Virus record (IMG/VR): IMGVR_UViG_3300028591_000074
Location: 1 to 64,000 of that record
Strand: one strand, 5' to 3'
DNA length: 64,000 nucleotides
Origin: a virus
Taxonomy: Duplodnaviria; Caudoviricetes
Shown here: positions 1 to 64,000 of the stretch, one piece after another
Layout of the letters: each line of letters begins with the position of its first letter
How positions within the stretch are numbered: position 1 is the first letter of the stretch
Notes under the pieces: model-generated
Databases searched by the model: none
Seen by the model: only the letters and a program-made list of their open reading frames with translations
What the model was told of the DNA's origin: nothing
Position numbers and translations under genes: made by a program

Positions 1-379
1 TAAGCCAATCTCTGAACTTATCTGAATTACTCCAAGATATTCCACCAGATCCGGATCTCCAACCAGAACGACTTCCGATTAAAAATAACGGTGCAGAATA
101 CCCATTCGATTTCTTTGTTGGAAAATCATCTAATTGGCTATCAATAATAGGCATGATATCCTGATCGAGGTTCTCAATCATAAATTCAGCTTCTGTATTC
201 ATTAAATCATAATCTGTCCACCAATACTCATTAAGCCAATCATCAAAAGACAATGGCTCATCTCCATAGAATCCGCTATCAGGGTCTTGAATATCTTCTA
301 AATATCTATCATAAGATTCTCTTTGCCAATATTCATCTGACATAACTTCATCCACATCATTTGTCCATATAGCATCCAT
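1..379 (-). CDS. acidic hypothetical protein (3'-truncated by window)
   Basis: GAGGTG SD then ATG at 379; frame MDAIWTNDVDEVMSDEYWQRE... read by hand, appears open to window edge. Confidence 0.7.
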   Translation of the reverse strand, partial: MDAIWTNDVDEVMSDEYWQRESYDRYLEDIQDPDSGFYGDEPLSFDDWLNEYWWTDYDLMNTEAEFMIENLDQDIMPIIDSQLDDFPTKKSNGYSAPLFLIGSRSGWRSGSGGISWSNSDKFRDWL

Positions 380-413
380 AATTCATTCACCTCACATAGT
401 AATATCGTACAAT

Positions 414-800
414 TTAATAGATCGGAATACCGAAGGATTCAGCTTCTTCCTCGGTCATATCATGGATGTCACCTACTTTAAGTGGAACCAAAAAATTAGC
501 AATATACCAATCGACTTCTCCGTTCTTAAACGCCTCAAAATCACGCTCATCGGCCAATTCATTATTAACATCAACTTCAACGGAACCTTGAAGATACCCA
601 TCTAGGAAGTACACATCATCTAACTTTATATCCCAATATAATTCCTTATTGAGTTCGTTCAGAAGATCATTGATGGAATCATATTGACCACGAATATCAA
701 AATCCCAACCATTAACATGGGCACCTTCACCACGTGTATAGTCATCTTCATTAACATCTACAAATCCCTTATCATTTACAAAAATCTTAGACATATTCAT
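414..800 (-). CDS. acidic hypothetical protein
   Basis: ORF track, AAGGAG SD, D/E-rich. Confidence 0.8.
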   Translation of the reverse strand: MNMSKIFVNDKGFVDVNEDDYTRGEGAHVNGWDFDIRGQYDSINDLLNELNKELYWDIKLDDVYFLDGYLQGSVEVDVNNELADERDFEAFKNGEVDWYIANFLVPLKVGDIHDMTEEEAESFGIPIY

Positions 801-808
801 TATCTCCT

Positions 809-1339
809 TTATTTCTCAAACTTAAACCCGGAAATAGAATACTCACCAGTTTTATAATCTTTTACAATATACCCCTTGGCTTTCAAATCTTTCCAAGAAA
901 TATATGCGTATGTTTTGTATCCGGATCTAACTCCGTAACCACCATATGATTCCCCATTCAGATACCAAGAGCAACTTGCTACTTCTGATCCCCAATGATC
1001 GCTACCTCTTATAATACCATCAGATGAATACCAATATTCACTTGATTTCTTAATTTTTCCGCCACGACGGAAATCATGGTAATTCATGCTTACATAGTCC
1101 GGCTCTCGTCTTGGTCTTGACTTCCGTACTTCCCAAAATCCTATGGAATTTAGATAGTAGTTATTTTCATCTGCAACGTCTTCGGTAAAGATTGATGCAA
1201 GCGCATATTGAGCTTCCGGAGATTTTATTTCCCAACCATTATAATATAAGTTGCTTAGATATGCCAAATACTCCTGTGAGTATTCGCCATTTTCATTATA
1301 CATATTTGGTTCTGAATTAGATCGTATATATAATTTCAT
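809..1339 (-). CDS. hypothetical protein with MKLYIRS N-terminal motif (putative virion protein)
   Basis: ORF track, GAGGA SD, shared N-terminal motif. Confidence 0.75.
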   Translation of the reverse strand: MKLYIRSNSEPNMYNENGEYSQEYLAYLSNLYYNGWEIKSPEAQYALASIFTEDVADENNYYLNSIGFWEVRKSRPRREPDYVSMNYHDFRRGGKIKKSSEYWYSSDGIIRGSDHWGSEVASCSWYLNGESYGGYGVRSGYKTYAYISWKDLKAKGYIVKDYKTGEYSISGFKFEK

Positions 1340-1359
1340 GGAAATATATCCTCACAAAA

Positions 1360-1689
1360 TTACGTTGTACTAATAATATACAAATCACCATTTGAAACGA
1401 AGACTCTACCATCTTCGTCTTCTTCCGGATCAAATCCATATTCATCAATGCAATCTTCACGACTAAGGCAGCGGAATTCATTTACATAAGAATTATCAAC
1501 AATTTCTGCTACATCGAAATCATTTGCATTGAACATCTCATTATCAATGATTTCCTCAAACAGAACATGCCAAAGTTCTTCTTCATCTGAGGACAGTCTA
1601 TCCCGCTCAGACCACATATTATCAAATCTCTCCCAAAGCATCTCCGTTAAAATATCAGAATCGATCTTAACAGATATCATTCTGCTCAT
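1360..1689 (-). CDS. acidic hypothetical protein
   Basis: ORF track, GAGGT SD. Confidence 0.8.
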   Translation of the reverse strand: MSRMISVKIDSDILTEMLWERFDNMWSERDRLSSDEEELWHVLFEEIIDNEMFNANDFDVAEIVDNSYVNEFRCLSREDCIDEYGFDPEEDEDGRVFVSNGDLYIISTT

Positions 1690-1710
1690 AATATATTTAC
1701 CTCACTTATC

Positions 1711-2082
1711 CTATTCAATACCACGCTCTTCAAGAACAGCATCAATAGCCTGACCAAGTAAATAGCATCTTGCAGTTACATCGAAGTATTCCCAATCCTC
1801 TTCAAGGAACTTTTCACCAACTGTCTTTGCATCTACGCCGAAATCAGTAAGTGCCTCAATGACAGTATCAGTATCTGCTAATACATATTCTCTTGCTTTC
1901 CACCGATCAAATGTATAAGAACCGGAACCATTACCTGTTACAGAATCTTCAGTCCAAAGATCATCATTCAACGCATCACGAAGTTCATCTGCATCCATTT
2001 CTGCATAATCAGAACCTTCAAAATACTCATCAAGAAAATCTCTAACATCATCTGTTACTGCGTCAAGATAATTGTAAGCCAT
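1711..2082 (-). CDS. acidic phage hypothetical protein
   Basis: ORF track; translationally coupled to upstream ORF. Confidence 0.8.
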   Translation of the reverse strand: MAYNYLDAVTDDVRDFLDEYFEGSDYAEMDADELRDALNDDLWTEDSVTGNGSGSYTFDRWKAREYVLADTDTVIEALTDFGVDAKTVGEKFLEEDWEYFDVTARCYLLGQAIDAVLEERGIE

Positions 2083-2321
2083 TATTCATAATCCTCACTT
2101 TCATCATATTCATCTTCGTAGTCTTCTTCGTCTTCTTCAATACCAAAAGCATCTGCAAGCTGGCTGAAATTCCGAAATCCTGTAGTAGCATACAAAATGT
2201 CACGCATTGTTTCTTCGCTATATCCATTAATACTTGTCACTACTTGGAGTGTTTCTTCACTTGCAAACTCATGATCTCGAAGAATGTCCCACATTTCGTC
2301 TTTCTTAAGATTTTCCCACAT
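2082..2321 (-). CDS. acidic hypothetical protein
   Basis: Start moved to MWENLKK (2321) behind GGAGG SD. Confidence 0.75.
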   Translation of the reverse strand: MWENLKKDEMWDILRDHEFASEETLQVVTSINGYSEETMRDILYATTGFRNFSQLADAFGIEEDEEDYEDEYDESEDYE

Positions 2322-2325
2322 ATTG

Positions 2326-2619
2326 TTATTCCTCCCAATCATCATCTTCATCTTCTGTACCTTCGTACCAAAGAAGTTCAGCATCCGGATATCCAAGCCA
2401 CTGTGCATAAGTGTTATCTTCAAACCACAGAAAATCATTCAGTTCAATTTCATCAATACCTTCCGGATACAAATCTAAAAGATTATCAATAATAACTTCC
2501 AACTGATCATCTGAAAGGCTATCTACACGATCCTTTGCACCAGACCAAACCATATCACGGATATCCTGTGCATTCATTTCAGTTTCCTTAATAACTTTAA
2601 TATATCTCATAGTATCCAC
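2326..2619 (-). CDS. acidic hypothetical protein
   Basis: ORF track; likely start MRYIKV at 2610. Confidence 0.75.
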   Translation of the reverse strand: MDTMRYIKVIKETEMNAQDIRDMVWSGAKDRVDSLSDDQLEVIIDNLLDLYPEGIDEIELNDFLWFEDNTYAQWLGYPDAELLWYEGTEDEDDDWEE

Positions 2620-2655
2620 CTACTTTCTTAAAAGTACCTATATAGTTAATAAAGG

Positions 2656-3036
2656 TTAATGCCTTGCCCTACTCATAAATTCGACTGTACCACGATTTCC
2701 TTCTACATCATAGTAAGCAATCCTATCGCTAAGATTTCTTGGCTTCCGAATTACAGAATCACCTTGTACAAATGCTTGAAATCCAGATCTTGTTGCAGAA
2801 AGTTTGATGTAGTACCCTTCTTCGTATTCCTCTATTACACCCTGCCAGAATGAATCGGATGTAAGATGTAGGGTTATCTCGTTCATCTTATCAAACTGAT
2901 CGAATTTCTCCGTGATAGCAATCTCTAAAGCTTCCAAAGCATTTCTTTGGTCATCTGTTTTAATAGATGGTGTAGAAAACTTAGTCGTTCTAAGATATCC
3001 GGCAGGGATATCAGATGTTCGTATATATCGTTTCAT
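2656..3036 (-). CDS. hypothetical protein with MKRYIRTS motif
   Basis: GGAGG SD, AACCTTTAT motif upstream. Confidence 0.8.
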   Translation of the reverse strand: MKRYIRTSDIPAGYLRTTKFSTPSIKTDDQRNALEALEIAITEKFDQFDKMNEITLHLTSDSFWQGVIEEYEEGYYIKLSATRSGFQAFVQGDSVIRKPRNLSDRIAYYDVEGNRGTVEFMSRARH

Positions 3037-3076
3037 GATGATACCTCCATGTATTAATCCCTAATAGTAATAAAGG

Positions 3077-3559
3077 TTAATAGCACATCCATTTAAACTC
3101 GTGAGTCAATAGCCGACGAACAGTATATACATCAAAATCCGGAACTCTGCCCTGTTTATTAAAATCATTCAGCATCTTGAAAATATATCTATTCGCAAGT
3201 GCAGAAATCTGATTTTTAGTTTTCTTAGAATTAAGATATGTCCGGTTCTTCCATGTATAAACTTTTTCACCACCTACATATAATGATACGTGGCATTTTC
3301 CATTCCAATCCGGATTGCTCCGGCAGATATACATATGTATAGAACATCTGTAATGTCCGTAATCCTTATAATAATTTTGACAGTACCATGGATCACCATA
3401 ATGTACATAATGAAGATCATCCACATTGTAGTATCTACCCTTGTAAGAATACAACCGGGAATCTACTTGTTCTATATCTGATTCCTTTGCAGATGGATCA
3501 TTGATGAATTGTAGAAGTAGTTTAGTTTCTTTCATAGTTACCGCCTTTCGTATCAACAA
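3077..3559 (-). CDS. hypothetical protein
   Basis: ORF track; sigma-A type promoter upstream (TTGACA-17-TAATAT near 3578-3606). Confidence 0.7.
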   Translation of the reverse strand: MLIRKAVTMKETKLLLQFINDPSAKESDIEQVDSRLYSYKGRYYNVDDLHYVHYGDPWYCQNYYKDYGHYRCSIHMYICRSNPDWNGKCHVSLYVGGEKVYTWKNRTYLNSKKTKNQISALANRYIFKMLNDFNKQGRVPDFDVYTVRRLLTHEFKWMCY

Positions 3560-3652
3560 TATGTCCCCTATGTCTGTATATTATCACATATATGATAATA
3601 TGTCAATACATTATGATAAATTTTATAATAAATTTATCATAATATAACTAAT

Positions 3653-3683
3653 AAAATAGCAAGCAGATTTCTCCGCTTGCTAC
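3653..3683 (-). terminator. intrinsic terminator
   Basis: TAGCAAGC/GCTTGCTA hairpin followed by T-tract on minus strand. Confidence 0.7.
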
Positions 3684-3688
3684 TTATC

Positions 3689-3982
3689 CTATTCAACATC
3701 AATATCCAATGGTAAGCTGCGTCTCCTACTTACTTCCAGATCACCCGATTGCAATGCTTTTAATGCCTTTTGGCAATCTTCTTCTGTACCATAATCATAG
3801 ATAGTAAATACAAGATTATCTGGACCACGGAGTTGTCTTTCAAGATCGATAATGAAATATTGCCATGTTCGTTTCGGATTATACGATTGCATACATATGA
3901 TAAATCTTTCATCCCTTGCCATTACTTTCCAGGATTTCTTGTTATCCGGTATATAAATTTTATCGCCAACTTCTACCCTCAT
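3689..3982 (-). CDS. hypothetical protein
   Basis: ORF track, GAGGTGG SD. Confidence 0.75.
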   Translation of the reverse strand: MRVEVGDKIYIPDNKKSWKVMARDERFIICMQSYNPKRTWQYFIIDLERQLRGPDNLVFTIYDYGTEEDCQKALKALQSGDLEVSRRRSLPLDIDVE

Positions 3983-4387
3983 TTAGTTCCACCTCATTCC
4001 GTTCCCAGTGTTATAACATTCCTGTAAGAATAACGTAAATTTACCCCATTCAATCGGCCAACCGTAATTATCTTCCAATGGAGCATCTTTTATCAGATCA
4101 TAAAGTTTTCCACATCCTTTTGAATCATAACTTCCATCTGTATCAGAAATCCAAAGGAATGAAACTATGTCACTATCTAAATGTTTAGAAGATTCAATCA
4201 AATCCAATTTTCGTACAATGTCTTCCATTTCATCACGACAATACCATATCTTATCACCTAATGTCCGATATAATTCACCATAATTTGGATCAAGTATGTG
4301 TGCAATTTCTTGACGCATTTGCTTAAAGCTCCCATAGGTTATATTAAATTCGTAATCAGAATTTTCTGCAAAGATTCTAATTCCCAT
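3983..4387 (-). CDS. hypothetical protein
   Basis: ORF track, GAGGT SD. Confidence 0.75.
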   Translation of the reverse strand: MGIRIFAENSDYEFNITYGSFKQMRQEIAHILDPNYGELYRTLGDKIWYCRDEMEDIVRKLDLIESSKHLDSDIVSFLWISDTDGSYDSKGCGKLYDLIKDAPLEDNYGWPIEWGKFTLFLQECYNTGNGMRWN

Positions 4388-4425
4388 AAGCCTACCTCAA
4401 ATTTCGCGTTCTAACATCATAATGT

Positions 4426-5301
4426 TCACTCTCCTACGTAAACCAATTTCTCAATATAATCTCTACCTTCCCCACTGAAAATAGGAATGTTCGTATCTAA
4501 AATCCAACCGTTTTCAGTCTTAATACAACATGTTCCACGCTTCTCCGGAACAGAAAAATCATTCCAGTTAATTCCTTTCTGCTCATGCAACATTTCCTGA
4601 ATATCATTGCAACTCTTACCATGAAGTTCCTTATGAGAGAAATTCGCTTGACCTGCCATCTGGATAGAGTTCCGAGTTGCATCAAGCTGTCTCCAATAGA
4701 AATAGTTTGTTACTTCTTCCTTTGGAATATTGAAACACCGGGAATCGAACATAGCATGTTTCGATACTCGATCATAGACACCACATAATTTGCAGAAATC
4801 TTCGTTTCGGTTATAGAACAATCCATGATCCTCTGTAGTCCAATCATCCGTGAGTTTTCCAAGTTCTTCTTCCATAGCCTTTACTCTTGCTGGGTATCCA
4901 ATTTTATCATCATTTATGAAGAACATATGTGAAAGTAGATCAAATACAATATTAAACGACTTGGTCGCCATAGAAGCTGAAATGCTACAAATCTTCTGAA
5001 CCTCATTATCAAACCATGCTTGACTGTTTAGATCACTATAATCTACAAGCAAAAGTGATATCTCATCAGATTGTGTATACCCTAATACACACCCTTGAAT
5101 GTTCTCACATAAAGACTTCATTGTTTCTTGCATAGATCTCATAAGGATCTGGTCAAATGGTTTTTGAAATCCACGTGTATATGAATGGAATGATTTACCA
5201 TCGATTCTTATTATTACTGGAGTTCTCCGAGTAAGTTTGTATTTTGTGATTGTTTCATAATTATTCTTCATTCTAATTCCGATATCATCATGTACTGGCA
5301 T
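4426..5301 (-). CDS. thg1: tRNA(His) guanylyltransferase Thg1-family / 3'-5' polymerase
   Basis: RIDGKSFH, YTQSDEISL, FDSR, WRQLDATRNS, GINWND motifs. Confidence 0.93.
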   Translation of the reverse strand: MPVHDDIGIRMKNNYETITKYKLTRRTPVIIRIDGKSFHSYTRGFQKPFDQILMRSMQETMKSLCENIQGCVLGYTQSDEISLLLVDYSDLNSQAWFDNEVQKICSISASMATKSFNIVFDLLSHMFFINDDKIGYPARVKAMEEELGKLTDDWTTEDHGLFYNRNEDFCKLCGVYDRVSKHAMFDSRCFNIPKEEVTNYFYWRQLDATRNSIQMAGQANFSHKELHGKSCNDIQEMLHEQKGINWNDFSVPEKRGTCCIKTENGWILDTNIPIFSGEGRDYIEKLVYVGE

Positions 5302-5319
5302 AAGTATTCACCTCGTTTC

Positions 5320-5859
5320 TTAAATTCTGTACTTCAGATGCATGTAAGCCTTACATATTCTGTTTGCATGAAAATTTTCGCCATATTGATACACAATAGG
5401 AACTACAAACCCATCGGTAGCGAGTAGCATCTGCATACATACATCTTGTGTTCGTGTATATCCTTGTTCTATGCTTATGATGATTCTATGCATCCAATCT
5501 GTAGGAAATCTCATCTGTATTCTAGCAATATTTCTTCCTAACTCATACATGCAGATTGGCTGATCGCTACTGCTATTTGCAAAATACATTGACAGTATGT
5601 CTGCTTGTTCTAACCACCGAAACTCCCACGAAATCTGGGTTGATGCTGCAGATGGATCATTGATAGGAAAATTGTCACGTCTCGGATTGAACAAAACAAG
5701 ATCATCAAGTGAACCTGATTCAGGAGATGTATCCCAGTCCTGAAGTGTACGTATAACATTAGACTGCCAATCAGAACAATTTGTGATTCCACCTGCAAGA
5801 AACACTAAGATGTCAGTTCCTTTAGCAGTGTATTGTTCAGGTGCTGTAATTATCTTCAT
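5320..5859 (-). CDS. nucleoside 2-deoxyribosyltransferase-like protein
   Basis: VFLAGGI...WQ...NPRR...QISWE...PICMYELG pattern. Confidence 0.75.
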   Translation of the reverse strand: MKIITAPEQYTAKGTDILVFLAGGITNCSDWQSNVIRTLQDWDTSPESGSLDDLVLFNPRRDNFPINDPSAASTQISWEFRWLEQADILSMYFANSSSDQPICMYELGRNIARIQMRFPTDWMHRIIISIEQGYTRTQDVCMQMLLATDGFVVPIVYQYGENFHANRICKAYMHLKYRI

Positions 5860-5896
5860 ATATCGTCTCCTTACTTTAGAATTCTAGAACAACTAC

Positions 5897-6409
5897 TCAA
5901 TCCTCATAAATAGAATCTATTATGTTGCACTGGAACATTATCTCTTTAGCCCAGTTACGAATCTGCTTCACATCTGAAGTAGTCTGATTTGGTACACATT
6001 TCTGAATAGATTTCTTGATAGCATCTGTCAGTTCATCAATCCGTCTGTATGCAACAATGTGTGCAGAAGTCAGATTCGTTGACGCATCATGTAATTCTTT
6101 ATCGTGCAAAAGTTTATCTTGCTGTACAAACCAACTATTTCCAATAGTGTCTTTTGGTTTACCAACATAAAATATAGTTACCAAAAAATCATTCTTTTCA
6201 GAATCAAATCTGCAAATGGCACCGAGTTCACCAGATGAAAGAAGACGTAAGTTATCACCGTCGCAAGCAATGATTATATGTCCACATTCACAACCTACAG
6301 TAATTGAATCGTTCTTTTGTTCAGAATATATGTAAGTTTCTTCCGGAAAAATCTCATTACAACCAGTTACAAAAAGATTTCTAGATGTATTATTTCGAAT
6401 TAGCATCAA
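5897..6409 (-). CDS. hypothetical protein
   Basis: ORF track. Confidence 0.65.
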   Translation of the reverse strand: MMLIRNNTSRNLFVTGCNEIFPEETYIYSEQKNDSITVGCECGHIIIACDGDNLRLLSSGELGAICRFDSEKNDFLVTIFYVGKPKDTIGNSWFVQQDKLLHDKELHDASTNLTSAHIVAYRRIDELTDAIKKSIQKCVPNQTTSDVKQIRNWAKEIMFQCNIIDSIYED

Positions 6410-6421
6410 ATCACCACCTTA

Positions 6422-6799
6422 CTAAAATTCAACATCAATGCTGAAAGAAAATGTACAATCACCGGAAACATATCCGTAATTATCATATTCTTCTAAGACC
6501 TCTAGTAGCTTACACTTCGAACAAGCACAATAGTTTTCATAACGATCACACTCGCTATCAACATGGTCATCGGAACAATTCTTGCCAGTATGCTTAAATA
6601 ATGGAAGAATGATGTCGCGGTGTTCTGCAATGTGGCGAACTAAATCATCGGACTCTTCCTGTTTCAAATTTTGTAGATCATTATGCAATTCTGCAATAGT
6701 TGCAGATATAGAATCCATTGTCTTTTCATGATATTTCGTCAATTGGATTTTCTTACCTACCAATTCATCAATCTGCTTGCGAATTTCATTTTCTGTCAT
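6422..6799 (-). CDS. hypothetical protein (coiled coil + Cys cluster)
   Basis: ORF track, GAGGT SD. Confidence 0.7.
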   Translation of the reverse strand: MTENEIRKQIDELVGKKIQLTKYHEKTMDSISATIAELHNDLQNLKQEESDDLVRHIAEHRDIILPLFKHTGKNCSDDHVDSECDRYENYCACSKCKLLEVLEEYDNYGYVSGDCTFSFSIDVEF

Positions 6800-6812
6800 G
6801 ACCTCACCTACC

Positions 6813-7874
6813 TCAAAATATTATATCAGAATCGTCAATTTTTGTATTTTTCAGATACTTTTCCGTGTATAATACTCCCCAATTTGCTTTCATCAGGAAC
6901 TCATCAATTCGATTGTAATCCGGTTTTGGTGGAAGTACGGAATGTTCTTTTGCATGTTCCAATCTGGATTCATAATCGTGAACCATATCAAAGAATTCCT
7001 TTGTAGGCTTCCCATCTTCACCAAGATACTTACCGTTTCGAATATCCATGAGCAAATCATGTTCTTTCTCACGATAAGTTACAATCTTACCATCAAGTAA
7101 CAAATCTTCACACATCATATAAAGACGAAGCAGATGCATAGAATGTTTTGCAATCTTACCATGTGCAAGTGCATGATCATTCCGCTTACTGTTCTTATTA
7201 TACTCACGTATAACTGTATTAAGGGAATTAAGTACAGATGCAAGATCTTCTGCCGGATAATCTTCTACATTAAGATCAAGAACAATCTTACCATCTTTCA
7301 GCTTCACATCTACATCATGAATGTTGTGCTGATATTCTAAGGTATCATGCATACCATTCAAAGTTTTTACAATGTGTGCATTATATTCTTCTTCAGACAT
7401 TGCAACCAGTGATTTCTGCTGAAGCCGATACATCTGCTGATTTGCGTATCCCATAAATGATCCGATACATTTATTAGACAAGAACATATCGTAGTTGTTC
7501 AGGAGATCTACGCCCAAGGAACTCATATACAAGTAGTGTTCTGGTTTTAACCCTAGCATCTCAATTACATTAGGGTTGCAGTTAGTAAGCAGACTAACCA
7601 CTTTCTTCAGTGAGTAAATCGTTGTGTCTGTTGGTTCATTACAAACCTGCTCAAATCCCCTATTAAGTAAAATATCCAGTGCAGAATTCAATGCTATCCC
7701 TCGAATATCAACATCTGAGGTTTCAATATTTGTACCGTAGGCGTAAGAACCGCCGAGTCCAACAAGAATAGGATCATGCAATTCCGGAGTTGTATCTAAA
7801 AATTCATACGGAGATTCATCAACAGAAATATTTAGTTTCCTCAGAGAACCTATTACATATTCTTTAAGTTTCAT
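6813..7874 (-). CDS. Pol-beta superfamily nucleotidyltransferase (RNA-repair associated, RlaP-like)
   Basis: GGSYAYG...SDVDIRG catalytic motif, NPNVIEML, KHSMHLLRL; overlaps Pnkp-like gene. Confidence 0.82.
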   Translation of the reverse strand: MKLKEYVIGSLRKLNISVDESPYEFLDTTPELHDPILVGLGGSYAYGTNIETSDVDIRGIALNSALDILLNRGFEQVCNEPTDTTIYSLKKVVSLLTNCNPNVIEMLGLKPEHYLYMSSLGVDLLNNYDMFLSNKCIGSFMGYANQQMYRLQQKSLVAMSEEEYNAHIVKTLNGMHDTLEYQHNIHDVDVKLKDGKIVLDLNVEDYPAEDLASVLNSLNTVIREYNKNSKRNDHALAHGKIAKHSMHLLRLYMMCEDLLLDGKIVTYREKEHDLLMDIRNGKYLGEDGKPTKEFFDMVHDYESRLEHAKEHSVLPPKPDYNRIDEFLMKANWGVLYTEKYLKNTKIDDSDIIF

Positions 7875-10089
7875 CTTTCACCTCCGTAGTCTTCATGTAT
7901 TTGTAAAACTCATTTCTCAAGTAAATGATATCTCTTGGTATCAAGTCTCTCTGCTCTCTTGTTTCCGCATCATTGTATAACTTCTGACAGAACGAATAGA
8001 ACATGTTAGCTTCGGGAGTAGTAAGTGACCCAGTTCTCCGGAAATATCCAGATCTAAGAACTTCATGTGCTACACCCCTCATAAATTTCCAAAAGTTGTA
8101 GTACTGAAGTTTTATCTTAACCATTTTACCTTCTGCATCTTCTATAACAAAACCCTCAATGATTTTTCCGTTGTATTCATAACACTCAGAAGTTACTTCG
8201 TTATACCAATCAACAAAATCACCCCAGTTAGCAATCTCAAATGCCTTTTCTTTGACCTTAATCTTGAGTGCAGATCCGATATTCAGAAGATTTTCGTAAG
8301 GAATCTGCTCAAACTTCATTGTGTTTTTCACTATAGTGAGTAAAAACAGTTCTGATTTTGGATACTCAATAACATGAGGATCATTCTTCATATCTACACA
8401 TTCAAAAACAAATGAAACATCCTTGTCCTTACATATTTCTTTCATCCTATCTCTAGAAGGTTCAGACATTTTAGAGAACAGCATATTTTTGAATAGTTCG
8501 GCATAGTTTCCTGTAGGATTAGATTTTGTAGTTATGAAAAGATCGTCATTATCTGCATCATAGGATACAATTCCGAGGAACCCATTTTCCTTGACATAAC
8601 AAGTTACAGGAAAATTCAATGAATACTTCAACATGTCGAACTTTGTTTCCAGCATTTCGTTGATATTGAAGAACTTATCATATGCCCGAGCAGCAACTTT
8701 CATACGTAACATGTCAATATAAAGGCCTCTTGCCTTTACTGTCTGCTCGTTCCAAACCTTGTCATAGAAAGCATCTCGTGTGAAATTGAATGAGGAAATA
8801 TTGCCGAACTGCTTCTCAGTTACATGCTTGTTTGCTCGCAGAGCTAACACCACATCTGCAATGCTACTGATGTTGAGTTCAGTCTGTGTAGCAATTTTCT
8901 CAGGTTCTTTAAAAACATTGTTTTTGATCTCAACTTCATTAAACCCATTATGTGTCAGTTCGAGAATCCGGAGATGTCCACCAAACTCAACATCATTCTC
9001 AAGATCATAAACTCGGCCTCTAAGTTTCATAGGAGAAGCCTTTGTGTTTCTGTGTCCAAAAATCTGATACTGAGAATCTGAAGTAGTTCTCATCCAGGAA
9101 TCTGCTACAGTTTCGTAATCGTCATAATTACCAACACCTTTAATCATCTGCTCTGTGGACATGAAGCTCAAGTTATCCGGAAGTGCTGCAATACCTGCAT
9201 GAGATACAAATACATCCTTATTATCATACTTGTACCATGCACACTGTCCCAACTTGCGATACAGCTGACGAATCGCTTTTACATCAACATGTGCTTCCTC
9301 AAGCTGCTTCCGAGTAACCAGTTCGAATTCTTTGGACCTTCCTACTCCACCATGTGCATAGATCCAAAGCCATCTTTCATGGTTGCCTTCGAGAACAAGT
9401 ACATTCTTCTTGTTAATAATCTGAGTGAACCAATTTACAACTTCAACATTCTCAATTCCGCGATCAATCAAATCGCCTACGAAGATGTACATTGTGTTGT
9501 CATCAAGTCCATCTTTGAAATACTCCATAAGTGCTGTATAGCAACCATGGATATCTCCAACATGCACAACCTTATCATAACTTGAAAAATCAACCTGACG
9601 CATCCAAATAGTATCAAGCTCCTCAGGCTTGATCACCTTTACACCGGAAGGAATCTTCTGAGTACCAAATCTTGAATACATCTTATCAATGACATACTCC
9701 GGAACCTGCTTGAGTACAGGTCTAGATGCATTCCGTCGCTTACACTCTTCGATAGGAAGATCTGTCATGTCAATACAGAAAATTCGGTAACGATAGGTAT
9801 CGCACATCTCTTTGTAACGGTTGATTTCAACTGTCTTAGAGTTTGTAGCATCAATAACAGTGAATTCACCATTACGCATACGAATCTCCAAAAGTTTGAA
9901 AAGCATGTTCCAAACATCCTTTTCATTCTTCTGACTGATCTCTACCCTGCCATCTGCGGTCTGCTGTGCTGACTGACACTGAAGCCGAATTTCATCAGCT
10001 GAAAGTGCATAAGGACGCAATCCATTCTGATCGATGAATGTTGATTTTCCGCACCCAGGTGCTCCTCTAAATAACAAAAGTATTCTCAT
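7864..10089 (-). CDS. Pnkp-like RNA repair enzyme: polynucleotide kinase + metallophosphoesterase + RNA ligase
   Basis: GAPGCGKS P-loop; GDIHG/GDLIDRG/GNHE phosphoesterase; KENG and EGFVI...KIK ligase motifs. Confidence 0.88.
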   Translation of the reverse strand: MRILLLFRGAPGCGKSTFIDQNGLRPYALSADEIRLQCQSAQQTADGRVEISQKNEKDVWNMLFKLLEIRMRNGEFTVIDATNSKTVEINRYKEMCDTYRYRIFCIDMTDLPIEECKRRNASRPVLKQVPEYVIDKMYSRFGTQKIPSGVKVIKPEELDTIWMRQVDFSSYDKVVHVGDIHGCYTALMEYFKDGLDDNTMYIFVGDLIDRGIENVEVVNWFTQIINKKNVLVLEGNHERWLWIYAHGGVGRSKEFELVTRKQLEEAHVDVKAIRQLYRKLGQCAWYKYDNKDVFVSHAGIAALPDNLSFMSTEQMIKGVGNYDDYETVADSWMRTTSDSQYQIFGHRNTKASPMKLRGRVYDLENDVEFGGHLRILELTHNGFNEVEIKNNVFKEPEKIATQTELNISSIADVVLALRANKHVTEKQFGNISSFNFTRDAFYDKVWNEQTVKARGLYIDMLRMKVAARAYDKFFNINEMLETKFDMLKYSLNFPVTCYVKENGFLGIVSYDADNDDLFITTKSNPTGNYAELFKNMLFSKMSEPSRDRMKEICKDKDVSFVFECVDMKNDPHVIEYPKSELFLLTIVKNTMKFEQIPYENLLNIGSALKIKVKEKAFEIANWGDFVDWYNEVTSECYEYNGKIIEGFVIEDAEGKMVKIKLQYYNFWKFMRGVAHEVLRSGYFRRTGSLTTPEANMFYSFCQKLYNDAETREQRDLIPRDIIYLRNEFYKYMKTTEVKDET

Positions 10090-10143
10090 AGTCCTAACCC
10101 TCCTTTTGGATACTTGATACTTATTCCTTACAAGTATAAGTAT

Positions 10144-10167
10144 ATACTAATATGTATAAAAAGTCAA
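10144..10167 (-). promoter_or_regulatory. sigma-A type promoter for tRNA-repair operon (approximate bounds)
   Basis: TTGACT-17-TATACT. Confidence 0.7.
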
Positions 10168-10215
10168 TACACAAAATAAAAAATATTTTTACAAGATTCT
10201 TTCACGGATGACTTC

Positions 10216-10515
10216 CTACATGTTTTTCAACTCTTCTTGTATTTCTGTGTACCTTCTATCAAGAACTTCGCTGATTGCTGATTTCAGCTGCGCACGAGTT
10301 ATATCATCAAGATGGACAAAACTCAATTCGTAGTAATCTGATCCTATAGAGTTATAACAAAATCCACTATCAGTGATTCGATACCACTTGCCAAATTTTT
10401 TCACTTTGCCATACATTTTAGGATACGGATATCCAATACATTTGATCCGCAGATTCCATATTGTATCTATTGAATCCTTCAGATTGTTTGCGTATTCTAA
10501 TCTTTCCTCAGTCAT
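10216..10515 (-). CDS. hypothetical protein
   Basis: ORF track. Confidence 0.7.
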   Translation of the reverse strand: MTEERLEYANNLKDSIDTIWNLRIKCIGYPYPKMYGKVKKFGKWYRITDSGFCYNSIGSDYYELSFVHLDDITRAQLKSAISEVLDRRYTEIQEELKNM

Positions 10516-10575
10516 ATCTATTCCCCTACAAATTTATAATTGACACTTACATATATCATAACGATTTAGTAAACT

Positions 10576-10606
10576 AAAAATCCGGCACAGGCGATTCTGT
10601 GCCGGA
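10576..10606 (-). terminator. intrinsic terminator
   Basis: TCCGGCACAG/CTGTGCCGGA hairpin + T-tract. Confidence 0.8.
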
Positions 10607-10758
10607 CATATTAAGTTAGTATATCTCAAATGCCTTGGTTTTCGGCATTGGATATCAAAATTACTTCTTATCTTTCTTTCCATCATCTTAAACAGATTGC
10701 AATTTATCTGTTTCCTTTAGATATATCTGATTCTGTTACTGTATACGTTTATGCACTA

Positions 10759-11049
10759 CTATCTGCCTTTAACATATCCATCGTCATCAATGTTATCAAC
10801 TAACGTAGTACCTCTAGCACTGTAACTTAATAATATAGTTTCGATCTTGTACCCACCATTTTTCTTAGCATACTGAACAGCTGCAAGCCATGCACCTTCG
10901 CTAGTATCATAGTCATGATCATCAAACACAGCTAAGATATACCCAGCACGATCAAACACAATATAGTTGGTTGTAGTAGTATCGCCAATATAAAACGAAT
11001 ACTTATCAACTAAATCCCTTTCTGCACTAGATTTTACATATTTCTTCAT
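10759..11049 (-). CDS. hypothetical protein with MKKYVKSS motif
   Basis: Start moved to 11049 behind GGAGG SD. Confidence 0.75.
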   Translation of the reverse strand: MKKYVKSSAERDLVDKYSFYIGDTTTTNYIVFDRAGYILAVFDDHDYDTSEGAWLAAVQYAKKNGGYKIETILLSYSARGTTLVDNIDDDGYVKGR

Positions 11050-11186
11050 TTCTTTTTCTCCTCCCATCCGCTTAACCGGATAGCAATACCTTGTTTCTGT
11101 GCTTTCTTCTTAGCATCTTTACCATAGTATATCTTTCCGGTTTTACCCCATCGGTATCCACCGGATTTTGTTTTGTGTACTGGCAT
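11046..11186 (-). CDS. small basic protein (46 aa, MPVHKTKSGGYRWGKTGKIY...)
   Basis: Below ORF-track cutoff; GAGGT SD, coupled to next ORF (ATGA overlap). Confidence 0.7.
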   Translation of the reverse strand: MPVHKTKSGGYRWGKTGKIYYGKDAKKKAQKQGIAIRLSGWEEKKK

Positions 11187-11202
11187 AGTTGTTTACCTCA
11201 AA

Positions 11203-11523
11203 TCAATAAGATATTGTATCCACATACTCGCCACATTCCGGACATCGACCATCCTCTTCAAGAGGTATAGCACATCTTGGACAAAATGTTTGTCGATCAG
11301 AATCTTTCGGAAGTATGCTGGATCTATCATTAGCAATCTGTGCGTTTACAGATGTCACATAATAATGTGGATACATCTCTCTGGCCCGGTACTTTGCATT
11401 ATTACAAGCTTTGGCTTCAGTATCGGCAGTTGTTTCTATGTATGTTTCCAAGAAATCTTGATGTTCATAATCTGCAAGTCTTACAGTACATAAATAAGTT
11501 GCGGATCTTATGTATCTCTTCAT
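11203..11523 (-). CDS. hypothetical protein, MKRYIRSA motif and C-terminal Zn ribbon
   Basis: CPRC...CPEC; GAGGTG SD. Confidence 0.75.
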   Translation of the reverse strand: MKRYIRSATYLCTVRLADYEHQDFLETYIETTADTEAKACNNAKYRAREMYPHYYVTSVNAQIANDRSSILPKDSDRQTFCPRCAIPLEEDGRCPECGEYVDTISY

Positions 11524-11531
11524 AAAACACC

Positions 11532-11848
11532 TCACTCAAAATTCGCCCTAAAATGTACATAAAATACATCATCTACACAATCATTTTCTGCATCTACCAT
11601 ATAGATGTCTTTTAAATCCGGTATATACTGCACACAATCTTCTACGAAGTTTGATAAATCCTGGAAGTAATCTTCCCAATCGCCATTCCCGTTTAATCCC
11701 CCCATAGGGAAAATTCTACAAAGGTTTTACCGAAGCGTTCTACTTCATTAAAAGATAGATTTGTGTCAGGATAATCTCTTTTAGATAAAACGGTGTTTAT
11801 ATCAGATTCAAAATTATTTTCTTTTGAACATTTTATGTAGCGTTTCAT
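11532..11848 (-). pseudogene. MKRYIKCS-motif gene frameshifted at a G6 tract
   Basis: Frame stops at 11693 but coding continues (GLNGNGDWEDYF...) to 11532 if one G is added at 11698-11703. Confidence 0.65.
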
Positions 11849-11881
11849 ATCAATCCTCCGGATTGTACAATTCATAGATTA

Positions 11882-12172
11882 TTATCGTTTCTCTAAAACT
11901 AAAATATCATCTGAGTATATGCCAATTTGATGCAAATTTCCTGAATTATCAAAATAATGTAAAAAGAACAAATCATCAGAATATGTAGGTCTACTTACCC
12001 AACCAAATCCACCAAAACACTTATCATCAACACAAACATTGTACTTTACGGTATCATAACTATCGGACTGATACTTTCTCTTATCACTAATACTCATTCT
12101 AAAATATCTATAAACAGTTTTGGTTAAGGTATCAGTACCTTCATATTCAGATGCTCTCACATATAACTTCAT
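11882..12172 (-). CDS. hypothetical protein with MKLYVRAS motif
   Basis: ORF track, AAGGAG SD. Confidence 0.75.
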   Translation of the reverse strand: MKLYVRASEYEGTDTLTKTVYRYFRMSISDKRKYQSDSYDTVKYNVCVDDKCFGGFGWVSRPTYSDDLFFLHYFDNSGNLHQIGIYSDDILVLEKR

Positions 12173-12193
12173 AATTTAATTCTCCTTAATCTA

Positions 12194-12466
12194 TTATGAA
12201 TCGTTTGTCTGGATATTACCATCATACTTACTGAGTATCCCACGCAAAATCTCGGCATGATTCAATTCATCAGATATTATCTCTCGGATATGATCTATCG
12301 ATTCTCGATCATTATGTAGTTCAAAGAATGGAATCAACTTACCATATCCTTATATAGCATCCCACCCTCCTTGCAGATTCAATGCAATCTGAGATGCCGT
12401 GGTAAACTTATTGTCATTATCTAATACTATTGCAATATTAAAAGACGATTTAATATATCGTTTCAT
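12194..12466 (-). pseudogene. ferritin-like small protein (MKRYIKSS motif) with internal TAA
   Basis: ...WDAI*GY...IISDELNHAEIL...; in-frame TAA at 12350-12352. Confidence 0.65.
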
Positions 12467-12578
12467 AAAATATACCGAAACCCTTCTAAATGATTGTAAG
12501 CAGACTTATATTTATATTAAAGGTTTTCTAAATATTATAACGAAAAGTCGGTAGCAATTATACTACCGACTTAAATGT

Positions 12579-13142
12579 TTAATCCTTATCACCTAAAATA
12601 GATTCCAAATGATTGATAATTGTTTCGGATGAATGTCCGTTACGTTTTGCATCTTCTATATATCCACGAATATTCATCAATGTCGAAAAATCTCGTAAGA
12701 TTTCCTGCAAGGTTTTATATTGACAGCAAATATTATTATATCTGACATAATCATCCGGTTGATATTGTTTACAAACTTCATAAATAGGTATATCAGACAT
12801 AGTATCAGATTCCTTTTTGATATATTCCTGTGGTTTTACCATATCATTGAACTCGACAGAAATTATCTTATTGGATAATTCAGATTTAATCTGTTCCCGA
12901 ATTTCATCCTTTAAACTAAAGTTGTACTTAAGATATCTTTCAACCCATTCACCAATATAACTACCTGATGATGTCTGTGAATCAAGGTGCTTAAATACCT
13001 GTTCAATAGCACGTTCAACTTTATTTGTGATTTCCTTTTCTACTATATCCTTGATTGATTTTTGGTTCAACCCTGCATCTGCTAAAAGTTGACTAATTTG
13101 TAATCTCAATTCCCGTTTTTCTTCATTATACATTTTCATCAC
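12579..13142 (-). CDS. hypothetical protein
   Basis: ORF track; terminator hairpin 12545-12572 downstream. Confidence 0.7.
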   Translation of the reverse strand: MMKMYNEEKRELRLQISQLLADAGLNQKSIKDIVEKEITNKVERAIEQVFKHLDSQTSSGSYIGEWVERYLKYNFSLKDEIREQIKSELSNKIISVEFNDMVKPQEYIKKESDTMSDIPIYEVCKQYQPDDYVRYNNICCQYKTLQEILRDFSTLMNIRGYIEDAKRNGHSSETIINHLESILGDKD

Positions 13143-13199
13143 CTACCAATTCTTTATAAACTTTGAGAAATTCGTTTTAAATGATTTTATAACGAATTT

Positions 13200-13637
13200 C
13201 TAATCATCACTAATTATTAGCCAACAAAACTCACCAAGATGCGATGAAAGTTCTGAATCAATATTATGACCACCAACGGTGAACTGTTCAAGATCAAGTC
13301 CAGTAATAGTCCATTCGGAATATCCTACATAATCAAGTTGAAGTTTCAATTCACCAGATATATCTGAACAACCTCCAAAGGTTTTAAACAAAAATTCTGT
13401 TTGAACTTGATCCAAAGTACATTCTTTGTCTGAATAGAAGATAGAAACTGCGATTTTCGGCAGATAAGTTATTTTCTGTCCAAGTCCTTTGTTATACCGC
13501 TGATATCCGAAAGTTTTCTGAATGGAATCCGGTATGGATTCTATCCTATAACTAGGATCATCATCATGTTCCGCTAAACCTATAACATCATCGCAATCTT
13601 TATGTAGCCAACCATGCAATTCTAATCTCATTTTCAA
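13200..13637 (-). CDS. hypothetical protein
   Basis: ORF track, AGGAGG SD. Confidence 0.7.
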   Translation of the reverse strand: MKMRLELHGWLHKDCDDVIGLAEHDDDPSYRIESIPDSIQKTFGYQRYNKGLGQKITYLPKIAVSIFYSDKECTLDQVQTEFLFKTFGGCSDISGELKLQLDYVGYSEWTITGLDLEQFTVGGHNIDSELSSHLGEFCWLIISDD

Positions 13638-13744
13638 TTTCCTCCTACAGTTTATAACGATTTATCAAATTAAAAAATCAGCATACCAAATATGGTATGC
13701 TGATTATATAATTATACTTAAATCAAACTACAAACCGCATCAAC

Positions 13745-14719
13745 TTATTCATCATAATCATCTATCAGATAGCCATTCTCAGATGCATCATCATAGACTG
13801 AATAAAGGTATTCTCGTTCATAGATATCTGGATCAAGAGCCTGAGAAAACTTATACATTACATACATAGCAACCTTACGATCTAAATCATCACTTTCGAT
13901 GAATTCTGCTTTCGTATATGGCATACTACTAATGAATCCCGGATGACTTCCAAACTTATTTTCTGTATAATCAAAGAATGTGTCATCAATTTCAGATTCC
14001 ATAATTTCTACAATATTAGAAGGAACATCAAAACTGAAATCAATCCAATCAGTACTATAATTGTAGAATTGTGGGCTTTCAAACTTATCTACAGTCAGAT
14101 TGCTATATGGAATTCCAATATCGTCTAATGCTTCCTTGATATAATCATAGGCTTTATCCACCATCAACTGCTTGAACTCATCCCACATATCTTCATCGAC
14201 TTCATATTGAAATTCGGTACCATAAGTATCTGGAATGATAATCGGGCAAATATCAGTATTCAGATGTATTCTTACAGAACCACCATTAGAATCTGCGCAA
14301 ATATCTGTAGAAGATTCAATAGAATCTGACGTAATCATATCATAAAATGGCTGCCAATATCTAAGTAATTTATCAACACAGGAATCTACGTCATTCGGAT
14401 CAATTTCAATTTCTGTATCGATAACCTTATCAGTTCCAACTTCTACTGGAAGTTTCCAATCACTGTAATTATCTGGCAGCCCATATTTACCATAATCCGG
14501 TGCAACTGCAACCTTACCCATCAATGTACCATCTACCCAGGAAAATACTGCACCATAAACATCACCAAGATACTTACCTAAATAAGCATAATATGTATCA
14601 CCGAATTTAGGGTTTTCACCAGTCCCAATAGCACTATCAATGCAACTATATAGTCTATCCCTGATGACATTTGGGATAGAATTGCACAGTACTTTTGTAG
14701 TTTTAATATATCTTTTCAT
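13745..14719 (-). CDS. acidic two-domain protein with MKRYIKTT motif (putative virion protein)
   Basis: AGGAG SD, AACCTTTAAT upstream, terminator 13673-13704 downstream. Confidence 0.8.
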   Translation of the reverse strand: MKRYIKTTKVLCNSIPNVIRDRLYSCIDSAIGTGENPKFGDTYYAYLGKYLGDVYGAVFSWVDGTLMGKVAVAPDYGKYGLPDNYSDWKLPVEVGTDKVIDTEIEIDPNDVDSCVDKLLRYWQPFYDMITSDSIESSTDICADSNGGSVRIHLNTDICPIIIPDTYGTEFQYEVDEDMWDEFKQLMVDKAYDYIKEALDDIGIPYSNLTVDKFESPQFYNYSTDWIDFSFDVPSNIVEIMESEIDDTFFDYTENKFGSHPGFISSMPYTKAEFIESDDLDRKVAMYVMYKFSQALDPDIYEREYLYSVYDDASENGYLIDDYDE

Positions 14720-14763
14720 AAACAGTCTCCTATAAATGAGTTATATAGATATTAAAGGTTAAG

Positions 14764-14964
14764 TCAATCACAGGAACTCCCCTCATAATACTCACACATA
14801 TATTTACCATCCATCTCATATACAGTACAACTGTATACACCATACCCACAAAGTTGTGAATCAGTAAATATCTTTTTCTTATCTTCGGGAGTCACGTACC
14901 CGCGATTCTCCATAGCATGATCGTAAATTTCCTTACTGATTTCTTTATGGCAACAATTCAACAT
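14764..14964 (-). CDS. hypothetical protein
   Basis: start MLNCC behind GGGGG SD. Confidence 0.65.
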   Translation of the reverse strand: MLNCCHKEISKEIYDHAMENRGYVTPEDKKKIFTDSQLCGYGVYSCTVYEMDGKYMCEYYEGSSCD

Positions 14965-14977
14965 ATTTATTCCCCCC

Positions 14978-15208
14978 TTATAGATCACTGTTTAACATAC
15001 CATGTTCTTTCAACATACGAATTGCTTCTGAAATCATGACTTCCTGCAAATCTGTAGCAAGATAGGTAATAAATGTACCTGACGCATCCGTATGTAAGGT
15101 ATACCTACCATCAATGAGTACACCAGCTTCACCAAGTACGGACATAATCGGTACAATCGGTGTTGTTATTTTAATTTTCAGTTTTCGCGTCCTGAAGAAC
15201 ATATCCAT
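14978..15208 (-). CDS. hypothetical protein
   Basis: start MDMFF behind GAGGTG SD. Confidence 0.65.
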   Translation of the reverse strand: MDMFFRTRKLKIKITTPIVPIMSVLGEAGVLIDGRYTLHTDASGTFITYLATDLQEVMISEAIRMLKEHGMLNSDL

Positions 15209-15212
15209 GAAC

Positions 15213-15587
15213 TCACCTCGTCTCCGGATAAAATCCCATAATTGCATAATACCGATTCTTATATCTTTCATGAACTGATCTACTTGCATACATCTTATAG
15301 TAGTCATACATATCTTCCGGCAGAGCATCAATAGAATCCACTTCCGGAATCTCTTCAATGTCACCATGGTACTTGAGATAACCTCTGCCAGTTCTTTGTA
15401 CACGAAGATCCTGCCTATAAATATTCCACATAGTTGCAGGAATAGACCAATCCATATCATCAATATATCCTACTGACTTTAATACATCCCGAATGAACTG
15501 GTTTGTTGTGTTAAGTTCCTTGCGAATATCTTTAATAGATACCCCATCTTCAAACAATTCAATGATTCGTCTTTCTTTCTCATACAT
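15213..15587 (-). CDS. putative HTH DNA-binding protein
   Basis: start MYEKERR behind AAGGAGG; GVSIKDIRKELN HTH-like. Confidence 0.6.
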   Translation of the reverse strand: MYEKERRIIELFEDGVSIKDIRKELNTTNQFIRDVLKSVGYIDDMDWSIPATMWNIYRQDLRVQRTGRGYLKYHGDIEEIPEVDSIDALPEDMYDYYKMYASRSVHERYKNRYYAIMGFYPETR

Positions 15588-15690
15588 AATACTATCCTCC
15601 TTGAAATGGAATTTATTGTAACTACATAGTATCATACATACTGTGACAAATTTGTAAATATAAAATTTATAAATAGGAGAACTTTGTACA

Positions 15691-16059
15691 TTAAAATGTA
15701 AGTGCATCCTTGATAGACTGCAGCTTGTTCCGGTAAGTATCACGATCATGCTCAATTTCAGCGATAATCTGTTTCAACCGGAATACTTCATTTCTATATT
15801 CGTTTGCAAGGTTCTGATTATAATTCCGGCTATCTGTCATAACCTGCAAATCCTTGCTAACATCTGCCAATGTCCTTTCAAGTTCTTCTGCATGTTTCCT
15901 ACGAACATTTGCATACCGGATAATGCCGCCATCGCGTTTCCACTTGGCACACCACTTATCCTTGTCAAGATCACTCTCCATATATTGAGATTCAATTTCC
16001 TTGTACTCTTCAGCAGTAGGATCAAACCCTGTTCTCTCGATAAATTCACTTCTCATCAT
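15691..16059 (-). CDS. hypothetical coiled-coil protein
   Basis: ORF track, GGAGG SD. Confidence 0.75.
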   Translation of the reverse strand: MMRSEFIERTGFDPTAEEYKEIESQYMESDLDKDKWCAKWKRDGGIIRYANVRRKHAEELERTLADVSKDLQVMTDSRNYNQNLANEYRNEVFRLKQIIAEIEHDRDTYRNKLQSIKDALTF

Positions 16060-16073
16060 AGTAGTAACCCTCC

Positions 16074-16223
16074 TTATACATTATAAACTCTACAATTATC
16101 AGGATTAGCAATCCACTTGCCAATTCTCGGATTTTCAATTACCAGATATCCATCGGGTCTAACTTCACGGACAATTGCCAAATAATCCATGTTTATCACA
16201 TACATACCTACTGAAAACTTCAT
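16074..16223 (-). CDS. small hypothetical protein (49 aa)
   Basis: GGAGG SD, MKFSVGMYV...; TTGACA-17-TATACT promoter upstream. Confidence 0.6.
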   Translation of the reverse strand: MKFSVGMYVINMDYLAIVREVRPDGYLVIENPRIGKWIANPDNCRVYNV

Positions 16224-16312
16224 AATGTTTACCTCCATATTGTGTTTTCCTCTATCTGTATATAAGTATATACTATAATATCACATATGTCAACATATTT
16301 TTTATAAAATAT

Positions 16313-16350
16313 AAAAAAAATCTGTGATGATATACAACCATCACAGATTC
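16313..16350 (-). terminator. terminator ending tRNA array
   Basis: AATCTGTGATG/CATCACAGATT hairpin + T-tract. Confidence 0.85.
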
Positions 16351-16354
16351 TTAC

Positions 16355-16443
16355 CGCCTACGGACAGACTCGAACTGCCACACCGGATTTCCGATTACTC
16401 AGAGATTAGCAATCTCCTGCCTTCCCATTAGGCTTACATAGGC
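16355..16443 (-). tRNA. tRNA-Ser(GCT)
   Basis: GGAGA-TTGCTAA-TCTCT arm, long variable arm. Confidence 0.9.
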
Positions 16444-16450
16444 AATATAG

Positions 16451-16539
16451 TGGGCCGGGTAGGATTCGGACCTACAATGTTTACCACATGGGTGACGGAT
16501 TTACAGTCCGCTGACTTCACCAATTTGTCGCACCGACCC
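16451..16539 (-). tRNA. tRNA-Tyr(GTA)
   Basis: GCGGA-CTGTAAA-TCCGT arm. Confidence 0.9.
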
Positions 16540-16544
16540 ATAAT

Positions 16545-16631
16545 CGCCGTGGCAGAGAATCGAACTCTGGCTTCCATAACAAGGAAGGACTGTTTTCAGG
16601 ACAGTGTAGTGAGCCAACCACAATCCACGGC
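16545..16631 (-). tRNA. tRNA-Ser(TGA), atypical (C33, A8)
   Basis: ACTGT-CCTGAAA-ACAGT arm, long variable arm, G73. Confidence 0.75.
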
Positions 16632-16656
16632 ATTTATACAACTTATTTTGAGAAAT

Positions 16657-16728
16657 GGTGACTACTGGGAATCGAACCCAGATCAATGGAATCACAATCC
16701 ACTGTATTAACCATTGTACTATAGTCAC
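16657..16728 (-). tRNA. tRNA-His(GTG)
   Basis: GTGGA-TTGTGAT-TCCAT arm; C73; no encoded G-1. Confidence 0.9.
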
Positions 16729-16730
16729 AG

Positions 16731-16804
16731 TAGTCGCAGTGGGAATCGAACCCTACATCTCCGGATTGAAAGCCCGGTGTCGTAAACCATTTGACTATGC
16801 GACC
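16731..16804 (-). tRNA. tRNA-Glu(TTC)
   Basis: CCGGG-CTTTCAA-TCCGG arm. Confidence 0.9.
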
Positions 16805-16811
16805 ATTATGA

Positions 16812-17036
16812 TTAAATTGATTTCCTTATGATAATATCATCTATTGCTACACCAAAGGCATCAGCAAGGATTACCATGTTATCTATGGTTGGCATGGAAT
16901 CACCACGGAACCACTTGAATATTGCCTGCGGAGTACCGAACCCGAAGATACCTTGAACATCAGATGTTTTCATATTCTTAGACTTCATGATATTCTTTAT
17001 ATTTGTTCCAGTTGCTACTGTATCTATTACCATCAT
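16812..17036 (-). CDS. XRE-family HTH transcriptional regulator
   Basis: TPQAIFKWFRGDSMPTIDNMVILA; start at 17036 behind AAAGGGG. Confidence 0.85.
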   Translation of the reverse strand: MMVIDTVATGTNIKNIMKSKNMKTSDVQGIFGFGTPQAIFKWFRGDSMPTIDNMVILADAFGVAIDDIIIRKSI

Positions 17037-17066
17037 GATGCTATATCCCCTTTCAGTAATTTTGAG

Positions 17067-17142
17067 TACCCACGATGGGATTTGAACCCACACCATATAC
17101 ATACTTTAAATATGTTGCTTCTTCCTATTGCGCTACGTGGGC
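17067..17142 (-). tRNA. tRNA-Leu(TAA), short variable arm
   Basis: ACATA-TTTAAAG-TATGT arm, A73. Confidence 0.8.
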
Positions 17143-17147
17143 AGATA

Positions 17148-17236
17148 TGCCGGATAAGGGACTCGAACCCTTATGAGAGTTTTATACCTCAGTAGATTTT
17201 GAATCTACCATGTCTAACCAATTTCATCAATCCGGC
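17148..17236 (-). tRNA. tRNA-Leu(CAA)
   Basis: GTAGA-TTCAAAA-TCTAC arm, long variable arm. Confidence 0.9.
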
Positions 17237-17242
17237 AAATAG

Positions 17243-17317
17243 TACCCCCGGCAGGAATCGAACCTGCATATCTACTGATCCTAAGTCAGTCGCCTTTACC
17301 AGTTTGACCACGAGGGC
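17243..17317 (-). tRNA. tRNA-Leu(TAG), short variable arm
   Basis: ACTGA-CTTAGGA-TCAGT arm. Confidence 0.88.
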
Positions 17318-17321
17318 ATAG

Positions 17322-17359
17322 AAAAAGACCATCTATACGCTGTGTACAGATGGTCTTTT
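17322..17359 (-). terminator. attenuator terminator A
   Basis: AAAGACCATCTGTAC-ACAGC-GTATAGATGGTCTTTTT. Confidence 0.85.
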
Positions 17360-17395
17360 AGTTCTTCTGAAGAGTATATTTCAATAGATGAACTA

Positions 17396-17497
17396 TCAAA
17401 TCTTACCATTATCTGCACACGCAAATTGGAAAGCCAATGATGAATAGAGGCTTTCGGAAAGTTCGCTATGCAGATATAATGATCTGAATGTAGTCAT
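17396..17497 (-). CDS. leader peptide A (MTTFRSLYLHSELSESLYSSLAFQFACADNGKI)
   Basis: AAAGGGG SD; 16-residue run only of S/L/Y/H/E; followed by terminator. Confidence 0.85.
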   Translation of the reverse strand: MTTFRSLYLHSELSESLYSSLAFQFACADNGKI

Positions 17498-17525
17498 CGC
17501 TGTTACCCCTTTATTTGATAATTCG

Positions 17526-17554
17526 ATTATAATATAAATTCTTATAAATTGCAA
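17526..17554 (-). promoter_or_regulatory. sigma-A type promoter for tRNA block A
   Basis: TTGCAA-17-TATAAT. Confidence 0.75.
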
Positions 17555-17573
17555 CTATACTATTGGTATATTT

Positions 17574-17611
17574 CAAGTTAGTTGCAAGTTAGTTGCAAGT
17601 TAGTTGCAAGT
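17574..17611. repeat. 11-bp tandem repeat (CAAGTTAGTTG) x3.4
   Basis: direct reading. Confidence 0.9.
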
Positions 17612-17684
17612 ACAGACGGAGAGATTCGAACTCTCAACCAAAGGCTTAGAAGACCTTTGCGCTGATCCATTGCGCCACGCCTGT
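17611..17684 (-). tRNA. tRNA-Arg(TCT)
   Basis: AAGGT-CTTCTAA-GCCTT arm. Confidence 0.9.
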
Positions 17685-17690
17685 ATGAAT

Positions 17691-17762
17691 CTCCCACGGC
17701 AGGACTCGAACCTGCAACCACTCGGTTAACAGCCGATTTCTCAACCATTGAGATACGTGGGA
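17691..17762 (-). tRNA. tRNA-Asn(GTT)
   Basis: TCGG-CTGTTAA-CCGA arm. Confidence 0.9.
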
Positions 17763-17767
17763 ATACA

Positions 17768-17837
17768 AGTACCGCATCAGAGTTGAACTGATCTCTATAG
17801 TTTTGCAGACTACATGCTTCCCGGAAGCAGACGGTAC
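17768..17837 (-). tRNA. tRNA-Cys(GCA)
   Basis: GTAGT-CTGCAAA-ACTAT arm, U73, short D loop. Confidence 0.82.
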
Positions 17838-17844
17838 ATTATAT

Positions 17845-17915
17845 CAGCCGATTCTGGAATTGAACCAAAATCTGATGAGTCAGAATCATCTGTGTTACCA
17901 TTACACCAATCGGCC
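17845..17915 (-). tRNA. tRNA-Gln(CTG)
   Basis: GATGA-TTCTGAC-TCATC arm. Confidence 0.9.
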
Positions 17916-17954
17916 ATGCAACTTATTTGTCCAACACGTACAGACAAGTTATAG

Positions 17955-18025
17955 CAGGTCCTGCACGTTTCGAGCGCACACCATCAAGGTTGGAGCTTGA
18001 TATGCTACCATTACACCAAGGACCC
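17955..18025 (-). tRNA. tRNA-Trp(CCA)
   Basis: TCAAG-CTCCAAC-CTTGA arm; T-loop CTCGAAA. Confidence 0.85.
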
Positions 18026-18033
18026 GGAGAAAG

Positions 18034-18106
18034 TGGATGTGGAGAGGTTTGAACTCTCGGCTTGATGCTTAAGAGGCAACTGCTCTTCCAACTGAGCTAC
18101 ACATCC
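18034..18106 (-). tRNA. tRNA-Lys(CTT)
   Basis: TGC-CTCTTAA-GCA arm. Confidence 0.88.
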
Positions 18107-18112
18107 ATATAC

Positions 18113-18173
18113 AGGACGCATTTTGGTTTCAATGATTAAAAGTCATTTCCAAAAGATTTGCTGTATGCGTCCC
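18113..18173 (-). ncRNA. armless tRNA-Lys(TTT)-like hairpin
   Basis: GGACGCA/TGCGTCC closing stem, TTTTGG/CCAAAA, AATGA-CTTTTAA-TCATT anticodon-like arm; no D/T arms. Confidence 0.55.
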
Positions 18174-18176
18174 AAA

Positions 18177-18248
18177 TGGGTGTGACAAGATTCGAACTTG
18201 CGGTATACAGGTTAAAAGCCTGTTGCCATACCACTTGGCTACACACCC
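18177..18248 (-). tRNA. tRNA-Lys(TTT)
   Basis: ACAGG-CTTTTAA-CCTGT arm. Confidence 0.9.
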
Positions 18249-18253
18249 AAAAA

Positions 18254-18327
18254 TTCAAGGTGGTGGATTCGAACCACCGGCAATCTGCGTATCAGACAGA
18301 CACTCTAACCAACTGAGTTAACCTTGA
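18254..18327 (-). tRNA. tRNA-Ile(GAT)
   Basis: TCTGT-CTGATAC-GCAGA arm. Confidence 0.9.
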
Positions 18328-18328
18328 G

Positions 18329-18400
18329 TGGTCTCGGATAGTTTCGGGCTATCGACACTCTGGGCTTCAACCAGATGCTCTTCCTCTGAGCTACGAGACC
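18329..18400 (-). tRNA. tRNA-Phe(GAA)
   Basis: TCTGG-TTGAAGC-CCAGA arm; T-loop CCCGAAA. Confidence 0.85.
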
Positions 18401-18406
18401 AAAATT

Positions 18407-18450
18407 AAAAAGCCATGAGGCTGATGCTGACTGTCAGACCCATGACTTTT
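18407..18450 (-). terminator. attenuator terminator B
   Basis: AGTCATGGGTCTGA...TCAGCCTCATGGCT-TTTT. Confidence 0.75.
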
Positions 18451-18486
18451 CTTCTCTATAAGGTATAAGATAGAAAATATGTTAGA

Positions 18487-18588
18487 TCATGTAAGACAGT
18501 CTATAGATTCAGCACAATTAAACCAGTTTTTATAACAAAACTGATTTCTAATGTTCTTAATCTGGTTGCTAATAGACTGATACATCAT
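18487..18588 (-). CDS. leader peptide B (MMYQSISNQIKNIRNQFCYKNWFNCAESIDCLT)
   Basis: AAGGAAAGGAG SD; N/Q/I/K/R/F/C/W core; followed by terminator. Confidence 0.85.
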   Translation of the reverse strand: MMYQSISNQIKNIRNQFCYKNWFNCAESIDCLT

Positions 18589-18620
18589 CTTCTTATTATC
18601 TCCTTTCCTTATAGATGTAG

Positions 18621-18693
18621 TTGCAGGGACCGGATTTGAACCGGCAACTTTCAGTTTATGAGACTGAACTGCTTACCATTGCATCACCCTGCG
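18621..18693 (-). tRNA. tRNA-Met(CAT), C1xA72 mismatch (initiator-like)
   Basis: TCAGT-CTCATAA-ACTGA arm. Confidence 0.85.
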
Positions 18694-18699
18694 ATAAAC

Positions 18700-18770
18700 T
18701 TGAAAATGTCAGATTCGAACTGCGCCTCATGCTCCCAAGGCAAGCGTGCTACCATTACACCACATTCTCA
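18700..18770 (-). tRNA. tRNA-Pro(TGG)
   Basis: TGC-CTTGGGA-GCA arm; ends approximate. Confidence 0.8.
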
Positions 18771-18778
18771 ATAATTAA

Positions 18779-18850
18779 CGATCTAGCAGAGAATCGAACT
18801 CTGATCTCCGGATAGACAGTCCGGTGTAATAGCCTTTATACCACAAGACC
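18779..18850 (-). tRNA. tRNA-Asp(GTC)
   Basis: CCGGA-CTGTCTA-TCCGG arm. Confidence 0.9.
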
Positions 18851-18854
18851 GTAT

Positions 18855-18925
18855 AGCTTCCACTCGGATTCGAACCAAGATTTACTGATTACAAATCAGT
18901 AGTCCTGCCATTAGACGATAGAAGC
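18855..18925 (-). tRNA. tRNA-Thr(TGT)
   Basis: ACTGA-TTTGTAA-TCAGT arm. Confidence 0.9.
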
Positions 18926-18930
18926 AGAAT

Positions 18931-19705
18931 ATTTGTCTTGAGATTACAGACAAACGTAACACTCATTAAAACCCTTATTTGTTAGGCTTATATCCACGTA
19001 CCTTTCAATACGTTAGTGCTATGCGTACCTTTAAGGTGGCTATACCTTCATAATTCAGAACTACTCGACCTACTTTTCGACCTTAAAAGAGTTGTACGGA
19101 CTCTCCTAATGTCTACTTGTTCGATCAAACAGGTTCACCTTGCGAGTTCCCCTGTTCCACATTACATTACTGCTGTGGACTTAACGCATTTTCATTCTGA
19201 ACCCCTACTGACTTTTGCTTTTTGGCGATTTTTGTTGGACTTGAACCAACTACCTTTTGTTTAGAAGACAAATACTCTACCCAATGAGCTAAAAAATCAG
19301 TATGTTGGATGTAGATGTGCAGTAGGTTTAGTTTCGTAATCTTTTGAACTACAAAATGCTAAACACCTACGATGTACGTTCCTTTGCATCGTACTTGTAC
19401 TGCCATTTCTGACTGGATATCACCCTTGTTTGCTAAACTCGGATTTATTACCCATTAAATGTCTAACTACCATATCCGTTTGTTTTGCATGTTAGTTAGC
19501 CCTTGCGGAGCCTTGTTCCCATCAGTTGACCTAAAACAAGTTTCTCACTAACCAAACAAATATAGCATTGAATCCACCTATGGTGAACTTAGATTCCTTT
19601 TCAGAATCTATTAAGACAAGTATTGCATACTCTTACCGTTTCCGGCGATAGGCTTACCTTCCTACCTTTCGATATATTACTATACCATATAGGCGTATGC
19701 ACCAT
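18931..19705 (-). ncRNA. large structured ncRNA, GOLLD-like, with embedded tRNA-Arg
   Basis: ~775 nt non-coding, many hairpins with GNRA-type loops (GCAA, GAAA), terminal TGTCTGTAATCTCAAGACA hairpin, inside tRNA array. Confidence 0.55.
19223..19298 (-). tRNA. tRNA-Arg(TCT), second copy, CCA encoded
   Basis: TTTGT-CTTCTAA-ACAAA arm; GATTTTT/AAAAATC-G-CCA. Confidence 0.85.
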
Positions 19706-19709
19706 TGTA

Positions 19710-19782
19710 AGCAGATAGTGAGAATCGAACTCACATCCTTAGTTTGGAAGACTAATATAATAAACCGTTATACGATACCTGC
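19710..19782 (-). tRNA. tRNA-Gly(TCC)
   Basis: TTAGT-CTTCCAA-ACTAA arm. Confidence 0.9.
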
Positions 19783-19854
19783 ATGTGCGAGTGAGAGAAG
19801 TGCCTGTTCCCCTCACTCAGATTTTAATTTTTTGTAATCAGTAGAAACTGATAG

Positions 19855-19926
19855 TAGACCATATAGGAGTCGAACCTATATCTCTTCATTCGTAGTGAAG
19901 TGTTCTATCCGTTATACTAATGATCT
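19855..19926 (-). tRNA. tRNA-Arg(ACG)
   Basis: CTTCA-CTACGAA-TGAAG arm. Confidence 0.9.
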
Positions 19927-19928
19927 AG

Positions 19929-20001
19929 TGCAGATAGTAGGGGTTGAACCTACAACCACTTCCTTGTAAGAGAAGCACTCTCCCAGTTGAGTTATATCTG
20001 C
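19929..20001 (-). tRNA. tRNA-Val(TAC)
   Basis: CTTCT-CTTACAA-GGAAG arm. Confidence 0.9.
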
Positions 20002-20007
20002 AAATAG

Positions 20008-20080
20008 TGGAACCGATGGGGATTGAACCCACAACCTTCTGCTTGCAAAACAGATGCTCTCCCAATTGCGCTACGGCCCC
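20008..20080 (-). tRNA. tRNA-Ala(TGC)
   Basis: TCTGT-TTTGCAA-GCAGA arm; G3:U70. Confidence 0.92.
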
Positions 20081-20087
20081 ATAATGT

Positions 20088-20127
20088 AAAAATCCGTCTT
20101 ACCCTATGTAGGATATAGACGGATTCT
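20088..20127 (-). terminator. attenuator terminator C
   Basis: AATCCGTCTATATCCTACATAGGGTAAGACGGATTTTT. Confidence 0.85.
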
Positions 20128-20160
20128 TCTATGAGGTGTAACTTATGAAGAGATTTTCCA

Positions 20161-20331
20161 CTACCTTCGTCTATATCCTATGTACTTGGCGACTTTTCGA
20201 TTCCATCCAGTTCTTCCTGTGGCGATAGCATCTGGATCTACCGGGGCATCAAATTTGCATACGAAACTAAACCCGCGTGTTGCAGGATGATCCACGATCA
20301 TTGTGAAGTTGATAGTTTCGTAAATCTTCAT
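20161..20331 (-). CDS. leader peptide C (56 aa, MKIYETINFTMIVDHPATRG...DAPVDPDAIATGRTG...RRR)
   Basis: AGGAG SD before ATG 20331; rich in A/V/R/G/T/D/P/M; followed by terminator. Confidence 0.82.
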   Translation of the reverse strand: MKIYETINFTMIVDHPATRGFSFVCKFDAPVDPDAIATGRTGWNRKVAKYIGYRRR

Positions 20332-20412
20332 AATAATTCTCCTAAAAAATTTAGTGCCTATATCTCCATCCGATAACACAAAATGGAGAGACAGGCACTT
20401 CTCTCTGGTAGT

Positions 20413-20441
20413 ATAGTAACATATTGTGGATTAGATGTCAA
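20413..20441 (-). promoter_or_regulatory. sigma-A type promoter of tRNA array
   Basis: TTGACA-17-(TG.)TACTAT. Confidence 0.75.
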
Positions 20442-22740
20442 CAGGAAATTTATTTGGATTCAAATATTCCCATCGTATAGTTCCAGAATCGTAAACTCTT
20501 ACATATCCATGTTCTTCCATAATCTGCTTTTCAGTCTTTGTTAGATCAAGAATTTCATTCGGAAACAGCCTGTGCATATTCGATTTCTGACAAGACACAC
20601 GGTTAAGATAAGTATCATCTGAAAGATTTACCCACACATATCTTGGGGAAGAAATCCGATTTGGTACAAAACATAATTTATCATACATGTTTCCACGTGT
20701 ATGTGCCACATCTGAATAAGATATAATCCGATCATATTCGTAATGATTTATGAAATACTTCAGCAATTTCGAAGCACCACCAACAACAGATGTATTCAGT
20801 TTGCTACAAAATCTTGAAAGTTCCCAAGTATTGCTATCAAATTTCTTACCAAGTGTCTTACGAATATGATTAAATGTCATTACTGATACAAGTTCATTTG
20901 TATCATTTGTAAATAAACCTAATCGTACTTTAGCAGACATACTACCTTGTCTATGATTCTGGTTCAAGAAAGCCTTACACGTATTAAAATCTATTTCAGA
21001 TATATAACACCTTCTTGCATAAATCTTAGTATCCGTCTTACCAAGCAAAGCAGCAATCATTGATTTTATAATGTTTTTCCGGTAAGTCCATTCATACCCA
21101 AAAATGTGGAACAGAAAGATACCATTCTGCTCTGCAAGAACAGATTTCATCTGATGATATTTATAATCCTTAGGTTCATTCGTCCATGGATCACCAATAG
21201 AGGAATTATGCGTAATAGTAGGATTACATTCAATCCCAATTTTATAATCCGGTAAATAGATATCTATTTCATATGGAGAAATTAGATTTCTATCATGCTG
21301 AATTATGATACAATTTGGATTGATAGATGTAATCATATCTATAACGTCCAATTCAGCCATAGATTTATGATAAGAAATCATATGCTGCAATCCATTGGTG
21401 TTCACATGCGCACTTATGGTCGAAATAGTTACACCAGTATCCCTTGCCACCTCTGTAAGTGTCGGCTTATGTTTATATGTAGTTTCAATAAACACTTTTG
21501 GGTTATTTCGAAATTCCATAAACACATCTACTTTAGATGGATCAACAATTTTAGACTCCATATTGTATTTAGAAGAATTGTACCACTCTGTACCATACTT
21601 AGCCAGATTTGTAGATTTCTTCCTCTCAGTCAATCCTGGAATATGTGCAATATTGTCGACACCATATTTATCTAATAACGACTTCTTAATATATTCCTGA
21701 ATCATCGGTGATGAAAATACATTCTCAACACCGTAACGATTCAAATTCGTTACTTTTATTTTATTTCTAACATATTCAGAAGCTATTGCATATTCATTTC
21801 CATACCTATCCAAATTTGTTTTTCGTTTTCTATCAGAAATAACTTCACTATGTGCTGGATTATCTACACCATATTTTTCGACCATAGTGGATTTATATTT
21901 TTCATCAAGAATTTTGGAGTCCCTAAAAATTCCACCATATTTCTCAAGTTTCGTTGTAGTAATCTTATCGCGCAATTCCGGACTTGCCATGCCAAATCCA
22001 CCATATCGCAATTCTGAAGTATGTCTCGCTTTCTCTAAAACTTCTGGATCACATGTTGGAGACTTACCACCATATCGTTCTAAATTTGTATCATCTACTT
22101 TCTTACGGATTTCAGTATTCTTTAATGGACTTGTAACACCATATCTTTCAAGCATAGTAGAATTAAATGATTCTTTAAACTCATCTGTCTTCGAATAATG
22201 ATCTACTCCATAACGGTTCCTAATAGTTTCCCTAATTTTGCCTTTGCCATAATCTGATGCAAACACATTTGTAGCACCATATCGTTTTAAGGACGTTTCT
22301 TGAATCCTTTTCTTCCTACATTCTTCAGAACAAGCCTGTGGTCCAATACACATTTCCTTAATCTCTACTTGCTTTCCACAAACAGGACATGGACCATAAT
22401 GCTTATCATAACAATACTCACGTCTTGCTGAATCAGTCTCAAACTCCTTACCACAACATTTACAAATCTTCTTAAAATGCTGAAGTTCACTTGCATTTGA
22501 TACACCATATCTACGTTGCATAGTTGCCTGTGTCTTTACAACATTATCTTTAGCAATACCAGATACTTTCATATAAATTCCGCGACATTTGGATGAACAT
22601 GTTTTCTGAGTATATGGATGATGTAATTCAAATTCTTTTCCACAAACAACACAAACAGCAGTATGGCAATCTGCACACACTGCTGTTTTACGTATAGCTT
22701 CAAACTCTTTTCCACATCTAACACAGATGTATTTTTTCAT
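20431..22740 (-). CDS. Hef-like homing endonuclease with Zn ribbons and TNLxRYG repeats
   Basis: CxxC ribbons, many (T/M)xx(K/R)YGV repeats, YEIDIY...IECN nuclease motif, ELSRFC...GGASKL C-terminal domain. Confidence 0.7.
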   Translation of the reverse strand: MKKYICVRCGKEFEAIRKTAVCADCHTAVCVVCGKEFELHHPYTQKTCSSKCRGIYMKVSGIAKDNVVKTQATMQRRYGVSNASELQHFKKICKCCGKEFETDSARREYCYDKHYGPCPVCGKQVEIKEMCIGPQACSEECRKKRIQETSLKRYGATNVFASDYGKGKIRETIRNRYGVDHYSKTDEFKESFNSTMLERYGVTSPLKNTEIRKKVDDTNLERYGGKSPTCDPEVLEKARHTSELRYGGFGMASPELRDKITTTKLEKYGGIFRDSKILDEKYKSTMVEKYGVDNPAHSEVISDRKRKTNLDRYGNEYAIASEYVRNKIKVTNLNRYGVENVFSSPMIQEYIKKSLLDKYGVDNIAHIPGLTERKKSTNLAKYGTEWYNSSKYNMESKIVDPSKVDVFMEFRNNPKVFIETTYKHKPTLTEVARDTGVTISTISAHVNTNGLQHMISYHKSMAELDVIDMITSINPNCIIIQHDRNLISPYEIDIYLPDYKIGIECNPTITHNSSIGDPWTNEPKDYKYHQMKSVLAEQNGIFLFHIFGYEWTYRKNIIKSMIAALLGKTDTKIYARRCYISEIDFNTCKAFLNQNHRQGSMSAKVRLGLFTNDTNELVSVMTFNHIRKTLGKKFDSNTWELSRFCSKLNTSVVGGASKLLKYFINHYEYDRIISYSDVAHTRGNMYDKLCFVPNRISSPRYVWVNLSDDTYLNRVSCQKSNMHRLFPNEILDLTKTEKQIMEEHGYVRVYDSGTIRWEYLNPNKFPVDI

Positions 22741-22864
22741 ATGAAATTACCTCCTGTATAGGTACTTAATTATATAAAGGTGGTAATCTTTGAGATACAG
22801 GCTCAAGGAAACCCTGGCCGGGGCTGTCCCACCTAAATATTATAACGATTTATAGTTTTAAAAA

Positions 22865-25147
22865 TTACAGTGCAGAGAGTTCAATACCGGCTCCTGCTGG
22901 AAGTGCTACAAGGTCAACATAGATATCGTTGATGACACCGTTAACAAGTAACCAAATCTTACCAATTACAGTATTAGCATTTACCCTATCTTCTGCATTG
23001 ATATCCGCAGACATTTCAACCTTGTAACCTTCAATCGCACCAACATTGACCATAGTATCAAGGATTGGTGTTACACCAGCATAAAATGATGAATAGGCGT
23101 CCCCGTTATTGTATTGGAATGTAATCGCAATACCACATCTATATACAACATCTTCTACCGCATTTACAAGGAATCTTGTTGAAAGATTTGCAAGTGCCTG
23201 ATAGGTTGCAGGTGGTACTTCAAATAATGTGGAATTACCCCAAATGTTTGTACCAAGGTCTGGGATATTTGTAATTACATTTACAGAAGCACCTTCCAGT
23301 TTCTGCCACTGATCCAGAACTTTCTTAGGAACTGTGTAATTCATCTTTCCAATCCGAAGGTTATGTTTCCTGTTAGTAGGAAGTGCCCATTCATATTGGA
23401 TTGCCTGATTCAGAATCTGTGCTCTCTGGATAAGAAGTGCAAGCATAGAAGGTGATGCTTCGCGCATTGCGCTTGTACCTACATATGTGAACTGTCCCCA
23501 AGGTGCGAAGAATCCACAATGTGACTGGAAGAGAGATGCGTTTGTTTCAAGCATTGCACCCTTAGATACTACTCTTGCAAGTTTCTGGATATAACCTTCT
23601 CTGTCAAGATCATTCGGATTTTCGATATGAACATACTTACGTTCAATGGACTTTGGTACATCAATGAATCCGGTTGCACATCTACTATAATATGCTACAT
23701 CCATTAACTTCAGATGAAGCGGTGAACATGGGAACATGCATGTATCTTTTCCATCTTGGTCAATAATGTCATTGATTACATCTTGAGATAATCCATACAT
23801 TGTAAAGTCTTGATCGTCCCAACCAGGACTAATTACACGGTTCGGATTGTAGGATAACTTATCTTTCAGAAGGTCATATACACCGCCAAGGTTTGTTCCA
23901 TCAGAACCTGTGATATCAAGTCCTACTGCATGAGTTCTTACCCATTCTTGATAATACCAAATGTTCTTCATTGTTGTATTGGCATCAATGATAGCCTTAC
24001 CAATACCCTCATCTGATCGAAGCCAAACATACCTATATACTGATTCTACTTCTTCACTTGAACCACCAAGTTGGAAATCACATGCCCACTTAAATCTTAA
24101 CTGCATGATTTCTTCAAACTTAGAAAGAACTTCATCGGTATCCGAATCTGTGTCTGTATCTGAATCTGTACTATTGAACAGTACGTCATCGTAGTCAGAT
24201 CCTGTCAGAGCAGGGAAATAATCTTTTGCAGTAGCAGACTTTTGCTCAGTACCGAACTTCAGCCATGTTTCAAAATGTGTAGATGGGTAATCCGGTTCAT
24301 CTGTAACCTGTTCAGAATCTGTGTCTGTATCAGTATCTGTATCAGATTCTGTATCTGTGTCAGACTCACTATCAGATGACGGATCATCTGGATATGTATA
24401 AGTAGATGGGTCACACCATACAAGATTCTTAGGTGCATTACCAAGTGCATCTTCAGATTCTACAACTTCACCTTCTACACTTGTGATTGTCCAGAAATTA
24501 GATTCAACCTCGGTGTAGTATGGAATTGTATCTGTCTGATTATTAATATCAAACACAAGTGCTTTATTTTCTACAGAAGAACGAACACCGCTTGCATCTA
24601 CTACATAGGTTACAATAGTCCAATAGAACTTATTGTCACGTGTTACAGAATCCATATACTTCTGCTTTGTAACAACGATCTGAATGTTGTTACCGAAAGA
24701 ACCCGGATACTTTGTTTCAAAATGTACTGTACCATTTACCTTGTAATCACCTGTTGCAGCATCGATATCATACCCATACTGTTTCATAACACCAGTTGCC
24801 TTACGACCTGGGCAGATACGACAGGTAAGTACATCATAGCCAGCAGACATAAGTGTTACTGCCATCTGATAGGAATTATCTTTTGCAAGTCTATAAACAC
24901 TTGCTGGACCTCTGTATGTAGATACGAAAGATTCAAGACCTGCCTGTGTTGCTGGGAATCTTCTCCATACAGTGTTTTCAAGCATCTGCTCAACTTGATC
25001 ACTTGTCGGCATTTCACTTGTTCCAGATGGATTAAAATATCCTGGACCCCAGCAAGATGTGATTGGCAGTGCTACTGTAGCATATGAGTTTGTGCCAATA
25101 TTCCATGTGTAATTTTGGCTAATCTCATTGATGACAATTTGTGCCAT
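22865..25147 (-). CDS. contractile tail sheath protein
   Basis: KYPGSFGNNI, WGNSTL...LSTRFLV...FQYNN sheath C-terminal pattern. Confidence 0.8.
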   Translation of the reverse strand: MAQIVINEISQNYTWNIGTNSYATVALPITSCWGPGYFNPSGTSEMPTSDQVEQMLENTVWRRFPATQAGLESFVSTYRGPASVYRLAKDNSYQMAVTLMSAGYDVLTCRICPGRKATGVMKQYGYDIDAATGDYKVNGTVHFETKYPGSFGNNIQIVVTKQKYMDSVTRDNKFYWTIVTYVVDASGVRSSVENKALVFDINNQTDTIPYYTEVESNFWTITSVEGEVVESEDALGNAPKNLVWCDPSTYTYPDDPSSDSESDTDTESDTDTDTDTDSEQVTDEPDYPSTHFETWLKFGTEQKSATAKDYFPALTGSDYDDVLFNSTDSDTDTDSDTDEVLSKFEEIMQLRFKWACDFQLGGSSEEVESVYRYVWLRSDEGIGKAIIDANTTMKNIWYYQEWVRTHAVGLDITGSDGTNLGGVYDLLKDKLSYNPNRVISPGWDDQDFTMYGLSQDVINDIIDQDGKDTCMFPCSPLHLKLMDVAYYSRCATGFIDVPKSIERKYVHIENPNDLDREGYIQKLARVVSKGAMLETNASLFQSHCGFFAPWGQFTYVGTSAMREASPSMLALLIQRAQILNQAIQYEWALPTNRKHNLRIGKMNYTVPKKVLDQWQKLEGASVNVITNIPDLGTNIWGNSTLFEVPPATYQALANLSTRFLVNAVEDVVYRCGIAITFQYNNGDAYSSFYAGVTPILDTMVNVGAIEGYKVEMSADINAEDRVNANTVIGKIWLLVNGVINDIYVDLVALPAGAGIELSAL

Positions 25148-25539
25148 TATGCATTTTCCTCCTTAGTAGTATTTTCTACTGATTTAGTTTCTTCGGAAAT
25201 CAATTCCTCTGTAGATTCTACAACTGTAGTAGGTTCAACCTGAGTAGAAATTAAATCAATGGGATTTGGAGTATTACGTTTCCGTTTCCGCTTTGATTGA
25301 TTCTTAACAGGTTCAACAACGGATTCTACTTTTGGAACATGTGTCTTTGGAACCTCAATCAGTTCTATTGATTTTGTAGATTGCTTTACCTTAGGAGGTT
25401 CCTTTGGCAACTGTTTTGGTGCAGCTACAAATTCAAAGTTTTTATATGTAATGTAACCAGGTACTTCTTTAATTTCACCCGGCTTGAAGGTTACGCCATA
25501 AAATGTTTTCGTGACGACGGAGTTATTCTTATAAAACAT
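25147..25539 (-). CDS. hypothetical virion-associated protein
   Basis: coupled to sheath, late-type motif upstream. Confidence 0.65.
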   Translation of the reverse strand: MFYKNNSVVTKTFYGVTFKPGEIKEVPGYITYKNFEFVAAPKQLPKEPPKVKQSTKSIELIEVPKTHVPKVESVVEPVKNQSKRKRKRNTPNPIDLISTQVEPTTVVESTEELISEETKSVENTTKEENA

Positions 25540-25578
25540 CCTACTTCTCCCTTCTTATTTTCATAATAATATAAAAGG

Positions 25579-26214
25579 TTATGAATGCGAAACGGAAGTT
25601 GTTGTTCCATTTGGATTCTTTACATCGGTTTCAAATTGCAGACGTTTCAAATGAACAGGTGTGTAATGCGCCATAACTGCGCCATCTACATGTAGGGTTA
25701 TAGATGCGGAATGCAATCTACCTTCCTGTAAATAGTTGGATGTTGTTGAATCCCAACTAATACTTTCGCTTGGATCAATTCTAAGACCGCACCGAATCTT
25801 ACGTTTAGATTCATAAGGTATTTGTATTGTAACAAAATACTGTTCTGTATATTTGAAGAATAATTCTCGGATAAGTTCATCAACATCAGCGGTATTTGTT
25901 CCAATACAGACCATAGTATATTGAAGTTTAATTGGGACAATCTTTTCGTAATAGATATTATTTGTCTTACCATCAAATACAGTAGCAACACCCTTATGTA
26001 ATCTTGTAAAATTCATAAGGTCTGCATCAAATGGAATATCATCAGACCTTGTTAATGCAATCAGTGGATAATGGATTTTATCATCTTGAACTTGTGCAGC
26101 AATTGAAAATACATTATCAGGCGATACTACGGATACAACAGAATCACCATATTCGTCTTTGTCAAATGAATCTTTTATATCGTTTACAATCGCTTCATCA
26201 TATACCCATAACAT
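25579..26214 (-). CDS. putative tail completion/terminator protein
   Basis: YPLIALTR, PIKLQY pattern; position between neck and sheath. Confidence 0.5.
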   Translation of the reverse strand: MLWVYDEAIVNDIKDSFDKDEYGDSVVSVVSPDNVFSIAAQVQDDKIHYPLIALTRSDDIPFDADLMNFTRLHKGVATVFDGKTNNIYYEKIVPIKLQYTMVCIGTNTADVDELIRELFFKYTEQYFVTIQIPYESKRKIRCGLRIDPSESISWDSTTSNYLQEGRLHSASITLHVDGAVMAHYTPVHLKRLQFETDVKNPNGTTTSVSHS

Positions 26215-26220
26215 ATAGAA

Positions 26221-26796
26221 TCAATCCTTTCCATTTGGACCACGGAAGTTAGGATCCATATCTTCCTTGGTGTTATGATATTCACCCCTATAATCCAACT
26301 TTGGTTTAAGGAAGTGATTCGATTTGTCGAATTTCTTCTGAACTTCTTTCTTTGTATATCCAACAGGTTGATCTTCATATACAGGAACTACCTGACATAC
26401 AAGATGATCCGGTGCTTGAAGGTCATAGGATATTTCAATTACACGAAATGTACGTTCTGGCAATTCTGAATATTGTCCGGCAATACGGAATAAGCTATCT
26501 TTCTGAAGATGGGGCAAATTAAAACTACAGTGGATGAGGAATGGTAAATCCTTATCGTTTTCTACTACCCATCCATATCGTTTAAAGGTTTTTACTTTCG
26601 GATTCCCTTCAAAGAATATGTGTATAGGTATAATATCAGAATAAGAATCTATAACAGGTTCACCATCTGCATTAGAACTTGGTTTGTGTGGAAACTGATA
26701 ACTTGCTGGAATACCTTGTAGCTCTAATGCTTCATCATAGCGTTTCCGCATTAAAAGTATATCAGGACCTATAAGATTAGTTGCCATATGCATCAC
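26221..26796 (-). CDS. putative neck/head-closure protein
   Basis: synteny (portal-neck-sheath). Confidence 0.45.
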   Translation of the reverse strand: MMHMATNLIGPDILLMRKRYDEALELQGIPASYQFPHKPSSNADGEPVIDSYSDIIPIHIFFEGNPKVKTFKRYGWVVENDKDLPFLIHCSFNLPHLQKDSLFRIAGQYSELPERTFRVIEISYDLQAPDHLVCQVVPVYEDQPVGYTKKEVQKKFDKSNHFLKPKLDYRGEYHNTKEDMDPNFRGPNGKD

Positions 26797-26803
26797 CTAC
26801 CTG

Positions 26804-27445
26804 TTATTGGATCTGAATCATCTGATCCGCATTATCTTCAATAACATCCTCAATGTTAAGCACATTACCATAGAGCCAATCCCATCGGAAGTTCTTAGTC
26901 CTACTTGTATCAGTAAGATTGATTGCAGTTCCTGCGTTAAGTGCTTCTAAAAATTCTTTTTCATTTGCACTATATCCATTGTTCAGCCAATTCCCCAATG
27001 GATTTGCCTGAAATGCAACTATCTTTGTATCAGATTCTTGAGAACCATTTTCGGTATAATGCCATACATTAAGTACACGAATCTTATCATATCCGAGTTT
27101 ATCCAATGTGATAAGATAGTCAAGTAGATTACCACTTAATGCAGTAATTGGTTCATAGGTAATATAGAATCCGTACTTATACAATTCTTTTAAGATTTCT
27201 GTTGGTGATAATTCGGATGCACCATAGGCATCTTCATCTGTAATTAAACTACCTCTTGCCTGAAGTACACAACAGAATAATACACCCATAGTTGTATGTT
27301 CTAATGAGATTCGGAATCCACGAAGTTCTTCGTTATTGAAGAAGTCAGTTATATGGATTCTGAGTTCTCTGCTATTATTGGATAAACAATTTGGAAGTTG
27401 TCTCCAACTTGATATTTTATACCGCAATGGTTCCTGTAGACTCAT
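26804..27445 (-). CDS. hypothetical protein
   Basis: ORF track. Confidence 0.7.
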   Translation of the reverse strand: MSLQEPLRYKISSWRQLPNCLSNNSRELRIHITDFFNNEELRGFRISLEHTTMGVLFCCVLQARGSLITDEDAYGASELSPTEILKELYKYGFYITYEPITALSGNLLDYLITLDKLGYDKIRVLNVWHYTENGSQESDTKIVAFQANPLGNWLNNGYSANEKEFLEALNAGTAINLTDTSRTKNFRWDWLYGNVLNIEDVIEDNADQMIQIQ

Positions 27446-27776
27446 CTTGTGAACTCCCTTTCGTTTCCCTTACATACTTCTTAAGTTCAAGTTGGAAGGG
27501 TTTTAAAAGATCAAGATTTACATCTGGATACTGACTGAAATATTCTGCAATCATATCAATCTTCAATTTGAAATACAGAATCCTACGTTCTTCCTGACTT
27601 ATCTCCGGATGTCGTTCTGCAAAGATAAAGTATCTTGTGACTACACTTGAAAATGCCTTGTGTACTGTCGGATCATCCTGTGTAAGTTCAGCTTTCTCTA
27701 TGGTTCTAAAATTACTTGAATTGTATTTCTTTATGTCCGAAAAGAATAATTGTGTTAATTCCAAACTACTTAACAT
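27417..27776 (-). CDS. hypothetical protein
   Basis: ORF track, coupled to portal. Confidence 0.7.
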   Translation of the reverse strand: MLSSLELTQLFFSDIKKYNSSNFRTIEKAELTQDDPTVHKAFSSVVTRYFIFAERHPEISQEERRILYFKLKIDMIAEYFSQYPDVNLDLLKPFQLELKKYVRETKGSSQDESTGTIAV

Positions 27777-29296
27777 TAAAATTCACCCCCTCCACTCTCT
27801 TCAGTAGGTTCTTCTACATCAACATGCCAGTTTACTACATCTGCACCAGTCTGAGGTAATGCTTCAGACAAAAGTTCTGTGAGTGGTGTCTTATATTTAT
27901 CTGCATCTGTGATTCCAAGATCTTTAAGAAGCTGGACAACAGATTGTGCCTGAGCAAGTGCAGAATCACGCTTTTCAAACTGTACCGTAGATTGTGTAGT
28001 GATGATTGGATTCATATGAAGTTGAAACTGATTTACAAAACCACTATAATTTCTTGCTGAGAAATATTTATTCAGTGCATCAGTCCAACCCTCCATGTAT
28101 GCAATTTCAAGTCTCTGTAAAGCATTAGCATAAAGTGCTGACCTCTGAGAAAGTACAGAACCTGCACCACCAAGCCCCTCATTGGATGAAAAGTTCATCG
28201 CCTCTTTCGGTACACCTAATACAGAAAGTTTCTTATTCTGATAGTAGTCAAGCAACTTATTATCTGCATCTGTAGCATCTGCCATACTAAGATCTGTAAT
28301 TGAAAGTGCGTCCTGCCCATTTACACGTGCAAGATAGATAAGATTGTTTGGACTTTGTGGATTAACAAAACTCTGCGCATCCCCTGTAGCAGTATTAAGG
28401 GATAACTGTTGTTCGATCATATCCTTTACCTGCTGAAGTGCAGATTGAATTTCTTCTTCCTGAGAACCACAATCAACATTCACAAACTTAATGGTTCTTG
28501 CCATAGAAGAAAGAAGTAAAGCATCCTCTAACAGACTAAGTGTTTGTGTCGGTTGTACTGCCTGTGCCATAAGTGGTTGAGAAAATTGAATATCATATGT
28601 TTTCAGATTTCCATCTTTATCTTTCGTATCAATGGTATAGTCACCAAGAAGTCCACCAAGTGTAAAGTGAATACATGCAAGTTCCGGTAAGATAAGTTGG
28701 CTATTCATATCCTGACCATCCCTTGGATCCATAATGAATCCCTGTGGAGCACCATGATACCACAAATGTACGATATCTTCTGGTGGAATCTTATAAGATG
28801 GGATGATGTCAAAATCATCTTCTGGTATCGTATTGTTATCAAGAACAATACCCTTCCTACTATAGGTTCTCGAATCTTCCCGATACATATAAGTTGTTGG
28901 AAGATATAAATTCCCTATAGTGGCAAGTTCAAGGATGTGGTCTCTGGCATATCGGTTAATGTTCCACTTCTTAAATAGATAATTTATAATTTCTGCAACT
29001 TCTTTGTGATTATCATCCAATGCAGTTGCCCAAATGATTTCACCTGCTGTATTCGCAGTTGTTGCATCTGTAGCATAGTATGATAATGCTGTACTAATCT
29101 GAGAATCAGCTGCCAATGCCCTCATAGTATCAATCTGTGTTTTAATATCGGCTACACTTGTGTCACCACGTATATCGGATATACGATAAAGTGAACCTGT
29201 GACGATTCTGCGTAACCAAGAACCTTGTTCCTCATATCTAGATTTCTTAGGTATGAGTTTATCAAATAACTTAAAGGCCAATTTTAGAACCCCCAA
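27776..29296 (-). CDS. portal protein (T4 gp20-like)
   Basis: LSLLEDALL...R, YYQNKKLSVLGVPK; near terminase. Confidence 0.75.
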   Translation of the reverse strand: MGVLKLAFKLFDKLIPKKSRYEEQGSWLRRIVTGSLYRISDIRGDTSVADIKTQIDTMRALAADSQISTALSYYATDATTANTAGEIIWATALDDNHKEVAEIINYLFKKWNINRYARDHILELATIGNLYLPTTYMYREDSRTYSRKGIVLDNNTIPEDDFDIIPSYKIPPEDIVHLWYHGAPQGFIMDPRDGQDMNSQLILPELACIHFTLGGLLGDYTIDTKDKDGNLKTYDIQFSQPLMAQAVQPTQTLSLLEDALLLSSMARTIKFVNVDCGSQEEEIQSALQQVKDMIEQQLSLNTATGDAQSFVNPQSPNNLIYLARVNGQDALSITDLSMADATDADNKLLDYYQNKKLSVLGVPKEAMNFSSNEGLGGAGSVLSQRSALYANALQRLEIAYMEGWTDALNKYFSARNYSGFVNQFQLHMNPIITTQSTVQFEKRDSALAQAQSVVQLLKDLGITDADKYKTPLTELLSEALPQTGADVVNWHVDVEEPTEESGGGEF

Positions 29297-29301
29297 TCAA
29301 A

Positions 29302-30867
29302 TTATTGTACGATATCTGAATCAATTCTATATGTGCTGAAGAAATCAGATTCTTCCATAATAGGTATATTCAATTTCTTCGATTCACCAATTGCATGACC
29401 ATTTACATTTTCTGGAACATCACCAACAACAACACAATCAACTGACTGATCGAACTTTGTGTATACAGTTGCAGAATATCCTTCAAGGATAGAGATTATA
29501 TCTTCAGTAGTCCCATGGAAGAATGTTCCGGTAATATAAATCTTTTTATCCCTAAATATAGGTGAACCATCAACATGTTTCTTCGTCTTAATCAGTTGTA
29601 CATTAGACAGGTGAAGAAGTTCAACACAATCAGATGAATTTTCTGGTACGTTGAGCCAAGCAATCAATCTTGAAAATGCATTTTGGTTTAAACCTAAGTC
29701 AGAAACAATTGTCTCTGGATGTGTTACATAGTAAATATATGCTTCCTCAGAATTAGCGCATCCAATACAAAGTTCCTTTATCTGTTGACTTCCAGGAAGA
29801 ACATCTTTTGGTATAATTGCACGTGCAGCGTCTTCAAGAGTAACTTCAATCTCGGTATCCTTATACTCATCAAGTTCAAGTACATCCAAAATACCAAAAA
29901 TGTTACCGATTTCCTTTGTAACTTCCGTATATCTATCGAAAGACATTGTTGGAAGTCCAAGTGTATTGAGCATTTGCACAACTCTCGGATATAAAACAGA
30001 GTTGCATTGTGGATCTTCACACTTAAATGACCGTACATTTGCAGATGGAACAATTAACTGTTTCCCACAACTGGAACATGTAATCTTCCTAGGAAGTTTG
30101 TTTGCACGAATTTCGTTCTGTACATATATAAAGTTACCCTCCGAATTGCAAACAACATTCGAATTTTTCTGGATATCATTATGTACAACCTGTGGATACG
30201 GTACACTGTGTACCGTATCAGATGATTTTTCTTTAACATCGCCAAGAATATTTCCGCATTGATCCACAACGCACTTAACAGAATCAACTTGGAACATAGT
30301 AAGTCCAGTTTTAGGGTAAGTAACAGAACTATCTCTATGAAATACAATGTAACTTGCAATCAGTGGATATCTAAATGGGAAGTTCCGCTTTGCCATAGAT
30401 TCAAACTTTGATTCATCAAATTCTGTTGGAATAACGAATCCTGGAAGTGTTGCAAACTGATTCATGACAAGCCACTGATTCGTAGCAACTGCGGTCATAT
30501 TTACTGTATCATAAATACCATGCATATCACCTGCATATACTGAAAATCTATTCGGATCATCCATATATGCATGAAGGTATTTGTCCATAACACAGTTAGG
30601 TATGATCCCACGATTAAACTGTAATTCAGAACTATATAATACCGCACGAACATAGCAGATTCTACCATTCGTATTTGCGTGATTTGGAATCTGCTTATTG
30701 ATAAGCATTTTAGTGAGAACCGGATTTGTTACATCCTTCCACTGGTTTTCCTCATGACCAGTATAAACTTTATCGACTGGTCCACGTTCGCTATACTGAA
30801 TAGTAATAGGAAGTCCAAGTGGTACTAAAGTTACATACTCGCCTGCCTGAAGGTTTCTTGCAAACAT
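29302..30867 (-). CDS. degenerate NAD-dependent DNA ligase-like protein (Zn finger + BRCT)
   Basis: CSSCG...CEDPQC, C-terminal IYITG...VVGD BRCT; KxDG not found. Confidence 0.65.
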   Translation of the reverse strand: MFARNLQAGEYVTLVPLGLPITIQYSERGPVDKVYTGHEENQWKDVTNPVLTKMLINKQIPNHANTNGRICYVRAVLYSSELQFNRGIIPNCVMDKYLHAYMDDPNRFSVYAGDMHGIYDTVNMTAVATNQWLVMNQFATLPGFVIPTEFDESKFESMAKRNFPFRYPLIASYIVFHRDSSVTYPKTGLTMFQVDSVKCVVDQCGNILGDVKEKSSDTVHSVPYPQVVHNDIQKNSNVVCNSEGNFIYVQNEIRANKLPRKITCSSCGKQLIVPSANVRSFKCEDPQCNSVLYPRVVQMLNTLGLPTMSFDRYTEVTKEIGNIFGILDVLELDEYKDTEIEVTLEDAARAIIPKDVLPGSQQIKELCIGCANSEEAYIYYVTHPETIVSDLGLNQNAFSRLIAWLNVPENSSDCVELLHLSNVQLIKTKKHVDGSPIFRDKKIYITGTFFHGTTEDIISILEGYSATVYTKFDQSVDCVVVGDVPENVNGHAIGESKKLNIPIMEESDFFSTYRIDSDIVQ

Positions 30868-30877
30868 TTTTGTTACC

Positions 30878-32806
30878 TCACTTTCTTCTGTTAGGATTAA
30901 AATTATTTATCATTGGGAACATGGGTAATGTTCCTTGTTTACTACTTCTCGGTTTATTTACAGCAGCCATTGCAGATATAACAGATTTTGGTGCCGGAGC
31001 AGAAACTACATGTTCAGTAGTAAGTGTATAACATGCACCAGCCAAAGAATCAGAAATATCTTTTGAACCTTTCTTTCCACCATTCATTGTTGTAGGGTGG
31101 TCAATTTTATTGTTTACCCTCTGTAAATGAATAAGTTCATCATCTCTCAATTCATTTCTAACTAATTCTATTCGTTGGTCATATAGAATACTTCGTAAAC
31201 CTATATACGGTTCATCCGAACTATCTACGGATACTTTACTGGTTATAAACCCTTGAGCATTTAAAACTTCTCTCATGTAACTGGATTGATATTGATCAGT
31301 TGAAATTGTACCTATGGTAAATCCTTGTTTCCGTAACCACATAAGAAAATTTATAACTTTCTGAAATGATAACCTATCTCCATGTGGTGCTTCGATTCCT
31401 ACAGAGAAAACTTCACGAAAGAATGGCATTTGGATTTTCTTACCATCAAAATCAGTAACAATTTTGCTACCATCAACACATACACCAGTTATACCTGTTC
31501 TATCATTCGTTTCTGATAAATCAAGATGTATATTCATAATTCGTGATAGCAAAATTTTAGGAACAACTTCTAAATGGAAAAATTCTTCAATAGTTTTATT
31601 ATCTTGCGTACCTAATGATATTGTATCTGTATAAAATGGATTATATCTTGTTGTAGATAAATTCGGCGTAATTGCTTCCTGTGTGATAAAGCCCATAGCA
31701 CCGGCTACGGATCTTCCGGCTATGTCTCTAAGTGCTATATCATAATCGGCAACAAAGTTCCTACGGAATTCTGCCGGAGCTTCCATAACTTCATAACCTT
31801 GTTTTATATATTCTTGCCTATGTTCTTCATCATCATTTTCTTGTGGAATGACAAATCCCTTCTTATATCTATCACCAACGGTGAAGTGAAACACTTCTGA
31901 ACTAAATCTTTCTTTTGGTTGAACTATCCATTGTGGTTGATCTACTAAATATAGGTGGGAATTTCCTGCATTTTGTTGAGTTTCAATATGGTCTGATAGG
32001 AAGTCAGAATCTGTATTTTTTGATGATGCAGCTATGATTTTCCCATAGACATCACCCTTTAATCGGAATGTACCAGATACACGTGCATTTACTGTATCAT
32101 ATAGATGTTTCATATGTTCTTTTGCTAATGATATATCCTTTACACCAGACTTAGCAAAGTTAGTTTCATCCATCATGCAGCACCAGATCTGCATACCAAG
32201 GAAATTAGATGCAGATGATCCAGCAATAATTTCTATATCACCATCAGGCATGTATATCTGATTTACAGTACCACGATTCATAGAACCATGTTCCATAAAC
32301 CATTTGGAATGTTTTAATGCTTGGTTAAACTCTGTAAATGCAACTCCGGCGGCCAAGTCCTTTGTCAGATTAGCAAATGCTAATGTAAGTTTTGAATTTG
32401 GTTGTAATCCAAAATATCCTTGTGGATCACGATAAAGCATCAATTTATATAACATATATGCCATAATCTTTACAGAGGTTGATGTTTTACCGATACGTGT
32501 TGCTCCACTAAGTATAATTTCGTTATATTGATTTCCATGGTTGAATATATCCGTCAAAGTTTGTTTCCAAAATGGATATACCATTTCACCATTCTTAGTA
32601 GTTTCTCCAAGATAATATGGATCACAGATAAATTGCTCTATGGATACAGGAACTTCCTTAAAATCTGCAAGCCACACATTTCTATAAGTTTCAGAATCCC
32701 CTGTATCTACAATTTCTTGAAGAATCTGCCGAAGTATCATCTGTTCATCATAAGAACAGGTACTATATATATTTTGAATTCGCTCGATTACGGATTCATC
32801 TATCAC
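30878..32806 (-). CDS. terL: terminase large subunit
   Basis: SGATRIGKT Walker A, MMDE Walker B, HLDLS and SKDISDSLA nuclease motifs. Confidence 0.9.
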   Translation of the reverse strand: MIDESVIERIQNIYSTCSYDEQMILRQILQEIVDTGDSETYRNVWLADFKEVPVSIEQFICDPYYLGETTKNGEMVYPFWKQTLTDIFNHGNQYNEIILSGATRIGKTSTSVKIMAYMLYKLMLYRDPQGYFGLQPNSKLTLAFANLTKDLAAGVAFTEFNQALKHSKWFMEHGSMNRGTVNQIYMPDGDIEIIAGSSASNFLGMQIWCCMMDETNFAKSGVKDISLAKEHMKHLYDTVNARVSGTFRLKGDVYGKIIAASSKNTDSDFLSDHIETQQNAGNSHLYLVDQPQWIVQPKERFSSEVFHFTVGDRYKKGFVIPQENDDEEHRQEYIKQGYEVMEAPAEFRRNFVADYDIALRDIAGRSVAGAMGFITQEAITPNLSTTRYNPFYTDTISLGTQDNKTIEEFFHLEVVPKILLSRIMNIHLDLSETNDRTGITGVCVDGSKIVTDFDGKKIQMPFFREVFSVGIEAPHGDRLSFQKVINFLMWLRKQGFTIGTISTDQYQSSYMREVLNAQGFITSKVSVDSSDEPYIGLRSILYDQRIELVRNELRDDELIHLQRVNNKIDHPTTMNGGKKGSKDISDSLAGACYTLTTEHVVSAPAPKSVISAMAAVNKPRSSKQGTLPMFPMINNFNPNRRK

Positions 32807-33354
32807 TTATTCTTCACCTTCTTCTTTGGTTCGGAGGATTCTGATTCTTCAACTTCCATAGGTCCAAGTATTGATAATACTTGTTGTGCGCTTGTACGTA
32901 ACTTATCTCTAGATGATTTAGAAAGTATGCTTGCCCCATCCGGTGCAGATTGCACAGATGGAACTTCTTCAATAATGTATTCTTGAATATTAAGATATGG
33001 CTCAAGTATCTTGTGACTTTCTATCATATTCTTTTGTAGTTGTTCCTGCAATTTAAGGAGTGTAGCCCATGAAGTAATATTGTCGGTGTCAATCGTATCA
33101 AGTCTTCGTTCGATAGATTCATATAACTTCTCTTCTATACGATCCATCATATCCAAGTATCGTACAATTCTTGTAATCTGATGATATACACGCATCACGG
33201 TTATCCGTCGCATAGTCTGACTCACAGAATAAGAATCATCTGGACAACACAATAAGGACGTGCGCATTTTCGCCACGTCCTCACGTTGTTTCTGTATTAA
33301 TGGATCTGACATAATAGATGCCGGAAGAGTATCAACGGTTTTGACGTTCTTCAT
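32803..33354 (-). CDS. hypothetical protein, possible terminase small subunit
   Basis: helical, overlaps terL start. Confidence 0.45.
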   Translation of the reverse strand: MKNVKTVDTLPASIMSDPLIQKQREDVAKMRTSLLCCPDDSYSVSQTMRRITVMRVYHQITRIVRYLDMMDRIEEKLYESIERRLDTIDTDNITSWATLLKLQEQLQKNMIESHKILEPYLNIQEYIIEEVPSVQSAPDGASILSKSSRDKLRTSAQQVLSILGPMEVEESESSEPKKKVKNK

Positions 33355-33378
33355 TCTGTATTCTCCTTATATATGAAA

Positions 33379-33795
33379 TTATCCCATCCTTTGAAGATTT
33401 TGAAGATCAAGAAGGATTACACTAAGATCTGCAATTTCTTGCTTTGCATACTTATCACCATTATTTGCAGCATCACCTAATGCATCAATAGCGTTTTTAA
33501 CATGATTAGATGCAAGTGAGTAAAACTGCTTTGCAAGTCCAAGGTTCTTTTTTGCTTCAATATCTTCTGTAGAATCTTCTTCCAAATCATTAATATCTTC
33601 TACAGATTCTACGGATTCAGAAGATTCTACAGACTTTGTGGAATCACATTCTTCAATGGGAGTTTCTTTTGTTTCTTCTATTTCTTTAACTTCTTTCATC
33701 TGTTCAGATTCTTTTACTTCTGCATTGCATCCAGCATCTACACAATCTTTCTTTTTCTTTTCAATCTTCATTGAACCGTCTCCTTTACCATCCAA
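33379..33795 (-). CDS. acidic hypothetical protein
   Basis: ORF track. Confidence 0.65.
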   Translation of the reverse strand: MDGKGDGSMKIEKKKKDCVDAGCNAEVKESEQMKEVKEIEETKETPIEECDSTKSVESSESVESVEDINDLEEDSTEDIEAKKNLGLAKQFYSLASNHVKNAIDALGDAANNGDKYAKQEIADLSVILLDLQNLQRMG

Positions 33796-34064
33796 AGTTT
33801 TGCATATGGTGTATCATCACTGTTAATAAGTTCTTCAAATTTATCTAAAGCCTTAGCCAAATCTTCATCATAATATTCTACTTCTCTGGTATATAGACGA
33901 AGATTACTGAAAGCATTCCGAATACTATCTAAATCTTGACAAGTTTTATAAACCTCTATTTCTAAATCGGCTAATGCTTCTACTGCATCAAAATCCCAGA
34001 TATAATTTCTGATTTCTCTATATAGCCGATTATATTGATATTGAATTTTGGTACAATTTATCAT
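33768..34064 (-). CDS. hypothetical protein
   Basis: ORF track. Confidence 0.7.
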   Translation of the reverse strand: MINCTKIQYQYNRLYREIRNYIWDFDAVEALADLEIEVYKTCQDLDSIRNAFSNLRLYTREVEYYDEDLAKALDKFEELINSDDTPYAKLWMVKETVQ

Positions 34065-34255
34065 AAACCGAATACCTCAATTTCTTTGTTGATAAGTTTG
34101 TTTATAACAGAAGAATCTACAATATTATTTCTTGTCATAGATGCTACTTCTGAATAGATATTCATATCCTGTATATCCATCACATAATACTGATAATACT
34201 CCTCAAAAGATATACAAGGTAAATCACAAATTGCCTGTTTCAGTGTTTCTAGCAT
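34061..34255 (-). CDS. hypothetical protein
   Basis: ORF track, GAGG SD. Confidence 0.6.
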   Translation of the reverse strand: MLETLKQAICDLPCISFEEYYQYYVMDIQDMNIYSEVASMTRNNIVDSSVINKLINKEIEVFGL

Positions 34256-34565
34256 AATAGATATCCTCTATCTTCTGTACGAGTTCCAATGATTCCTTTG
34301 GAACGTCAACAATCGTGTTTCTATTTGCTATGTGAATGTTATAAAACCATTGAAGTGCATCTATACTTGAAGATAATTGATCAGATGTTGGAATTGTTAT
34401 AGTTTCACCACCTGCATACTTACACAGTTTTAGCAAACTTTCATATCCAACAATAGAAAACAATTCCGGTAGCCATGCAAACTCTGGAACATTATGTAGC
34501 GGTAACATTAGTTCCAAAAGGTATGCAAAATCAAGTTCTTCTGTTATAGGAAGTTTATTTTTCAT
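34224..34565 (-). CDS. Mor-like hypothetical protein
   Basis: LLKLCKYAGGETITIP resembles Mor/C activator motif. Confidence 0.5.
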   Translation of the reverse strand: MKNKLPITEELDFAYLLELMLPLHNVPEFAWLPELFSIVGYESLLKLCKYAGGETITIPTSDQLSSSIDALQWFYNIHIANRNTIVDVPKESLELVQKIEDIYYARNTETGNL

Positions 34566-35307
34566 CAGATTCCTTAATTGGTTCTACTGGTTTAGTGGAT
34601 TGTGTAATATCAAATACAATGGCATTATCAGTACGTGCAAGTCGGTTAAAATCTAAATGACCATAATCTGCGGAATTAAGAGAAGCAATTGTGGGTTCCA
34701 TAACATTATTAAGATTGATAGAATCTTTATAATATACCCAAAGTTCGTTTTCTACTTTTACAGATACAAGTCGAACCCCAGATGTAGATTCCTGACTATT
34801 TAAAAATCCCATAATGGAATCTGTTTGGTCTGCAATAGTAACTACTGGGTTGGTCAGTGGAATTTCAGATGCCATAACAGGTTCAGCAGGTACATCTGTA
34901 GATTCAGATACCTCGGTAGTTTCTTCCTTAACTTCCGTAGTTTCAGTTTCTGCAACTGGTGGCTCACCACCTTCTCCTTCTTCTGCTCTCATCATATCAC
35001 TGAGATGATGGTCTGCACGATGTGGTGCAGATGGTGCAGATGATGGTGTCGAACTTACGTTCACATTTACATCAACATCTTCAGAATCTTCCGGTTTATT
35101 ATCAGTTTCCGGTTCAGAAGTTTCCTTGGGAGGTTCTTCCGATTGTGGATGTTTATATTCTTCATCAAGATATTCAGAAAGTTGCTGAACGAGTTCTACA
35201 TTGATTGGATCAGAAATAGCTGCACGAATAGCATCTTGTCTTTTACTTGATTTATAAAATTTACTAGCAAATATGGCTTGCATTTCAACGCCCTCCATAA
35301 TAGTCAT
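34555..35307 (-). CDS. hypothetical protein with acidic linker
   Basis: ORF track. Confidence 0.7.
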   Translation of the reverse strand: MTIMEGVEMQAIFASKFYKSSKRQDAIRAAISDPINVELVQQLSEYLDEEYKHPQSEEPPKETSEPETDNKPEDSEDVDVNVNVSSTPSSAPSAPHRADHHLSDMMRAEEGEGGEPPVAETETTEVKEETTEVSESTDVPAEPVMASEIPLTNPVVTIADQTDSIMGFLNSQESTSGVRLVSVKVENELWVYYKDSINLNNVMEPTIASLNSADYGHLDFNRLARTDNAIVFDITQSTKPVEPIKESDEK

Positions 35308-35340
35308 AATCTAATCTGAAACGATCTATTCTATAGTACA

Positions 35341-35937
35341 TCACTTCGTCTCCAAATATTCTCTAGCAACCCCCATATAATAATATGGTTTATCCGGATT
35401 ATTGCTTTGGATTGTATATGCGAAGTAGAGTAAGCAAGTATCACCATTAAATGAATTTCTAAAAGACATTCTATACTGGTGATATCCAATTTCCATATTC
35501 AGCAATTCAGATCTAAATTTATACCAAACTCTATATGGTTCGTGCTCCCATGGAGTTTTCTTTTTAGAAGCGGTAGATTCTTCTGTGTCAGTGTCTGTAT
35601 CAGAATCAGTATCACTATCCGAATCGGAATCACTTTCTGTATCGGTATCTGTGTCACTATCTGTATCGGTATCCGATTCAGTATCGGAATCTGAATCACT
35701 ATCAGAATCTTCCAAAGGAATTGCTGTATCTGCTATTTCATCTACTTGATACAATTCATAATCGTGTGCAATATATGGTGGAATACGTATGAACAAATAT
35801 TCTTGAACCTGTTGTAAACTGAAAAGTTCACTTACCATTGCAACATCTTCATGAACTACCGCATCAAGTCGAAATGCAGGAAACTCTTTTTCTGGTGGTC
35901 GTCTATGACTTAATCCCATGAAATTGTCCAACACCAA
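35341..35937 (-). CDS. hypothetical protein with (S/T)D dipeptide repeat
   Basis: DSDSDSDSDTESDTDTD... Confidence 0.7.
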   Translation of the reverse strand: MVLDNFMGLSHRRPPEKEFPAFRLDAVVHEDVAMVSELFSLQQVQEYLFIRIPPYIAHDYELYQVDEIADTAIPLEDSDSDSDSDTESDTDTDSDTDTDTESDSDSDSDTDSDTDTDTEESTASKKKTPWEHEPYRVWYKFRSELLNMEIGYHQYRMSFRNSFNGDTCLLYFAYTIQSNNPDKPYYYMGVAREYLETK

Positions 35938-36179
35938 TCAGGATTAGCTGCACGATCATTTTTATAAACCATATACCCCTTGGACTTCAAAAGTTCAACC
36001 ATAGCATCACTAAGTTCTCTGCTCCACCGTACTGAATATGCTCCAGTGTTTGCGGCATTATTGATTGCATGAGCTACAGATTGTTGTTCAAGGATAAATG
36101 GGGCTTCATCTGCTCTTTGTTTTGCTTCAGATGCAGTAACCAAATCAATTTGTTGATAAATAGGGGTTACGAAATCCAT
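35910..36179 (-). CDS. hypothetical protein
   Basis: GGAGG SD; late-type motif upstream. Confidence 0.75.
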   Translation of the reverse strand: MDFVTPIYQQIDLVTASEAKQRADEAPFILEQQSVAHAINNAANTGAYSVRWSRELSDAMVELLKSKGYMVYKNDRAANPDWCWTISWD

Positions 36180-36256
36180 GTTCAGTCCCTCCGAAAATTC
36201 GTTCTATATAATATAAAAGGTTGCATAGTAATTTTACCACACAACCTTTACAATTT

Positions 36257-36418
36257 CTATTCCTTTATTTTATTCTGATCTTGTTGTTTCTGTATCTGCC
36301 TTAACTTAAACTTGTAAGATGGGTTTACACATTTCGATAGTTTACAATATCCGGACTCATCTCTACAAGAACAAAATTTGTTATCACATTTTATCACTTC
36401 ATTCAGTTCATCATTCAT
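36257..36418 (-). CDS. small Cys-rich protein (53 aa)
   Basis: MNDELNEVIKCDNKFCSC... read by hand. Confidence 0.5.
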   Translation of the reverse strand: MNDELNEVIKCDNKFCSCRDESGYCKLSKCVNPSYKFKLRQIQKQQDQNKIKE

Positions 36419-36421
36419 AGA

Positions 36422-37231
36422 CTATTCACCAAACAAATTATATGTTTTTGTTACTTTCCGATTTAAAACTTTACCATCGGTTAGAATGATTTCTTCACCA
36501 TCAATACGCTTTTGCGCTATATCGAAATAATGTTCATCTAATTCTATACCGATAAAATTGCGGTTAAGGAATTTACATGCAACACCTGTTGTTCCGCTAC
36601 CCATGCAGTTATCTAATATAGTGTCACCTACATTTGTATAAGTTTCGACTAAATAAGAAATCAGTTCCACAGGTTTTTGAGTTGGATGCAATCGTTCCCT
36701 TGGATTATCACGATTTATACGCAACACCTGTGTTGGATATCTTGTACCATCATCACTATATTCAATCGGCTTTGTGGTCTGCTCATATCCAGACTGCGTA
36801 ACTGACCACTGAGCATTTTCACCAATCTTATTTGTAACACGCTTCCCAATATGTTCTGTCTTTTGTGGATGGTAAGTACATTGATTTTTATAGAATACCA
36901 TAACATTTTCAACTGTTTTACCAGGTCTGCGCTTTACCTGAAATATATTTGTAATTCGTTCTTTTTCCCAATACCAATCGTACTTATAATCGTTTATGTT
37001 ACTCATTCGAACATAAGTGGAAAATGGTTCTTGACCAAACAATATAATCACGCCATTCTGTTTTACAATTCTATTATACTGTTCCCATAGATTAGTAAAA
37101 TCTAATACATTATCCCAATCAATCGGTGTTGTACCATATGGTGGGTCACAAATTATTGCATCAATAGTGCTATCCGGTATATCTGACATAAGTTCTAGAC
37201 AATCACCTTGCCATAATGTAATATTACCCAT
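36422..37231 (-). CDS. DNA N6-adenine/N4-cytosine methyltransferase (beta class)
   Basis: DPPY, HPTQKP, LDNCMGSGTTG. Confidence 0.92.
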   Translation of the reverse strand: MGNITLWQGDCLELMSDIPDSTIDAIICDPPYGTTPIDWDNVLDFTNLWEQYNRIVKQNGVIILFGQEPFSTYVRMSNINDYKYDWYWEKERITNIFQVKRRPGKTVENVMVFYKNQCTYHPQKTEHIGKRVTNKIGENAQWSVTQSGYEQTTKPIEYSDDGTRYPTQVLRINRDNPRERLHPTQKPVELISYLVETYTNVGDTILDNCMGSGTTGVACKFLNRNFIGIELDEHYFDIAQKRIDGEEIILTDGKVLNRKVTKTYNLFGE

Positions 37232-37232
37232 A

Positions 37233-38015
37233 TTAATCACCGTATTTGCAATTAAATAAAAACTTAGCCAAAGTTGCATGTGGTGCAATTCGACATACAT
37301 CAAGTTCACGGACACATTGTACTATGTATTTTTGTATGCGCTTATCGGTAAATACACTCATCATATAATTAAGTACAAACCGGATATCAGTTTCGGAACG
37401 ATCTTGGTAGTGCCCTAATTTCCACGAAAGATTTGATACACAGTCATTTAGCTTGAACTCAGATTTGAACTTCTTATAGTAATCCAAATACTCAGGTTTC
37501 ATCTTATATACATAATCAACATCTATGAGACTACGGACTCCTTTCCATACAGGTAATGATTTCATAGACTTATATTTTTCAGAATCTATAATTTTTGCAT
37601 ATTCATCTACATCAGACAGAATTGGTTGACCAATTGACACGCATGTACTTCGGCTTATGATTGTTTCAGGAATGTTATACCTGTTCCTACAAGTAACAAC
37701 TATATAAACATTTGATGTTGGTTCTTCCAGAAATAGAAGTAATGTATAGGATGCAGAAAGTACACCTAAATCAAGATTCTCTATACAGAATACGATTGGA
37801 CTTGTGATATCAACACTCCTATCCAAGGCTTCACGAATCGACTGTACGTTCGGTTGTACGAACGCAATATCGGAAATGTTCAGCATTTTTGCATATTGTC
37901 TTGCCAAATATGATTTTCCACATCCAATTGGACCTTCGATAAGTAAGCTATGCCTGTCAGATTCTGCAAGTTGCTTCAGTTCTTTCATTGGACTTTTCTG
38001 AAATCTAAGTTCCAT
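37233..38015 (-). CDS. clamp loader delta-prime-like subunit
   Basis: GPIGCGKS, LLLFLEEP, TIISR. Confidence 0.75.
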   Translation of the reverse strand: MELRFQKSPMKELKQLAESDRHSLLIEGPIGCGKSYLARQYAKMLNISDIAFVQPNVQSIREALDRSVDITSPIVFCIENLDLGVLSASYTLLLFLEEPTSNVYIVVTCRNRYNIPETIISRSTCVSIGQPILSDVDEYAKIIDSEKYKSMKSLPVWKGVRSLIDVDYVYKMKPEYLDYYKKFKSEFKLNDCVSNLSWKLGHYQDRSETDIRFVLNYMMSVFTDKRIQKYIVQCVRELDVCRIAPHATLAKFLFNCKYGD

Positions 38016-38939
38016 CTATTCTTCCATCTCCATAAATTCCAAACTCGGAATATGCTTAAACCGCATCAGTCCAAACAGGTAAATTAAACTCAATTTTGCA
38101 TCTGTCGCATACGATCTAAGTTTTCGTATTTCTTCATATGTATTCATAAACATATTATAAATATCCGATTCAAACCAATACTTTGCATAATCCTTTAAAT
38201 TAGACTGAACATATTTACTATTGCTAAGTATCTTTTCCAATTCAACCATGGTAGATAATATTGTATAGAATATACTGTCATAGTCATCCACAGTTTCTAA
38301 GTAATTTACCAGATAATTGAAATTCTTTGTTGCTATAGCAATTTTTAAATCATCCACAGAATGACTTTTCTGTTTACCGAACAACGCAAGTATTTGTTTG
38401 TCGGACAATAGAAATATCCGTTCCACATCTACCATAGACATACTTCGGCACATATTCTTTGCGTCATTGTAGTCTGTTCCATACTGTGCAGCAAGATTAA
38501 TTAGTTTATCCGGTAATTTGGGAAAATCTGTATGCAAATACTTAATTTTGAAGTTAATTCCCACAGAATCAATTTTAACTGTATAATTTTGCAAAAATTT
38601 ATACAGTTTAGTCATATGTTTGTCTGATTCGTATATACAAACTACTGTTCCTATAATGTTTGCAGAATCAATTTGCTTTTCAGTTTGATCCGAAAGATTA
38701 GATACAAATGATTCATCATATCGAACAATATAAAGCATTGGTTCCAGCGGAATAATATGCATGGTGGACATAATTTTCAGAACGTCATTCACAGATTGAT
38801 ATTCTTCATATTTTCCATAATGTTCTTTCAAAATATCAAGATACTTACACTTGATACCATATTCCGATCCACCAAACACATAAAATTTTCTCGGAGTATT
38901 GCCAAGAATCTCCGTACCGACATCTTGAATAGTTAACAT
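38016..38939 (-). CDS. clamp loader delta-like subunit
   Basis: FYVFGGSEY N-terminus typical of HolA; context. Confidence 0.6.
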   Translation of the reverse strand: MLTIQDVGTEILGNTPRKFYVFGGSEYGIKCKYLDILKEHYGKYEEYQSVNDVLKIMSTMHIIPLEPMLYIVRYDESFVSNLSDQTEKQIDSANIIGTVVCIYESDKHMTKLYKFLQNYTVKIDSVGINFKIKYLHTDFPKLPDKLINLAAQYGTDYNDAKNMCRSMSMVDVERIFLLSDKQILALFGKQKSHSVDDLKIAIATKNFNYLVNYLETVDDYDSIFYTILSTMVELEKILSNSKYVQSNLKDYAKYWFESDIYNMFMNTYEEIRKLRSYATDAKLSLIYLFGLMRFKHIPSLEFMEMEE

Positions 38940-39433
38940 GAAATAAGTTCCTCAAATGCAGATAGTTTCATCAATAATAAACGATTTCTCTTAATAGAAA
39001 TTTCATTTGACTTAGTATTAAATGCAAATAGGTATGCTGAATTGTAGTGATCCAATATAGAAAACAACATATCATCTGCGGCAAAGGACAAGGAATTCTT
39101 CACATCTTTTGGAAAATCAACAACAGTATAATCATTTGGAAGTTCACGTTCTGGTATAATAACCCAAGTATATTTTGCAAGCTGAGAACCGTTATCAGAA
39201 AAATACGCAGGATATTTAAATCTTGCTGTGGCTTCTTCCCAAATCTTCTTCCAAACCTGCTCTTTGAATACAACCCTATGATCTTCTACATGAGTTTTAC
39301 ATTCACCAAGCCAACCTTCACCAGATACATCACCTGGGAAGTTATTACGTGAGCCGCTACCAGTTACTTGTTTCCAACCGAGCAACTTGGCAACCATCTT
39401 TTCTTGTTTATCACTTGCTTCTTTCTTAGTCAT
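38933..39433 (-). CDS. Holliday junction resolvase-like PD-(D/E)XK nuclease
   Basis: E...GSG...GDV...ECK. Confidence 0.7.
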   Translation of the reverse strand: MTKKEASDKQEKMVAKLLGWKQVTGSGSRNNFPGDVSGEGWLGECKTHVEDHRVVFKEQVWKKIWEEATARFKYPAYFSDNGSQLAKYTWVIIPERELPNDYTVVDFPKDVKNSLSFAADDMLFSILDHYNSAYLFAFNTKSNEISIKRNRLLLMKLSAFEELISC

Positions 39434-39464
39434 AACTAAAACATCTCCATAATATTCAATATTA

Positions 39465-40700
39465 TTAAACAACTTTAGTAAAACTTGTTATAAATCCGTT
39501 TCTGTTCTGTACTTTATCAATCTTTTTATAACTAATTTCCTTCTTAAAATCCTTATCTATTAAGTCTTTAATCTGAAAACTACCGCTCGTTCTTAGAGAA
39601 TTTACATAACATAACTTACTATTCCATCTAACAAGGTCATATCTATGAAATCCAAACATCTCATAAGAACATTGATTTCGTTTTACAATACCCTCTTTTA
39701 AGATTTTGTCTTTATAAATCTTTCTATTATGTCGCCTTACTTTCTTCTGATAATACACTGTACCACTTGTTTTAGCTAAGGGATTGCCACTTATGCATCT
39801 TGCATCGATGAAATGATCTTTAGGCAATCCATTCTTTATACGATTGTTTTTTGTAATATACCCAAAAGTCATATGAACATTCGGATAGTTCTTTTTTAAC
39901 TCACCGTAGAAAGTCCATCTCATAATACCCATAAATGCAGCATCTTTAAATGATGCACCACGCTTGATACTTTTAGGCAATATTACAGATCCTTTATGGT
40001 ATCCAGTATGACAAGTTTCACACAAAGTAATCAGATTATTAGGTGCATTGCCACCTGTCTTTCTGCTTTCAATGTGGTGTACATTTAATATCTTATCACC
40101 AGATTTACCTTTGCAACATTGGCAAGTATGGCTATCTCTCCATAACACGTATTCCCTTATATTCCAAAAATTTAATTGATCACCATGCTGATATTCTTCG
40201 CCTTGTATATCCGGATTCTTAATCTTCTGGATATCAAAACTTGCAGTTTCAACTGTAATCTTAAATACAGGAAGAATCTTATATACATCTCTAACTACTT
40301 GTAAGTGTGTTTCAATTTTCTGCCTTACAGAAGGGGCTAACCACCCCTCTTCTCTTTTTCGGTTATAAAATCTAGCCTTACGGTATCTTGTTTTTCTGTT
40401 TCTTCTTGTTCTTCTTGCTTCCCTTTTAGTAGAGATAAGATCAACAATATCATTCCTTAGTTCGACATCTGCTTCGTATAATACTTTATTTTCAGTAGTT
40501 GCCGATACACCAATATGCTTACTACCAGCATCAATACCTAAGCTGATAGGTTGTACGTTTTCTTCACAGTCAAACAAAAGCTGAATAGTAAAAGGTACCT
40601 TCTTAACAACTTTTGCTTTCTTGTCCCTTAACAGATGTCTTGCTTTAGCCTCTTTACAAGGCATTAACGGGTTTTCGTTCTTATTTATTACATACACCAT
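39465..40700 (-). CDS. iscB: RNA-guided endonuclease IscB
   Basis: PLMP N-terminus, GIDAG RuvC-I, RRTRR bridge helix, HNH, RuvC-III HFIDA. Confidence 0.93.
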   Translation of the reverse strand: MVYVINKNENPLMPCKEAKARHLLRDKKAKVVKKVPFTIQLLFDCEENVQPISLGIDAGSKHIGVSATTENKVLYEADVELRNDIVDLISTKREARRTRRNRKTRYRKARFYNRKREEGWLAPSVRQKIETHLQVVRDVYKILPVFKITVETASFDIQKIKNPDIQGEEYQHGDQLNFWNIREYVLWRDSHTCQCCKGKSGDKILNVHHIESRKTGGNAPNNLITLCETCHTGYHKGSVILPKSIKRGASFKDAAFMGIMRWTFYGELKKNYPNVHMTFGYITKNNRIKNGLPKDHFIDARCISGNPLAKTSGTVYYQKKVRRHNRKIYKDKILKEGIVKRNQCSYEMFGFHRYDLVRWNSKLCYVNSLRTSGSFQIKDLIDKDFKKEISYKKIDKVQNRNGFITSFTKVV

Positions 40701-40715
40701 AATTTTAAATTCTCC

Positions 40716-40990
40716 TGTATGTTAGAGTAAAATCTCCCACGACAATGTTATCTTGAGGTTTTATGTCAGCAACACTGTTCCGACAATAACAGAACTGTTT
40801 AATCACTGCCCTTAGAGCTTCAGGCTGGAAGTACACCAAAAGGTAACTATGTATTCTCAAGTAACGTAGTTATTAAGATGCATTTTAATATTTCATCTTA
40901 GCAACTCAGTCTGATTATCCTGTTCCGTCCGGAGAACATATTATATACAAATATCTTAATGATATTCAACCGTACATAATATTATTGTGG
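40716..40990 (-). ncRNA. omegaRNA of IscB (bounds approximate)
   Basis: non-coding, CTACGTT...CCAGCC...GCTCT...AACATTG pattern directly upstream of iscB. Confidence 0.7.
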
Positions 40991-40998
40991 ATAATAAG

Positions 40999-42168
40999 CT
41001 ATTCCTCAAAATCTTCAAGTGTATCGAATGATGTCATATTTGTATCACTTGTAATATACTTTTCAAGCATATCATAATATTCTTGATGACTATTCAGATA
41101 TTCATATACTTTAGCCATACCCTGAACCTTTAGAACTTTACCTGTTTCAGGATCATCCAGAATTTCACCAGTGAATGGGTTTGCAAATGTAAACCATGCA
41201 CCTGACTTTTTAATCAAATCATACTTAGTAAGTGCAGTCTGTGCAAGGTCAATATCTTTACGAATACCGGACTGAGCCATCAGATAATAAGATGCATTTT
41301 TCCTATCAAATGGTGCAGTTTTCTGTTTCGTAAGACGTACATTGATGATATATCCAGCAGGATTCTCAGACTTCTGTGGAAGTTCGTTTCCAAGGAAATC
41401 TACTGGATTCCCAATACTAAATTCAAGCATAAGTGATGAATAAAACTTAACTGCCTGACCACCTGGAGTATTTACTGCGTAGGGATTAATCAAGTTATCC
41501 CTATTCTGATTAATAAGAATCATAGTACAGTCATACCTATCGAGAAGCGGTACTGCCTTTACAAGAAAATCGGTCATAAGTCCAGCTAAGGCAGCTACAG
41601 TCTTTTCACCAAGTTTCTTTTTAAGTTTAGATTCAGGTATCAATGATGGAATACTATCAATAACCAATAATCCCATTTCACCAGTTTCAATCAACTCAAG
41701 TGCGGTATTCAAAATTTCCTCTGCAACTACATTTGGTGGTTGCATGATTTCAATATGCTCTGGATCTACACCAAGTTTTTCAGACCATTCTTCATCAAAC
41801 GTATGTTCCAAATCAATATATAATATTTTCTTTATGCCACGGTCTTTATACTCTTCTAGTTCCGCAGCAACTGACTTATTTTCAGTCAGTTTTTCCTGCA
41901 ACATAAGAATGTGGTCATTATATTCCTGTTCAAAAATATCATAAGCATTTTTACAAATATCAACACAAGTGGAAGTTTTTCCAGAACCATACTTCCCATA
42001 AAAATGAGATATTCTTCTTCGCGGAACTCCACCATAAGTTGCATAGTTTAACATTGGACTTGAAAACGGAATCTTTGGACTTCTTTTTGCCTTTGCACTA
42101 TCCATAAGTTCGGCACAATTCCAATCCTTTTTCTTCTTGTTAATAATTGATGCAAATGTTGCGGCCAT
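40999..42168 (-). CDS. recA: RecA/UvsX recombinase
   Basis: GKYGSGKT, IDSI, INQ, PGG.A.KFYSS. Confidence 0.92.
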   Translation of the reverse strand: MAATFASIINKKKKDWNCAELMDSAKAKRSPKIPFSSPMLNYATYGGVPRRRISHFYGKYGSGKTSTCVDICKNAYDIFEQEYNDHILMLQEKLTENKSVAAELEEYKDRGIKKILYIDLEHTFDEEWSEKLGVDPEHIEIMQPPNVVAEEILNTALELIETGEMGLLVIDSIPSLIPESKLKKKLGEKTVAALAGLMTDFLVKAVPLLDRYDCTMILINQNRDNLINPYAVNTPGGQAVKFYSSLMLEFSIGNPVDFLGNELPQKSENPAGYIINVRLTKQKTAPFDRKNASYYLMAQSGIRKDIDLAQTALTKYDLIKKSGAWFTFANPFTGEILDDPETGKVLKVQGMAKVYEYLNSHQEYYDMLEKYITSDTNMTSFDTLEDFEE

Positions 42169-42214
42169 TTAAACCTCGCATAAATTACAAACCGGAATGA
42201 TCCGGGGTTATATA

Positions 42215-42772
42215 CTATTTATCATATTCTGGTAAATCTTCTGGAACTACCATACCAACAGGGTTTGAAAGTTCAGAACTTCTACGTGCATCCCAAATCT
42301 TCTTCGCACCCATAATAAGTTCTTTGGAAAATGTCTGCTCATTTTCTACACGGGCAATTATAGAACTATAGGCAGCATGTAAAACCTCATATTCAACCAT
42401 CTTTTCTGCCACTACATGAGACACATGCTCATTTGTTTGTGTCTTGTTCAAACCATGAGCCGTAGCATCCGCTATAGCGTCATTGCGGATTTTCTCTAAA
42501 GTCTGCTTGTTCTTCAGTTTAACAACCTCACAGTTCAGACGAAGTTTATTCAACTTCTCTGCAACTGTAAACAATTCCATTGGGAATGTTGTTAAGATGT
42601 ATTCAAGTTCAGCATCTGTAATTGGATGTACTTTTGACTTCATCCGTTTATACAGTTCCCGAATTTCTGCAAAATTTTCTTCAAAAAACTGTGAATACAT
42701 ATCATCGCAAAATTCCTGAATAGCATCTAAATCGGTGGAATATTCTTCTATAACTTTGATAATGCTTTTCAT
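42215..42772 (-). CDS. hypothetical helical protein
   Basis: start MKSII behind AAGGAG. Confidence 0.65.
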   Translation of the reverse strand: MKSIIKVIEEYSTDLDAIQEFCDDMYSQFFEENFAEIRELYKRMKSKVHPITDAELEYILTTFPMELFTVAEKLNKLRLNCEVVKLKNKQTLEKIRNDAIADATAHGLNKTQTNEHVSHVVAEKMVEYEVLHAAYSSIIARVENEQTFSKELIMGAKKIWDARRSSELSNPVGMVVPEDLPEYDK

Positions 42773-43809
42773 TGTGTCTCCTTCTTCTTCGGTACAGGTA
42801 CGCACAAGTATGTAAGTGCAACTTCCTGAAGATAAGATGTACTCTTAAGATCTGCAATCATCTTCAGCAATTTACTTGACAACTTCATACAAATTACAGA
42901 ATGTTTCACCCCATAATTAGACACCTTATCTGCATAATGTGCCGGAATCATAGTTGCAGTAATATCCTGCATAAATATGTACTTAGTTACATTAGTTACA
43001 AAGGAATGAAATCCTTCAAACCATTTTACGAAATTCACACCGGAATTATAAACTTTATTGATAAGTGTTGTAATAGATTCATTATCATGCTTTGCATAGG
43101 ATGCTAATAATGAAAAATAATCATCATATGCTGGAAGATTAAGGGCAACCATCAGATTTTCAGATGTAATATTTTCACTATAAGCCAATGCTTTATCAAG
43201 CAAAGTACAGGCATCACGAAGTCCACCATTTGCACTTTTTGCCAAAAATGAAATAGCATCTTCTGTATAGGTAATATTTCTACCTTCTTTGTTCTCACAA
43301 TCAATGATATACTTCAGACGTGAAATAATATTATCTACACTAATCTTAGACAACTGAAATACTTGAACTCTGGAAAGTATCGTAGCTGGAATCTTCTCAG
43401 GATTTGTAGTTGCCATAACAAATATGGTTTTAGCTGGATTTGCTTCCAATGTTGTCAGCAAGGCACTCCAGGCAGCCGAGGAAAACGCATGAACCTCATC
43501 GAGTAGCATGATTTTATAATTCGTACCAACTGGATAGGTATATGCCTGTTCAACAAGTTTACGAACATCTTCAGCACTACCATGAGATGCGGCATCCATA
43601 AAAGTGTACCCGCCCTTATTTTCATTTAAAGTGTTAGCAATGATATATGATAATGTGCTTTTTCCGCATCCAGCTGGACCAATCAAAAGAAAGTTCCGTA
43701 CATCCATATTCGGATTTTCACAAAACTTTCGTAGCATATCAACTATGATATCCTGTCCTTGCACATCATCAAAAACTTTCGGTCTGTATTTTTGTGCTAA
43801 ATTTGACAA
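42769..43809 (-). CDS. dnaX: clamp loader gamma/tau subunit
   Basis: KYRP, GPAGCGKS, LDEVH, TILSR, GGLRDA. Confidence 0.9.
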   Translation of the reverse strand: MSNLAQKYRPKVFDDVQGQDIIVDMLRKFCENPNMDVRNFLLIGPAGCGKSTLSYIIANTLNENKGGYTFMDAASHGSAEDVRKLVEQAYTYPVGTNYKIMLLDEVHAFSSAAWSALLTTLEANPAKTIFVMATTNPEKIPATILSRVQVFQLSKISVDNIISRLKYIIDCENKEGRNITYTEDAISFLAKSANGGLRDACTLLDKALAYSENITSENLMVALNLPAYDDYFSLLASYAKHDNESITTLINKVYNSGVNFVKWFEGFHSFVTNVTKYIFMQDITATMIPAHYADKVSNYGVKHSVICMKLSSKLLKMIADLKSTSYLQEVALTYLCVPVPKKKETQ

Positions 43810-43868
43810 TTTTAATACACCTCACTAAATCATTCCTACATATTATAACGATTTTCAACTACAAAATC

Positions 43869-44645
43869 TTAGTATTCCTTACACACATTAAAATACGGAC
43901 ACCTTGAAGGATTACACCAAGCATCACCCTTTGGAAGTGGATCTGGTGCCAAATTCTTCTTTACTAAGTCAAGTACGCGTTCAAATCTTTCTTTAACTTC
44001 CATCATATCTGGATAGGATATGGTTATTTCAAAACATTTAAGTCCACCATACTGCCTATCTTGATATAAAAATAAAACATTTGGTAGTTGTAAAAGTGTA
44101 GAATAGCATTTTACTTGATCTATATGATGTGGTTTTGGATCAGTCAAATTGTCCCAAGATGAATATTCAGAAGTTTTAATTTCCAAAAGATATTTCTTTC
44201 CATTCCGCTGAACAATTCCATCACAGGCAAATTTGATTGGTGGTTCTTCTATTTGAACCAGAGATTCGAAACCAGATTCATCCTCTTCCAATGTGTATTT
44301 ATATGGGAAATTGATGGATTCGATATGTTGTCTAACCGGAATCCAATCTGAACCAAGCATGTTCTTCAGATTACTTTGGATAATTCTATGACATGCAGTA
44401 CCAATATCTGCGGTAAAATTTAGAGATGGATCAACAACCTGTATTTCCTGTTTTGACCCCCTTATGCGGAACCAGCTCCATCTATCACAACGGAAAGATG
44501 AAGCTGCGAATGTCCGACTGGAAGGTTTCTCAGCCTCAGACTTAATCTTTTGTTCCACATAAGAATCATAGTCATCTAGGAAATCAGAACTTGTTGATGA
44601 ATTAAATTTCGTAAGATGTGATGCATCCCAAGTTCTAAAAGCCAT
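43869..44645 (-). CDS. Cas4-like PD-(D/E)XK exonuclease
   Basis: C...GT..H...DG...EIKT...Q..CY...C..C...C. Confidence 0.8.
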   Translation of the reverse strand: MAFRTWDASHLTKFNSSTSSDFLDDYDSYVEQKIKSEAEKPSSRTFAASSFRCDRWSWFRIRGSKQEIQVVDPSLNFTADIGTACHRIIQSNLKNMLGSDWIPVRQHIESINFPYKYTLEEDESGFESLVQIEEPPIKFACDGIVQRNGKKYLLEIKTSEYSSWDNLTDPKPHHIDQVKCYSTLLQLPNVLFLYQDRQYGGLKCFEITISYPDMMEVKERFERVLDLVKKNLAPDPLPKGDAWCNPSRCPYFNVCKEY

Positions 44646-44649
44646 AATA

Positions 44650-45777
44650 CTATGCCATTACTCCTGCGCAAATTGTAGTAAGATCTTCATTCCAAATCAT
44701 GATGCCAACAATAGTACTTGTCGGATCTTTAGCATCATAGTACATAGGTCCAACTTCAATCCATCTATCCCCATAATTGGAAATGACCTGCTTAAGCGTA
44801 TCAAGACGGAAGTTTACTGCATATTCTAAAGATTCATCCCCGTCAACTTCTACCTGACCATTTACATTTTCATTATCCAAATACATAGCACCATCTTTTA
44901 CAGATAATTTGATAATAGATGAAGATGCAGAAAGAAGCGATGCCTGATTTAAAAGTTTTGTGATAAGTCCGGTAAATACCTTATTTGACTTCTCCGGATG
45001 ATTCAGTCTCTTAAAGATAATGTCAGATTTATAACTTCCAACTTCTTCATCAGATTCATATTGAGGTGTAAACTGGGTTACATAGTCATAAGCATCCTTA
45101 GAAAACTTTATAATATAGTCTGTTCCAAGTTTTGTCATCTGAGCAGATTCAGGAAGTGAATTAAACAGATTGATGATTGTATTGGAAAGCAAGCAAGTTG
45201 TACCAAGTGTACCCTTCTTAGAGTATGTAAACAGTGATGCATCAAAATCACCGACAAGAACATCACCATCCTCACTGATCCATGCCTTTGTATATACAGG
45301 CTTTACATAAGATTGAGATGCAGCAAACATCTGATTATCCTTAATAAATTTCCATGCTTCCTTATTTACTTCTACAAACTCCGCATCCTGTGCAGGTGTT
45401 GCAGGTGCTTTCAGTGAAAAATCATCAATACTTACAGCATCCCCAATACTGTTCCCAAGTGAAAACTTGGATCTACCGGACTGAAGTTTAATGCCATTTG
45501 CATCAAATTCAATAGAAACATTTGACTCAAAGGTATGAATAAGTTTCTTAAAAAGTGCAGCATCTACAAATGCTTTTGCAAATTCACCACCTTCTCCAAC
45601 ACCTTTAACGCGAATCTCTGTACAAATCATAGAAGATTCCACATTTACAGTAAGGGTATCCGTTGTAGCGGTAATCTGCGCAATACAACTTTTCTTATAG
45701 TAATTAGAAATGTTGGAATCAATGATTCCGAGATTCAAGGCTTCAGCCAATGGCTTTGTGTTTGTTGTAAACTTCAT
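44650..45777 (-). CDS. DNA sliding clamp (beta-like)
   Basis: 375 aa, MKFT N-terminus, next to polymerase and clamp loader. Confidence 0.65.
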   Translation of the reverse strand: MKFTTNTKPLAEALNLGIIDSNISNYYKKSCIAQITATTDTLTVNVESSMICTEIRVKGVGEGGEFAKAFVDAALFKKLIHTFESNVSIEFDANGIKLQSGRSKFSLGNSIGDAVSIDDFSLKAPATPAQDAEFVEVNKEAWKFIKDNQMFAASQSYVKPVYTKAWISEDGDVLVGDFDASLFTYSKKGTLGTTCLLSNTIINLFNSLPESAQMTKLGTDYIIKFSKDAYDYVTQFTPQYESDEEVGSYKSDIIFKRLNHPEKSNKVFTGLITKLLNQASLLSASSSIIKLSVKDGAMYLDNENVNGQVEVDGDESLEYAVNFRLDTLKQVISNYGDRWIEVGPMYYDAKDPTSTIVGIMIWNEDLTTICAGVMA

Positions 45778-45790
45778 ATTCTCTTCTCCT

Positions 45791-48700
45791 TTACTTTATA
45801 TAATTCACTACATAATTTTCTACTTTTTCAATAAAATCTTCATCGGATGTAGCATTAAGCTCCTGCTTACATTCCGCAATACATTGTAAGTATTCATCAC
45901 TAACAACACCATTTACACCTACAGATGCATCACCCTTTGGCTTTTCACCGTTTTCATCCTTGTAAACAGGAAGTACATATTCACATTCACAAAGATGATA
46001 TTGCACCCACTTAACTTCATCTTCTGTCAGATTTGTAAGTGATTTTGGCTTTGGATACTGACACGGGTATTCAAGACCTTTCCACCGGATAGATGTTGTA
46101 ACATCACACTTAGATGGGAATGGAAGAAAATCTGCGGCTTCACACATCATACTACTCAGTAATTCACCACCGCGCTTCACATGTTCCAATGGCACTTCTG
46201 CAATAATTTCATCATGTACTGGTACAAGCATCCTTCCACCTATGGCTTTCCACTCTTCGTTAGATTCAAGTTTCAACATTGCTAACTTCGACTGATCGGC
46301 AGCAGACCCCTGAACCACAGCATTAAGACATTGCCGTGTAGCCCTTGCAATCTTTGAACGATTATTCACAACCTGAATATGATATCTATCGTGTAATTCA
46401 CGCATCCTTTTATATACTTTGCCCCTACTTTTGAAACTACGAAATTCCTGTTGTAATGCTTGCTTAATCCTATCAGGAATCGCATCTTTGTTTTTCAAAG
46501 TAGATGGATCAAGTGGATCTACATCTGGATTTACATATCCATCCAATGGTACAAAATCATATTCCGGTAACTGCATATCTGGAAGATGTCTCCGTCTACC
46601 AAGTATAGTTTCTGTGTAACCATACTGTCTTGCTTTTTTCTGAGTAGCAATCATTATAGCACGTATGTTTGGAAATGCGTTAAGTACTGCATCATAAATC
46701 TTTTGTGCAGACTCAACCTTTTCATCTTCCGACATATCTTTATTCTTACCAAATAACTGCTCTGCTATAGACGGAACAGATCTTCCATAAGTTATTCCGA
46801 GCAAAATTTTCTTTGCTTCGTTTCGTCTTGCATATCCGTCTGCTTGATATTCACCTGTTTCTGGATGATGCTCAAGACATCGTTCATATGGTAGATTAAA
46901 TGATAAACTTGCTATACTTGCATAAACATCACGATTTTCTTGAAATGCCTTAATCATAGACTTTTCGTTTGCAACAAAAGCAGTAATCCGTGGTTCTTGG
47001 GCGCTGTAATCCGAAGAAATTATGGCATATCCTGGAGTTGCCCGAAAAATATGTCGTATATCCTCTGCATGGCTGGGAATATTTTGGAGATTTGGATTTC
47101 TTGAACTAAATCTTCCAGTGTTATGCGATATAATGCCATTGCTAATAAACGAATGTGTTTTTGGGACATGAAGATCATATACAGTGTTAGATGAATATGT
47201 AATGGATTTCACCTTTACTCGGAACGAATTGCCTATGCGTCTAGATTCGTATTGGTTCTTACAACTACATTTAGTATCTATATACTTTTTAGATTCAACA
47301 AATCCAATAACATCTCTAAACCTAATGTAATTATCTGCGTTGAACTTCATACGTGGAGATTTCCCATATTTATTATGATTCCAAAGTTTGCTGCAAATAA
47401 TCCCCTGAGATGCGAGGTGCATCTGAACAAATCTAGCATCTTCCTCATTGCAAATACTCAATTCAAATAATGCTCTACCAGCAGAATCCCTACATACTGT
47501 AGAATCTAAAGTCATACCACGAATATAACTATTAATTACACTCACTGGTGACTTAAATATAGACTCAGGGATCTTCTTATTCTGCTTACTATGTGATAAT
47601 ATCCTATCTAAATCTGCAATTCGAATACAATTTACACTAGATTCACCACCATAATGTTCTCTCGAATCATCATAATATGCAGACTTCAAGTTAAATAATT
47701 TAACACATAACCTATCAAATTCAGAAATAACTTCTGGATCATCGTTCGACATAATTAATCGAAATGTACCACATCGATTTTTAGTAGAGCCATCGGCATG
47801 ATACATGCCGAGTAAAAGTGCAAAATCTTCATCATAAAATTCTGGTAGTCTACAATCATTGTCTGTACGTCCACCGTATTTATATGGTGCAACTACTAAA
47901 CCTGTTTTCTGATATTCAGGTGTAATTTGCGATGAATAATTGCACGGCAATTCTACGTAATCACCAACTTTTATTTCTTCAAGTTTCTTAAAATGCCGTT
48001 CTTCCCAAAATCCAGATAATTCGTCACTACCTAATAGTACCCTGTCAGATGAAGTATATTTACTAACCATAATTGGATGGTTGTATGTACCTTCAAGTTC
48101 AAATCCAAATTCCGTAGTAATCTTAATAGTAGGGTAATCCGTATATTTAATTACGGATGCAACAGATTCCGGAATTTGATCTTTGTTAAGTATTACAACA
48201 TCATCAACTTCAACATGCTCAGACTCTATACAATTGTGGGAGTTACAAATATCACCTATACGGAAATAACCACTAGGTGTTGGTAGTATGGAACCACCAA
48301 CAATACAATCGGCCCCAATGCTTTTAAACTCTGCATGAATCCGACTATCTGGTGTAGTAGATTTAGGCAACTTATCTACAAATGTACTAATAAGTGTATC
48401 AAGACTTCGTACCTTAAGTATCTGATTTGTAACAGGTAGATTTAATTCACCAAGAACTTCTTTTCCTGTACTATCTGTACCATCGGGTTTGTCTAAAGCC
48501 ATTACAACATATAAAAGATATTTTACATGTGTATTTGAGTTAGGATTAAACTCTTTACCTGTAGTGAATGCTTTCTTCCCAAATGTTGGAATAGTTGTAG
48601 ATTTTTCAAGTTCCTTATCTACAATGTCTGCAAGTTTTTCAAGTTCATTATTATATCTATTTTTGTAGCGAATCATAAGTTTTCTTGCAACATCCTTATC

Positions 48701-49579
48701 TACGAACATTCCGGTTCTATGAAGATGTTGACAAACTTTTATAAGTGGCATTTCCACCTGCCAAATCAGATCTGCAAGTTTGCTAAGATTTGCTTTTTCA
48801 CATTTCGGATGACCTTTGGTAGCATATGGCAACTGCCACTTGAATAATTCATAAGTTATCTTTGCATCATTTGCAGCATAAAGTTTTGCAACTTCCGGCT
48901 TACTGTAAGGGAACAGCTGTGGAGTAAAGAAATCACTAAACTTCTTTGGATCCCCTTTACCATGTAAAACGTACTTATTGTAAAGAACCTTCAATGCGTT
49001 ATCTTTTTCGTTCTCCTTTAAGCATCTCCATGCCAAGATTACATCATAATAGCAGACATCACATAAATCTACATGCATATCTTTGTAAATCATAGATAAG
49101 TCGAAGTCTGCATTTGCAAAAATCAACTTAATATTTGAATCTGCTAATCGTTGAAATTCTTCACCAACATCCTCGTAGGATAATTGGTTTTTATATGGTT
49201 CATCAAATATTGGAACCAAATGGCGAATAGGAATATAACACTCAACACCACCGGGGTAGTATAAAGATGCACCTACAATTGTATCCTTTATACGATCAAG
49301 TCCGGTGGTCTCGGTGTCTATTCCAGCATAACCAGATTCTATTGCTTTCGTGACGTAATCATGGAGTTCTTCCTTAGATTGAATCAAAATTGCTTTTGAA
49401 TCTTTGAAGTATTCAATTACTTTTGCAGACATCTCAGCAAGTTGATCTGTAATACTGGATGCCTTACCGGATTGTTTCTTTGTGGAAGTTACAAGTTCTT
49501 TGCTTTTTGCTGCGATTCTGTTCACATCGGCTATTTGATCTTCTGTCCAGAATCCCATACATATAGCTCCTTCACACAA
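45791..49579 (-). CDS. polA: family A DNA polymerase with intein
   Basis: DTET exo, TGRFSS.NPNLQNIP, DYSAQEPR, K...LGITYG, VQGSAAD, VHDE. Confidence 0.93.
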   Translation of the reverse strand: MCEGAICMGFWTEDQIADVNRIAAKSKELVTSTKKQSGKASSITDQLAEMSAKVIEYFKDSKAILIQSKEELHDYVTKAIESGYAGIDTETTGLDRIKDTIVGASLYYPGGVECYIPIRHLVPIFDEPYKNQLSYEDVGEEFQRLADSNIKLIFANADFDLSMIYKDMHVDLCDVCYYDVILAWRCLKENEKDNALKVLYNKYVLHGKGDPKKFSDFFTPQLFPYSKPEVAKLYAANDAKITYELFKWQLPYATKGHPKCEKANLSKLADLIWQVEMPLIKVCQHLHRTGMFVDKDVARKLMIRYKNRYNNELEKLADIVDKELEKSTTIPTFGKKAFTTGKEFNPNSNTHVKYLLYVVMALDKPDGTDSTGKEVLGELNLPVTNQILKVRSLDTLISTFVDKLPKSTTPDSRIHAEFKSIGADCIVGGSILPTPSGYFRIGDICNSHNCIESEHVEVDDVVILNKDQIPESVASVIKYTDYPTIKITTEFGFELEGTYNHPIMVSKYTSSDRVLLGSDELSGFWEERHFKKLEEIKVGDYVELPCNYSSQITPEYQKTGLVVAPYKYGGRTDNDCRLPEFYDEDFALLLGMYHADGSTKNRCGTFRLIMSNDDPEVISEFDRLCVKLFNLKSAYYDDSREHYGGESSVNCIRIADLDRILSHSKQNKKIPESIFKSPVSVINSYIRGMTLDSTVCRDSAGRALFELSICNEEDARFVQMHLASQGIICSKLWNHNKYGKSPRMKFNADNYIRFRDVIGFVESKKYIDTKCSCKNQYESRRIGNSFRVKVKSITYSSNTVYDLHVPKTHSFISNGIISHNTGRFSSRNPNLQNIPSHAEDIRHIFRATPGYAIISSDYSAQEPRITAFVANEKSMIKAFQENRDVYASIASLSFNLPYERCLEHHPETGEYQADGYARRNEAKKILLGITYGRSVPSIAEQLFGKNKDMSEDEKVESAQKIYDAVLNAFPNIRAIMIATQKKARQYGYTETILGRRRHLPDMQLPEYDFVPLDGYVNPDVDPLDPSTLKNKDAIPDRIKQALQQEFRSFKSRGKVYKRMRELHDRYHIQVVNNRSKIARATRQCLNAVVQGSAADQSKLAMLKLESNEEWKAIGGRMLVPVHDEIIAEVPLEHVKRGGELLSSMMCEAADFLPFPSKCDVTTSIRWKGLEYPCQYPKPKSLTNLTEDEVKWVQYHLCECEYVLPVYKDENGEKPKGDASVGVNGVVSDEYLQCIAECKQELNATSDEDFIEKVENYVVNYIK
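47120..48307 (-). mobile_element. LAGLIDADG intein (396 aa) in PolA
   Basis: GAD|CIVGG...VYDL.V...SHN|TGR; LLGMYHADG. Confidence 0.92.
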
Positions 49580-49616
49580 AAATTAGGGTAGATGATTTAC
49601 ACCTACCCTAACTGTT

Positions 49617-50312
49617 TTAAAAATCTACATCATCAATGTCACTATCCGATGGATCTTCACCAATGTCATCCAAAGATGCATCGACAGATACAGGATCATA
49701 GACTGGTGTAGATGCACCACCCGTTGTACGTGGTGTAACTGAATAGTCCGGAAGATCATCTTCAATAGAACTGCTTGTAGAATTTACAAACAGTGCCTGA
49801 AGTTCTTCCGAGGACATATCCTTGCAGATATTCTCATAGGAATCTGGCATCTTGATATTGAACTTCTCAAGAATTTCCTGATATGTCATAGGTGACTTAC
49901 TGTAAAGTTTAATATTATAAGTTGTGTTAATATCACCAGCAATACCTTCACGTGTTATACGGAATACGTAGTTGCTCGGATTGTCACACTTCTTAAATAC
50001 ATCACGATTCAGCTGCTTTTCAAAAGCTACACCTCTATCCCAAAACAGGAATTCATCTGTAGTCAGATTGTAAAGCGGAATAAACAGTTTATTCTGAACT
50101 TTAATCTTCCTACCGCATACCGGACAATTTCTCCCGATACACTGAACATATCCACTGTAGTCAGCAGACTTTACATAGTGGACATCTGCCAAGAGAACAT
50201 CATTGTAACTCTGGTACAGGAAAACTACATCTGCGAAATCGCCATTATCGGGCAGAATAAATTTTCCTTTGTACTTTTCTTCGTTGTACTGTGCTGCATT
50301 TTTAAATGCCAT
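49617..50312 (-). CDS. ssDNA-binding protein (gp32-like)
   Basis: H...C....CPVC, acidic tail DIDDVDF; start MAFKN behind AGGAGG. Confidence 0.7.
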   Translation of the reverse strand: MAFKNAAQYNEEKYKGKFILPDNGDFADVVFLYQSYNDVLLADVHYVKSADYSGYVQCIGRNCPVCGRKIKVQNKLFIPLYNLTTDEFLFWDRGVAFEKQLNRDVFKKCDNPSNYVFRITREGIAGDINTTYNIKLYSKSPMTYQEILEKFNIKMPDSYENICKDMSSEELQALFVNSTSSSIEDDLPDYSVTPRTTGGASTPVYDPVSVDASLDDIGEDPSDSDIDDVDF

Positions 50313-50422
50313 GTCAAACCCCTCCTTTTGGATTTTCGATGTTATACATATATAATAACGATACACCGATTCAAAATCTCAAATCGATGCACCGTTAATA
50401 CCATATTGAAGATGCTATAACT

Positions 50423-51112
50423 TTATGCATACATAGCAACCTGTTCCGGTTCAAGCAGAGCCATAAGATCATCCTTCAAATCTTCAATAATCTCCATTCT
50501 CTTAGAATCACTGATTCGGTTGGATTCCCACTTTTTAAACTTTTTAATCATGTCCGGAGCATCCTGCTTATAAGTTGTCCAATCCATCTTGTCGCCAAGA
50601 AGTTCTGCAACAACTACAATAGTTTCTCTGCCCTTAGACTCAATCAAATCCCAAAATGCCTGACGATTTGCATCAACATCATAAGATTCATCTATGGATG
50701 AACCGATCATAGTATCAAAGATATCATGTTCATCATCAAACCCAGGAACTTCACTAATGTTACATTCGTTATCATTTCTTGACTTAAGACTTCCGGCACG
50801 AACCAAGCACTTAAGACAGTTTGAACATACAGTAAAAATATAGGACTTCTCAAATCTCTTCGGATTATTTTTTATGATCTCAACATTCTTACTAAGATAC
50901 TGAATAACAGTTTCTACTGCATCTGTATCAGATACATAACTTGCGTTATTCTTATACCATGCAAGTGTAATCTGCTCATAGAACTGAACAAAAAGAACCG
51001 CTGCCTTAAGATCATCAGATGTATTCATCCATTCGTCAAAAGACATCGGTTTCTTATAATTAACATACTCTGCGAAAAGTTTACGTGTAGCGACAAATTC
51101 GGTAGTAGTCAT
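50423..51112 (-). CDS. sigma-factor-like protein
   Basis: DAV...F..SYIFTVCSN resembles sigma region 2; TTGACT-17-TATAAT promoter near 51185-51213. Confidence 0.45.
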   Translation of the reverse strand: MTTTEFVATRKLFAEYVNYKKPMSFDEWMNTSDDLKAAVLFVQFYEQITLAWYKNNASYVSDTDAVETVIQYLSKNVEIIKNNPKRFEKSYIFTVCSNCLKCLVRAGSLKSRNDNECNISEVPGFDDEHDIFDTMIGSSIDESYDVDANRQAFWDLIESKGRETIVVVAELLGDKMDWTTYKQDAPDMIKKFKKWESNRISDSKRMEIIEDLKDDLMALLEPEQVAMYA

Positions 51113-51295
51113 AACTGTAATCCTCCGTTCATTCGAAATCTTGATATCTGTTGATTAGGTTTAAATTGTTGTTACTACGGTTCTATTATAGATAATACTA
51201 CATAAAAAGTCAACTACTATTTTGGAAACATTAACTAAAAAATTATCATTATTATCTTGATGAAAATGAAGAATAACCTTCATAATCATCTATAT

Positions 51296-52285
51296 TTAAT
51301 CTCTGCTTTCGTATAACTGATCAAATTCATCTTTTGTGCAATCATTCAAATCTTTTCCATCTGGCATACGAATAGCCCAAACCATTGCTACAGACTTCAA
51401 TGCTTTCTTCAACTTCTCTGTAGCCTTATGCCCAGCTTCATCACCATCCATACATATCACAAAGTTCTGTGCACCAATTTCCTTCAACTGTTGAATCTGG
51501 TATCTGTTACCTGTTCCAAGCAATGCCACCGCATGATATCCATATACAGTTGCTGTTATTGCATTAATTGCACTCTCGCACACAACAACAGTTTTTACAC
51601 CTTTTGGCAACACATCCAATCCAAATACAGGCTTTGTTACACCTTCCGGATAGTTATATAATTTTCCCTTAACGCTTCTGCGACAAAAGAATAAAGTTCT
51701 ACCTTCACGGTCACGCACCGGAATTGTAATGCATGGTACAGGTTTCTTTCTTCCAGGTGGAATCCAATTGGCATCATATCCTATGTCAAACAATTCAATA
51801 ACTTCATCAGTCATCTTTCGCTCATACATATATGGGATTGTAAACCGATAGGATGCGAGTTCTTCTTCGGATATATATGTCTGCACTTTGTTTTCCTGTT
51901 CCTTGATATATTCCAACGCATACTTATTGGAAAGTGCATCCATAGTATCACGTGGTATAAGATATTCAAAGTCTGGATTTTCTTCATAGTCTGAAATATT
52001 CTCACTCAGCCATTCTTTTGCAGTTTTGTGTATTCCATGGGATTTTAGAATTTCATCGATACCACGTTCAAGACTTCTTGATCCACAGACAAAACAATTG
52101 AATGTTCCAGATTTATATGACATACCTCCAAGGGATGTTCCATGGATAGACACACCACAGGATGGTTTCTTCTCCTGTCCATTATTATGAAATGGACAGA
52201 AGATAGAATACCAATCACCCATGATACGGTTGGTTCGGATAAGTTTATGTGATTCTAAAGTTTCTACAACATTTATAATATCCAT
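51296..52285 (-). CDS. dnaG: DnaG-like primase
   Basis: CPFH Zn finger, CES..., MDGDEAG TOPRIM, KDLND. Confidence 0.9.
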   Translation of the reverse strand: MDIINVVETLESHKLIRTNRIMGDWYSIFCPFHNNGQEKKPSCGVSIHGTSLGGMSYKSGTFNCFVCGSRSLERGIDEILKSHGIHKTAKEWLSENISDYEENPDFEYLIPRDTMDALSNKYALEYIKEQENKVQTYISEEELASYRFTIPYMYERKMTDEVIELFDIGYDANWIPPGRKKPVPCITIPVRDREGRTLFFCRRSVKGKLYNYPEGVTKPVFGLDVLPKGVKTVVVCESAINAITATVYGYHAVALLGTGNRYQIQQLKEIGAQNFVICMDGDEAGHKATEKLKKALKSVAMVWAIRMPDGKDLNDCTKDEFDQLYESRD

Positions 52286-52299
52286 AATGTTTTACCTAC

Positions 52300-53649
52300 T
52301 TAGAACTCAACTTCTTCATCATCAGAGAAGTCATCCAAAATTGCGGCATCTGAATCCATAGTGTGTGGTGTACCTACGGAAATGTTTGGCGCATTTACAC
52401 CTGCCATTGGATCTTCTGTGTCATCACCCGGAAGATACTGCATATTACCAGTGTTAATATCCCAAGCATAACTTACAATCGGTCTTTGGTTATTTGCCAT
52501 ACGTGCTTTTTCAAGTCGGATATCGATTACATGTTTATCAAAAATCTGACGAAGTGCAAATGCCTGAGTACAAATACGAGCAGGATGGTCTGATGATTCA
52601 ATGTTATACAGATTCGGGAATGGTTCACCCTTATCATCTTTACTCTCACGTGTTTCACGGTTTGCCTGTACTGCTACAACAACTGCACATCCATAAAGTT
52701 TACTTAATCTGAAAAGATCGGCACAAATGTTTTTGTATTTAATATGGTCTGGTTCATTCTTCCCACCACTTGCATCTGACATATAAGAAAGACCATCAAT
52801 GATAACAAGTTTGATTCCATATTTCCGAACAAATCCAGTAATACCTGGTACATCCACTACACCTTCAGACATATTAGCATCTTCCAAGATAAATGCAGGG
52901 GCAATATCTTCCGGCAATTTACGAATATATTCTTCGTATTGATCTGTATACTTTCCTTGAAAAAGTTGGCTATTTTGGAAATGTCCTCTCCATGTATCAA
53001 ATCTTGTAGCAAGATAAGATGCTTGCATCTCCGGCGAATAGTAAAGTACTGGGAAACCATTGGCTTGTGCCGATTCCATCATCTTTGTACATATCCATGA
53101 CTTACCAGATCCAGTTCTTGCCAAAATCAGTAACAATTCTTCCACAGTCGATAATCCACCGTACATAAGTTTATCAATCTGTGGAAATCCAGTTGGAATA
53201 CGTTGTTGCTTTGCATATTCCTGAACCTGTTTTGCTCTGGCAGGTGCATCATGAATAATATCAGTTGGTTTAGAATCGGATAAGTCATAAGCCTTATCAC
53301 ACTGCATAGAAAGATATTTCCATGCATCAGACACATCACCATCACCTAAATCTTTCAACTTATTAAAAGTTTCACGAAGGAGAATAGTTTTCTTGTTCTT
53401 CTTAATCTCACGTGCAAGGTATGTAAATGGCTCATCTACCCTAACTAAGTTTACATCTGGAAACTTTGCCAAAAATGTAAATGCATCCGGTACAGTTTTA
53501 TATTTAGCAAAATGATCCAGAATAAACTGAATAGGTTGCTTGTATATAGCATAGTATGATTGATCAAAGGAGCAAAGTTCATTTAATTCCTGTTCATCAT
53601 TACTAGTGAGTATTCTTGATATAACTTGAATTTCAATTGCTGAAGTCAA
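52300..53649 (-). CDS. dnaB: DnaB-like replicative helicase
   Basis: ARTGSGKS, SPEM, IIDGL, QANR. Confidence 0.9.
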   Translation of the reverse strand: MTSAIEIQVISRILTSNDEQELNELCSFDQSYYAIYKQPIQFILDHFAKYKTVPDAFTFLAKFPDVNLVRVDEPFTYLAREIKKNKKTILLRETFNKLKDLGDGDVSDAWKYLSMQCDKAYDLSDSKPTDIIHDAPARAKQVQEYAKQQRIPTGFPQIDKLMYGGLSTVEELLLILARTGSGKSWICTKMMESAQANGFPVLYYSPEMQASYLATRFDTWRGHFQNSQLFQGKYTDQYEEYIRKLPEDIAPAFILEDANMSEGVVDVPGITGFVRKYGIKLVIIDGLSYMSDASGGKNEPDHIKYKNICADLFRLSKLYGCAVVVAVQANRETRESKDDKGEPFPNLYNIESSDHPARICTQAFALRQIFDKHVIDIRLEKARMANNQRPIVSYAWDINTGNMQYLPGDDTEDPMAGVNAPNISVGTPHTMDSDAAILDDFSDDEEVEF

Positions 53650-54275
53650 ACATTACCACCACCTTCCCCCGGCTTGATAATGTTATTCTTCATCATATTG
53701 ACAAGCATATCGAAAAATAGACTCTTCTTTCCACTTACAAGAGAACCTATCTGTGGTGATACAAGTATAGTAACTAAATTATTTGCCTGTCTCTGTTGAA
53801 TCAGATTCAACATTGTCTGTGATTCAAAATCTTTGAAGTCTACATAATCAAAATTAGATATAATCAGAACCTTTGCGGTTTCTGACCAAATCTTCATGTA
53901 CTGATAGTTGTCTGTTTCTGGGCCAGTCCATGTTTTCTTTGTTTCATCTATGAACTTAGAATACTTTAAATTATAAACATTGCAATGTAGCCTACTGCCC
54001 TTCCAATATTTGCAGATGGAACAATATGTAAGTAAATCTGCACTCTGTATAGTTGTATCACTGGAAGATACATATACACCTAATTTGCTGGAACGATTTT
54101 CTGCAACGGATAAAACACGTAACATATTTTGCACTTTATCTTCAGATGCAGAAAATACAGGATTGTTGAAGTTCAGATTATTTCTTTCCAACAGATAGGA
54201 TGTTTCCACCAATACAGGACAAGATTTGTCGCAGAAGGCTTCAGTACAATGTGCAGTAAAAATACAATTATGCAT
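53646..54275 (-). CDS. DnaC/DnaI-like helicase loader (degenerate)
   Basis: VLII, LIQQR...TILVS; adjacent to helicase. Confidence 0.5.
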   Translation of the reverse strand: MHNCIFTAHCTEAFCDKSCPVLVETSYLLERNNLNFNNPVFSASEDKVQNMLRVLSVAENRSSKLGVYVSSSDTTIQSADLLTYCSICKYWKGSRLHCNVYNLKYSKFIDETKKTWTGPETDNYQYMKIWSETAKVLIISNFDYVDFKDFESQTMLNLIQQRQANNLVTILVSPQIGSLVSGKKSLFFDMLVNMMKNNIIKPGEGGGNV

Positions 54276-55470
54276 CTTTCAGCCTCCTTAATATTGGATT
54301 TCTGGACATCTTATAATTTACTCTGGCAGTAACACATTTCTTAGCCATCTGTAAAATGTTATCGTATCCCATATTCATATAGTCCGTTGGTGAAGTAAAT
54401 AGTGTGAGAAATGGATCTAATGTGCCGTAAAGTTTATACTTATGATCAATACCATTAATGTCACGTTCGAGTAGATACCGCCTTACAACATATTCTTTCA
54501 CGTATTCCTTTGTATATGGAATTAGATTAGATTCCGGTAAGGTATTCCAAACTTCTGATACCTTATGAAGTTCTCCATCAATCTCTATAGTTGAATAAAA
54601 ACTATCTAAGTTTCCATCGACTTGTTTTAACAATCTAAATATGTGCGGATACTTCACAATATTATCCACAAGCTGTGCCTTTGTATATCCATCAATCGGT
54701 AAGATTATCCCAAGTTTCGGATCAAGTAACAAATCACCATATGGTTCATACATACAAGCAGCGCGAGTTCGAATCAAGCAATTTGGATATAATTTCCGTA
54801 AATCAGTATCTGACATTTTACTTACATCCGTAGTCATAGAAATTTCATTCTGCTTTGTAGGTATGATTGGGTAACTTGGATAGATTACATACGCAGTATC
54901 ATCAATTATACCGGATCTCCATGGATGTGATATGTCGAATCTAGGAACCACAGGTGGTTGTATGTATAAATCGCTTTTATCGGTTGGAACTACAGCTGGA
55001 TTCGATGTATGTTGTGTTGAACCTGCCATAGTTGGGTTAACTGCAAACTGACGAATCGGTGTTTGCACTGCAACCGGTGCAACATTAGATACATTAACTG
55101 TGGAATCAATCAATGTTTGAGATTCAGAATCTGAATCGGATGACTGTTCCGGAACATTGGACCAATCAATATCCCTTGTGGAAATATATAAATCACCCAA
55201 TGTTTCTTCTAGTTCATCATCATCAGTATGTCGATATGTATGTATCGGATCTGTTTCATCCCAACTGAATGGCATAGAATCTGATGACATATACATATAA
55301 GTAACACAGTTAATTGCATGAACTACCTGCAATTTTTCAGTATGTTTCCCAGTAAATGTTTCGAGAAATTGATCAATCAAAGCTGCATGTACAGTTGATA
55401 ACTTACCACGGATAGATGGGGGATATGGCAATTTTGTAGTCAGTTGTAAAAAGTCTATAGACTTACGCAT
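54268..55470 (-). CDS. hypothetical protein
   Basis: ORF track. Confidence 0.75.
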   Translation of the reverse strand: MRKSIDFLQLTTKLPYPPSIRGKLSTVHAALIDQFLETFTGKHTEKLQVVHAINCVTYMYMSSDSMPFSWDETDPIHTYRHTDDDELEETLGDLYISTRDIDWSNVPEQSSDSDSESQTLIDSTVNVSNVAPVAVQTPIRQFAVNPTMAGSTQHTSNPAVVPTDKSDLYIQPPVVPRFDISHPWRSGIIDDTAYVIYPSYPIIPTKQNEISMTTDVSKMSDTDLRKLYPNCLIRTRAACMYEPYGDLLLDPKLGIILPIDGYTKAQLVDNIVKYPHIFRLLKQVDGNLDSFYSTIEIDGELHKVSEVWNTLPESNLIPYTKEYVKEYVVRRYLLERDINGIDHKYKLYGTLDPFLTLFTSPTDYMNMGYDNILQMAKKCVTARVNYKMSRNPILRRLKDA

Positions 55471-56362
55471 GTTTTCTCACCTCCCATCCAAGCGTTGTAA
55501 AAACTTCAGGATGACTAGCATAATCTGTGTATGAATCCAAAACAGATGGATTCAATTCACTACACAAATCATAGACTGCCCCTTCACTAAGAAATAAATC
55601 ATCTGATGTATGTGTACAGAGTTCAGACAACCCATTGTCCAAAAGAATATCCCAAAGTACTGCGGCTTCCATTGTCATATCATCTGCACACATATCACGT
55701 TCAAATTGATACAAATCATACGGAATCGAATACAAATTAGGTGAATCAGATTCCGCAAGTAACCCATCAACCCAAGATCTTACATTTTTATCCAAGTCAA
55801 GATAGGTATTATCCCGAATGGCTTTTCCATACATAAGAACAATATCACGCACCCATACAGGAAACTTCTTCATGTTGTAACGAAACCCAGAGGTTCGTAC
55901 TGTCTGTCTAAACCGTACATCAAACCAATACCAAAGAAACTTAGCACACCTACTAACGTAGTCATACTTAAAGTCAACTGTGGCAATAGATTGAAGTACA
56001 TCCGTATATTTACGAAGCGCACCCTTCTTTGAATTTGTGAAAGTATTGGATGTGGAATTGGAACTTGATGTAGATTCGGAAGATACTCCGGCAAAACTCC
56101 GCAACTGATCCAACTGTGCTTGCATACTCTGAATTGCATTTGCAATATTCGGCATAGGTTCAGAATTAAACTCCACAATATCTTCCGCAAGAGCTTCATC
56201 CTGAATTACACTGGATATTACAGTAACAACTTCCATACAAGTATCCGCAAGTTCTTTTAATCTGTCACGGGACTTTTGATACATCCTTGGCTTAGATTCA
56301 GCCAAATCTTGAGCGTAGGCAAGAAGTTTCTTGATACTCTTTTCAGCACTATTGATATCCAT
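55463..56362 (-). CDS. hypothetical protein
   Basis: ORF track. Confidence 0.75.
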   Translation of the reverse strand: MDINSAEKSIKKLLAYAQDLAESKPRMYQKSRDRLKELADTCMEVVTVISSVIQDEALAEDIVEFNSEPMPNIANAIQSMQAQLDQLRSFAGVSSESTSSSNSTSNTFTNSKKGALRKYTDVLQSIATVDFKYDYVSRCAKFLWYWFDVRFRQTVRTSGFRYNMKKFPVWVRDIVLMYGKAIRDNTYLDLDKNVRSWVDGLLAESDSPNLYSIPYDLYQFERDMCADDMTMEAAVLWDILLDNGLSELCTHTSDDLFLSEGAVYDLCSELNPSVLDSYTDYASHPEVFTTLGWEVRKHA

Positions 56363-56426
56363 GAAACTCTCCCCCTCTTAGCATCCCATAGTGTCATAAT
56401 CTGAAAATTATAACGATTTTAGATAC

Positions 56427-56590
56427 AAAAAGTGCGACGTTGAAGTGTGAGCATCCTCTTTCCCAGCCGAACCATTCTGACACCATTTACCGCGGTATGG
56501 TCGAAGTTTCGTAAAGCGGAACTGTGTGGGGTTGTGGGTGCGGCCACTTATCCACCAGATAATCACACTTCAACGCCGCACTCGTTGTGT
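56427..56590 (-). ncRNA. candidate ~160-nt structured RNA
   Basis: 20-bp closing inverted repeat, T5 tail, TTGCAA-17-TATATT promoter at 56597-56625. Confidence 0.5.
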
Positions 56591-56900
56591 AATCTGAATA
56601 TATCATACTGATTTACAGATTGCAAGCAGCAATTTTAAAAAGTTTCGTGTGAAGGGAAGGGGGTAGGGGGTTAGGATGTTGTAATGAGTGCGGGGTAGTA
56701 GATTTTTATTTCCCTTAAATTTTCTATTTCTAAATCCACCAAATTTTATTTATTTTATTTAGGATTTTAATGTTTTATTAATATATTTTATTAATATATA
56801 GGGGCAGAAAATAAGCAAATCTGCAAAAATTCATCATACATTTTTGTAATATTACAATTTTGTATATTTATAATTTTAAATAAATATGTAGGATTTATAA

Positions 56901-56929
56901 TTGACATTTTATTCAATTTGGATTATAAT
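56901..56929 (+). promoter_or_regulatory. consensus sigma-A promoter
   Basis: TTGACA-17-TATAAT. Confidence 0.8.
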
Positions 56930-57075
56930 GAATAAAATAAATGTCGGATATTTGCAAAAATGTATTTATTACTGAATCTCAGATAATTCTCTACAAGTTT
57001 AGAATGTGCATGATTATAAATATTTGTAAAAATGCAAATATTCATAAAATAAAAATAAGGAGAAGTACAAGTATT

Positions 57076-57648
57076 ATGGAAGAATGGAAACAGATTAAAG
57101 GTTTGCCAAGTTGCTATGAAATTTCATCTGCTGGCAATATCCGAATTGATTGGGTAGATCATTATGAACCTGTAGAAACTAAGGATATTAAAACAGGGAC
57201 TGTTGCCTATATACTTAGTAACACCTATAAAGTTCATAGACTTGTTGCAGAAGCGTTTCTACCTAACCCTGAGGATAAGAAAATGGTACGTCACAAAGAT
57301 GGTAATCTACATAATAATGATGTATCAAACTTAGAATGGGTAAATCGATCCGAGGAATCTAAACGAATGATTTCATCTGGGAAAGTAAAAGGCAAACGGA
57401 TATATTGTAAAGAAACAGATAAGCTATATGCCACATTAACTACTGCATCAGCATGTACAGGAGTTCCAATCTGCGCGATTGAATTTGGGATTGCAAACAA
57501 TCAGAAAATGTTTGGTTATGAATTTACGGAAGTATCCGGTGATGTAAATTTTGATGAAAATATAGCATTTTTATCTAAGTCAGATATTATCAACCTTGGA
57601 GTTAATTATACATCTACAGAGATTTTGCATAATATAGAAAGGATGTGA
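57076..57648 (+). CDS. HNH homing endonuclease (NUMOD4-HNH)
   Basis: EEWK.I, VHRLVAEAF, HKDGN..NN...NLEW. Confidence 0.88.
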   Translation: MEEWKQIKGLPSCYEISSAGNIRIDWVDHYEPVETKDIKTGTVAYILSNTYKVHRLVAEAFLPNPEDKKMVRHKDGNLHNNDVSNLEWVNRSEESKRMISSGKVKGKRIYCKETDKLYATLTTASACTGVPICAIEFGIANNQKMFGYEFTEVSGDVNFDENIAFLSKSDIINLGVNYTSTEILHNIERM

Positions 57649-57652
57649 TTTT

Positions 57653-58816
57653 ATGACTCAGACGTATCCCCCGTTACAGATACTCAATGGATTTAGTAAA
57701 TATGGTGGTGGATTTGAATCGTTTAAGAATCTATTTAACTTTATCAGTGGTGTAGAAAATATAACTCGCCAAGATGTTATAGATTTCTTCACAAATCCAG
57801 AGTTTTTATGCAATCCACCGGATCATTTGGTAAAAGTTAGTAAACCTCCGTTCTCCGCTATAGAGTCTATAATGATTAACAATGGCTATTCATTATTTAA
57901 GATAGCAGGATATCCGCAGAAAGTATTAGAAGCAGATGACTTTAGTGTATCTGCTGAGATGCGAGATTTGTTCTTTACATCTATCTTGTGGGAGGAATGG
58001 AGTTTTACAAAACAAGTATTCAAGCCAGATATGTATTTTGCAGACTCACTGATTCATACAAACAACTTGCAAATATCAAAACATATGATACAACATCTGC
58101 CATGTAATATATTTTACTTAGATTTATCTGACTGTCCACAATTTGGTGCTATTTGTGGTGTATTAGTGTATATAAACAGTAAAGATACAGAATGTAGAGT
58201 CACAATGTATCTTGTATCAAATACACTTGGATTATACTCATTCTATATATCAAGTAAATATGATGAACGAAATTTACTTCAGATAAATGCAGATTCTATC
58301 AAATCCGTTGGTGAAAATCAGTTTACTGGATATAATTTGGATTCTGTATTTTCTGATAAAAATTCTACATATGATATTCCAAAGAAACTATATACAATGT
58401 CACGTGCAGAAATCCACTTGTTTGTGCTTCAAATGATTAGTTATTTATCTATAGATGAACCACAGATTACAGAATCAGATCTTACTAAACGTACATATAG
58501 GCCGCGTGCAGCTAGTTCTCCTATCCGTAACAAGTGGTCAGAAGTTAAAATTGACGATGTTGGTGTTGTTTATGGCAAATCGTTTAGAAAACAATTGGAA
58601 GAAATCAAGAAAGATACTACAGAAGAATCTGATTCAGATACGGATGAATCTAAACAAAGGAAGAGAAGGAAGTCACCTGCTCCGCATTTCCGGTCAGCAC
58701 ATTGGTCTAAATATTGGGTTGGTAAGGGAAGAACTGACCTTAAGGTAAATTGGATCGAGCCGACATTTGTAGGCGCAAAGCAGAGTAAAAATGTAGTAAT
58801 ACACACCGTGGAATAG
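57653..58816 (+). CDS. AcrVA2/FinQ-like protein
   Basis: C-terminal SPAPHFRSAHWSKYWVG...WIEPTFV. Confidence 0.55.
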   Translation: MTQTYPPLQILNGFSKYGGGFESFKNLFNFISGVENITRQDVIDFFTNPEFLCNPPDHLVKVSKPPFSAIESIMINNGYSLFKIAGYPQKVLEADDFSVSAEMRDLFFTSILWEEWSFTKQVFKPDMYFADSLIHTNNLQISKHMIQHLPCNIFYLDLSDCPQFGAICGVLVYINSKDTECRVTMYLVSNTLGLYSFYISSKYDERNLLQINADSIKSVGENQFTGYNLDSVFSDKNSTYDIPKKLYTMSRAEIHLFVLQMISYLSIDEPQITESDLTKRTYRPRAASSPIRNKWSEVKIDDVGVVYGKSFRKQLEEIKKDTTEESDSDTDESKQRKRRKSPAPHFRSAHWSKYWVGKGRTDLKVNWIEPTFVGAKQSKNVVIHTVE

Positions 58817-58843
58817 GATTTTCAAAAAATTTCAAATTAACTA

Positions 58844-58893
58844 TTGACACAAATAGTATCTTGTACTATACTGACAGTAGTACAAGATACTAT
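58844..58893 (+). promoter_or_regulatory. sigma-A promoter overlapped by two NrtR-type operators
   Basis: TTGACA-17-TATACT; ATAGT-N7-ACTAT and GTAGT-N7-ACTAT. Confidence 0.8.
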
Positions 58894-58915
58894 TTTTAAG
58901 TTAAGGAGCAGTCAA

Positions 58916-59674
58916 ATGAATAATTACAAGTATTCTTCGGAAGAAGAAAAGCATTATCTTGAATCTTATGATGTGTCACAATATGAAAGACCATCTGTAA
59001 CAACAGATATTGTTATCTTCACCCTGGATAAAGATGATGATCTAAATATTCTACTGATAAAACGTGGATGTCACCCATATAAAAATCATTGGGCGATACC
59101 GGGTGGATTTCTAGAGGTGGGTAAGGAATCGTTGGATGATGCAGCTGCACGGGAACTGAAAGAGGAAACAAACATTGATAATGTATACCTAAAGCAATTA
59201 TATACATTTGGTGAACCAAATCGTGATCCAAGAACTACTGTAGTTTCTGTAGCATACACAGCATTAGTTCCAAAAGAATCATTAAATGTAAAGGCAGGAG
59301 ATGATGCGGAAGATGCACAACTGTTTAAGATTAAATATGATGTAAATGGAATTATCTTCTGCAATGATTCAATCAATATCACAGAAAATGATCTCGCATT
59401 TGACCATAATGAAATTATCCGAACCGCTATCACAAGACTCAGAAACCGTATTGATTATGAGGATGATGCGTTCAACCTACTTAAAGATAAAAGTTCATTC
59501 ACCATATCAGAACTCAAGCGGATTTATGATTCAATCAAGAATACTACATTAGATCTACCGAATTTCAGAAAGATGTTTTTAAGAGAATATGTTAAAACAA
59601 AAAAAGTAGTTGAATTAGATAAGACTATACTATCAAGAGGTTTACCTACTAAAACATACAAGTATGAGGGTTGA
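58916..59674 (+). CDS. nrtR: NrtR Nudix-related transcriptional regulator
   Basis: Nudix box AARELKEET, RDPR, LAFDH, C-terminal wHTH NFRK. Confidence 0.88.
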   Translation: MNNYKYSSEEEKHYLESYDVSQYERPSVTTDIVIFTLDKDDDLNILLIKRGCHPYKNHWAIPGGFLEVGKESLDDAAARELKEETNIDNVYLKQLYTFGEPNRDPRTTVVSVAYTALVPKESLNVKAGDDAEDAQLFKIKYDVNGIIFCNDSINITENDLAFDHNEIIRTAITRLRNRIDYEDDAFNLLKDKSSFTISELKRIYDSIKNTTLDLPNFRKMFLREYVKTKKVVELDKTILSRGLPTKTYKYEG

Positions 59675-59677
59675 ATT

Positions 59678-60205
59678 ATGAATGCATTAAATGAAAAAAC
59701 AGCTAAAACAGAAAAGGTCATACATATTATGGTTACTTCATTATGTAATAGGAATTGTAAACATTGTTGTAATAAGCAATATAGTTTAAATGATATTCCC
59801 TATGTAACAGATGAAGAACTTAAAAATGCACATACAATTTGTTTGACAGGTGGGGAACCATTTTTATATGCTGAACCTGCTTCTATTGCTGAATATTACA
59901 AAAGACATTATAAAAATGTCAAAAATATTTATGTATATACTAATGCAAAGGAATTAGCTGATTATTTGAAGAATGATCATTTGATGAATTATATTGATGG
60001 TGTCAATGTTTCTATCAAAACAAAGGCAGATTTAATTGCATTTGATAATATAGTAAAGGATGAACAAATCAATAGAATGACAAGTAATTTGTTATATGTA
60101 TTCAATGATTTACTGCCAGAAAATAAGGGTAATTTTACAGTAGTTAATAGAGAATGGCAAAAGGATTTTAAACCTGCTGATGATAGTATTTTTAGAAGAA
60201 TTTAA
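59678..60205 (+). CDS. radical SAM protein
   Basis: CNRNCKHC, TGGEP. Confidence 0.85.
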   Translation: MNALNEKTAKTEKVIHIMVTSLCNRNCKHCCNKQYSLNDIPYVTDEELKNAHTICLTGGEPFLYAEPASIAEYYKRHYKNVKNIYVYTNAKELADYLKNDHLMNYIDGVNVSIKTKADLIAFDNIVKDEQINRMTSNLLYVFNDLLPENKGNFTVVNREWQKDFKPADDSIFRRI

Positions 60206-60207
60206 AG

Positions 60208-60702
60208 GTGGTGATATTATTGATTGTAGGATTTTATGGCGGTAAGTTTTTACCAATGCACAAAGGACATCTATATTGCATTGATACCGCTGCTAGACAA
60301 TGTGATCATGTAGTAGTCATCATGTTTATCAATGGGGATGATGAACTTAGGATCATGAAAACAAATCACAGTGAAGAACTTAGTATAGAATCACGGACAA
60401 AACAGGTACAAAGAGTTTGTACACTTTACAACAATGTAGAGTTCCATATTGTAGATGTTATGGATCTAAAGAATCCTGATGGCACAGAAGATTGGGATGC
60501 GGAAACCCCATTAGTTAGAAAATATGTACCTAAAATGGACTATGTATTTTCAAGTGAACCACAATATGGCGAATACTTCAAAAGGGCGTATCCAGAAGCA
60601 ACCCATATAATTGTGGATGCAGAAAGAAAAACATATCCAATCAGTAGCACGATGATTAGAGCGATGAAATTAGTAAAGGAGAAAGAATTATGGATGGTAT
60701 GA
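60208..60702 (+). CDS. NadR-type NMN/NaMN adenylyltransferase domain
   Basis: GGKFLPMHKGH, SSEPQY, ISSTMIR. Confidence 0.8.
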   Translation: MVILLIVGFYGGKFLPMHKGHLYCIDTAARQCDHVVVIMFINGDDELRIMKTNHSEELSIESRTKQVQRVCTLYNNVEFHIVDVMDLKNPDGTEDWDAETPLVRKYVPKMDYVFSSEPQYGEYFKRAYPEATHIIVDAERKTYPISSTMIRAMKLVKEKELWMV

Positions 60703-61490
60703 TGAAAACGATGAATGATGTTGTAGTTACTGAAGAACCGAGTTTTATCGGAAAGATTGGAAAAGCATTTAAAAGTCTGAAGTGGTATGAAATTCTAATG
60801 TGCATAGTGATGCTTGGAATCTCCATCTACTATGCGATTCAACCTCAGGAAGGAACCCCACAATGGCTTGCAATTATCAATTTCATTTCCGGTCTTTGCG
60901 GAATTATCTGTGTATTCTTTTGTGCAAAGGCAAACCGAATGAACTTCCCATTTGCAGTAATCAATACAACTGTGTTTATGATTTATCTTGCATACTTTGG
61001 TATTTGGGCAACCTTTTGGCTGGAAGCAATTGTATATTTCCCAATGAATATAATTTCTTGGGTGAACTGGTACAAGCACAAAGATGAGGAAGATAAACTT
61101 CTGGCGAAATCTAAGAAACTTACCATAGTGCAAAATATACTTGTTACACTAATTATTGTTGCAGTAACAGTATTCGTACACTTTGTACTTCAGTTTCTTG
61201 CTGGAGATACTTGGATGAAGTTTGCAACACAGTTTGGCTGGAATGTAGAAGTTATGAAGTGGCTTGATTCTGCAATCTTCGCAATCGGTGTTGTAGCGGT
61301 AGTTCTTGAAGCACTCAGATACAAAGAACAGTATGTATGGTGGATCATTACAGATGTAATTGCAGTAGCACAGTATGCTATCAAAAAAGATCCTGTATAT
61401 GTAACTAAAAAGGGAATCTATCTGATTGAAGCCGTTATTGGTATCAAGAATTGGCACAAGCTGTCTAAAAAGAATGAAACTAATGAATAA
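60690..61490 (+). CDS. pnuC: PnuC nicotinamide riboside transporter
   Basis: multi-TM; LD...EQY..W...D pattern. Confidence 0.82.
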   Translation: MDGMMKTMNDVVVTEEPSFIGKIGKAFKSLKWYEILMCIVMLGISIYYAIQPQEGTPQWLAIINFISGLCGIICVFFCAKANRMNFPFAVINTTVFMIYLAYFGIWATFWLEAIVYFPMNIISWVNWYKHKDEEDKLLAKSKKLTIVQNILVTLIIVAVTVFVHFVLQFLAGDTWMKFATQFGWNVEVMKWLDSAIFAIGVVAVVLEALRYKEQYVWWIITDVIAVAQYAIKKDPVYVTKKGIYLIEAVIGIKNWHKLSKKNETNE

Positions 61491-61503
61491 GGAATCTTAG
61501 AAT

Positions 61504-62031
61504 ATGGCTAACTTCTATTTAATATGTGGCATTAGTGGCGGTGGTAAAACTGTATTAAGCCATAAAATAAATGAACTAAATCCAAATATAAAAATATATG
61601 ATGTGGATGAATATTATGCAAAAATAAATGGAGATGAATGTATCCACGAAAACTTCTTTGACGTATGGATAACATTGTGGAGAGATTTGCATAATAGTGA
61701 ATTGAATGGTGAAGATGTGCTACTTACGACTAATGCACTTATAGTTAGTCAAAGACGACAATTTATTGAATGGTTTCCGACATTTAATCATCATTTGGTT
61801 TGGGTGACTGCCCCAAAGGAAAAGTGTTTTGAGGGTAATAGAAATCGTAAAAGGAAAGTGCCGGAAGAAAAACTTATTAAGGATTGGGAACAAATGGAAT
61901 TCCCAAATGCACATGAATCTGGATGGGATACAATATGTCAGATTACAAATTGTTGGGATGGTGAAAACTACATCATCTTTAATCTAAAAGGTAATATAGA
62001 AGATTTAATTAAAATACATAAAGGAGTGTGA
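61504..62031 (+). CDS. P-loop kinase (AAA_33-like)
   Basis: GISGGGKT, RNRKRKVP. Confidence 0.75.
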   Translation: MANFYLICGISGGGKTVLSHKINELNPNIKIYDVDEYYAKINGDECIHENFFDVWITLWRDLHNSELNGEDVLLTTNALIVSQRRQFIEWFPTFNHHLVWVTAPKEKCFEGNRNRKRKVPEEKLIKDWEQMEFPNAHESGWDTICQITNCWDGENYIIFNLKGNIEDLIKIHKGV

Positions 62032-62035
62032 TTTT

Positions 62036-62548
62036 ATGAAGAAATTGCTGATTGTAGTAGATATGCAGAATGATTTTATTGATGGAGTGCTTGGTACACC
62101 GGAAGCACAGAAGATTGTACCAGAGGTTGATAAATATATTAAGATTTTTAATGGTGACGTAGTATTTACACAAGATACACATTTTGATGATTATATGACT
62201 ACACAAGAGGGTAAAAATCTTCCTGTAAAACATTGTATTAAAGGTTCTGATGGTTGGAAGATTACTGATAAGATTTATATGCCTGTTGATAGTGAAGTAT
62301 TTGAAAAATACACCTTTGGAAGTACAGATTTGGGTAATTTTATCAAACTGAATACTAACTATTATGATGAGGTATATATTTGTGGAGTATGCACTGATAT
62401 TTGTGTAATTAGTAATGCTTTATTGATTAAATCATTTTGCCCCGAAATGCCGATTAAAGTTATTGAAAGATTATGCGCAGGTGTTACTGTGGAATCTCAC
62501 AATAATGCTATTAATGCTATGAAAATGTGTCAAATTGAAGTGATATGA
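62036..62548 (+). CDS. pncA: nicotinamidase
   Basis: VVDMQNDF, D.H, HC, K..F, GVCTDICV. Confidence 0.88.
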   Translation: MKKLLIVVDMQNDFIDGVLGTPEAQKIVPEVDKYIKIFNGDVVFTQDTHFDDYMTTQEGKNLPVKHCIKGSDGWKITDKIYMPVDSEVFEKYTFGSTDLGNFIKLNTNYYDEVYICGVCTDICVISNALLIKSFCPEMPIKVIERLCAGVTVESHNNAINAMKMCQIEVI

Positions 62549-63051
62549 AAATAGGAATTGTATTCGGATGTTTTATTCCGTTACACTCCGGTCATGTGAG
62601 TTTAATTAACCGATCTTTATCGGAAAATGATAAAACAATTATTGGAGTATGCGGAAAGGACACAGACAGGGGCAAGGACTTTATCCCATTCAGAGTAAGA
62701 TTAAAACTCATGCGGCAGAAGTATCAAAATGATAATATCGTTGTAGTGCCTATAGATGATGAGAAACTTAAACTGGATGGAACATTCACACATGACAATT
62801 GGGTTAAATGGGGAAATGAATTATTTCAAAATGCAAATATTGACCCATTTGATCCGAATGTAGAATTCACTTGGTACACAGGTGAACCAAGTTACAAAGA
62901 AAAACTTGGAAACATCTATCAGAAACATAAAATCGTTCTTATAGATAGAAATATCAACACTGTATCAGGAACAAAAATAAGGAATAATGTAGAAATGTAT
63001 AAGGACGAAATTGACAAAGATTTTTTAGATTATATTAGAGGGACAAAATAA
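62545..63051 (+). CDS. second cytidylyltransferase-family adenylyltransferase
   Basis: FGCFIPLHSGH, VSGTKIR. Confidence 0.78.
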   Translation: MKIGIVFGCFIPLHSGHVSLINRSLSENDKTIIGVCGKDTDRGKDFIPFRVRLKLMRQKYQNDNIVVVPIDDEKLKLDGTFTHDNWVKWGNELFQNANIDPFDPNVEFTWYTGEPSYKEKLGNIYQKHKIVLIDRNINTVSGTKIRNNVEMYKDEIDKDFLDYIRGTK

Positions 63052-63067
63052 TGAAAGGAGGATTTAA

Positions 63068-63847
63068 TTGAAATACGCAATATATGTCATAAAGAATGAC
63101 ATAAATAATAAATGCTATATTGGGCAACATATTGTCAAAAACGAAAGTGCACGAGCATATATGGGTAAAGGTATTGGAATACAGGAAGCCTACAAAACTT
63201 ATGGAAGACATCACTTTTACAAAGAACTATTAGAAATTATTGAAGATAATACAGAAAATCGAGTAATAGCATCTGAACGAGAAAAGTATTGGATTAATAC
63301 GTTGAACACACTTGAACCTAATGGATATAATAGACACCCTGGCGGTATTGGTGGATGTACTAAGAAATCCGGACAAAAAGGTGCAAGAACTCGAAAATTA
63401 AATGGGTATAAACATACACAACAAACAAAAACTAAAATAAGCAATAGCAATAAAGGAAAAACCTTGTCAAAAGATCACAAAAAACATCTATCTGAGAACC
63501 ATCATTTAATCAAAACTTGGATTTTAGTACATGAAAATGGTACTGAAACTACATATACTGGAAGTTTACATGCGTTAATTAGACAGGAAAATTTGGGATC
63601 GTTTAATTCTATAATACGACATTCGTATAAGAAAGAATTTGTTAATGGCATATACATCAAAGATATACGCAAAGAAGATTATGCTATATTACGAAACCAT
63701 AATAGTTCTAAATCAACATTGAGTTGTTATGATCCGATACTTTGTGAAATTTGTACATATAAAAATTTATATCAAAGAAAACGAAGAAACAAGGAGCTCT
63801 ATAAGGATGTAATAGTGGATAAACAAATTATTAAGGAGGATAAATAA
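63068..63847 (+). CDS. GIY-YIG homing endonuclease with NUMOD3
   Basis: AIY...YIGQ...E..WI...GYN; HTQQTKTKIS. Confidence 0.85.
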   Translation: MKYAIYVIKNDINNKCYIGQHIVKNESARAYMGKGIGIQEAYKTYGRHHFYKELLEIIEDNTENRVIASEREKYWINTLNTLEPNGYNRHPGGIGGCTKKSGQKGARTRKLNGYKHTQQTKTKISNSNKGKTLSKDHKKHLSENHHLIKTWILVHENGTETTYTGSLHALIRQENLGSFNSIIRHSYKKEFVNGIYIKDIRKEDYAILRNHNSSKSTLSCYDPILCEICTYKNLYQRKRRNKELYKDVIVDKQIIKEDK

Positions 63848-64000
63848 TGAAATTTAACAGAATTATCAACAATCTATTAACTCAAGATTTATATAAATTT
63901 TCAATGACTCAGGCAATCTATCATCAGTTCCCGGCATATAAAACCACATGGACGTTTAAGTGCCGTAATACAGATGTAAAATTTACACCAGAAATGGTTG
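63847..64000 (+). CDS. pncB: nicotinate phosphoribosyltransferase (5' part)
   Basis: IINNLLTQDLYKFSM.Q...FKCRN; AAGGAGG SD. Confidence 0.85.
   Translation, partial: MKFNRIINNLLTQDLYKFSMTQAIYHQFPAYKTTWTFKCRNTDVKFTPEMV

Follow-up and report, generated by a model that had tools for sequence, protein, structure and literature searches.

Leader-peptide attenuators are known from amino-acid operons, as in trpL, hisL and pheL or, in multivalent form, in thrL and ilvGMEDA, and in the E. coli pheM-pheST operon a leader peptide controls a component of the translation machinery and responds to charged tRNA. In Firmicutes, T-box riboswitches mediate tRNA-status-dependent antitermination, in which the RNA binds uncharged tRNA directly and no ORF is involved. 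The mechanism of leader-peptide attenuators has been restated in PMC9413887, and His leaders have been predicted in Firmicutes (PMC2965389, PMC9413887). In Anabaena PCC 7120, the trn operon and the L-arrays are horizontally spread, stay silent until translation is impaired and are co-regulated with rtcB (PMC8421152); attenuation, leader and terminator are nowhere mentioned in that paper. The purpose of the large tRNA sets in phages and mobile islands has been debated for decades, and phage tRNAs counter host anticodon nucleases, a matter of tRNA sequence and not of regulated expression in the part of the source considered here (PMC10264068). A sequence-only reading of the locus described below knew of no attenuated tRNA operon, and our literature search, which left out most subscription papers, likewise found no description of one.

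The window analysed is a stretch of 64,000 nucleotides from the genome of a rumen jumbo phage of about 237 kb (236.6 kb scanned). ARAGORN places 26 tRNA genes on its minus strand at 16354-20080, covering all 20 amino acids and splitting into three blocks (A, B and C), just as had been read from the letters; the limits of the blocks are set by the terminators and not by leader content. Ahead of each block lie a Shine-Dalgarno (SD) sequence, an ORF of 33-56 codons and an intrinsic terminator:

20161-20331, minus strand: leader ORF C, 56 codons (56 aa), SD at about 20343-20338, segment 2 at 20180-20168
20086-20125, minus strand: terminator C, whose 5' arm (20121-20109) pairs with segment 2 or with the 3' arm
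18620-20080, minus strand: tRNA block C (Ala, Val, Arg, Gly, an Arg inside GOLLD, Thr, Asp, Pro, Met)
18935-19695, minus strand: GOLLD RNA with embedded tRNA (Rfam match 19371-18935, 5' end probably 19695)
18487-18588, minus strand: leader ORF B, 33 codons (33 aa), SD at about 18610-18600, the whole ORF folding as a 1:2 hairpin
18407-18450, minus strand: terminator B
17610-18400, minus strand: tRNA block B (Phe, Ile, Lys, Lys, Trp, Gln, Cys, Asn, Arg)
17396-17497, minus strand: leader ORF A, 33 codons (33 aa) with SD, codons 6-12 pairing with codons 26-31 (1:2 protector)
17323-17359, minus strand: terminator A
16354-17317, minus strand: tRNA block A (Leu, Leu, Leu, Glu, His, Ser, Tyr, Ser)
16812-17042, minus strand: XRE-type HTH gene within block A, its homologues being markers of tRNA arrays in Lachnospiraceae-type genomes
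16316-16352, minus strand: array-closing terminator

The Arg UCU tRNA embedded in GOLLD (19223-19298) has a different anticodon in relatives. A program call of 'Phe AAA' at 17066-17142 was rejected, inspection of the loop identifying Leu UAA. When both strands of the 236.6 kb were scanned for an SD, an ORF of 12-62 codons and a terminator, exactly the three cassettes that had been proposed were returned, one per block, and six further tRNAs at 68-85 kb of the genome were without such a cassette.

Like the attenuators of amino-acid operons, the cassettes combine an SD, a short ORF rich in control codons, a 1:2 protector (in A and B), a 2:3 antiterminator and a 3:4 terminator, and stalling is proposed to cause read-through as it does there. 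Unlike in those operons, the regulated genes are the tRNAs themselves, together with GOLLD and one HTH gene, and not biosynthetic enzymes or synthetases; each leader holds five to eight amino acids as a mixed run, the three cassettes together account for all 20 amino acids with two of them in series, and their carriers are a phage and mobile islands. E. coli pheM-pheST resembles the proposed arrangement in placing a translation component under leader control according to charged tRNA, but it concerns a single amino acid, and what it controls is a synthetase protein rather than tRNA. T-boxes, too, couple antitermination to tRNA status, yet have no ORF where the leaders use one, and Rfam gave zero T-box matches at E up to 1. 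The Anabaena trn operon shares with the phage array a horizontally spread spare tRNA set and proposed conditional expression; it differs in that initiation is controlled by promoter repeats and the repressor TrcR (PMC10272220) and in having no codon-specific sensing.

We put at roughly 85% the probability that three multivalent, ribosome-dependent transcription attenuators control this tRNA array, a reading to which permutation, conservation, folding and co-variation all lend support. Host RNA polymerase would initiate at one of two promoters (P1 or P2, see below) and a ribosome would load onto the leader. Under fast decoding, the ribosome at the ORF end would mask segment 2, letting the terminator form and keeping the block silent; where an aminoacyl-tRNA is scarce, the ribosome would lag, segment 2 would pair with the terminator 5' arm and polymerase would read through into the block. 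The block would then supply tRNAs for the stalled codons and the switch would close, a negative feedback, so that production of the spare tRNAs is probably confined to times of slow decoding at the matching codons. Against the scheme stands that transcription and translation may be uncoupled in the phage host, presumed to belong to the Lachnospiraceae: they are uncoupled in B. subtilis, although apparently not in C. difficile (PMC8237595).

Codon content carries much of this argument. Own-block codons make up 16/32 of leader A (9.2 expected), 21/32 of leader B (11.0 expected) and 32/55 of leader C (22.6 expected), and in all three leaders the own-block share is greatest in frame 0 when the six frames are compared. 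The proposed permutation of leader codons against block anticodons gave P ~1e-5 for the window, and in relatives ~1e-5 (L002 and L018), 2e-5 (L005) and 1e-3 (L016), values that are optimistic because the loci are related. Matched codons are concentrated in core runs: 16/16 at codons 6-21 of A, 17/18 at codons 8-25 of B and 14/15 at codons 28-42 of C. Equally block-pure windows occur in the proteome in 0/1742 cases for A, 0/1742 for B and 2/983 for C. The leaders had been described as dominated by the amino acids of their own blocks, a term that is too strong for C. Codon choice and codon diversity in the leaders show no excess or difference against phage codon usage. It is hardly credible that constitutive terminators simply part transcription units and that the ORFs are accidental: short ORFs are common, and blocks B and C each span at least one third of all codons, but the blocks are defined by terminators and not by leader content, the match reaches P ~1e-5, and the design is conserved in 28 leader/block pairs and recurs in an unrelated phage.

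Related phages and chromosomal tRNA islands of Lachnospiraceae type supply these 28 pairs, similar cassettes being present in gene islands of rumen bacteria. Block amino acids are present in the leader windows in 165/168 cases (120.6 expected), non-block amino acids in 188/392 (270 expected). As had been predicted for homologous arrays, leader and block co-vary within families (169 vs 143 permuted, P 5e-5, optimistic for related loci) and among phages only (45 vs 36.7, P 0.01); family C taken alone shows no significant co-variation (P 0.14). Where tRNAs were lost or moved, leader content follows block content with one clear exception. In L057, the Trp tRNA is now part of block A and the Met tRNA part of block B, a relocation that both leaders mirror. 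Leader A of L016 lacks Glu and His despite the tRNAs in its block and keeps Tyr though there is no Tyr tRNA. Three B leaders also retain Gln codons without a tRNA-Gln. Tracking extends to isoacceptors, AUA being confined to the three B-type leader windows whose block carries Ile-UAU and UUR codons missing where Leu-UAG is the sole Leu tRNA. The unrelated cultured phage phiCbK has the same design, with 41/44 codons matching (P 7e-13); its short leader before Glu/Asp does not match (3/19). Besides phiCbK, the cultured carriers include Lachnospiraceae AC2029, whose array is partly decayed. A DNA search of cultured phages brought up no comparable array, and in three sheath-gene relatives the surroundings of the sheath are free of tRNAs; peptide patterns from the leader C alignment retrieved nothing in bacterial genomes, which the HTH gene search did reach.

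The ORFs themselves are kept across relatives, as the attenuator reading anticipated, with pN below pS among alignable leaders (for example 0.14/0.40, 0.11/0.46 and 0.15/0.34) and the SD retained. Such constraint, and the residues that are invariant within each leader family, might also be expected of functional small proteins or of arrest peptides whose nascent chain detects a drug or metabolite. We regard this as highly unlikely, since the composition tracks the tRNA block and shifts when tRNAs move, the leader peptides have zero matches in NCBIfam, and the hairpins of A and B bury the start region once made, which would limit peptide output.

Folding is likewise consistent with attenuation, strongly for C and A and moderately for B. 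A hairpin and U tract follow each leader ORF, and the distance from stop to U tract is 54-76 nt across 27 leaders. The claimed complementarity between ORF end and terminator 5' arm stands for leader C (-20.5 kcal/mol, shuffle P 0.004) and leader A (-18.5 kcal/mol, shuffle P 0.002), and is weaker for B, where it involves the loop (P 0.14, or 0.017 with the stop region included). Across relatives, the 2:3 helix of C is 94% paired, with three pairs altered on both sides (0/500 shuffles), and that of A is 98% paired, with compensatory change in two pairs; the duplex is not significant in 6/27 leaders, all six bacterial. A 1:2 protector overlapping the control codons is present in A (z -4.5) and B (z -5.1), which would open only upon ribosome loading and stalling. 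Leader C has no such protector (1/15 nt paired) and should therefore also open if wholly untranslated, that is, upon general translation failure. In leaders A and B, the matched codons fall at the ribosome positions that leave segment 2 free. For B, the switch is not seen in equilibrium folding with a footprint-only mask and appears once all RNA upstream of the ribosome is masked, so that this result is model-dependent. At full equilibrium, almost every ribosome position in C and A favours the terminator, and switching must thus be kinetic.

The RNA data are assembled contigs, from which neither transcript ends nor levels can be read, and the shares in the RNA runs were <0.2. Terminator C is spanned by a contig at 19816-20181, and leader B is covered by another at 18444-18591; as runs X2 and X6 look like the same data and DNA carry-over may have occurred, these were not taken as evidence.

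Further control elements lie around the leaders:

20413-20441, minus strand: promoter P1, sigma-70/sigma-A type (TTGACA, 17 nt, extended -10), kept upstream of leader C in relatives
20354-20405, minus strand: 5'-terminal transcript hairpin, its first 15 nt complementary to 19793-19807
19789-19817, minus strand: Arg-Gly spacer hairpin, carrying a stretch complementary to the 5' end of the transcript
17577-17609, minus strand: three 11-nt direct repeats, candidate operator, upstream of P2 and nowhere else in the genome
17526-17554, minus strand: promoter P2 for block A (TTGCAA, 17 nt, TATAAT), conserved in relatives

A promoter matching P2 is present in L037. For block B, a recognisable promoter was found neither in the 64-kb window nor in a bacterial homologue, and its expression therefore probably needs read-through of both the C and the B terminator. 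The proposal that each block has its own attenuator is thus right as to one cassette per block and probably not as to independence, B lying in series behind C. Leader C is depleted of block-A amino acids only (6 vs 15.8 expected, P 0.0014) and stays at background for those of block B (17 vs 16.6 expected); as it is not enriched for the latter, the serial logic would follow only from the missing promoter and the exclusion of block-A amino acids.

The same elements bear on whether the terminators are switched by some other molecule, protein or RNA, for which the HTH protein, a processive antiterminator and the 5'-end-pairing spacer are candidates, the ORFs serving only to keep the fold or tune basal read-through. 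The 5'-terminal hairpin is near-invariant across nine loci, two bacterial islands among them, and its duplex with the spacer reaches about -37 kcal/mol in nine loci; an HTH gene and direct repeats (one to three copies in relatives) lie within the array, and processive antitermination would more easily express promoterless block B. The repeats are placed 5' of the P2 -35 only, whereas TrcR-type repeats lie over the -10 box and start site. A factor of this kind leaves the block-specific amino-acid content, the frame dependence and the co-variation with tRNAs unexplained, and we consider it unlikely as the switch.

If ribosome-dependent attenuation operates, its natural trigger is most likely the loss of usable host tRNA by cleavage or decay, the least supported step of the scheme. 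Counter-defence against anticodon nucleases (PMC10264068) gives a likely purpose for the array tRNAs, and RNA-repair genes lie near the array, as context outside the attenuated units:

4426-10089, minus strand: RNA-repair genes, as follows
7864-10089, minus strand: PNKP-RNA ligase gene
6813-7874, minus strand: RlaP gene
4426-5301, minus strand: Thg1 gene

RtcB is found within or beside three bacterial arrays. We tentatively suggest, at somewhat short of even odds, that the leaders form a surveillance panel of the host tRNA pool, in which the destruction of any tRNA species by a defence or toxin nuclease would stall a ribosome at the corresponding codon and turn on the block with the replacement. 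A nuclease trigger can only be inferred, as slow decoding would register with an attenuator whatever its cause, and the cassettes also occur in bacterial islands. It is possible, if rather doubtful, that with the mechanism unchanged the attenuators answer mainly amino-acid starvation or translation overload, extra tRNA lifting decoding capacity. Classical attenuators sense uncharged tRNA (PMC9413887), all 20 amino acids are covered, beyond the targets of any single nuclease, leader codon choice does not depart from phage usage, and in Anabaena it is general translation stress that induces the tRNA operon (PMC8421152). Extra tRNA would, however, be no cure for a missing amino acid, RNA-repair genes co-occur in phage and islands, and the isoacceptor-level tracking of Ile and Leu fits the sensing of tRNA species.

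A codon-reading switch ahead of tRNA genes would make these tRNAs a conditional reserve, whose purpose is given by whatever opens the terminators. It would be a direct feedback in which tRNA supply governs the transcription of tRNA genes, codon by codon, and the cassettes could serve as ready-made reporters of tRNA depletion. Should the leaders indeed be a surveillance panel, they would represent an inducible counter-defence common to unrelated phages and chromosomal tRNA/RtcB islands, and their codon lists would record the tRNAs under attack.

The window is the opening 64 kb of a contig that measures 253.5 kb and carries its start sequence again at the end, so the genome amounts to ~236.6 kb (36% GC). 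Judged by its sheath, portal, terminase and polymerase matches, the phage is a jumbo myophage. Its relatives come mostly from rumen-type metagenomes, and the host probably is a Lachnospiraceae-type clostridium, to judge by strong SD sequences, promoters of the sigma-A type and the closest homologues of the HTH gene in the array. The 26 tRNA genes of the array are all encoded by the minus strand and fall into three blocks, and every block is preceded by an SD, then by a short ORF (leader A, B or C) and a hairpin followed by a U tract, as the sequence-only reading had stated; scanning both strands of the genome yielded three such cassettes only, one per block. Two units are predicted:

P1 unit, promoter P1 at 20441, minus strand: 5' hairpin, leader C, terminator, block C with GOLLD RNA, leader B, terminator, block B
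P2 unit, promoter P2 at 17554, minus strand: leader A, terminator, block A, final terminator

Leader B lacks a recognisable promoter both in the window and in L037, a bacterial homologue with a clear promoter in front of leader A, so block B probably lies in series behind block C.

The region holds further elements. The P1 transcript begins with 15 nt (20405-20391) whose complement lies in a hairpin of the Arg-Gly spacer (19807-19793), near-invariantly in phages and bacterial islands; the duplex (about -37 kcal/mol vs two local hairpins) could possibly be an RNase III stem or a trans-acting feedback. The GOLLD RNA (18935-19695), whose presence varies among close phages, embeds a tRNA with an anticodon differing between relatives; contigs from rumen RNA libraries cover it, with an adapter-bounded end at 19695. 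A tRNA-like element missed by ARAGORN (18112-18173, short ACAGCAA arm) differs in its anticodon loop among relatives, and elements like it lie close to DUF2828 genes in the L059 and L067 regions. Three 11-nt direct repeats (17577-17609), found nowhere else in the genome, combine with the P2 -35 region into an inverted repeat, and a DUF7487 homing-endonuclease-like gene (20431-22740), present in some relatives only, has its end on the -35 box of P1. Six further tRNAs, scattered outside the window (genome C1, 68291-85466) and including two Ile-UAU calls and Gln-UUG, lack leader cassettes.

Permuting the amino acids among blocks confirmed the match between leader codons and downstream block (P about 1e-5). 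Own-block amino acids account for 16/32 in leader A, 21/32 in B and 32/55 in C (9.2, 11.0 and 22.6 expected), an excess in all three; the claimed dominance by the own block is overstated for leader C, which contains block-B amino acids at background level. Leader C is poor in block-A amino acids (6 vs 15.8 expected, P 0.0014), a composition compatible with, though no proof of, the serial C-B arrangement. Highest density in the own leader is reached by 16/20 amino acids (P 7e-5), the own-block share peaks in frame 0, almost no proteome windows are as block-pure as the leaders, and runs of matched codons amount to 16/16, 17/18 and 14/15.

Leader content also co-varies with block content in homologous arrays, as had been anticipated. 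Among 28 leader/block pairs, with a fixed leader window (codon 2 to 11 before the end), block amino acids were present in 165/168 cases vs 120.6 expected, non-block amino acids being under-represented; within families, concordance reached 169, against 143 on permutation (P 5e-5, or 0.01 with phages only), P values that overstate independence, the compared loci being related. Glu and His are absent from both tRNAs and codons in L005, block B of L070 is cut down to Phe, Trp, Cys and Asn with a leader window devoid of Ile and Arg, Trp and Met have switched blocks in L057 and its leaders changed accordingly, and the leader of a 12-amino-acid block (L059) contains 12/12. AUA codons are confined to leaders whose block encodes Ile-UAU, and UUR codons are missing where Leu-UAG is the sole Leu tRNA. 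Exceptions are leader A of L016, which probably is a recombinant, and persisting Gln codons; family C alone gave no significant co-variation. The leader ORFs are kept in about 20 phage loci, with pN < pS where alignable. In phage phiCbK, 41/44 codons of the annotated gp083 belong to its block (P 7e-13), and a second leader reaches 22/31 (P 0.004); both are flanked by a promoter-like site and an annotated terminator. A short third leader does not match its block.

On folding, the proposed attenuator geometry was recovered, with protectors in A and B and antiterminator helices in C, A and, more weakly, B. Complementarity of the ORF end to the terminator 5' arm is strong in C (-20.5 kcal/mol, shuffle P 0.004) and A (-18.5 kcal/mol, shuffle P 0.002), and weaker, involving the loop, in B. 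Across relatives, the helix is 94% paired in C (three pairs altered on both sides) and 98% in A (two such pairs), in comparisons whose structures were taken from the window, which biases the controls towards them. Leaders A and B self-fold (z -4.5 and -5.1), early codons pairing with segment 2 at the ORF end, and are predicted to carry a classical 1:2 protector hairpin, absent from the earlier reading. In a nascent-RNA model of leader A, segment 2 is available to the arm with the A site on any of codons 5-16, which are the matched run, and is not free for it without a ribosome; blocking RNA upstream of the ribosome in leader B leaves the terminator missing at codons 2-25 and formed from 27. 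Leader C has no 1:2 protector, so the antiterminator (2:3) would be its default unless a ribosome gets to the last ~nine codons. The equilibrium fold of C and A is the completed terminator, so they must switch kinetically, as textbook attenuators do. In 27/27 leaders examined, a distance of 54-76 nt separates the stop codon from the U tract downstream of it.

Via the block A HTH gene, arrays were found in genome records of Lachnospiraceae, Eubacterium, Ruminococcus and Butyrivibrio; their blocks are homologous or re-shuffled, and a leader with a terminator precedes each. Because the phage portal family is absent from four of these genomes and the sampled flanks of the array in strain AC2029 contain transposase, transporter and metabolic genes, the bacterial arrays look like islands, not a prophage of this phage. 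In many clostridial genomes, homologues of the HTH gene (XRE, 16812-17042) lie within or immediately ahead of tRNA arrays, in some directly after the attenuator terminator. A 122-nt spacer between two tRNA groups (L015 9823-9944) ends in a terminator-like hairpin and shows no SD-ORF or Rfam match. IS605/TnpB genes (L024 4626-5753, L071 7616-8866) mark sites at which block A, or the array beyond Val, is largely missing; L071 retains the leader.

RNA-repair genes accompany the arrays, RtcB being in or adjoining three bacterial ones:

4426-10089, 6-12 kb downstream of the array: RNA-repair cluster (Thg1, RlaP, PNKP-RNA ligase)
L037 1333-2556, directly after block B: RtcB
L038 2193-3497, directly after block B: RtcB
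L057 1434-2651, just upstream of the array: RtcB

RtcB may be under leader B control. PNKP-RNA ligase, RlaP and Thg1 in the phage together with RtcB at three bacterial arrays point to tRNA damage as the candidate trigger, a role in line with PMC10264068 and with an Anabaena tRNA array linked to rtcB (PMC8421152). An attenuator cannot distinguish cleavage from starvation or overload; the link to defence therefore is one that we infer, and a defence-specific reading is held tentatively, at slightly under even odds. Transcription-translation coupling is a concern for the mechanism in Firmicutes; C. difficile apparently is not dominated by runaway transcription (PMC8237595), and clostridia are predicted to have His leaders (PMC9413887).

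A T-box riboswitch was rejected, no Rfam T-box match at E up to 1 being found in the array. All sequence-testable features of leader-peptide attenuation were found except the protector in C, and we assign ribosome-dependent attenuation of the tRNA blocks a probability of roughly 0.85. The leaders would work like multivalent thr and ilv attenuators, but do not belong to the biosynthetic-operon family, since the regulated output is tRNA; the literature searched contained no attenuated tRNA operon. The pattern is real, and represents a known attenuation mechanism on a new class of target, tRNA genes.

Follow-up and report, generated by a model that had tools for sequence, protein, structure and literature searches.

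The DNA analysed here, referred to as the window, is the first 64 kb (64,000 nucleotides) of a 253,527-base virus contig of 36% G+C, on which tail sheath and portal-type genes are encoded as in a myophage. An array of 26 tRNA genes lies on its minus strand (16354-20080), with a GOLLD RNA inside it (18935-19371), and is made up of three tRNA blocks, A, B and C, each preceded by a leader ORF. Leader A, of which no second copy was found elsewhere in the genome, occupies the gap between tRNA-Arg(TCT) (17610) and tRNA-Leu(TAG) (17317). It was compared in four lineages (L127, L130, L157 and L163), only about three of them independent. The relatives come from gut metagenomes, largely of ruminant type as judged from record names. 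Searches of INPHARED by blastn and tblastn returned only tRNA matches and one weak sheath match; no cultured close relative is therefore indicated. The parts of leader A and block A are as follows.

17526..17554, minus strand: promoter of the sigma-70/sigma-A type, TTGCAA-17-TATAAT; -35, spacing and -10 kept in L127, L130, L157 and L163
17506..17511, minus strand: Shine-Dalgarno sequence AAGGGG, 8 nt before the ATG; GAGG/AGGT-type sequence at the same place in relatives
17396..17497, minus strand: leader ORF A, ATG start, 33 codons plus TGA; 33 codons in the four lineages
17435..17482, minus strand: putative control region, 16 consecutive Leu/Ser/Tyr/His/Glu codons (codons 6-21), the subject of the composition tests
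17467..17483, minus strand: region 1, predicted to pair with region 2 in ribosome-free RNA; protector and probable pause hairpin
17405..17420, minus strand: region 2, last codons of ORF A, with region 1 or region 3 as predicted partner
17342..17359, minus strand: region 3, 5' arm of the terminator and antiterminator partner of region 2 (17342-17354 pairs with region 2)
17318..17359, minus strand: predicted intrinsic terminator 3:4, 16-bp stem, 5-nt loop and U tract, abutting the first tRNA
17242..17317, minus strand: tRNA-Leu(TAG), short variable loop
17147..17237, minus strand: tRNA-Leu(CAA)
17066..17142, minus strand: tRNA-Leu(TAA), short variable loop; miscalled Phe(AAA) by ARAGORN
16812..17036, minus strand: small Cro/C1-type HTH gene, probable start at 17036 after a Shine-Dalgarno sequence; absent from L130, L157 and L163
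16730..16804, minus strand: tRNA-Glu(TTC)
16657..16728, minus strand: tRNA-His(GTG)
16544..16632, minus strand: tRNA-Ser(TGA)
16450..16539, minus strand: tRNA-Tyr(GTA)
16354..16444, minus strand: tRNA-Ser(GCT)
16316..16352, minus strand: predicted intrinsic terminator closing block A

The initial annotation had proposed a TTGCAA-17-TATAAT promoter for the leader, and this assignment (17554-17526) is supported by the relatives: all four lineages retain the -35 hexamer at 17-nt spacing from a -10, together with a Shine-Dalgarno sequence and a length of exactly 33 codons, though a promoter scan alone stays at chance level for the region (48 sites vs 52.7 expected). A phage sigma-70 region 4 domain was looked for and not found. 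The terminator stem spans 17359-17323, with five U reaching 17322 and then CUAU, and the terminators of the relatives also have U-rich tails; the 3:4 terminator is not listed by a consensus terminator scan, probably because the U run is counted into the stem. The third tRNA of the block had been read as Leu(TAA), rightly, as a 5-bp stem with a 7-nt loop gives the anticodon TAA and its counterpart in L130 is called as Leu(TAA). The leader peptide matches no Pfam or PHROG family and is not expected to fold or to bind anything.

Just upstream of the leader A promoter stand three tandem 11-bp repeats (17577-17609, minus strand), each containing the -35 hexamer of the promoter; the repeat array is kept in L127 and L130, and its spacing of one helical turn suggests that the repeats may be protein-binding sites. 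Besides its own promoter, block A would have read-through from block B, no terminator being present after tRNA-Arg (17610).

Further from the leader, RNA repair genes are found near the array (4426-10089, minus strand): an AAA_33-Metallophos-T4 RNA ligase fusion, an RlaP nucleotidyltransferase, a nucleoside deoxyribosyltransferase-like gene and Thg1. The Pnk-phosphatase-RNA ligase fusion, RlaP and Thg1 genes lie 6-12 kb downstream. A HEARO RNA above the Rfam gathering score occurs at 40727-40963 (minus strand). The contig end (~236000-253527) repeats window positions 1-16920 at only 75-98% identity and in rearranged form; it carries a second Glu/His/Ser/Tyr/Ser tRNA set and a 91%-identical ligase and stops short of leader A. 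Two strains have probably been joined in the contig.

Codon composition of the leaders and their tRNA blocks

For the composition tests, the amino-acid set was fixed by the tRNAs of the block, independently of the ORF. The 16-codon run of Ser, Leu, Tyr, His and Glu claimed by the initial annotation is found at 17482-17435, as codons 6-21 of the 33-codon ORF, and does contain the five different Leu codons and the Ser codons of both boxes attributed to it. All five amino acids are already represented within codons 6-12. The set {L,S,Y,H,E} ranks first among all 15,504 five-residue sets and is the only one with a run of 16. No run elsewhere in the six genomic frames is as long, the second longest being 12, and in ORFs of at least 100 aa the maximum is 7. 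Stop-free nucleotide shuffles of the leader ORF never reach 16 (0/38,350, maximum 11), and none of 1,500 relabelled tRNA lists fits leader A as well, even with ORF choice and block length left free. It had further been held that the run samples codons as the downstream tRNAs do. This is exact for the amino acids and only partly so for the codons, 13 of the 16 being read under standard wobble, with CTT, CTC and TCC left over. Reading of these three needs extended wobble by U34.

The other two blocks of the array are preceded by leaders of the same kind.

18487..18588, minus strand: sister leader ORF B, 33 codons, before the Phe/Ile/Lys/Lys/Trp/Gln/Cys/Asn/Arg block
20161..20331, minus strand: sister leader ORF C, 56 codons, before the Ala/Val/Arg/Gly/Arg/Thr/Asp/Pro/Met block with the GOLLD RNA

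When each leader is compared with each block, its own block fits best for A, B and C alike. The best 15-codon window of leader A scores 15 with block A, 7 with block B and 5 with block C; leader B scores 14 with its own block, 4 with A and 3 with C; leader C scores 14 with its own, 3 with A and 9 with B. Relabelled tRNA lists do as well in 6 of 1,500 cases for leader B and in 87 of 1,500 for leader C, the weakest of the three. Each leader pools 3-8 amino acids, and together they cover all 20 in the window.

Several minor features accompany the sister leaders. In the region 18401-18620, leader B lies 32 nt after tRNA-Met and has no room for a promoter of its own, so that block B may be placed in series behind block C. 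A perfect 15-nt complement links the 5' end of the block C transcript (20391-20405) to the spacer after tRNA-Arg(ACG) (19793-19807), ~600 nt away; it is kept in L127 and L130, has one mismatch in L246, and long-range or feedback pairing is possible. Leader C coding sequence 20260-20273 is perfectly complementary over 14 nt to GOLLD RNA 19325-19338, a match only partly kept in relatives. Inside the GOLLD RNA sits a tRNA that is Arg(TCT) in this phage (19223-19298) and Gly(TCC) at the equivalent position of L130 (15634-15709).

The content of leader A changes with that of its block. L127/L029 (IMG/VR) is the closest relative, its leader being 98% identical and the peptide identical. L130 (ENA), whose tail sheath is 62% identical, shares the three-block layout of the array, and its block A is devoid of the Glu and His tRNAs and of the HTH gene; its leader core consists of 15 consecutive Ser/Leu/Tyr codons, without His or Glu. 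In L157 and L163, leader A and a Leu/Ser/Tyr block stand alone, directly after a DUF7487 gene, and the leader cores contain Ser, Leu and Tyr plus one Asp, with neither Glu/His codons in the leader nor Glu/His tRNAs in the block. The set {L,S,Y} ranks first of 1,140 three-residue sets in each of these three cores. The His/Glu difference between lineages represents a single evolutionary event, and no recognisable Asp tRNA in the block corresponds to the Asp codon of L157 and L163. In the sister leaders, Arg is lost from leader B of L130 together with tRNA-Arg(TCT), a Gln codon being kept without tRNA-Gln, and the leader C core of L246 has lost Asp, Pro and Arg with their tRNAs and kept Thr.

Between lineages, 11-15 of the 45 core bases differ. 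Among the 15 core codons, 6-7 change amino acid and 1-3 are synonymous, while 14-15 stay cognate; random bases at the same positions would remain that cognate with P 4e-5 to 2e-3. The flanks outside the core are not conserved. Selection is inferred to act on core composition, not on peptide sequence, because the mostly non-synonymous changes stay within the cognate set.

Some peculiarities of the relatives can be mentioned alongside. The stand-alone block contains two degenerate tRNA-like units with acceptor and T arms and odd anticodon arms, uncalled by ARAGORN (L157:8536-8682 and L163:8653-8800). In L163, Leu(CAG) and Leu(AAG) replace Leu(TAG) at the head of block A (7119-7289), and a LAGLIDADG-like ORF (within 7493-8605) is inserted where relatives have Leu(TAA); the Leu(CAG) and Tyr genes of this lineage were read by eye from the sequence. 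A leader C homolog of 47 codons with an Ala-rich core is found at L246:6882-7400, before a block of which an IS605-type insertion has left only Ala, Val and a fragment of Gly. No tRNA array was found near the anchor gene in the related phages L132, L134, L136, L145, L146, L242, L243 and L250-L254. A 15-nt pattern scan gave mostly chance matches and one real one (L029), and leader-specific patterns searched in viral contigs and GTDB genomes returned only L029 or nothing.

Alternative helices and ribosome position

The initial annotation had stated that segment 17405-17420 can pair in two ways, with the leader start or with a terminator arm. Both pairings are found, with 17467-17483 and with 17342-17354, and the helices are kept across relatives. 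Their conservation was scored on an alignment of five related sequences, too few for a real P value, so that covariation is supportive only. Helix 1:2 reaches 98% pairing and has one double-sided change, against at most 71% in slid controls; helix 2:3 is 98% paired with two double-sided changes (at most 54%), and helix 3:4 is 100% paired, also with two (at most 52%). In L157/L163, one substitution runs through regions 2, 3 and 4 together (columns 144/219/231), a joint change that a lone terminator would not require. The free RNA folds as 1:2 plus 3:4 in four lineages, with z = -7.8 for the window sequence. The outer part of this imperfect rod differs between lineages and only 1:2, 2:3 and 3:4 persist.

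The effect of a translating ribosome was examined in a nascent-RNA model with a footprint of -15/+13 and the RNA cut after region 3, under the assumption that RNA behind the ribosome is unavailable. In this model, the probability of 2:3 is 0.9 or more with codons 5-24 in the A site and falls to 0 from codon 25 to the stop. The positions that free 2:3 thus bracket the control codons 6-21, and the window of effective positions is nearly the same in all four lineages. Were region 1 free to pair again with region 2 in the wake of a ribosome stalled beyond codon 14-15, the effective stretch would shrink to codons 5-14. The final codons of leaders B and C likewise pair with a terminator's 5' arm, which is freed when a ribosome sits on the stop codon.

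Folded in isolation, 2:3 is the more stable helix (-23.3 vs -19.8 kcal/mol for 3:4). When the complete RNA is folded to equilibrium, however, 3:4 prevails wherever the ribosome is placed in the window sequence and in L157, and L130 comes close to this; real competition is seen in L163 alone, with 2:3 reaching up to 0.95. As the terminator wins at equilibrium, antitermination must be kinetic, with 2:3 forming first. If the host is a member of the Bacillota in which transcription and translation are loosely coupled, the switch would need a pause of RNA polymerase after 1:2 that synchronises it with the ribosome; the 1:2 hairpin for such a putative pause is present.

Proposed attenuation of block A and competing explanations

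The locus combines the elements expected of an attenuator: an ORF with a Shine-Dalgarno sequence between promoter and genes, a run of cognate codons beginning in region 1, mutually exclusive 1:2, 2:3 and 3:4 helices, a terminator before the genes and, in the model, a fitting ribosome geometry. Thermodynamic dominance of the antiterminator is not among them, the isolated folds favouring 2:3 and the full-length RNA favouring 3:4 in three of the four lineages. It had been read from the outset as a leader-peptide attenuator, and every testable sequence-level prediction of that reading (composition, tracking, 2:3 covariation and geometry) held, the mechanism itself being inferred. Block A is very probably under the control of a multivalent ribosome-mediated transcription attenuator; in the absence of expression, ribosome or 3'-end data, its translation, termination and regulation are inferences.

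In the proposed mechanism, a host-type RNA polymerase would start at the promoter and a ribosome would load on the 33-codon ORF, both steps being inferred from conserved signals. With an ample supply of charged Leu, Ser, Tyr, His and Glu tRNAs, the ribosome would reach the last codons and cover region 2, the 3:4 hairpin would form and transcription would stop just before tRNA-Leu(TAG). When any of those tRNAs is scarce, the ribosome would lag in codons 6-21 and cover region 1, so that region 2 could pair with region 3 while region 4 is still to be transcribed, and polymerase would continue into all eight tRNA genes. In untranslated RNA, 1:2 and 3:4 would form and the block would stay off. In the established attenuation model, fast decoding leads to termination and slow decoding to read-through, and in classical attenuators the untranslated RNA adopts 1:2 plus 3:4, the 'super-attenuated' state (PMC1183508). 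The products of block A are the same tRNAs that the leader would test, which would amount to negative feedback; the attenuator probably serves as a feedback on decoding capacity.

Its likeliest purpose, with ample room left for starvation or general homeostasis, is the replacement of tRNAs destroyed during infection, for instance by host anti-phage tRNases. The loss of tRNA is favoured as the trigger because extra tRNA would cure loss and not starvation (an inference), because genes for a kinase-phosphatase-RNA ligase fusion, RlaP and Thg1 lie close by, and because phage tRNA dosage is able to overcome a tRNA-depleting defence (PMC11555353). The same attenuator could nevertheless respond to amino-acid starvation or to a general slowing of ribosomes, by uncharged tRNA or by low translation capacity late in infection. 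This differs in purpose only and remains a serious, if not the preferred, version of the attenuator. Indeed, an attenuator responds to decoding speed, so that uncharged and missing tRNA look the same to it (PMC1183508); the pooling of amino acids until all 20 are covered by three leaders suits a broad signal, and three core codons are not read by block anticodons under standard wobble. On the other hand, more tRNA would be no remedy for a lack of amino acid (again an inference), RNA repair genes lie beside the array, and the contents of block and leader change together, tRNA by tRNA.

The reduced cassette found in two relatives bears on the kind of tRNA loss involved. Leu, Ser and Tyr constitute the bacterial set of tRNAs with a long variable arm (class II). 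The minimal Leu/Ser/Tyr cassette hints at a structure-specific threat, for which there is no direct support; in one study of a bacterial Schlafen, cleavage is reported mainly for tRNA-Lys, Ala and Met (PMC13056530). The short variable loops of tRNA-Leu(TAG) and tRNA-Leu(TAA), unusual for bacterial Leu tRNAs, are also seen in L130 and L157 and could evade a nuclease that reads the long arm, their charging by the host LeuRS being untested.

A translation-coupled switch with another logic or timing is unlikely: in it, a constitutive or developmental gate (slow leader initiation, or override by a phage antiterminator or HTH protein) would decide, and the codons would tune the basal level only. The dominance of the terminator at equilibrium is compatible with such a gate, and the 11-bp repeats upstream of the promoter, with the HTH gene in the block, hint at a second, protein-based control. 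However, selection for the exact cognate amino-acid set is then hard to explain, and the HTH gene is missing from three of the four lineages that keep the leader.

There is little chance that the transcript is an independent structured small RNA of ~200 nt, 6S-like or other, with its own promoter and terminator, an incidental ORF and tRNAs made from other promoters or by leak. The long imperfect rod followed by a terminator (z = -7.8) and the promoter would suit it, and phage tRNA arrays do host other non-coding RNAs, here GOLLD. A 6S-like RNA was even favoured initially from the fold; it was dropped after the Rfam search, the relatives and the nascent-RNA model. Rfam searched at the gathering score and at E up to 10 gave no T-box, 6S or SRP, only a chance miRNA match on the terminator hairpin (E 5.7). 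The outer rod, moreover, is not what the lineages preserve, and a small RNA leaves unexplained the conserved 33-codon frame with its Shine-Dalgarno sequence, the cognate composition, the tracking of the block and the covariation in helix 2:3, which is absent from the free fold. Least tenable is a function of the 33-residue peptide itself, as a small membrane or inhibitor peptide before a plain terminator: its length, start signal and frame are conserved and its Leu/Ser/Tyr-rich stretch could be helical, but most core substitutions alter the amino acid, conservation does not extend to the flanks, His and Glu enter the core exactly where those tRNAs are present, no family matches and the 2:3 covariation is unexplained.

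Known systems and leader-like ORFs in other phages

The thr and ilv leaders pool two or three amino acids, and leader A would work like these multivalent attenuators, not like an amino-acid operon attenuator in the narrow sense. The pheM leader of E. coli pheST is a leader-peptide attenuator that controls a part of the translation apparatus by the supply of charged tRNA; it reads one amino acid and governs a chromosomal synthetase gene, whereas leader A would read five and precedes tRNA genes in a phage. With the trp, his, leu, pheA, thr, ilvGMEDA and ilvBN attenuators of E. coli and Salmonella, leader A shares a short leader ORF with regulatory codons in region I, exclusive I:II, II:III and III:IV pairings, a stop codon just past region II, and the I:II plus III:IV state when untranslated (PMC1183508). 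Those amino-acid operon attenuators regulate enzymes, whereas leader A, which is phage-borne, would regulate eight tRNA genes and one HTH gene. Unlike them, it pools five amino acids, belongs to an array with three such units, and its output would remove the signal directly by supplying the decoding tRNA.

The nearest functional analogue is the tRNA L-array (trn operon) of Anabaena PCC 7120, which is mobile, TrcR-repressed, silent by default and induced when translation is impaired (PMC8421152, PMC10272220). Induction of a tRNA array by translational stress is what is proposed for leader A; in Anabaena, however, a protein repressor controls initiation for the whole array, neither attenuation nor a leader is mentioned, and there are no blocks with cognate sensors. 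Phage tRNA supplementation is similar in that phage tRNAs would restore decoding after the loss of host tRNAs. The tRNA-Tyr of T5/SP15 counters the PtuAB of retron-Eco7 in a dosage-dependent way, with supply driven by a strong promoter (PMC11555353), and phage tRNA-Lys counters PARIS (PMC11464382). No attenuation is reported for such supplementation (PMC11555353), whereas supply under leader A would be on demand. T-box riboswitches also choose between terminator and antiterminator by tRNA status, but they bind uncharged tRNA directly via a specifier codon without a translated ORF, and leader A matches no T-box model. An attenuator on tRNA genes was not found described in the literature within open-access scope, most subscription papers lying outside it, which is no proof of novelty.

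If the reading of leader A is correct, leader-peptide attenuation extends from enzymes to tRNA genes and to viruses, the sorting of such arrays by amino acid is explained by the leader design, and the leader offers a natural, recodable in vivo sensor of tRNA supply. What purpose tRNA genes serve in phages is a question that has stood for more than 50 years (PMC10264068). Steady expression is to be expected if they serve codon compensation, whereas replacement after depletion predicts expression on demand; a sensor tied to the decoding speed of its own tRNAs would favour the replacement view, and this can be tested with a 240-nt reporter. A wider proposal is offered tentatively, its chances falling a little short of even: many unrelated phages would sort their tRNA genes into blocks with cognate ribosome-read sensors, detect which host tRNAs have been destroyed by nucleases and resupply only that set, as an inducible counter-defence that needs no protein. 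The tRNA sets under attack could then be read off each leader, and the Leu/Ser/Tyr cassette, alone in two relatives and recurring in a 345-kb phage that is unrelated, would suggest a class of nucleases directed at the class II set.

A simple detector for cognate short ORFs before tRNA blocks was run on other loci. It found nothing in the arrays of L164, L179, L186, L204, L225, L235 and L240, and the leader design is therefore not universal. In the unrelated 345-kb phage (L166), a Ser/Leu/Tyr/Trp-rich short ORF precedes a Leu/Tyr/Leu/Ser/Ser/Trp/Leu block, and in the Caulobacter phage phiCbK (JX100813), cognate ORFs precede two tRNA blocks (gp083 and an ORF before tRNA-Phe). In both phages this concerns composition only, the RNA switch being unexamined; relabelled lists are as good in 2-3 of 1,500 cases. 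The phiCbK record annotates terminators at those two leader places. As phiCbK is cultured and its host Caulobacter is a model organism, its leader-like ORFs allow testing that does not depend on an uncultured phage.

Follow-up and report, generated by a model that had tools for sequence, protein, structure and literature searches.

Why phages carry tRNA genes is a long-standing question, to which codon compensation and the replacement of cleaved host tRNAs are opposing answers. The locus analyzed here adds to it the question of why three short open reading frames, each with a terminator, stand ahead of three blocks of tRNA genes in one phage array, and in particular what the middle one, leader B, does. 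Our reading, which we regard as probable, is that leader B is a ribosome-mediated, multivalent transcription attenuator of the Yanofsky type that gates the tRNA genes of block B; translation of the ORF, termination in vivo and the trigger are inferred, and there are no RNA or translation data. The DNA examined (the window) is 64,000 nucleotides long and forms the beginning of a virus contig of 253.5 kb, from a large tailed phage. Tail sheath and portal genes lie upstream of the tRNA array, which comprises 26 tRNAs and is on the minus strand (20080-16354), as are all elements of the array described below. The start of the contig is repeated at 236,021 (G000 C1:236021-253527), and the last five tRNAs of the array recur at 252961-253411 (G000 C1); the contig therefore has a long terminal repeat.

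The close relatives of this phage all come from metagenomes, and blastn against cultured phages gave isolated tRNA matches only, with no cultured phage matching as such. Related arrays were located via searches with the sheath protein and leader C (L001-L003, L184, L185, L190, L194, L197, L199, L202 and L203), and they provided eight leader B peptide alleles, which form one close clade. Sheath neighbourhoods L004 and L186-L188 are without tRNAs; in 19 more distant sheath relatives the tRNAs are dispersed and, in a rough scan for Shine-Dalgarno (SD)-led ORFs, without matched leaders. Six lone tRNAs elsewhere in the phage genome have no leader/terminator unit on inspection.

Leader B starts with an SD sequence 10 nt past the 3' end of tRNA-Met (18600-18610), which is purine-rich in all alleles, followed by an ORF of 33 codons that runs from 18588 to 18487 and ends with TGA. 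The gated block B (17610-18400) consists of tRNA-Phe, Ile, Lys(TTT), a tRNA-like element, Lys(CTT), Trp, Gln(CTG), Cys, Asn and Arg(TCT), the Phe and Ile anticodons being GAA and GAT. Codons 8-25 of the ORF (18514-18567) form the presumed sensing core. Seventeen of its 18 residues belong to the set F, I, K, W, Q, C, N and R, with all eight amino acids represented and Tyr19 as the sole exception, and all 17 matching codons are readable by block-B anticodons under standard wobble. An initial annotation, made without database searches, had proposed this match, and it was borne out when the ORF, SD, codons and anticodons were checked. The block-B set accounts for 35% of the codons of the phage proteome, which gives a binomial p of 1.7e-7 for the core, and none of the 50,917 32-codon windows in the phage's own 199 proteins reaches 17/18. 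In the zone of codons 2-25, set by folding and not by eye, 19 of 24 codons are matched (p ~1e-5); this score together with all eight amino acids is seen twice in 3 million. The same annotation held that the match extends down to the codon. The codons that it cited are correct (Gln4, Gln9 and Gln16 are CAG, Gln4 lying outside the 18-codon core; Arg14 is AGA, Lys11 AAG, Lys20 AAA, and Ile10 and Ile13 are ATT), but as evidence this is weak: given the amino acids, p is ~0.027 for synonymous choices that all fit the block anticodons, the rule is broken in some alleles, and CAG makes up 51% of the Gln codons of this phage.

Two sister leaders are built on a similar plan. Leader C (56 codons and terminator, 20161-20331; promoter 20441-20413) stands ahead of Ala, Val, Arg, Gly, GOLLD, Arg, Thr, Asp, Pro and Met, and leader A (33 codons and terminator, 17396-17497; promoter 17554-17526), which has 16 consecutive S/L/Y/H/E codons, precedes three Leu tRNAs, an HTH gene, Glu, His, Ser, Tyr and Ser. 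Codons of the leader's own block number 32/55 in C, 21/32 in B and 16/32 in A, and the off-diagonal values are not above chance. When the 26 tRNAs were dealt randomly into blocks, none of 100,000 deals matched all three leaders as well as the real array does, and 232 of 100,000 did so for B alone.

A different explanation of these leaders is that they sense general translation stress, so that any slowing of the ribosome would be registered, as with the vmlR or topAI uORFs, and the match to the block would merely reflect AT-rich sequence or history. The switch modelled below would indeed be flipped by a stall anywhere in codons 1-25, leader C contains 18 of the 20 amino acids (F, I, K, W, C and N among them), and long tRNA arrays of bacteria are induced by general translational stress (PMC8421152). 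This explanation nevertheless leaves the composition unaccounted for: random ORFs with the AT-rich base composition of the leader reach 17/18 only 71 times per million, so that AT-richness is insufficient, and neither the rare W and C nor the fact that three leaders each match a different block, with GC-rich codons in C, would be expected. We think it unlikely on these grounds, with the reservation that general stress sensing and sensing of the block tRNAs are not mutually exclusive.

If leader B senses the tRNAs that it gates, its codons and the block are expected to change together, and comparison of the related sequences suggests covariation that is present but imperfect. In two alleles, L194 and L197, the core reaches 18/18. 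In array L003, block B has lost tRNA-Arg and leader B is without Arg; block A is without His and Glu tRNAs, and leader A without H and E. L185 and L202 are devoid of Leu-CAA/TAA, and in leader A TTA is replaced by TCA and TTG by ATG; L185 has gained Glu-CTC along with a GAG codon. On the other hand, the allele shared by L002, L199 and L202 has CAA and CGG, unreadable by the block. In L190, four CAG codons are retained although the block has no Gln tRNA, and leader A contains neither H nor E although His and Glu tRNAs follow it; two Gln codons likewise persist in L003 in the absence of a Gln tRNA, and a GAG codon occurs in L202 in the absence of Glu-CTC. The arrays look mosaic, and we infer that leaders and distal tRNAs could be reassorted. 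In window-like alleles the only out-of-block core residues are Ser and Tyr, whose tRNAs are carried by block A, next after B, with no evident terminator between the two blocks.

The helices required for attenuation are found in the leader B RNA. The intrinsic terminator (18401-18450) has a stem of 18450-18434 with 18424-18408, a 9-nt loop and a U-tract at 18411-18401. Region 2, the 5' arm of the antiterminator (18487-18504), overlaps the last codons and the stop of the ORF, and region 3 (18429-18445) is common to antiterminator and terminator, with five of its pairing bases located in the terminator loop. Pairing of the leader 3' end with the terminator arm, and an alternative pairing with the start of the leader, had been predicted in the initial annotation, and both exist. 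The former consists of 18501-18495 with 18435-18429 and 18491-18487 with 18445-18441 (duplex about -22 kcal/mol), and the latter of 18504-18497 with 18579-18572, the second partner being region 1 (18572-18579), the anti-antiterminator that would pair when no ribosome is loaded. The last sensing codon is separated from the antiterminator arm by a spacer of four mostly out-of-block codons, Ala-Glu-Ser-Ile (18502-18513), which is approximately one ribosome 3' footprint in length; a similar spacer is present in leader A.

The switch itself was modelled, by folding with the RNA under the ribosome masked. The whole leader folds with z = -7.35, and free RNA adopts the 1:2 pairing plus the terminator, the latter with a probability of 0.94. 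With the A site at codons 1-25, terminator probability is at most 0.07, and from codon 26 to the stop it is again 0.94; the modelled switch point coincides with the end of the matched core, and reducing the footprint from 15 to 6 nt shifts the boundary only from codon 25 to codon 28. Shuffling of the upstream sequence disrupted the terminator in 11 of 500 trials. Geometry, folding by ribosome position and the retention of both exclusive helices in relatives all support the attenuator reading with which the annotation had started. In the sister leaders, equilibrium folding does not switch A and switches C only partly; their antiterminator duplexes are stable. A leader C allele of L184 (L184:3248-3508) and L202, in which the 3' end and spacer have been replaced, retains pairing with the terminator arm (-20 kcal/mol).

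Under the proposed mechanism, transcription is inferred to start at 20441, to pass attenuator C and block C, and to reach leader B, where a ribosome would load at the SD just after tRNA-Met. Fast reading of the Phe, Ile, Lys, Trp, Gln, Cys, Asn and Arg codons would bring the ribosome to codon 26 or beyond and cover region 2, upon which the 3:4 terminator would form and transcription would stop near 18403, before tRNA-Phe. Without a ribosome, the 1:2 pairing would likewise leave the terminator free. When a tRNA is scarce, the ribosome would linger in codons 8-25, region 2 could pair with region 3 before the 3' arm of the terminator is made, and the nine block-B tRNAs would be transcribed. These tRNAs would read the leader's own codons, which would close a negative feedback loop.

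Comparison of the eight alleles bears both on this mechanism and on the possibility that the hairpin is merely a constitutive terminator or processing signal that sets block stoichiometry, with the ORF translated or not and no regulation involved. All alleles keep the SD, start, frame and stop of leader B and differ in length by whole codons only, and in two metagenomes a gene has been called for a relative with 91% identity. Pairing in the terminator is 94.8% across alleles, with two-sided changes at three pairs (6-7 of 500 shuffles score as high). In the antiterminator, 99.1% of cells are paired over nine sequences, with one compensatory change, C-G to U-A, in L003, located in the terminator loop; covariation of this helix is not above shuffles (157/500). 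Region 1 has one mismatch in L194 and L197 and is not clearly kept in L003. Lack of regulation would fit with the folding of free RNA into the terminator in all alleles, and with antiterminator covariation that is not significant alone, but it does not explain why five bases of the terminator loop are kept as partners of the ORF end, to the point of compensation in L003, why SD, frame and stop are conserved, and why the switch point falls at the end of the core, and we consider it very improbable. A ribosome-controlled attenuator has its own difficulty in two alleles. On nascent RNA the antiterminator forms in all alleles (-19 to -26 kcal/mol, the inner hairpin included), and in six of the eight equilibrium folding gives a read-through window inside the core; L003 shows read-through at one codon only and L194 at none. 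As the modelled terminator wins at nearly every ribosome position in these two, they appear to need kinetic control.

The notion that the peptide itself matters, as a ligand-responsive nascent arrest peptide or a small trans-acting protein, can draw on the invariance of Q16, F17, C18, N21, W22, F23, D30 and C31 in all alleles, but the invariant core residues are block amino acids, D30 and C31 are encoded within the antiterminator arm, L003 departs in both order and length, and the peptide has neither a family match nor relatives outside the clade, which leaves this notion with almost no credence. The pertinent searches gave no PHROG or NCBIfam match, and hence no profile match to a known leader or arrest peptide family; phmmer against 1.8 billion representatives found one true leader B relative (P0121), the other four matches being long proteins of 552-1259 aa, and neither phmmer nor a pattern search over 185,579 bacterial genomes revealed relatives outside this clade. 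A back-translated pattern of the core had no match in viral contigs. At the RNA level, the leader of block B (18401-18619) has no Rfam match down to E = 1, whether to a T-box or to another cis-element.

Returning to the attenuator, we infer that its natural trigger is more likely the loss of functional tRNA, by anticodon-nuclease cleavage or by degradation in infection, than amino-acid starvation, for which additional tRNA would be no remedy. The strength of the SD and the TTGACA-type promoters point, by inference, to a host resembling Bacillota. Polymerase moves ahead of the ribosome in B. subtilis, where attenuators of this type depend on pausing (PMC9226507); if the host does belong to Bacillota, a pause site would be needed for this reason, and none is established. 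A hairpin internal to the core (18547-18520) is, by inference, no more than a candidate pause signal.

How transcription reaches leader B is a separate matter. A promoter scan found sigma70-like sites at 20441 and 17554 and none between, in agreement with the earlier statement that no promoter separates tRNA-Met from leader B; the best score ahead of B in the window is 6/12, and it is 6-8/12 in relatives, whereas the sites preceding C and A score 9-11/12 in all alleles. A weak promoter that uses the T-loop of the preceding tRNA as its -35 element scores 7-8/12 in L002, L003 and L194, and a phage-specific or weak tRNA-overlapping promoter before B is not excluded. The absence of a sigma70 promoter makes it plausible, by inference from sequence, that block B is reached by read-through of leader C, the serial logic inferred in the initial annotation. 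Leader C could itself respond to the loss of block-B tRNAs and open both gates: the six block-B amino acids it contains are located before or near its switch, and such sensing would resolve the problem of two gates in series. Just upstream of promoter A there are three to four tandem 11-nt repeats (17565-17607), seen also in L002, L003 and L185; they could serve as an operator, perhaps one bound by the HTH protein encoded inside block A (16812-17036).

Multivalent leader-peptide attenuators are known from amino-acid operons (thrL, the ilvGMEDA leader, pheL, trpL, hisL), and E. coli pheST is an example of attenuated aminoacyl-tRNA synthetase genes. With the operon leaders, whose mechanism is summarised in bioRxiv 10.1101/834739, leader B shares the SD-led short ORF, codons tied to downstream genes, the 1:2, 2:3 and 3:4 helices, a U-tract terminator and default termination without translation. 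It is distinct in being phage-borne, in gating tRNAs and not enzymes, in the occurrence of three units per array, in having gated products that read the leader themselves, and in the use of eight amino acids one to four times each, as opposed to runs of one to three. Every structural Yanofsky criterion that sequence can address is fulfilled, namely a short SD-led ORF upstream of regulated genes, control codons tied to downstream gene function, an intrinsic terminator between leader and first gene, and an exclusive antiterminator freed by a stalled ribosome (the latter in silico, two alleles needing kinetic control). Leader B fails the criterion that amino-acid biosynthesis, transport or synthetase genes be regulated, since tRNAs lie downstream, and for this reason it is a variant of the operon leaders named above and not one of them. 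Synthetase attenuators, such as uORFC-8-2 preceding cysS (PMC8632094) and the His leaders preceding Bacillus hisS paralogues (PMC2965389), are similar in that decoding at cognate codons is sensed and the supply of charged tRNA is raised; each of them deals with one amino acid and controls a synthetase, whereas leader B controls tRNA genes. A literature search, with most subscription journals outside its coverage, turned up no case of tRNA genes controlled by leader-peptide attenuation.

The trn operon (L-array) of Anabaena, repressed by TrcR (PMC8421152, PMC10272220), is likewise an extended tRNA array that stays silent as long as translation is unimpaired, as we infer for the array here. Its control is of another kind, relying on a DNA-binding repressor at the promoter that acts in an all-or-none, codon-blind fashion, and PMC8421152 makes no mention of attenuation or of a leader for it. 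The Anabaena operon is co-regulated with RNA repair genes, and this phage encodes a Pnkp-like kinase/phosphoesterase (phosphatase)/RNA ligase (7864-10089, minus strand), 6 kb downstream of the array, which is likely a tRNA-repair enzyme. The idea that similar leaders precede RNA-repair operons of gut Clostridia is not supported: the leader-B pattern had no matches in the 185,579 bacterial genomes and a search with leader C found none. Phage tRNAs can serve to counter anticodon nucleases (PMC10264068), which would explain their production once host tRNAs are cleaved; regulation is not described in that paper, nor is a leader, promoter or attenuation mentioned.

Should leader B work as proposed, phage tRNA blocks would be an inducible response and not a constitutive supplement, leader-peptide attenuation, formerly associated with enzymes and synthetases, would extend to tRNA genes with direct product feedback, and the leaders would represent compact sensors of the depletion of multiple tRNAs. 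The question of why phages carry tRNAs would thereby become testable with a 220-nt reporter. A further step, which is tentative and in our opinion possible more than probable, is to view the array as a codon-addressed census of the tRNA pool by nested attenuators (C covering a broad range along with its own block, B its own block and the Tyr and Ser of block A, and A its own block), by which the phage would detect tRNAs destroyed by anticodon-nuclease defence and replace only those. The leaders would then constitute a readable record of which tRNAs are attacked.

Several other elements of the array deserve description. The tRNA-like element between the two Lys tRNAs of block B (18108-18175) was missed by ARAGORN and Rfam and contains an ACAGCAA motif; its anticodon-like loop has TTT here and in L184 and L194, GTT in L002, L003, L185 and L202, and GCT in L190, and it is possibly a decoy for anticodon nucleases. 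A GOLLD RNA (18935-19371, 174.5 bits in Rfam) holds a tRNA (19223-19298) with the anticodon TCT here and TCC in L003 and L205; the GOLLD segment is absent from L190, L194, L197 and L202, and the one match of a GOLLD pattern search, L189, is unrelated. Between tRNA-Gly and GOLLD, about 300 nt (19400-19700) are conserved and non-coding, without an Rfam match. The tRNA-Met that precedes leader B (18620-18693) has an unpaired C1-A72, as in initiator tRNA, and is without the three G-C pairs of the initiator anticodon stem. ARAGORN calls the tRNA at 17066-17142 Phe(aaa); its stem frames TAA (Leu), and in L003 and L190 its orthologue receives the call Leu(taa). A conserved spacer of 72 nt (19783-19853) carries the 5' hairpin motif of leader C in reverse complement. 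Finally, an uncalled tRNA-like insert of 106 nt lies between Asp and Pro in L002 (L002:13882-13986) and is found also in L199 and L190.

Follow-up and report, generated by a model that had tools for sequence, protein, structure and literature searches.

A GOLLD RNA gene inside a phage tRNA array, with a CCA-encoding tRNA-shaped insert in its linker

A GOLLD gene between two phage tRNA genes

The minus strand of a rumen or gut phage carries, between two members of a large tRNA array, a full-length GOLLD RNA gene of at most ~775 nt (19709->18935). A 5′ domain is followed by the conserved 3′ domain, and a tRNA-shaped insert sits in the variable linker. All positions refer to the window, the 64 kb of DNA analysed here, which is the beginning of a 253.5-kb virus record. 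The locus is a further member of the known GOLLD family, and tRNAs in the linker of some GOLLDs are an already published feature (PMC12286853, PMC12990946, PMC6582537); what is new here is a tendency, in the sequences compared, for the linker tRNA to encode CCA in arrays whose other tRNA genes do not. The best explanation of the locus as a whole, which we regard as highly probable, joins a full-length GOLLD gene to release by the maturation of flanking tRNAs, assembly into a cage, and a tRNA module that would be tethered by virtue of its CCA. We know of no function established for GOLLD since 2009, and the pattern of CCA together with a drifting anticodon provides a checkable clue to GOLLD processing and to the part played by the tRNA (cargo, bait or structural element), a question that the structural papers leave open.

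The gene occupies a non-coding interval of 784 nt (18926-19709, minus strand) whose borders are those that ARAGORN gives to the adjacent minus-strand tRNA genes: tRNA-Thr(UGU) at 18855..18925, 9 nt downstream of the GOLLD, and tRNA-Gly(UCC) at 19710..19782, 4 nt upstream of it. The sole interruption is a gene read by ARAGORN as tRNA-Arg(TCT) at 19223-19298, also on the minus strand. An earlier note on this DNA had described 18931-19705 as a gene-free stretch, which is essentially the same interval, and its statement that no credible ORF is present agrees with what was found. The longest ORF, 82 aa with a GTG start on the plus strand (19016-19264), has a frameshift in the related locus L116 and stops in the related locus L233, and is therefore no credible gene.

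The surrounding tRNA array comprises 26 genes in the window, all on the minus strand, from 16354 to 20080 by ARAGORN; they represent 25 distinct anticodons, the one duplicate (UCU) being the GOLLD insert. Nearby genes encode a tail sheath, a portal, a DNA polymerase, a fusion of kinase-phosphatase and RNA ligase, RlaP and Thg1, and a CCA-adding enzyme of the class II family (PF01743) was not found in the phage record. Gut metagenomes, among them those of sheep and goat, contain the stretch, as do RNA libraries. When the 775 nt were compared by BLASTN with phage records, the sole match was the tRNA-Arg of cyanophage P-TIM40, and there is therefore no close cultured relative. Lachnospiraceae bacterium NE2001, a rumen isolate with a 1.9-kb contig that carries L233, was considered as a host and rejected, the phage sheath protein not being found in its assembly.

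Family assignment and the conserved 3′ domain

Searching the whole window with Rfam 15 places the GOLLD model RF02032 at 19371->18935 on the minus strand, with 174.5 bits against a gathering score of 150 (E 2.6e-47); the match runs untruncated over model positions 1-416, contains few non-canonical pairs, and is the only GOLLD in the phage record. ROOL (RF03087), the other family named in the earlier note, gave no match in 18300-20300 at E<=10 and none across the window at its gathering score, while the same model scores 218 bits in the tRNA array of a relative, L239. GOLLD aside, a permissive Rfam search of 18300-20300 returned no further family. The GOLLD call of the earlier note is thus borne out by the Infernal search that it had proposed, with a full-length match above the gathering score for GOLLD and none for ROOL, and the covariation among homologues that it had asked for is seen in both the 5′ and the 3′ domain.

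The conserved 3′ region begins, just before the linker, with a minus-strand hairpin at 19310..19371 (Rfam model 1-62) that has a UCAAAAG loop and is also matched by an nhmmer profile of other GOLLD lineages (E 2e-5). On the far side of the insert, directly after its CCA, lies the conserved AAAAGCAAAAGUC strand (19210..19222, minus), a highly conserved block in the Rfam alignment that served as the anchor in all pattern scans. The remainder of the conserved 3′ domain follows at 18935..19209 (minus), where RF02032 is matched to model position 416. It contains a long-range pairing of 19194-19203 with 19052-19061, which is kept in the clade alignment, and a hairpin with the invariant loop CCGUACA, in which GUAC is palindromic. 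Over the whole 3′ domain, an alignment of the window with its clade relatives L116, L117 and L233 (alignment A5) has 81 pairs, of which 5 show compensatory change, and a single broken cell.

The 5′ domain

The Rfam model covers the conserved 3′ region only, and the 334 nt upstream of it (19705->19372) therefore required a test of their own. An alignment of the first ~130 nt of the 5′ domain (A2) was made from three other GOLLD lineages, with the clade of the window left out, and on it a structure of five helices pairs 94.9% of cells, with 14 compensatory pairs, against 31–52% in controls in which the structure was slid along the alignment. A covariance model built from A2, and hence from other GOLLD lineages only (R1), finds a single match in the window, at 19710->19586 (28.9 bits, E 5e-5), which spans the full model without a non-canonical pair; the next-best matches in the window have E>1. 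The same model also recognises the beginning of the 5′ domain in six more lineages. Compensatory change is seen at 24 of the 28 pairs of the resulting 16-sequence alignment, which was fitted to R1 and so leans towards the model.

The start of the 5′ domain, 19586..19709 on the minus strand, accordingly reads as five helices under R1. Its elements are a small hairpin, a GNRA hairpin, GAAAGG with a hairpin, a GCCG-GAAA-CGGU hairpin, an A.UGCAAU strand, and a hairpin with a CUGAAAAGG loop. The rest of the domain (19372..19585, minus) forms a long irregular helix and hairpins capped by GCAA and GAAA. Assignment of this second part to the GOLLD 5′ domain draws on covariation within the clade and on fold z-scores: the alignment of the window with L116, L117 and L233 over 19299-19709 (A4) has 124 predicted pairs, 13 of them compensatory, with 4 broken cells, and z for the middle of the 5′ part is -2.78 when the minus strand is folded, as opposed to +0.09 for the plus strand. 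When the 5′ domains of other lineages were searched as an nhmmer profile, the window returned the first hairpin of the 3′ region and nothing else. An iterated nhmmer search that did align the whole 5′ domain to other lineages was discarded as circular, since a profile made without the clade of the window failed.

Presence of the RNA in gut libraries

Four RNA-library runs (X2, X9, X11 and X24) from three ruminant or gut studies were compared over 18300-20400, using assembled contigs rather than raw reads; such contigs do not fix strand, ends or abundance, and runs with small shares of the sequence were left out of any reading of habitat. RNA contigs span 18974-19695 at a summed depth of ~20–470, compared with 0–3 over the flanking tRNA genes and spacers. 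The interval is present in these libraries with the insert still joined: one 750-nt contig in X9, 94% identical and with an insert of the L116 type, covers the whole RNA including the tRNA and has adapter at both ends, and a 122-nt exact contig in X2, found again in X11, extends over 19193-19314 and so includes both tRNA junctions, which RNA contigs cross in two studies.

Adapter sequence follows position 19695 in three runs from two studies. This adapter puts the 5′ end of the RNA either at 19695 or a few bases further upstream, ~14 nt from the border with tRNA-Gly. An end at precisely 19695 would split the first small helix of the 5′ domain, and it may reflect loss of the 5′ end during library making. 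Steps in depth and contig ends at the tRNA borders were considered as traces of processing and set aside, because they coincide with strains that have other linkers, visible as loose ends and as low-depth joints that skip the tRNA.

A tRNA-shaped cassette with a drifting anticodon

The insert enters GOLLD at a point that is an unpaired variable stretch after the first hairpin in the RF02032 alignment, and a linker tRNA is found at the equivalent site in more than 25 other GOLLD loci. Here the 5′ side of the variable linker (J13/15) contributes 11 nt at 19299..19309 (minus), which form the tRNA leader and belong to the unpaired variable region of the Rfam alignment. The insert itself (19223..19298, minus), read as tRNA-Arg(UCU) by ARAGORN, scores 69.7 bits with the Rfam tRNA model. 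One G-C and six A-U pairs make up its acceptor stem; G73 serves as the discriminator and is followed by a CCA encoded at 19225-19223. The ARAGORN structure has a 7-nt anticodon loop with U33, a purine at position 37 and the anticodon UCU.

Two copies of tRNA-Arg(UCU) are thus read in the array. In our numbering, A20 is missing from the D loop of the insert, AUUGGGUA, and present in that of the free tRNA-Arg(UCU) at 17610-17684, AAUGGAUCA. A20 is an identity element for ArgRS, a rule established for E. coli; its absence here is a hint against Arg identity that is subject to whatever rules the host follows, which may differ. The window and L116 share 98.7% identity in the free gene and 78% in the insert, where compensatory changes have rebuilt the anticodon and T stems; the L116 insert has C33.

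Among the 13 loci of the window's scaffold cluster, inserts share the D arm and the acceptor stem (GAUUUUU/AAAAAUC or close variants), and 11 of the 13 encode CCA. Anticodons in this cluster are UCU, UAU, UUU, UGG, AGG and GUG, other members having an 8-nt loop; AAG, GAC, CUC and GCG are found in neighbouring clusters, and the orthologous inserts as a group include anticodon loops of 6 and 8 nt. Inserts called 'Leu' or 'Ser' do not have the long variable arm, and these cannot be their real identities. Because inserts of the same clade keep the acceptor stem, D arm and CCA while changing the anticodon, the Arg identity of the present insert is probably incidental, and the insert is best described, as far as comparison of sequences can tell, as a conserved tRNA-shaped cassette with a drifting anticodon. 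A tRNA embedded in the large RNA, as the earlier note had it, is upheld, and the Arg label that it gave to that tRNA looks incidental, orthologous inserts carrying other anticodons. Since most anticodons observed go with synthetases that do read the anticodon, the insert may nevertheless decode. Rapid evolution of the insert was also considered as a sign of an arms race, the insert being 78% identical where the scaffold is 95.6% identical (p 8e-8), and the idea was rejected in view of the 64–100% identity of other tRNAs in the array.

Encoded CCA in linker tRNAs

Within the window, N73-CCA occurs in the insert alone, in one of 26 tRNAs, and is absent from its 25 neighbours. The remark in the earlier note that this is the only CCA-encoding tRNA of the array is correct, the form found being G73-CCA. 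The comparison was extended by a survey of GOLLDs with a tRNA adjoining the conserved AAAGCAAAAGUC strand, drawn from viral contigs, species-representative genomes and metagenomes, in which CCA was scored from the parsed ARAGORN structures of every tRNA on the GOLLD strand. The sample is biased in that an exact anchor, AAAGCAAAAGTC, and a T loop within 12–42 nt were required. A first, loose pattern scan of viral contigs gave many chance matches, which were removed by further motifs; nearly all matches in the species-representative genomes were likewise due to chance, with L233 as the one real relative. The metagenomes yielded 28 loci, and all 20 of those tested by Rfam were GOLLD above threshold.

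In arrays whose other tRNAs are without CCA (0 of ~365), the embedded tRNA ends in NCCA in 16 of 25 loci and lacks CCA in the other nine. Grouped at 85% scaffold identity, 6 of the 10 scaffold clusters in such arrays have NCCA, the clusters being mutually related, and two more are one base off, with CAA or with ACCA offset by one. As a control on detection, CCA was found in 17 of 17 and 18 of 20 cases in CCA-encoding arrays. Such arrays often hold an embedded tRNA without CCA (L258, L251/L266, the L089 family and L118); three clades in these arrays lack it. None of 40 tRNA-less GOLLDs has CCA before the anchor, and CCA therefore belongs to the insert and not to the GOLLD motif. In most loci CCA abuts the conserved strand with a gap of 0–1 nt; in four loci 14–21 nt lie between CCA and anchor.

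Neither this regularity nor the drift of the anticodon within a clade is mentioned in PMC12286853, PMC12990946 or PMC6582537; the first of these, the structural paper, makes no mention of CCA, RNase P or RNase Z, and a literature search on GOLLD with CCA brought up unrelated papers only.

Probable transcription and release with the flanking tRNAs

A terminator-like hairpin with a U run, termed attenuator C, stands at 20088..20129 on the minus strand, directly upstream of tRNA-Ala at the head of the tRNA block, and folds at -31.2 kcal/mol (z = -4.77). Between this hairpin and GOLLD no convincing promoter or terminator was seen on the minus strand, so that GOLLD is probably under whatever controls tRNA block C. 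The tie to translational stress through attenuator C that the earlier note had put forward is a weaker part of its reading, suggested by position only.

It is likely, to judge by position, that GOLLD is transcribed together with the surrounding phage tRNA genes and that the enzymes that mature the flanking tRNAs cut it free. Processing of the 3′ end of tRNA-Gly would probably make the 5′ end of GOLLD, and the RNase P cut at the 5′ end of tRNA-Thr would probably make its 3′ end. The small gaps of 4 and 9 nt and the presence of tRNAs flanking GOLLD at several other loci support this route: flanking tRNAs recur at other GOLLD loci, of which several have them on both sides, and the order of GOLLD followed by tRNA-Thr is common to L116, L117 and L233. 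Flanked by tRNAs on both sides, the locus also offers a defined construct for RNase P and RNase Z assays, for analysis of oligomers and for a CCA mutant.

Predicted assembly and a proposed tethered tRNA module

Two related RNAs with solved structures suggest what the released molecule would form. The env-38 GOLLD is a 14-mer (PDB 9MEE; Kretsch et al. 2025, PMC12286853) whose linker is disordered and points into the cage, and the Streptococcus agalactiae GOLLD is a 12-mer (9L0R; reviewed in PMC12990946). By homology to these two, the only GOLLDs known to assemble into closed homo-oligomeric shells, we lean towards the view that the present RNA would self-assemble into a closed shell of 10 to 14 subunits, with the linker and its tRNA-shaped module facing the interior.

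A more tentative proposal, on balance somewhat doubtful, concerns the encoded CCA. CCA generally inhibits tRNase Z, and C74 is reported to be the most inhibitory base (PMC3161902). The CCA of the insert would accordingly be expected to block the RNase Z cut after the discriminator, in which case the tRNA-shaped module would stay joined to the 3′ domain as a predicted, tethered tRNA mimic rather than serve as an extra decoder of AGA codons. C74 is present in about half of the other tRNAs of the window, in our own reading of their 3′ trailers, and with that reported effect of C74 a simple contrast between CCA and no CCA is weakened.

The neighbourhood of 26 tRNAs, RNA ligase/kinase-phosphatase, Thg1 and RlaP makes tRNA supply or tRNA protection during infection the most likely field of the particle. 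One could go further and regard the insert as a purpose-built tRNA mimic that its CCA makes resistant to 3′ trimming, present in 10–14 copies per shell. The shell would then offer many sites at once to tRNA-handling enzymes during infection, whether to bait, sense or store them, and its production in this phage would be gated by a leader-peptide attenuator that senses slow translation. This extension is a long shot; if true, it would give GOLLD a testable role. Host anticodon nucleases and processing or repair enzymes would be the candidate targets of a shell that acts as bait.

Other explanations for the insert and the locus

The insert might instead be an ordinary phage tRNA-Arg(UCU) that is freed by RNase P and a 3′ nuclease, leaving GOLLD in two pieces or with halves that reassociate non-covalently, the linker being merely a convenient site. 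We consider this rather unlikely, though several observations fit it. The insert is a very good tRNA by its score of 69.7 bits and its canonical anticodon loop; its divergence between relatives resembles that of other array tRNAs (78% vs 64–100% identity); and bacterial RNase P uses the 3′ RCCA of its substrates, so that CCA could favour the 5′ cleavage. In run X2, summed contig depth is also greater over the 5′ part than over the tRNA and 3′ part, a difference that is confounded by co-occurring strains with other linkers, recognised by their loose ends and joints. Against liberation of the tRNA stand the RNA contigs of two studies that cross both of its junctions, the free tRNA-Arg(UCU) with A20 that the phage already has, and the orthologous inserts that would be unable to decode normally, with 6- and 8-nt anticodon loops or with 'Leu' and 'Ser' calls that lack a long variable arm. 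In Mycobacterium aubagnense, where a pseudo-tRNA lies inside GOLLD, no free tRNA from the insert was detected (PMC6582537).

The same CCA could alternatively mark a precise cut rather than prevent one. GOLLD would then be in two pieces, the 5′ one ending in a chargeable CCA like that of a tRNA, much as in the tRNA-like domain of tmRNA and in two-piece tmRNAs. The 0–1 nt that separate CCA from the conserved strand in most loci would suit such a cut, as would the conservation of acceptor stem and CCA beside a varying anticodon, and some tRNase Z enzymes, those of the Thermotoga type, do cut after CCA (PMC3161902). The exact RNA contig, however, runs straight through the CCA/AAAAGC junction, and four loci have 14–21 nt before the anchor; cleavage after CCA strikes us as decidedly improbable. 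That the region is no RNA gene of its own, being decayed spacer, a small plus-strand protein gene, or ROOL or a new RNA family, can for practical purposes be discounted. The 82-aa ORF does exist, and by sequence profile alone the 5′ part is unlike other GOLLD lineages, yet this reading is refuted by the above-threshold match to RF02032, the lack of any ROOL match at E<=10, the breakage of the ORF in relatives and the covariation of the structure, and further by a fold that is better than shuffled on the minus strand only and by RNA contigs confined to the interval.

Relation to known RNAs

Likeness to GOLLD as modelled by RF02032 extends from the 3′ domain, matched end to end, to the first sub-domain of the 5′ region, which matches other lineages by covariance model, and to the place of the linker after the first hairpin of the 3′ region, the ~775-nt length, and the setting in a phage tRNA array. 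The present locus differs from the model in missing one hairpin (about model positions 247–262), and from env-38 in having a 5′ region of 334 nt where env-38 has 420 nt. It differs from the solved GOLLDs in that tRNA genes stand 4 and 9 nt from its two ends, within a 26-tRNA array behind a terminator hairpin.

A Mycolicibacterium GOLLD has a tRNA-Phe in J13/15, for which "inhibited storage" was suggested (2026 review, PMC12990946). This RNA and the M. aubagnense GOLLD with its pseudo-tRNA share with it a tRNA-shaped element that lies in this linker and is expected to point inward; unlike them, the present locus holds a well-formed, CCA-encoding insert in an otherwise CCA-less array. More distant parallels are offered by mitochondrial polycistrons and by MALAT1/mascRNA, in which tRNA-shaped elements set the cut sites of RNase P and RNase Z, and by tmRNA, whose tRNA-like module works as part of a larger RNA. 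The analogy with tRNA-punctuated transcripts and tmRNA is one of mechanism and not of family, and charging of the present insert, or a cut at it, is hypothetical. ROOL (RF03087) resembles GOLLD in being a large phage RNA, in its location close to tRNA genes and in forming cages of RNA alone, but it has another fold and belongs to another family, with no match in sequence or structure here; the two families can occur side by side, as in L239, a single tRNA array that carries both ROOL and GOLLD.

Composition of the tRNA array

When the window's array of minus-strand tRNA genes (16354-20080) is compared with that of L116, a close relative that also carries the large RNA GOLLD, the identities of the tRNA genes range from 64.5% (Asp and Lys-UUU) to 100%, and the GOLLD scaffold itself is 95.6% identical between the two. 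The tRNA genes of the array therefore form a mosaic when close relatives are set side by side, and this spread of identities suggests that individual tRNA genes have been swapped as cassettes. Reading of the 3′ trailers indicates that about half of the window's CCA-less tRNAs have in common the trailer N73-C-U-A-U (e.g., AC|UAU), which may represent a shared 3′-processing signal. Directly upstream of the array, on the minus strand, lies the gene for a 769-aa protein (20431-22740) with matches to homing/HNH-endonuclease PHROGs and to DUF7487; a mycobacterial study likewise remarks that tRNA clusters which carry GOLLD contain an HNH endonuclease (PMC6582537).

Between tRNA-Arg(ACG) and tRNA-Gly, the window's minus strand contains a conserved hairpin with a CAGGCAC loop (about 19793-19822), which, if taken on the plus strand, would read as a terminator. 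The same hairpin occurs in L233 (L233:939-969), where the stem is altered by compensatory changes and where, tRNA-Gly being absent, it sits immediately 5′ of GOLLD. L233 (FOEK01000052.1) is a short contig of 1873 nt in the assembly of a rumen isolate, Lachnospiraceae bacterium NE2001, and its gene order, Ala-Arg(ACG)-GOLLD-Thr with an Ile(UAU) insert in the GOLLD linker, is related to that of the window block. Its presence in this assembly provides a weak hint as to the host; a search of the same assembly for the phage's sheath protein did not find it.

Variation in GOLLD linkers and neighbouring RNAs

Several of the tRNA-shaped inserts found in the GOLLD linker have anticodon loops of 6 nt or 8 nt (L111; L096, L103, L106, L107 and L112; L251 and L266; L242; L253), and, judged by these loops, such inserts are tRNA look-alikes and not normal decoders. 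Two tRNA-less GOLLDs have a T arm alone immediately before the anchor, the conserved strand that otherwise follows the insert.

Other RNA genes accompany GOLLD at some loci. The metagenomic tRNA array L239 carries both GOLLD (L239:3126-3564, 191.5 bits) and ROOL (L239:4780-5450, 218.1 bits), with about 1.2 kb between them, and phage-borne tmRNA genes lie near GOLLD elsewhere: just 23 nt downstream of it in L251 and L266 (tmRNA/GOLLD regions L251:557-1458 and L266:11292-12193), and within GOLLD's own array in L096 (L096:2657-3013).

A HEARO RNA beside an IscB-like gene

Elsewhere on the window's minus strand, a HEARO RNA (RF02033; 40727-40963, 90.1 bits) is found immediately 5′ of the gene for a 411-aa protein (within 39465-40963) that is IscB-like in its domain content (RRXRR and HNH). 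Together they look like an OMEGA-type RNA-guided nuclease pair carried by the phage, and a UvsX-like recombinase adjoins them.

Follow-up and report, generated by a model that had tools for sequence, protein, structure and literature searches.

Results

Transcription of tRNA genes in a large gut phage is probably controlled by a ribosome-dependent attenuator, with the GOLLD RNA that lies among these genes an optional passenger. In the window (the whole stretch of 64,000 nucleotides that was analysed), the region ahead of tRNA block C, termed leader C, was found to contain a conserved promoter and Shine-Dalgarno (SD) sequence, an open reading frame (ORF) enriched in cognate amino acids, an intrinsic terminator and a covarying antiterminator. 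An initial annotation had read this region as an attenuator, and our analysis supports that reading, as both the pairing and the composition bias are conserved among relatives and the ORF is unlike a stable protein.

Phage, host and tRNA array

The 64-kb window is the start of a large tailed-phage contig with genes for a tail sheath, portal, DNA polymerase and helicase. Relatives of the tail sheath included a Ruminococcus callidus prophage, contigs binned as Ruminococcus and Clostridia, and some binned as Bacteroidales. Given the R. callidus prophage the host probably belongs to Bacillota, and the tail-sheath relatives point to a probable Clostridia host. A search of the phage for an RNA polymerase beta subunit and sigma region 2 found none, and the host polymerase should therefore serve. 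The contig end (236,000-253,527) duplicates window positions 1-16,920 at 75-98% identity, the copy stopping inside tRNA block A; two strains were probably assembled together, which would inflate the genome length. We also observed a HEARO RNA at 40727-40963, beside an HNH endonuclease ORF, and near the array (4426-10089) a tRNA repair set of Thg1, an RlaP-like nucleotidyltransferase and a kinase-phosphoesterase-RNA ligase fusion.

A total of 26 tRNA genes were found on the minus strand between 16354 and 20080, with one GOLLD RNA among them (ARAGORN, Rfam). The array is sorted into three blocks:

18620-20080, minus strand: tRNA block C, with Ala, Val, Arg(ACG), Gly, Arg(TCT, inside GOLLD), Thr, Asp, Pro and Met (ARAGORN)
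17610-18400, minus strand: tRNA block B, with Phe, Ile, Lys, Lys, Trp, Gln, Cys, Asn and Arg
16354-17317, minus strand: tRNA block A, with three Leu, Glu, His, Ser, Tyr and Ser, and a Cro-like HTH gene inside

The gene at 17066-17142, called tRNA-Phe(AAA) by ARAGORN, is better read as Leu(UAA) with a short variable arm, and is called Leu(TAA) in the related loci L007 and L011. Three 11-nt tandem repeats were observed at 17571-17611, just upstream of promoter A, and the Cro-like HTH gene is located at 16812-17036; these are a possible operator and regulator, and L011 has the repeats without the gene.

Anatomy and composition of leader C

The following features were identified in leader C:

20413-20441, minus strand: sigma-A-type promoter with TTGACA, 17-nt spacing and an extended -10 (TG-n-TACTAT), matching 10/12 plus TG
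20352-20405, minus strand: 5' hairpin (z -4.6), its first 15 nt (20405-20391) invariant
20339-20343, minus strand: SD sequence AGGAG, 7 nt before the ATG
20161-20331, minus strand: leader ORF of 56 codons
20260-20322, minus strand: conserved RNA structure within the ORF, consisting of a stem (20322-20313/20269-20260) and a hairpin (20286-20272), then a U-rich run
20206-20250, minus strand: core run of the leader, with 14/15 residues from block C
20168-20180, minus strand: antiterminator strand of 13 nt at the end of the ORF (duplex -20.2 kcal/mol)
20088-20125, minus strand: intrinsic terminator, its 5' arm (20121-20109) being the switch strand

Both promoter hexamers are nearly invariant in seven relatives, with a variable spacer between them, and transcription probably starts near 20406. 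A purine-rich SD precedes the leader ORF in all relatives, and 28 homologues of the ORF were found. The terminator (20125-20091 plus a run of five U at 20092-20088) has a predicted energy of -21.6 kcal/mol (z -5.5, 0/200 shuffles) and, by sequence and folding, sits directly ahead of tRNA-Ala. The 5' hairpin at 20352-20405 was considered as a terminator and rejected, there being no U run after it in L146 or L150. A T-box riboswitch (RF00230) was likewise rejected, with no Rfam match at the gathering score or at E-values up to 5.

Our recount agrees with the composition given in the initial annotation: 33 of the 56 residues belong to the set A, V, R, G, T, D, P and M, the core (20250-20206) has 14 block-C residues out of 15, and the peptide is without Leu or Gln and holds 18 of the 20 amino acids. 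The complementarity described there is also exact, with 20180-20168 being a 13-nt reverse complement of 20121-20109 whose end is 6 nt short of the final base of the stop codon. Of 15,132 segments of the core's length in the phage's own proteins, 15 reached 14/15; for leader C alone, 164 of 200,000 random 8-residue sets did equally well. The core run thus has an empirical probability of ~0.001 against either the phage proteome or random amino-acid sets. The composition bias of the whole ORF, taken alone, is modest (p about 0.008). Matches of 13 nt to the terminator arm were found in 7 of 10,136 genome windows, windows over the locus itself included. The match of leader to block is at the amino-acid level; the codon-level fit to block-C anticodons is weak, and the GGT codon is used in leader C of lineages without the GCC-anticodon tRNA.

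Conservation of pairing and reading frame

Conservation of the 13-bp pairing in related phages had been named beforehand as a check on the attenuator reading. In an alignment of 13 loci from about four lineages, 97% of cells were paired and two compensatory pairs were observed, a change from U-A to C-G in L146, L150 and L151 and a change from A-U to C-G in L150. We counted these as two events, since relatedness inflates the shuffle control; as a further control, partners slid by 1-3 columns paired at only 22-53%. A 4-nt insertion in L161-L168 shifts the frame over the antiterminator and alters the peptide tail, and a 12-bp complement and the adjacent stop remain, indicating that the pairing is conserved as RNA and not as peptide. 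All other indels in the body of the ORF have lengths divisible by three. The core differs from that of L001 by eight synonymous and three replacement changes (pS 0.65, pN 0.09). The frame and core residues are therefore important, and the tail is important as a strand for pairing next to the stop. In the attenuator of block B (see below), the terminator arm and its partner were rewired together in L011.

One alternative is a small stable phage protein encoded by the ORF, whose match to the tRNA block and whose pairing would be coincidental. A pN far below pS in the core is what such a protein would show, as is a nearly invariant stretch (PAT-G-F-FVC-F), but the conserved RNA hairpin lies at this same stretch, which also coincides with the four block-B amino acids that are universal. 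Neither Pfam nor PHROG gave a match, AlphaFold returned no confident fold (pLDDT 41, weak evidence given the shallow alignment), a profile search gave only two leader-size proteins, and homologues with readable surroundings all precede this terminator. Together with a C-terminus that tolerates a frameshift in L161-L168, these observations make a protein unrelated to the block most improbable, and this possible refutation, raised in the initial annotation, was not borne out.

The composition bias is retained in the homologous leaders, and their content appears mostly to follow the loss of tRNA genes (Arg, Pro, Ile, Lys, Glu). L146 and L150 are without tRNA-Arg and an intact tRNA-Pro, and the core of their leader C is without R and P. 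Block B of L150 is reduced to Phe, Trp, Cys and Asn, and I, K and R are gone from the core of its leader, while block A of L011 is without Glu and His, as is its leader A. Two exceptions were observed: Gln stays in leader B of L007, L011 and L150 although tRNA-Gln is missing, and the mosaic L007, in which one leader-A type is joined to a different block type, shows no fit.

Several other features were observed in the relatives. In L144 and L151-L160, leader C is intact and the block behind it is reduced to Ala and Val; a long ORF cuts the cluster after these two genes with leader and terminator intact (L151:7220-8866; L144:11248-12568), and this ORF is IS605 TnpB-like in L151-L158. L150 has a decayed tRNA-Pro (L150:3285-3365), and a Leu(UAA) tRNA gene in it is split by a probable intron that contains a LAGLIDADG-like ORF (L150:4388-5660). 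Structured spacers of 100-150 nt between tRNA genes (L001:7555-7659; L007:1081-1187; L162:7320-7467), matched by no tool, are possibly tRNA-like small RNAs. A further structured spacer, ending in a hairpin plus a long U run before tRNA-Asn, has no evident leader ORF (L146:9823-9944).

The leader was also sought in metagenome contigs, which gave nothing new, and blastn against cultured phages matched single tRNAs only. Twenty tRNA regions from more distant tail-sheath relatives had scattered tRNAs and no matched leaders among the matches listed; within this family the system thus seems limited to one clade.

Three leaders for three tRNA blocks

Blocks A and B are each preceded by an SD, a short ORF and a terminator, as is block C:

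18407-18588, minus strand: attenuator B, with a 33-codon leader (18588-18487) and a terminator
17322-17554, minus strand: attenuator A, with its own promoter (17554-17526), a 33-codon leader (17497-17396) and a terminator

The best 15-residue match of each leader to its own block was 14, 14 and 15, compared to 3-9 for the other blocks, and none of 200,000 random amino-acid partitions reached the total match of the three leaders. This diagonal match of leader to block recurs in L001, L007, L011, L150, L161 and L162.

No promoter-like site was found ahead of attenuator B, in contrast to block A, and block B should therefore need read-through of block C. The control of blocks C and B thus looks nested, which would explain why leader C contains block-B residues (Phe, Cys, Trp, Asn) and avoids those of block A: 49 of 55 residues fall in the union of the C and B sets and 6 of 55 in the A set (p 0.0016). 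In L150, 29 of 39 leader C residues belong to its reduced C and B union (p 1e-4). The invariant or near-invariant residues of leader C include three Phe, together with Cys, Trp and Asn, the four block-B isotypes that are kept wherever block B is complete, with the invariance of this stretch partly reflecting the RNA hairpin at the same place.

Modelled switching and timing

Switching was modelled by folding with a 30-nt ribosome mask and a transcript that ended at the base of the terminator stem. In this setting the antiterminator was predicted at 0.93 with a ribosome at codons 8-47 and also held without a ribosome (a read-through default), while the terminator was predicted at 0.84 with a ribosome at codon 50 or later and the stem complete. 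L146, L007 and L144 gave a similar modelled switch. An anti-antiterminator was modelled for leader A, and none was clear for leader C. The earlier proposal that a ribosome at the stop codon masks the antiterminator held in masked folding but failed with the full terminator at equilibrium, where, with the U pairs included, the terminator of the window sequence wins at any ribosome position. The switch would therefore depend on co-transcriptional kinetics, with the antiterminator forming first, as has been described for classical attenuators (PMC1262725).

In the model a lag anywhere before about codon 48 opens the switch, so that the whole ORF would act as the sensor. The modelled sensing window (codons 1 to about 47) is wider than the core, and the leader also covers block-B amino acids. 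Leader C might then be a general sensor of translation speed, opened whenever ribosomes slow down or are missing (through host shut-off, antibiotics or failed initiation), with the amino-acid match serving only to tune it. Modelled read-through with a ribosome at any codon up to 47, or with none, agrees with such a sensor, as do the 18 of 20 amino acids in the leader and the antibiotic-stall attenuators known in B. subtilis (PMC6851288). We nevertheless consider it unlikely, as the three leaders have block-specific cores, residues are lost together with their tRNAs, core amino acids are under purifying selection with synonymous change free, and the Arg-rich tail, with its resemblance to a macrolide-arrest motif, is lost in L161-L168. 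A macrolide-arrest role for this tail was rejected on the same loss.

Timing in the probable Clostridia host is the weak point of the attenuator reading. The B. subtilis polymerase outruns ribosomes in runaway transcription (PMC7858274). Combined with the read-through default of the untranslated leader, this means that leader C needs a polymerase pause, which would synchronise polymerase and ribosome, or it would be permanently open. The hairpin and U-rich run at 20286-20260 within the ORF are a candidate pause site by sequence; the TTNTTT motif of NusG pauses is absent from it. If the polymerase did always outrun the ribosome, the antiterminator would always form and the terminator hairpin would be a processing or 3'-end signal, leaving a constitutively open or vestigial leader. 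Besides the modelled default and runaway transcription, the survival of the leader where most of the cluster is gone is in line with this. Frame-preserving indels, the kept SD, the stop beside the pairing strand and the block-tracking composition, however, all need selection on translation, and candidate His leader-peptide attenuators have been predicted in Eubacteriales (PMC9413887); we therefore judge a constitutively open leader to be very unlikely. For B. subtilis, leader control that involves a pause has been documented (PMC6851288), and this tlrB-type control together with the predicted His leaders (PMC9413887) indicates that the host phylum is no bar to attenuation.

GOLLD RNA and a 5'-end complement

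Two further features of block C were examined:

18935-19705, minus strand: GOLLD RNA, with the Rfam 3' domain at 18935-19371 and the 5' limit placed from the end of tRNA-Gly
19788-19820, minus strand: spacer hairpin ahead of tRNA-Gly (z -5.3), its loop and 3' arm being 19807-19793

The GOLLD 3' domain matched the full Rfam model with 174.5 bits (cut-off 150), a match that covers 18935-19371 and not the leader. GOLLD is downstream of leader C, on the same strand, and no strong promoter-like site precedes it; its control by leader C, as proposed in the initial annotation, is therefore plausible from position. L007, L161 and L163 keep the attenuator without GOLLD. The tRNA within GOLLD (19223-19298) is Arg(TCT) here and Gly(TCC) in L011, L146, L150, L164 and L165, with a similar body and a switched anticodon. 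A 14-nt complement between leader positions 20273-20260 and GOLLD positions 19338-19325 was considered as the cause of conservation and rejected; the leader strand pairs locally, is kept without GOLLD and loses pairs with GOLLD in L011.

The first 15 transcribed bases (20405-20391) perfectly complement 19807-19793 in the spacer hairpin, and the loops are complementary. This complement is kept in 11 loci with G-U variants only, and no compensatory change was observed among them. In silico blocking of these 15 nt did not alter SD access in a consistent way. The arrangement looks like antisense recognition, with feedback or a processing stem as possible roles.

Discussion

We propose that host RNA polymerase starts near 20406 and that a ribosome loads on the 56-codon leader. 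With fast decoding, the ribosome would arrive at codon 50 or at the stop while the terminator is still incomplete and would cover 20180-20168, allowing the terminator to fold and transcription to stop before tRNA-Ala. A ribosome lagging anywhere within roughly the first 47 codons, or no ribosome at all, would leave the 13-bp antiterminator to sequester the 5' arm of the terminator, and block C and GOLLD would be transcribed. Read-through transcripts would then reach attenuator B, so that block B would require both switches to be open. The new tRNAs would speed decoding and re-close the operon, a negative feedback.

The trigger in vivo would be the loss of functional host tRNA, e.g. through tRNA-cleaving defences, and not amino-acid starvation, as extra tRNA could cure the former and could not cure the latter. 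Phage tRNAs are known to rescue infection from a tRNA-cleaving defence (PMC12409363), and the repair set of this phage includes Thg1 and an RNA ligase with kinase and phosphoesterase domains. A more extended reading, which we put forward tentatively as a real possibility, is a tiered feedback sensor of decoding capacity in which the three leaders partition the genetic code and leader C is the master switch for blocks C and B, re-evolving as tRNA genes go. Set off by anti-phage destruction of host tRNA, this sensor would act as an inducible counter-defence and would release GOLLD as well. A second layer of feedback may come from a spacer RNA, cleaved out of the read-through transcript, that pairs with the 5' end of newly made transcripts.

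What phages gain from large tRNA sets is still debated, and rescue from tRNA-cleaving defences is one supported answer (PMC12409363). If our reading is true, phage tRNA genes are a conditional reserve behind sensors of decoding speed, each leader lists the shortages that the phage expects, and attenuation, the textbook control of enzyme operons, extends to tRNA genes. The attenuator reading would also account for the block structure of the array and offers a way to learn when GOLLD, whose function is unknown, is made.

Comparison with known systems

The phage leader covers 8-15 amino acids, unlike the enterobacterial attenuators; classical amino-acid-operon leaders cover one to three. With the enterobacterial attenuators (his, trp, thr, ilvGMEDA, pheST; PMC9413887, PMC1262725) the phage leaders share an SD, a short ORF rich in cognate codons, and a mutually exclusive antiterminator and terminator with termination favoured by a ribosome at the stop. 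The enterobacterial devices control enzyme genes, whereas the phage device controls tRNAs and a large noncoding RNA, and the phage-encoded arrangement of three attenuators that partition the code, two of them in series, is unlike that of enterobacterial operons. Leader C further differs in being without a clear anti-antiterminator and in its modelled default of read-through when untranslated.

Closer to the probable host, the same device is predicted for the His leaders of Firmicutes (B. cereus group, Peptostreptococcaceae, Erysipelotrichales; PMC9413887), which differ from the phage leaders in serving one amino acid and a biosynthetic operon on the host chromosome. In B. subtilis tlrB (yxjB; PMC6851288), leader translation controls a terminator in Bacillota and a polymerase pause can supply the timing, but the system responds to antibiotic-induced arrest, and it is the ribosome itself that blocks the terminator. 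T-boxes (RF00230) share the reporting of uncharged tRNA by terminator/antiterminator switching in Bacillota; unlike leader C they bind tRNA directly, with no ORF and one specificity. GOLLD has been described as a phage RNA in the vicinity of tRNA islands that in some cases carries a tRNA in the linker (RF02032; bioRxiv 10.1101/2024.12.08.627333), and upstream leader control is not mentioned in the portions of that preprint available to us.

Our search for literature on leader-peptide control of tRNA genes found no description, with most subscription papers outside the search. A matching layout was confirmed by sequence in phage phiCbK (L179, JX100813), where a leader, a terminator and a tRNA block that matches the leader occur at L179:2541-2770 and 4340-4503. 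One leader, gp083, is rich in S, L, A, K and P and precedes an annotated terminator and a Pro/Lys/Leu/Ala/Ser block, while a second, unannotated leader with an F/V/Q/I run precedes a terminator and a Phe/Val/Ile/Gln block. The attenuation device is of a known kind, and its target, breadth and nesting are new; phiCbK offers a cultured system in which leader control of tRNA blocks can be tested.
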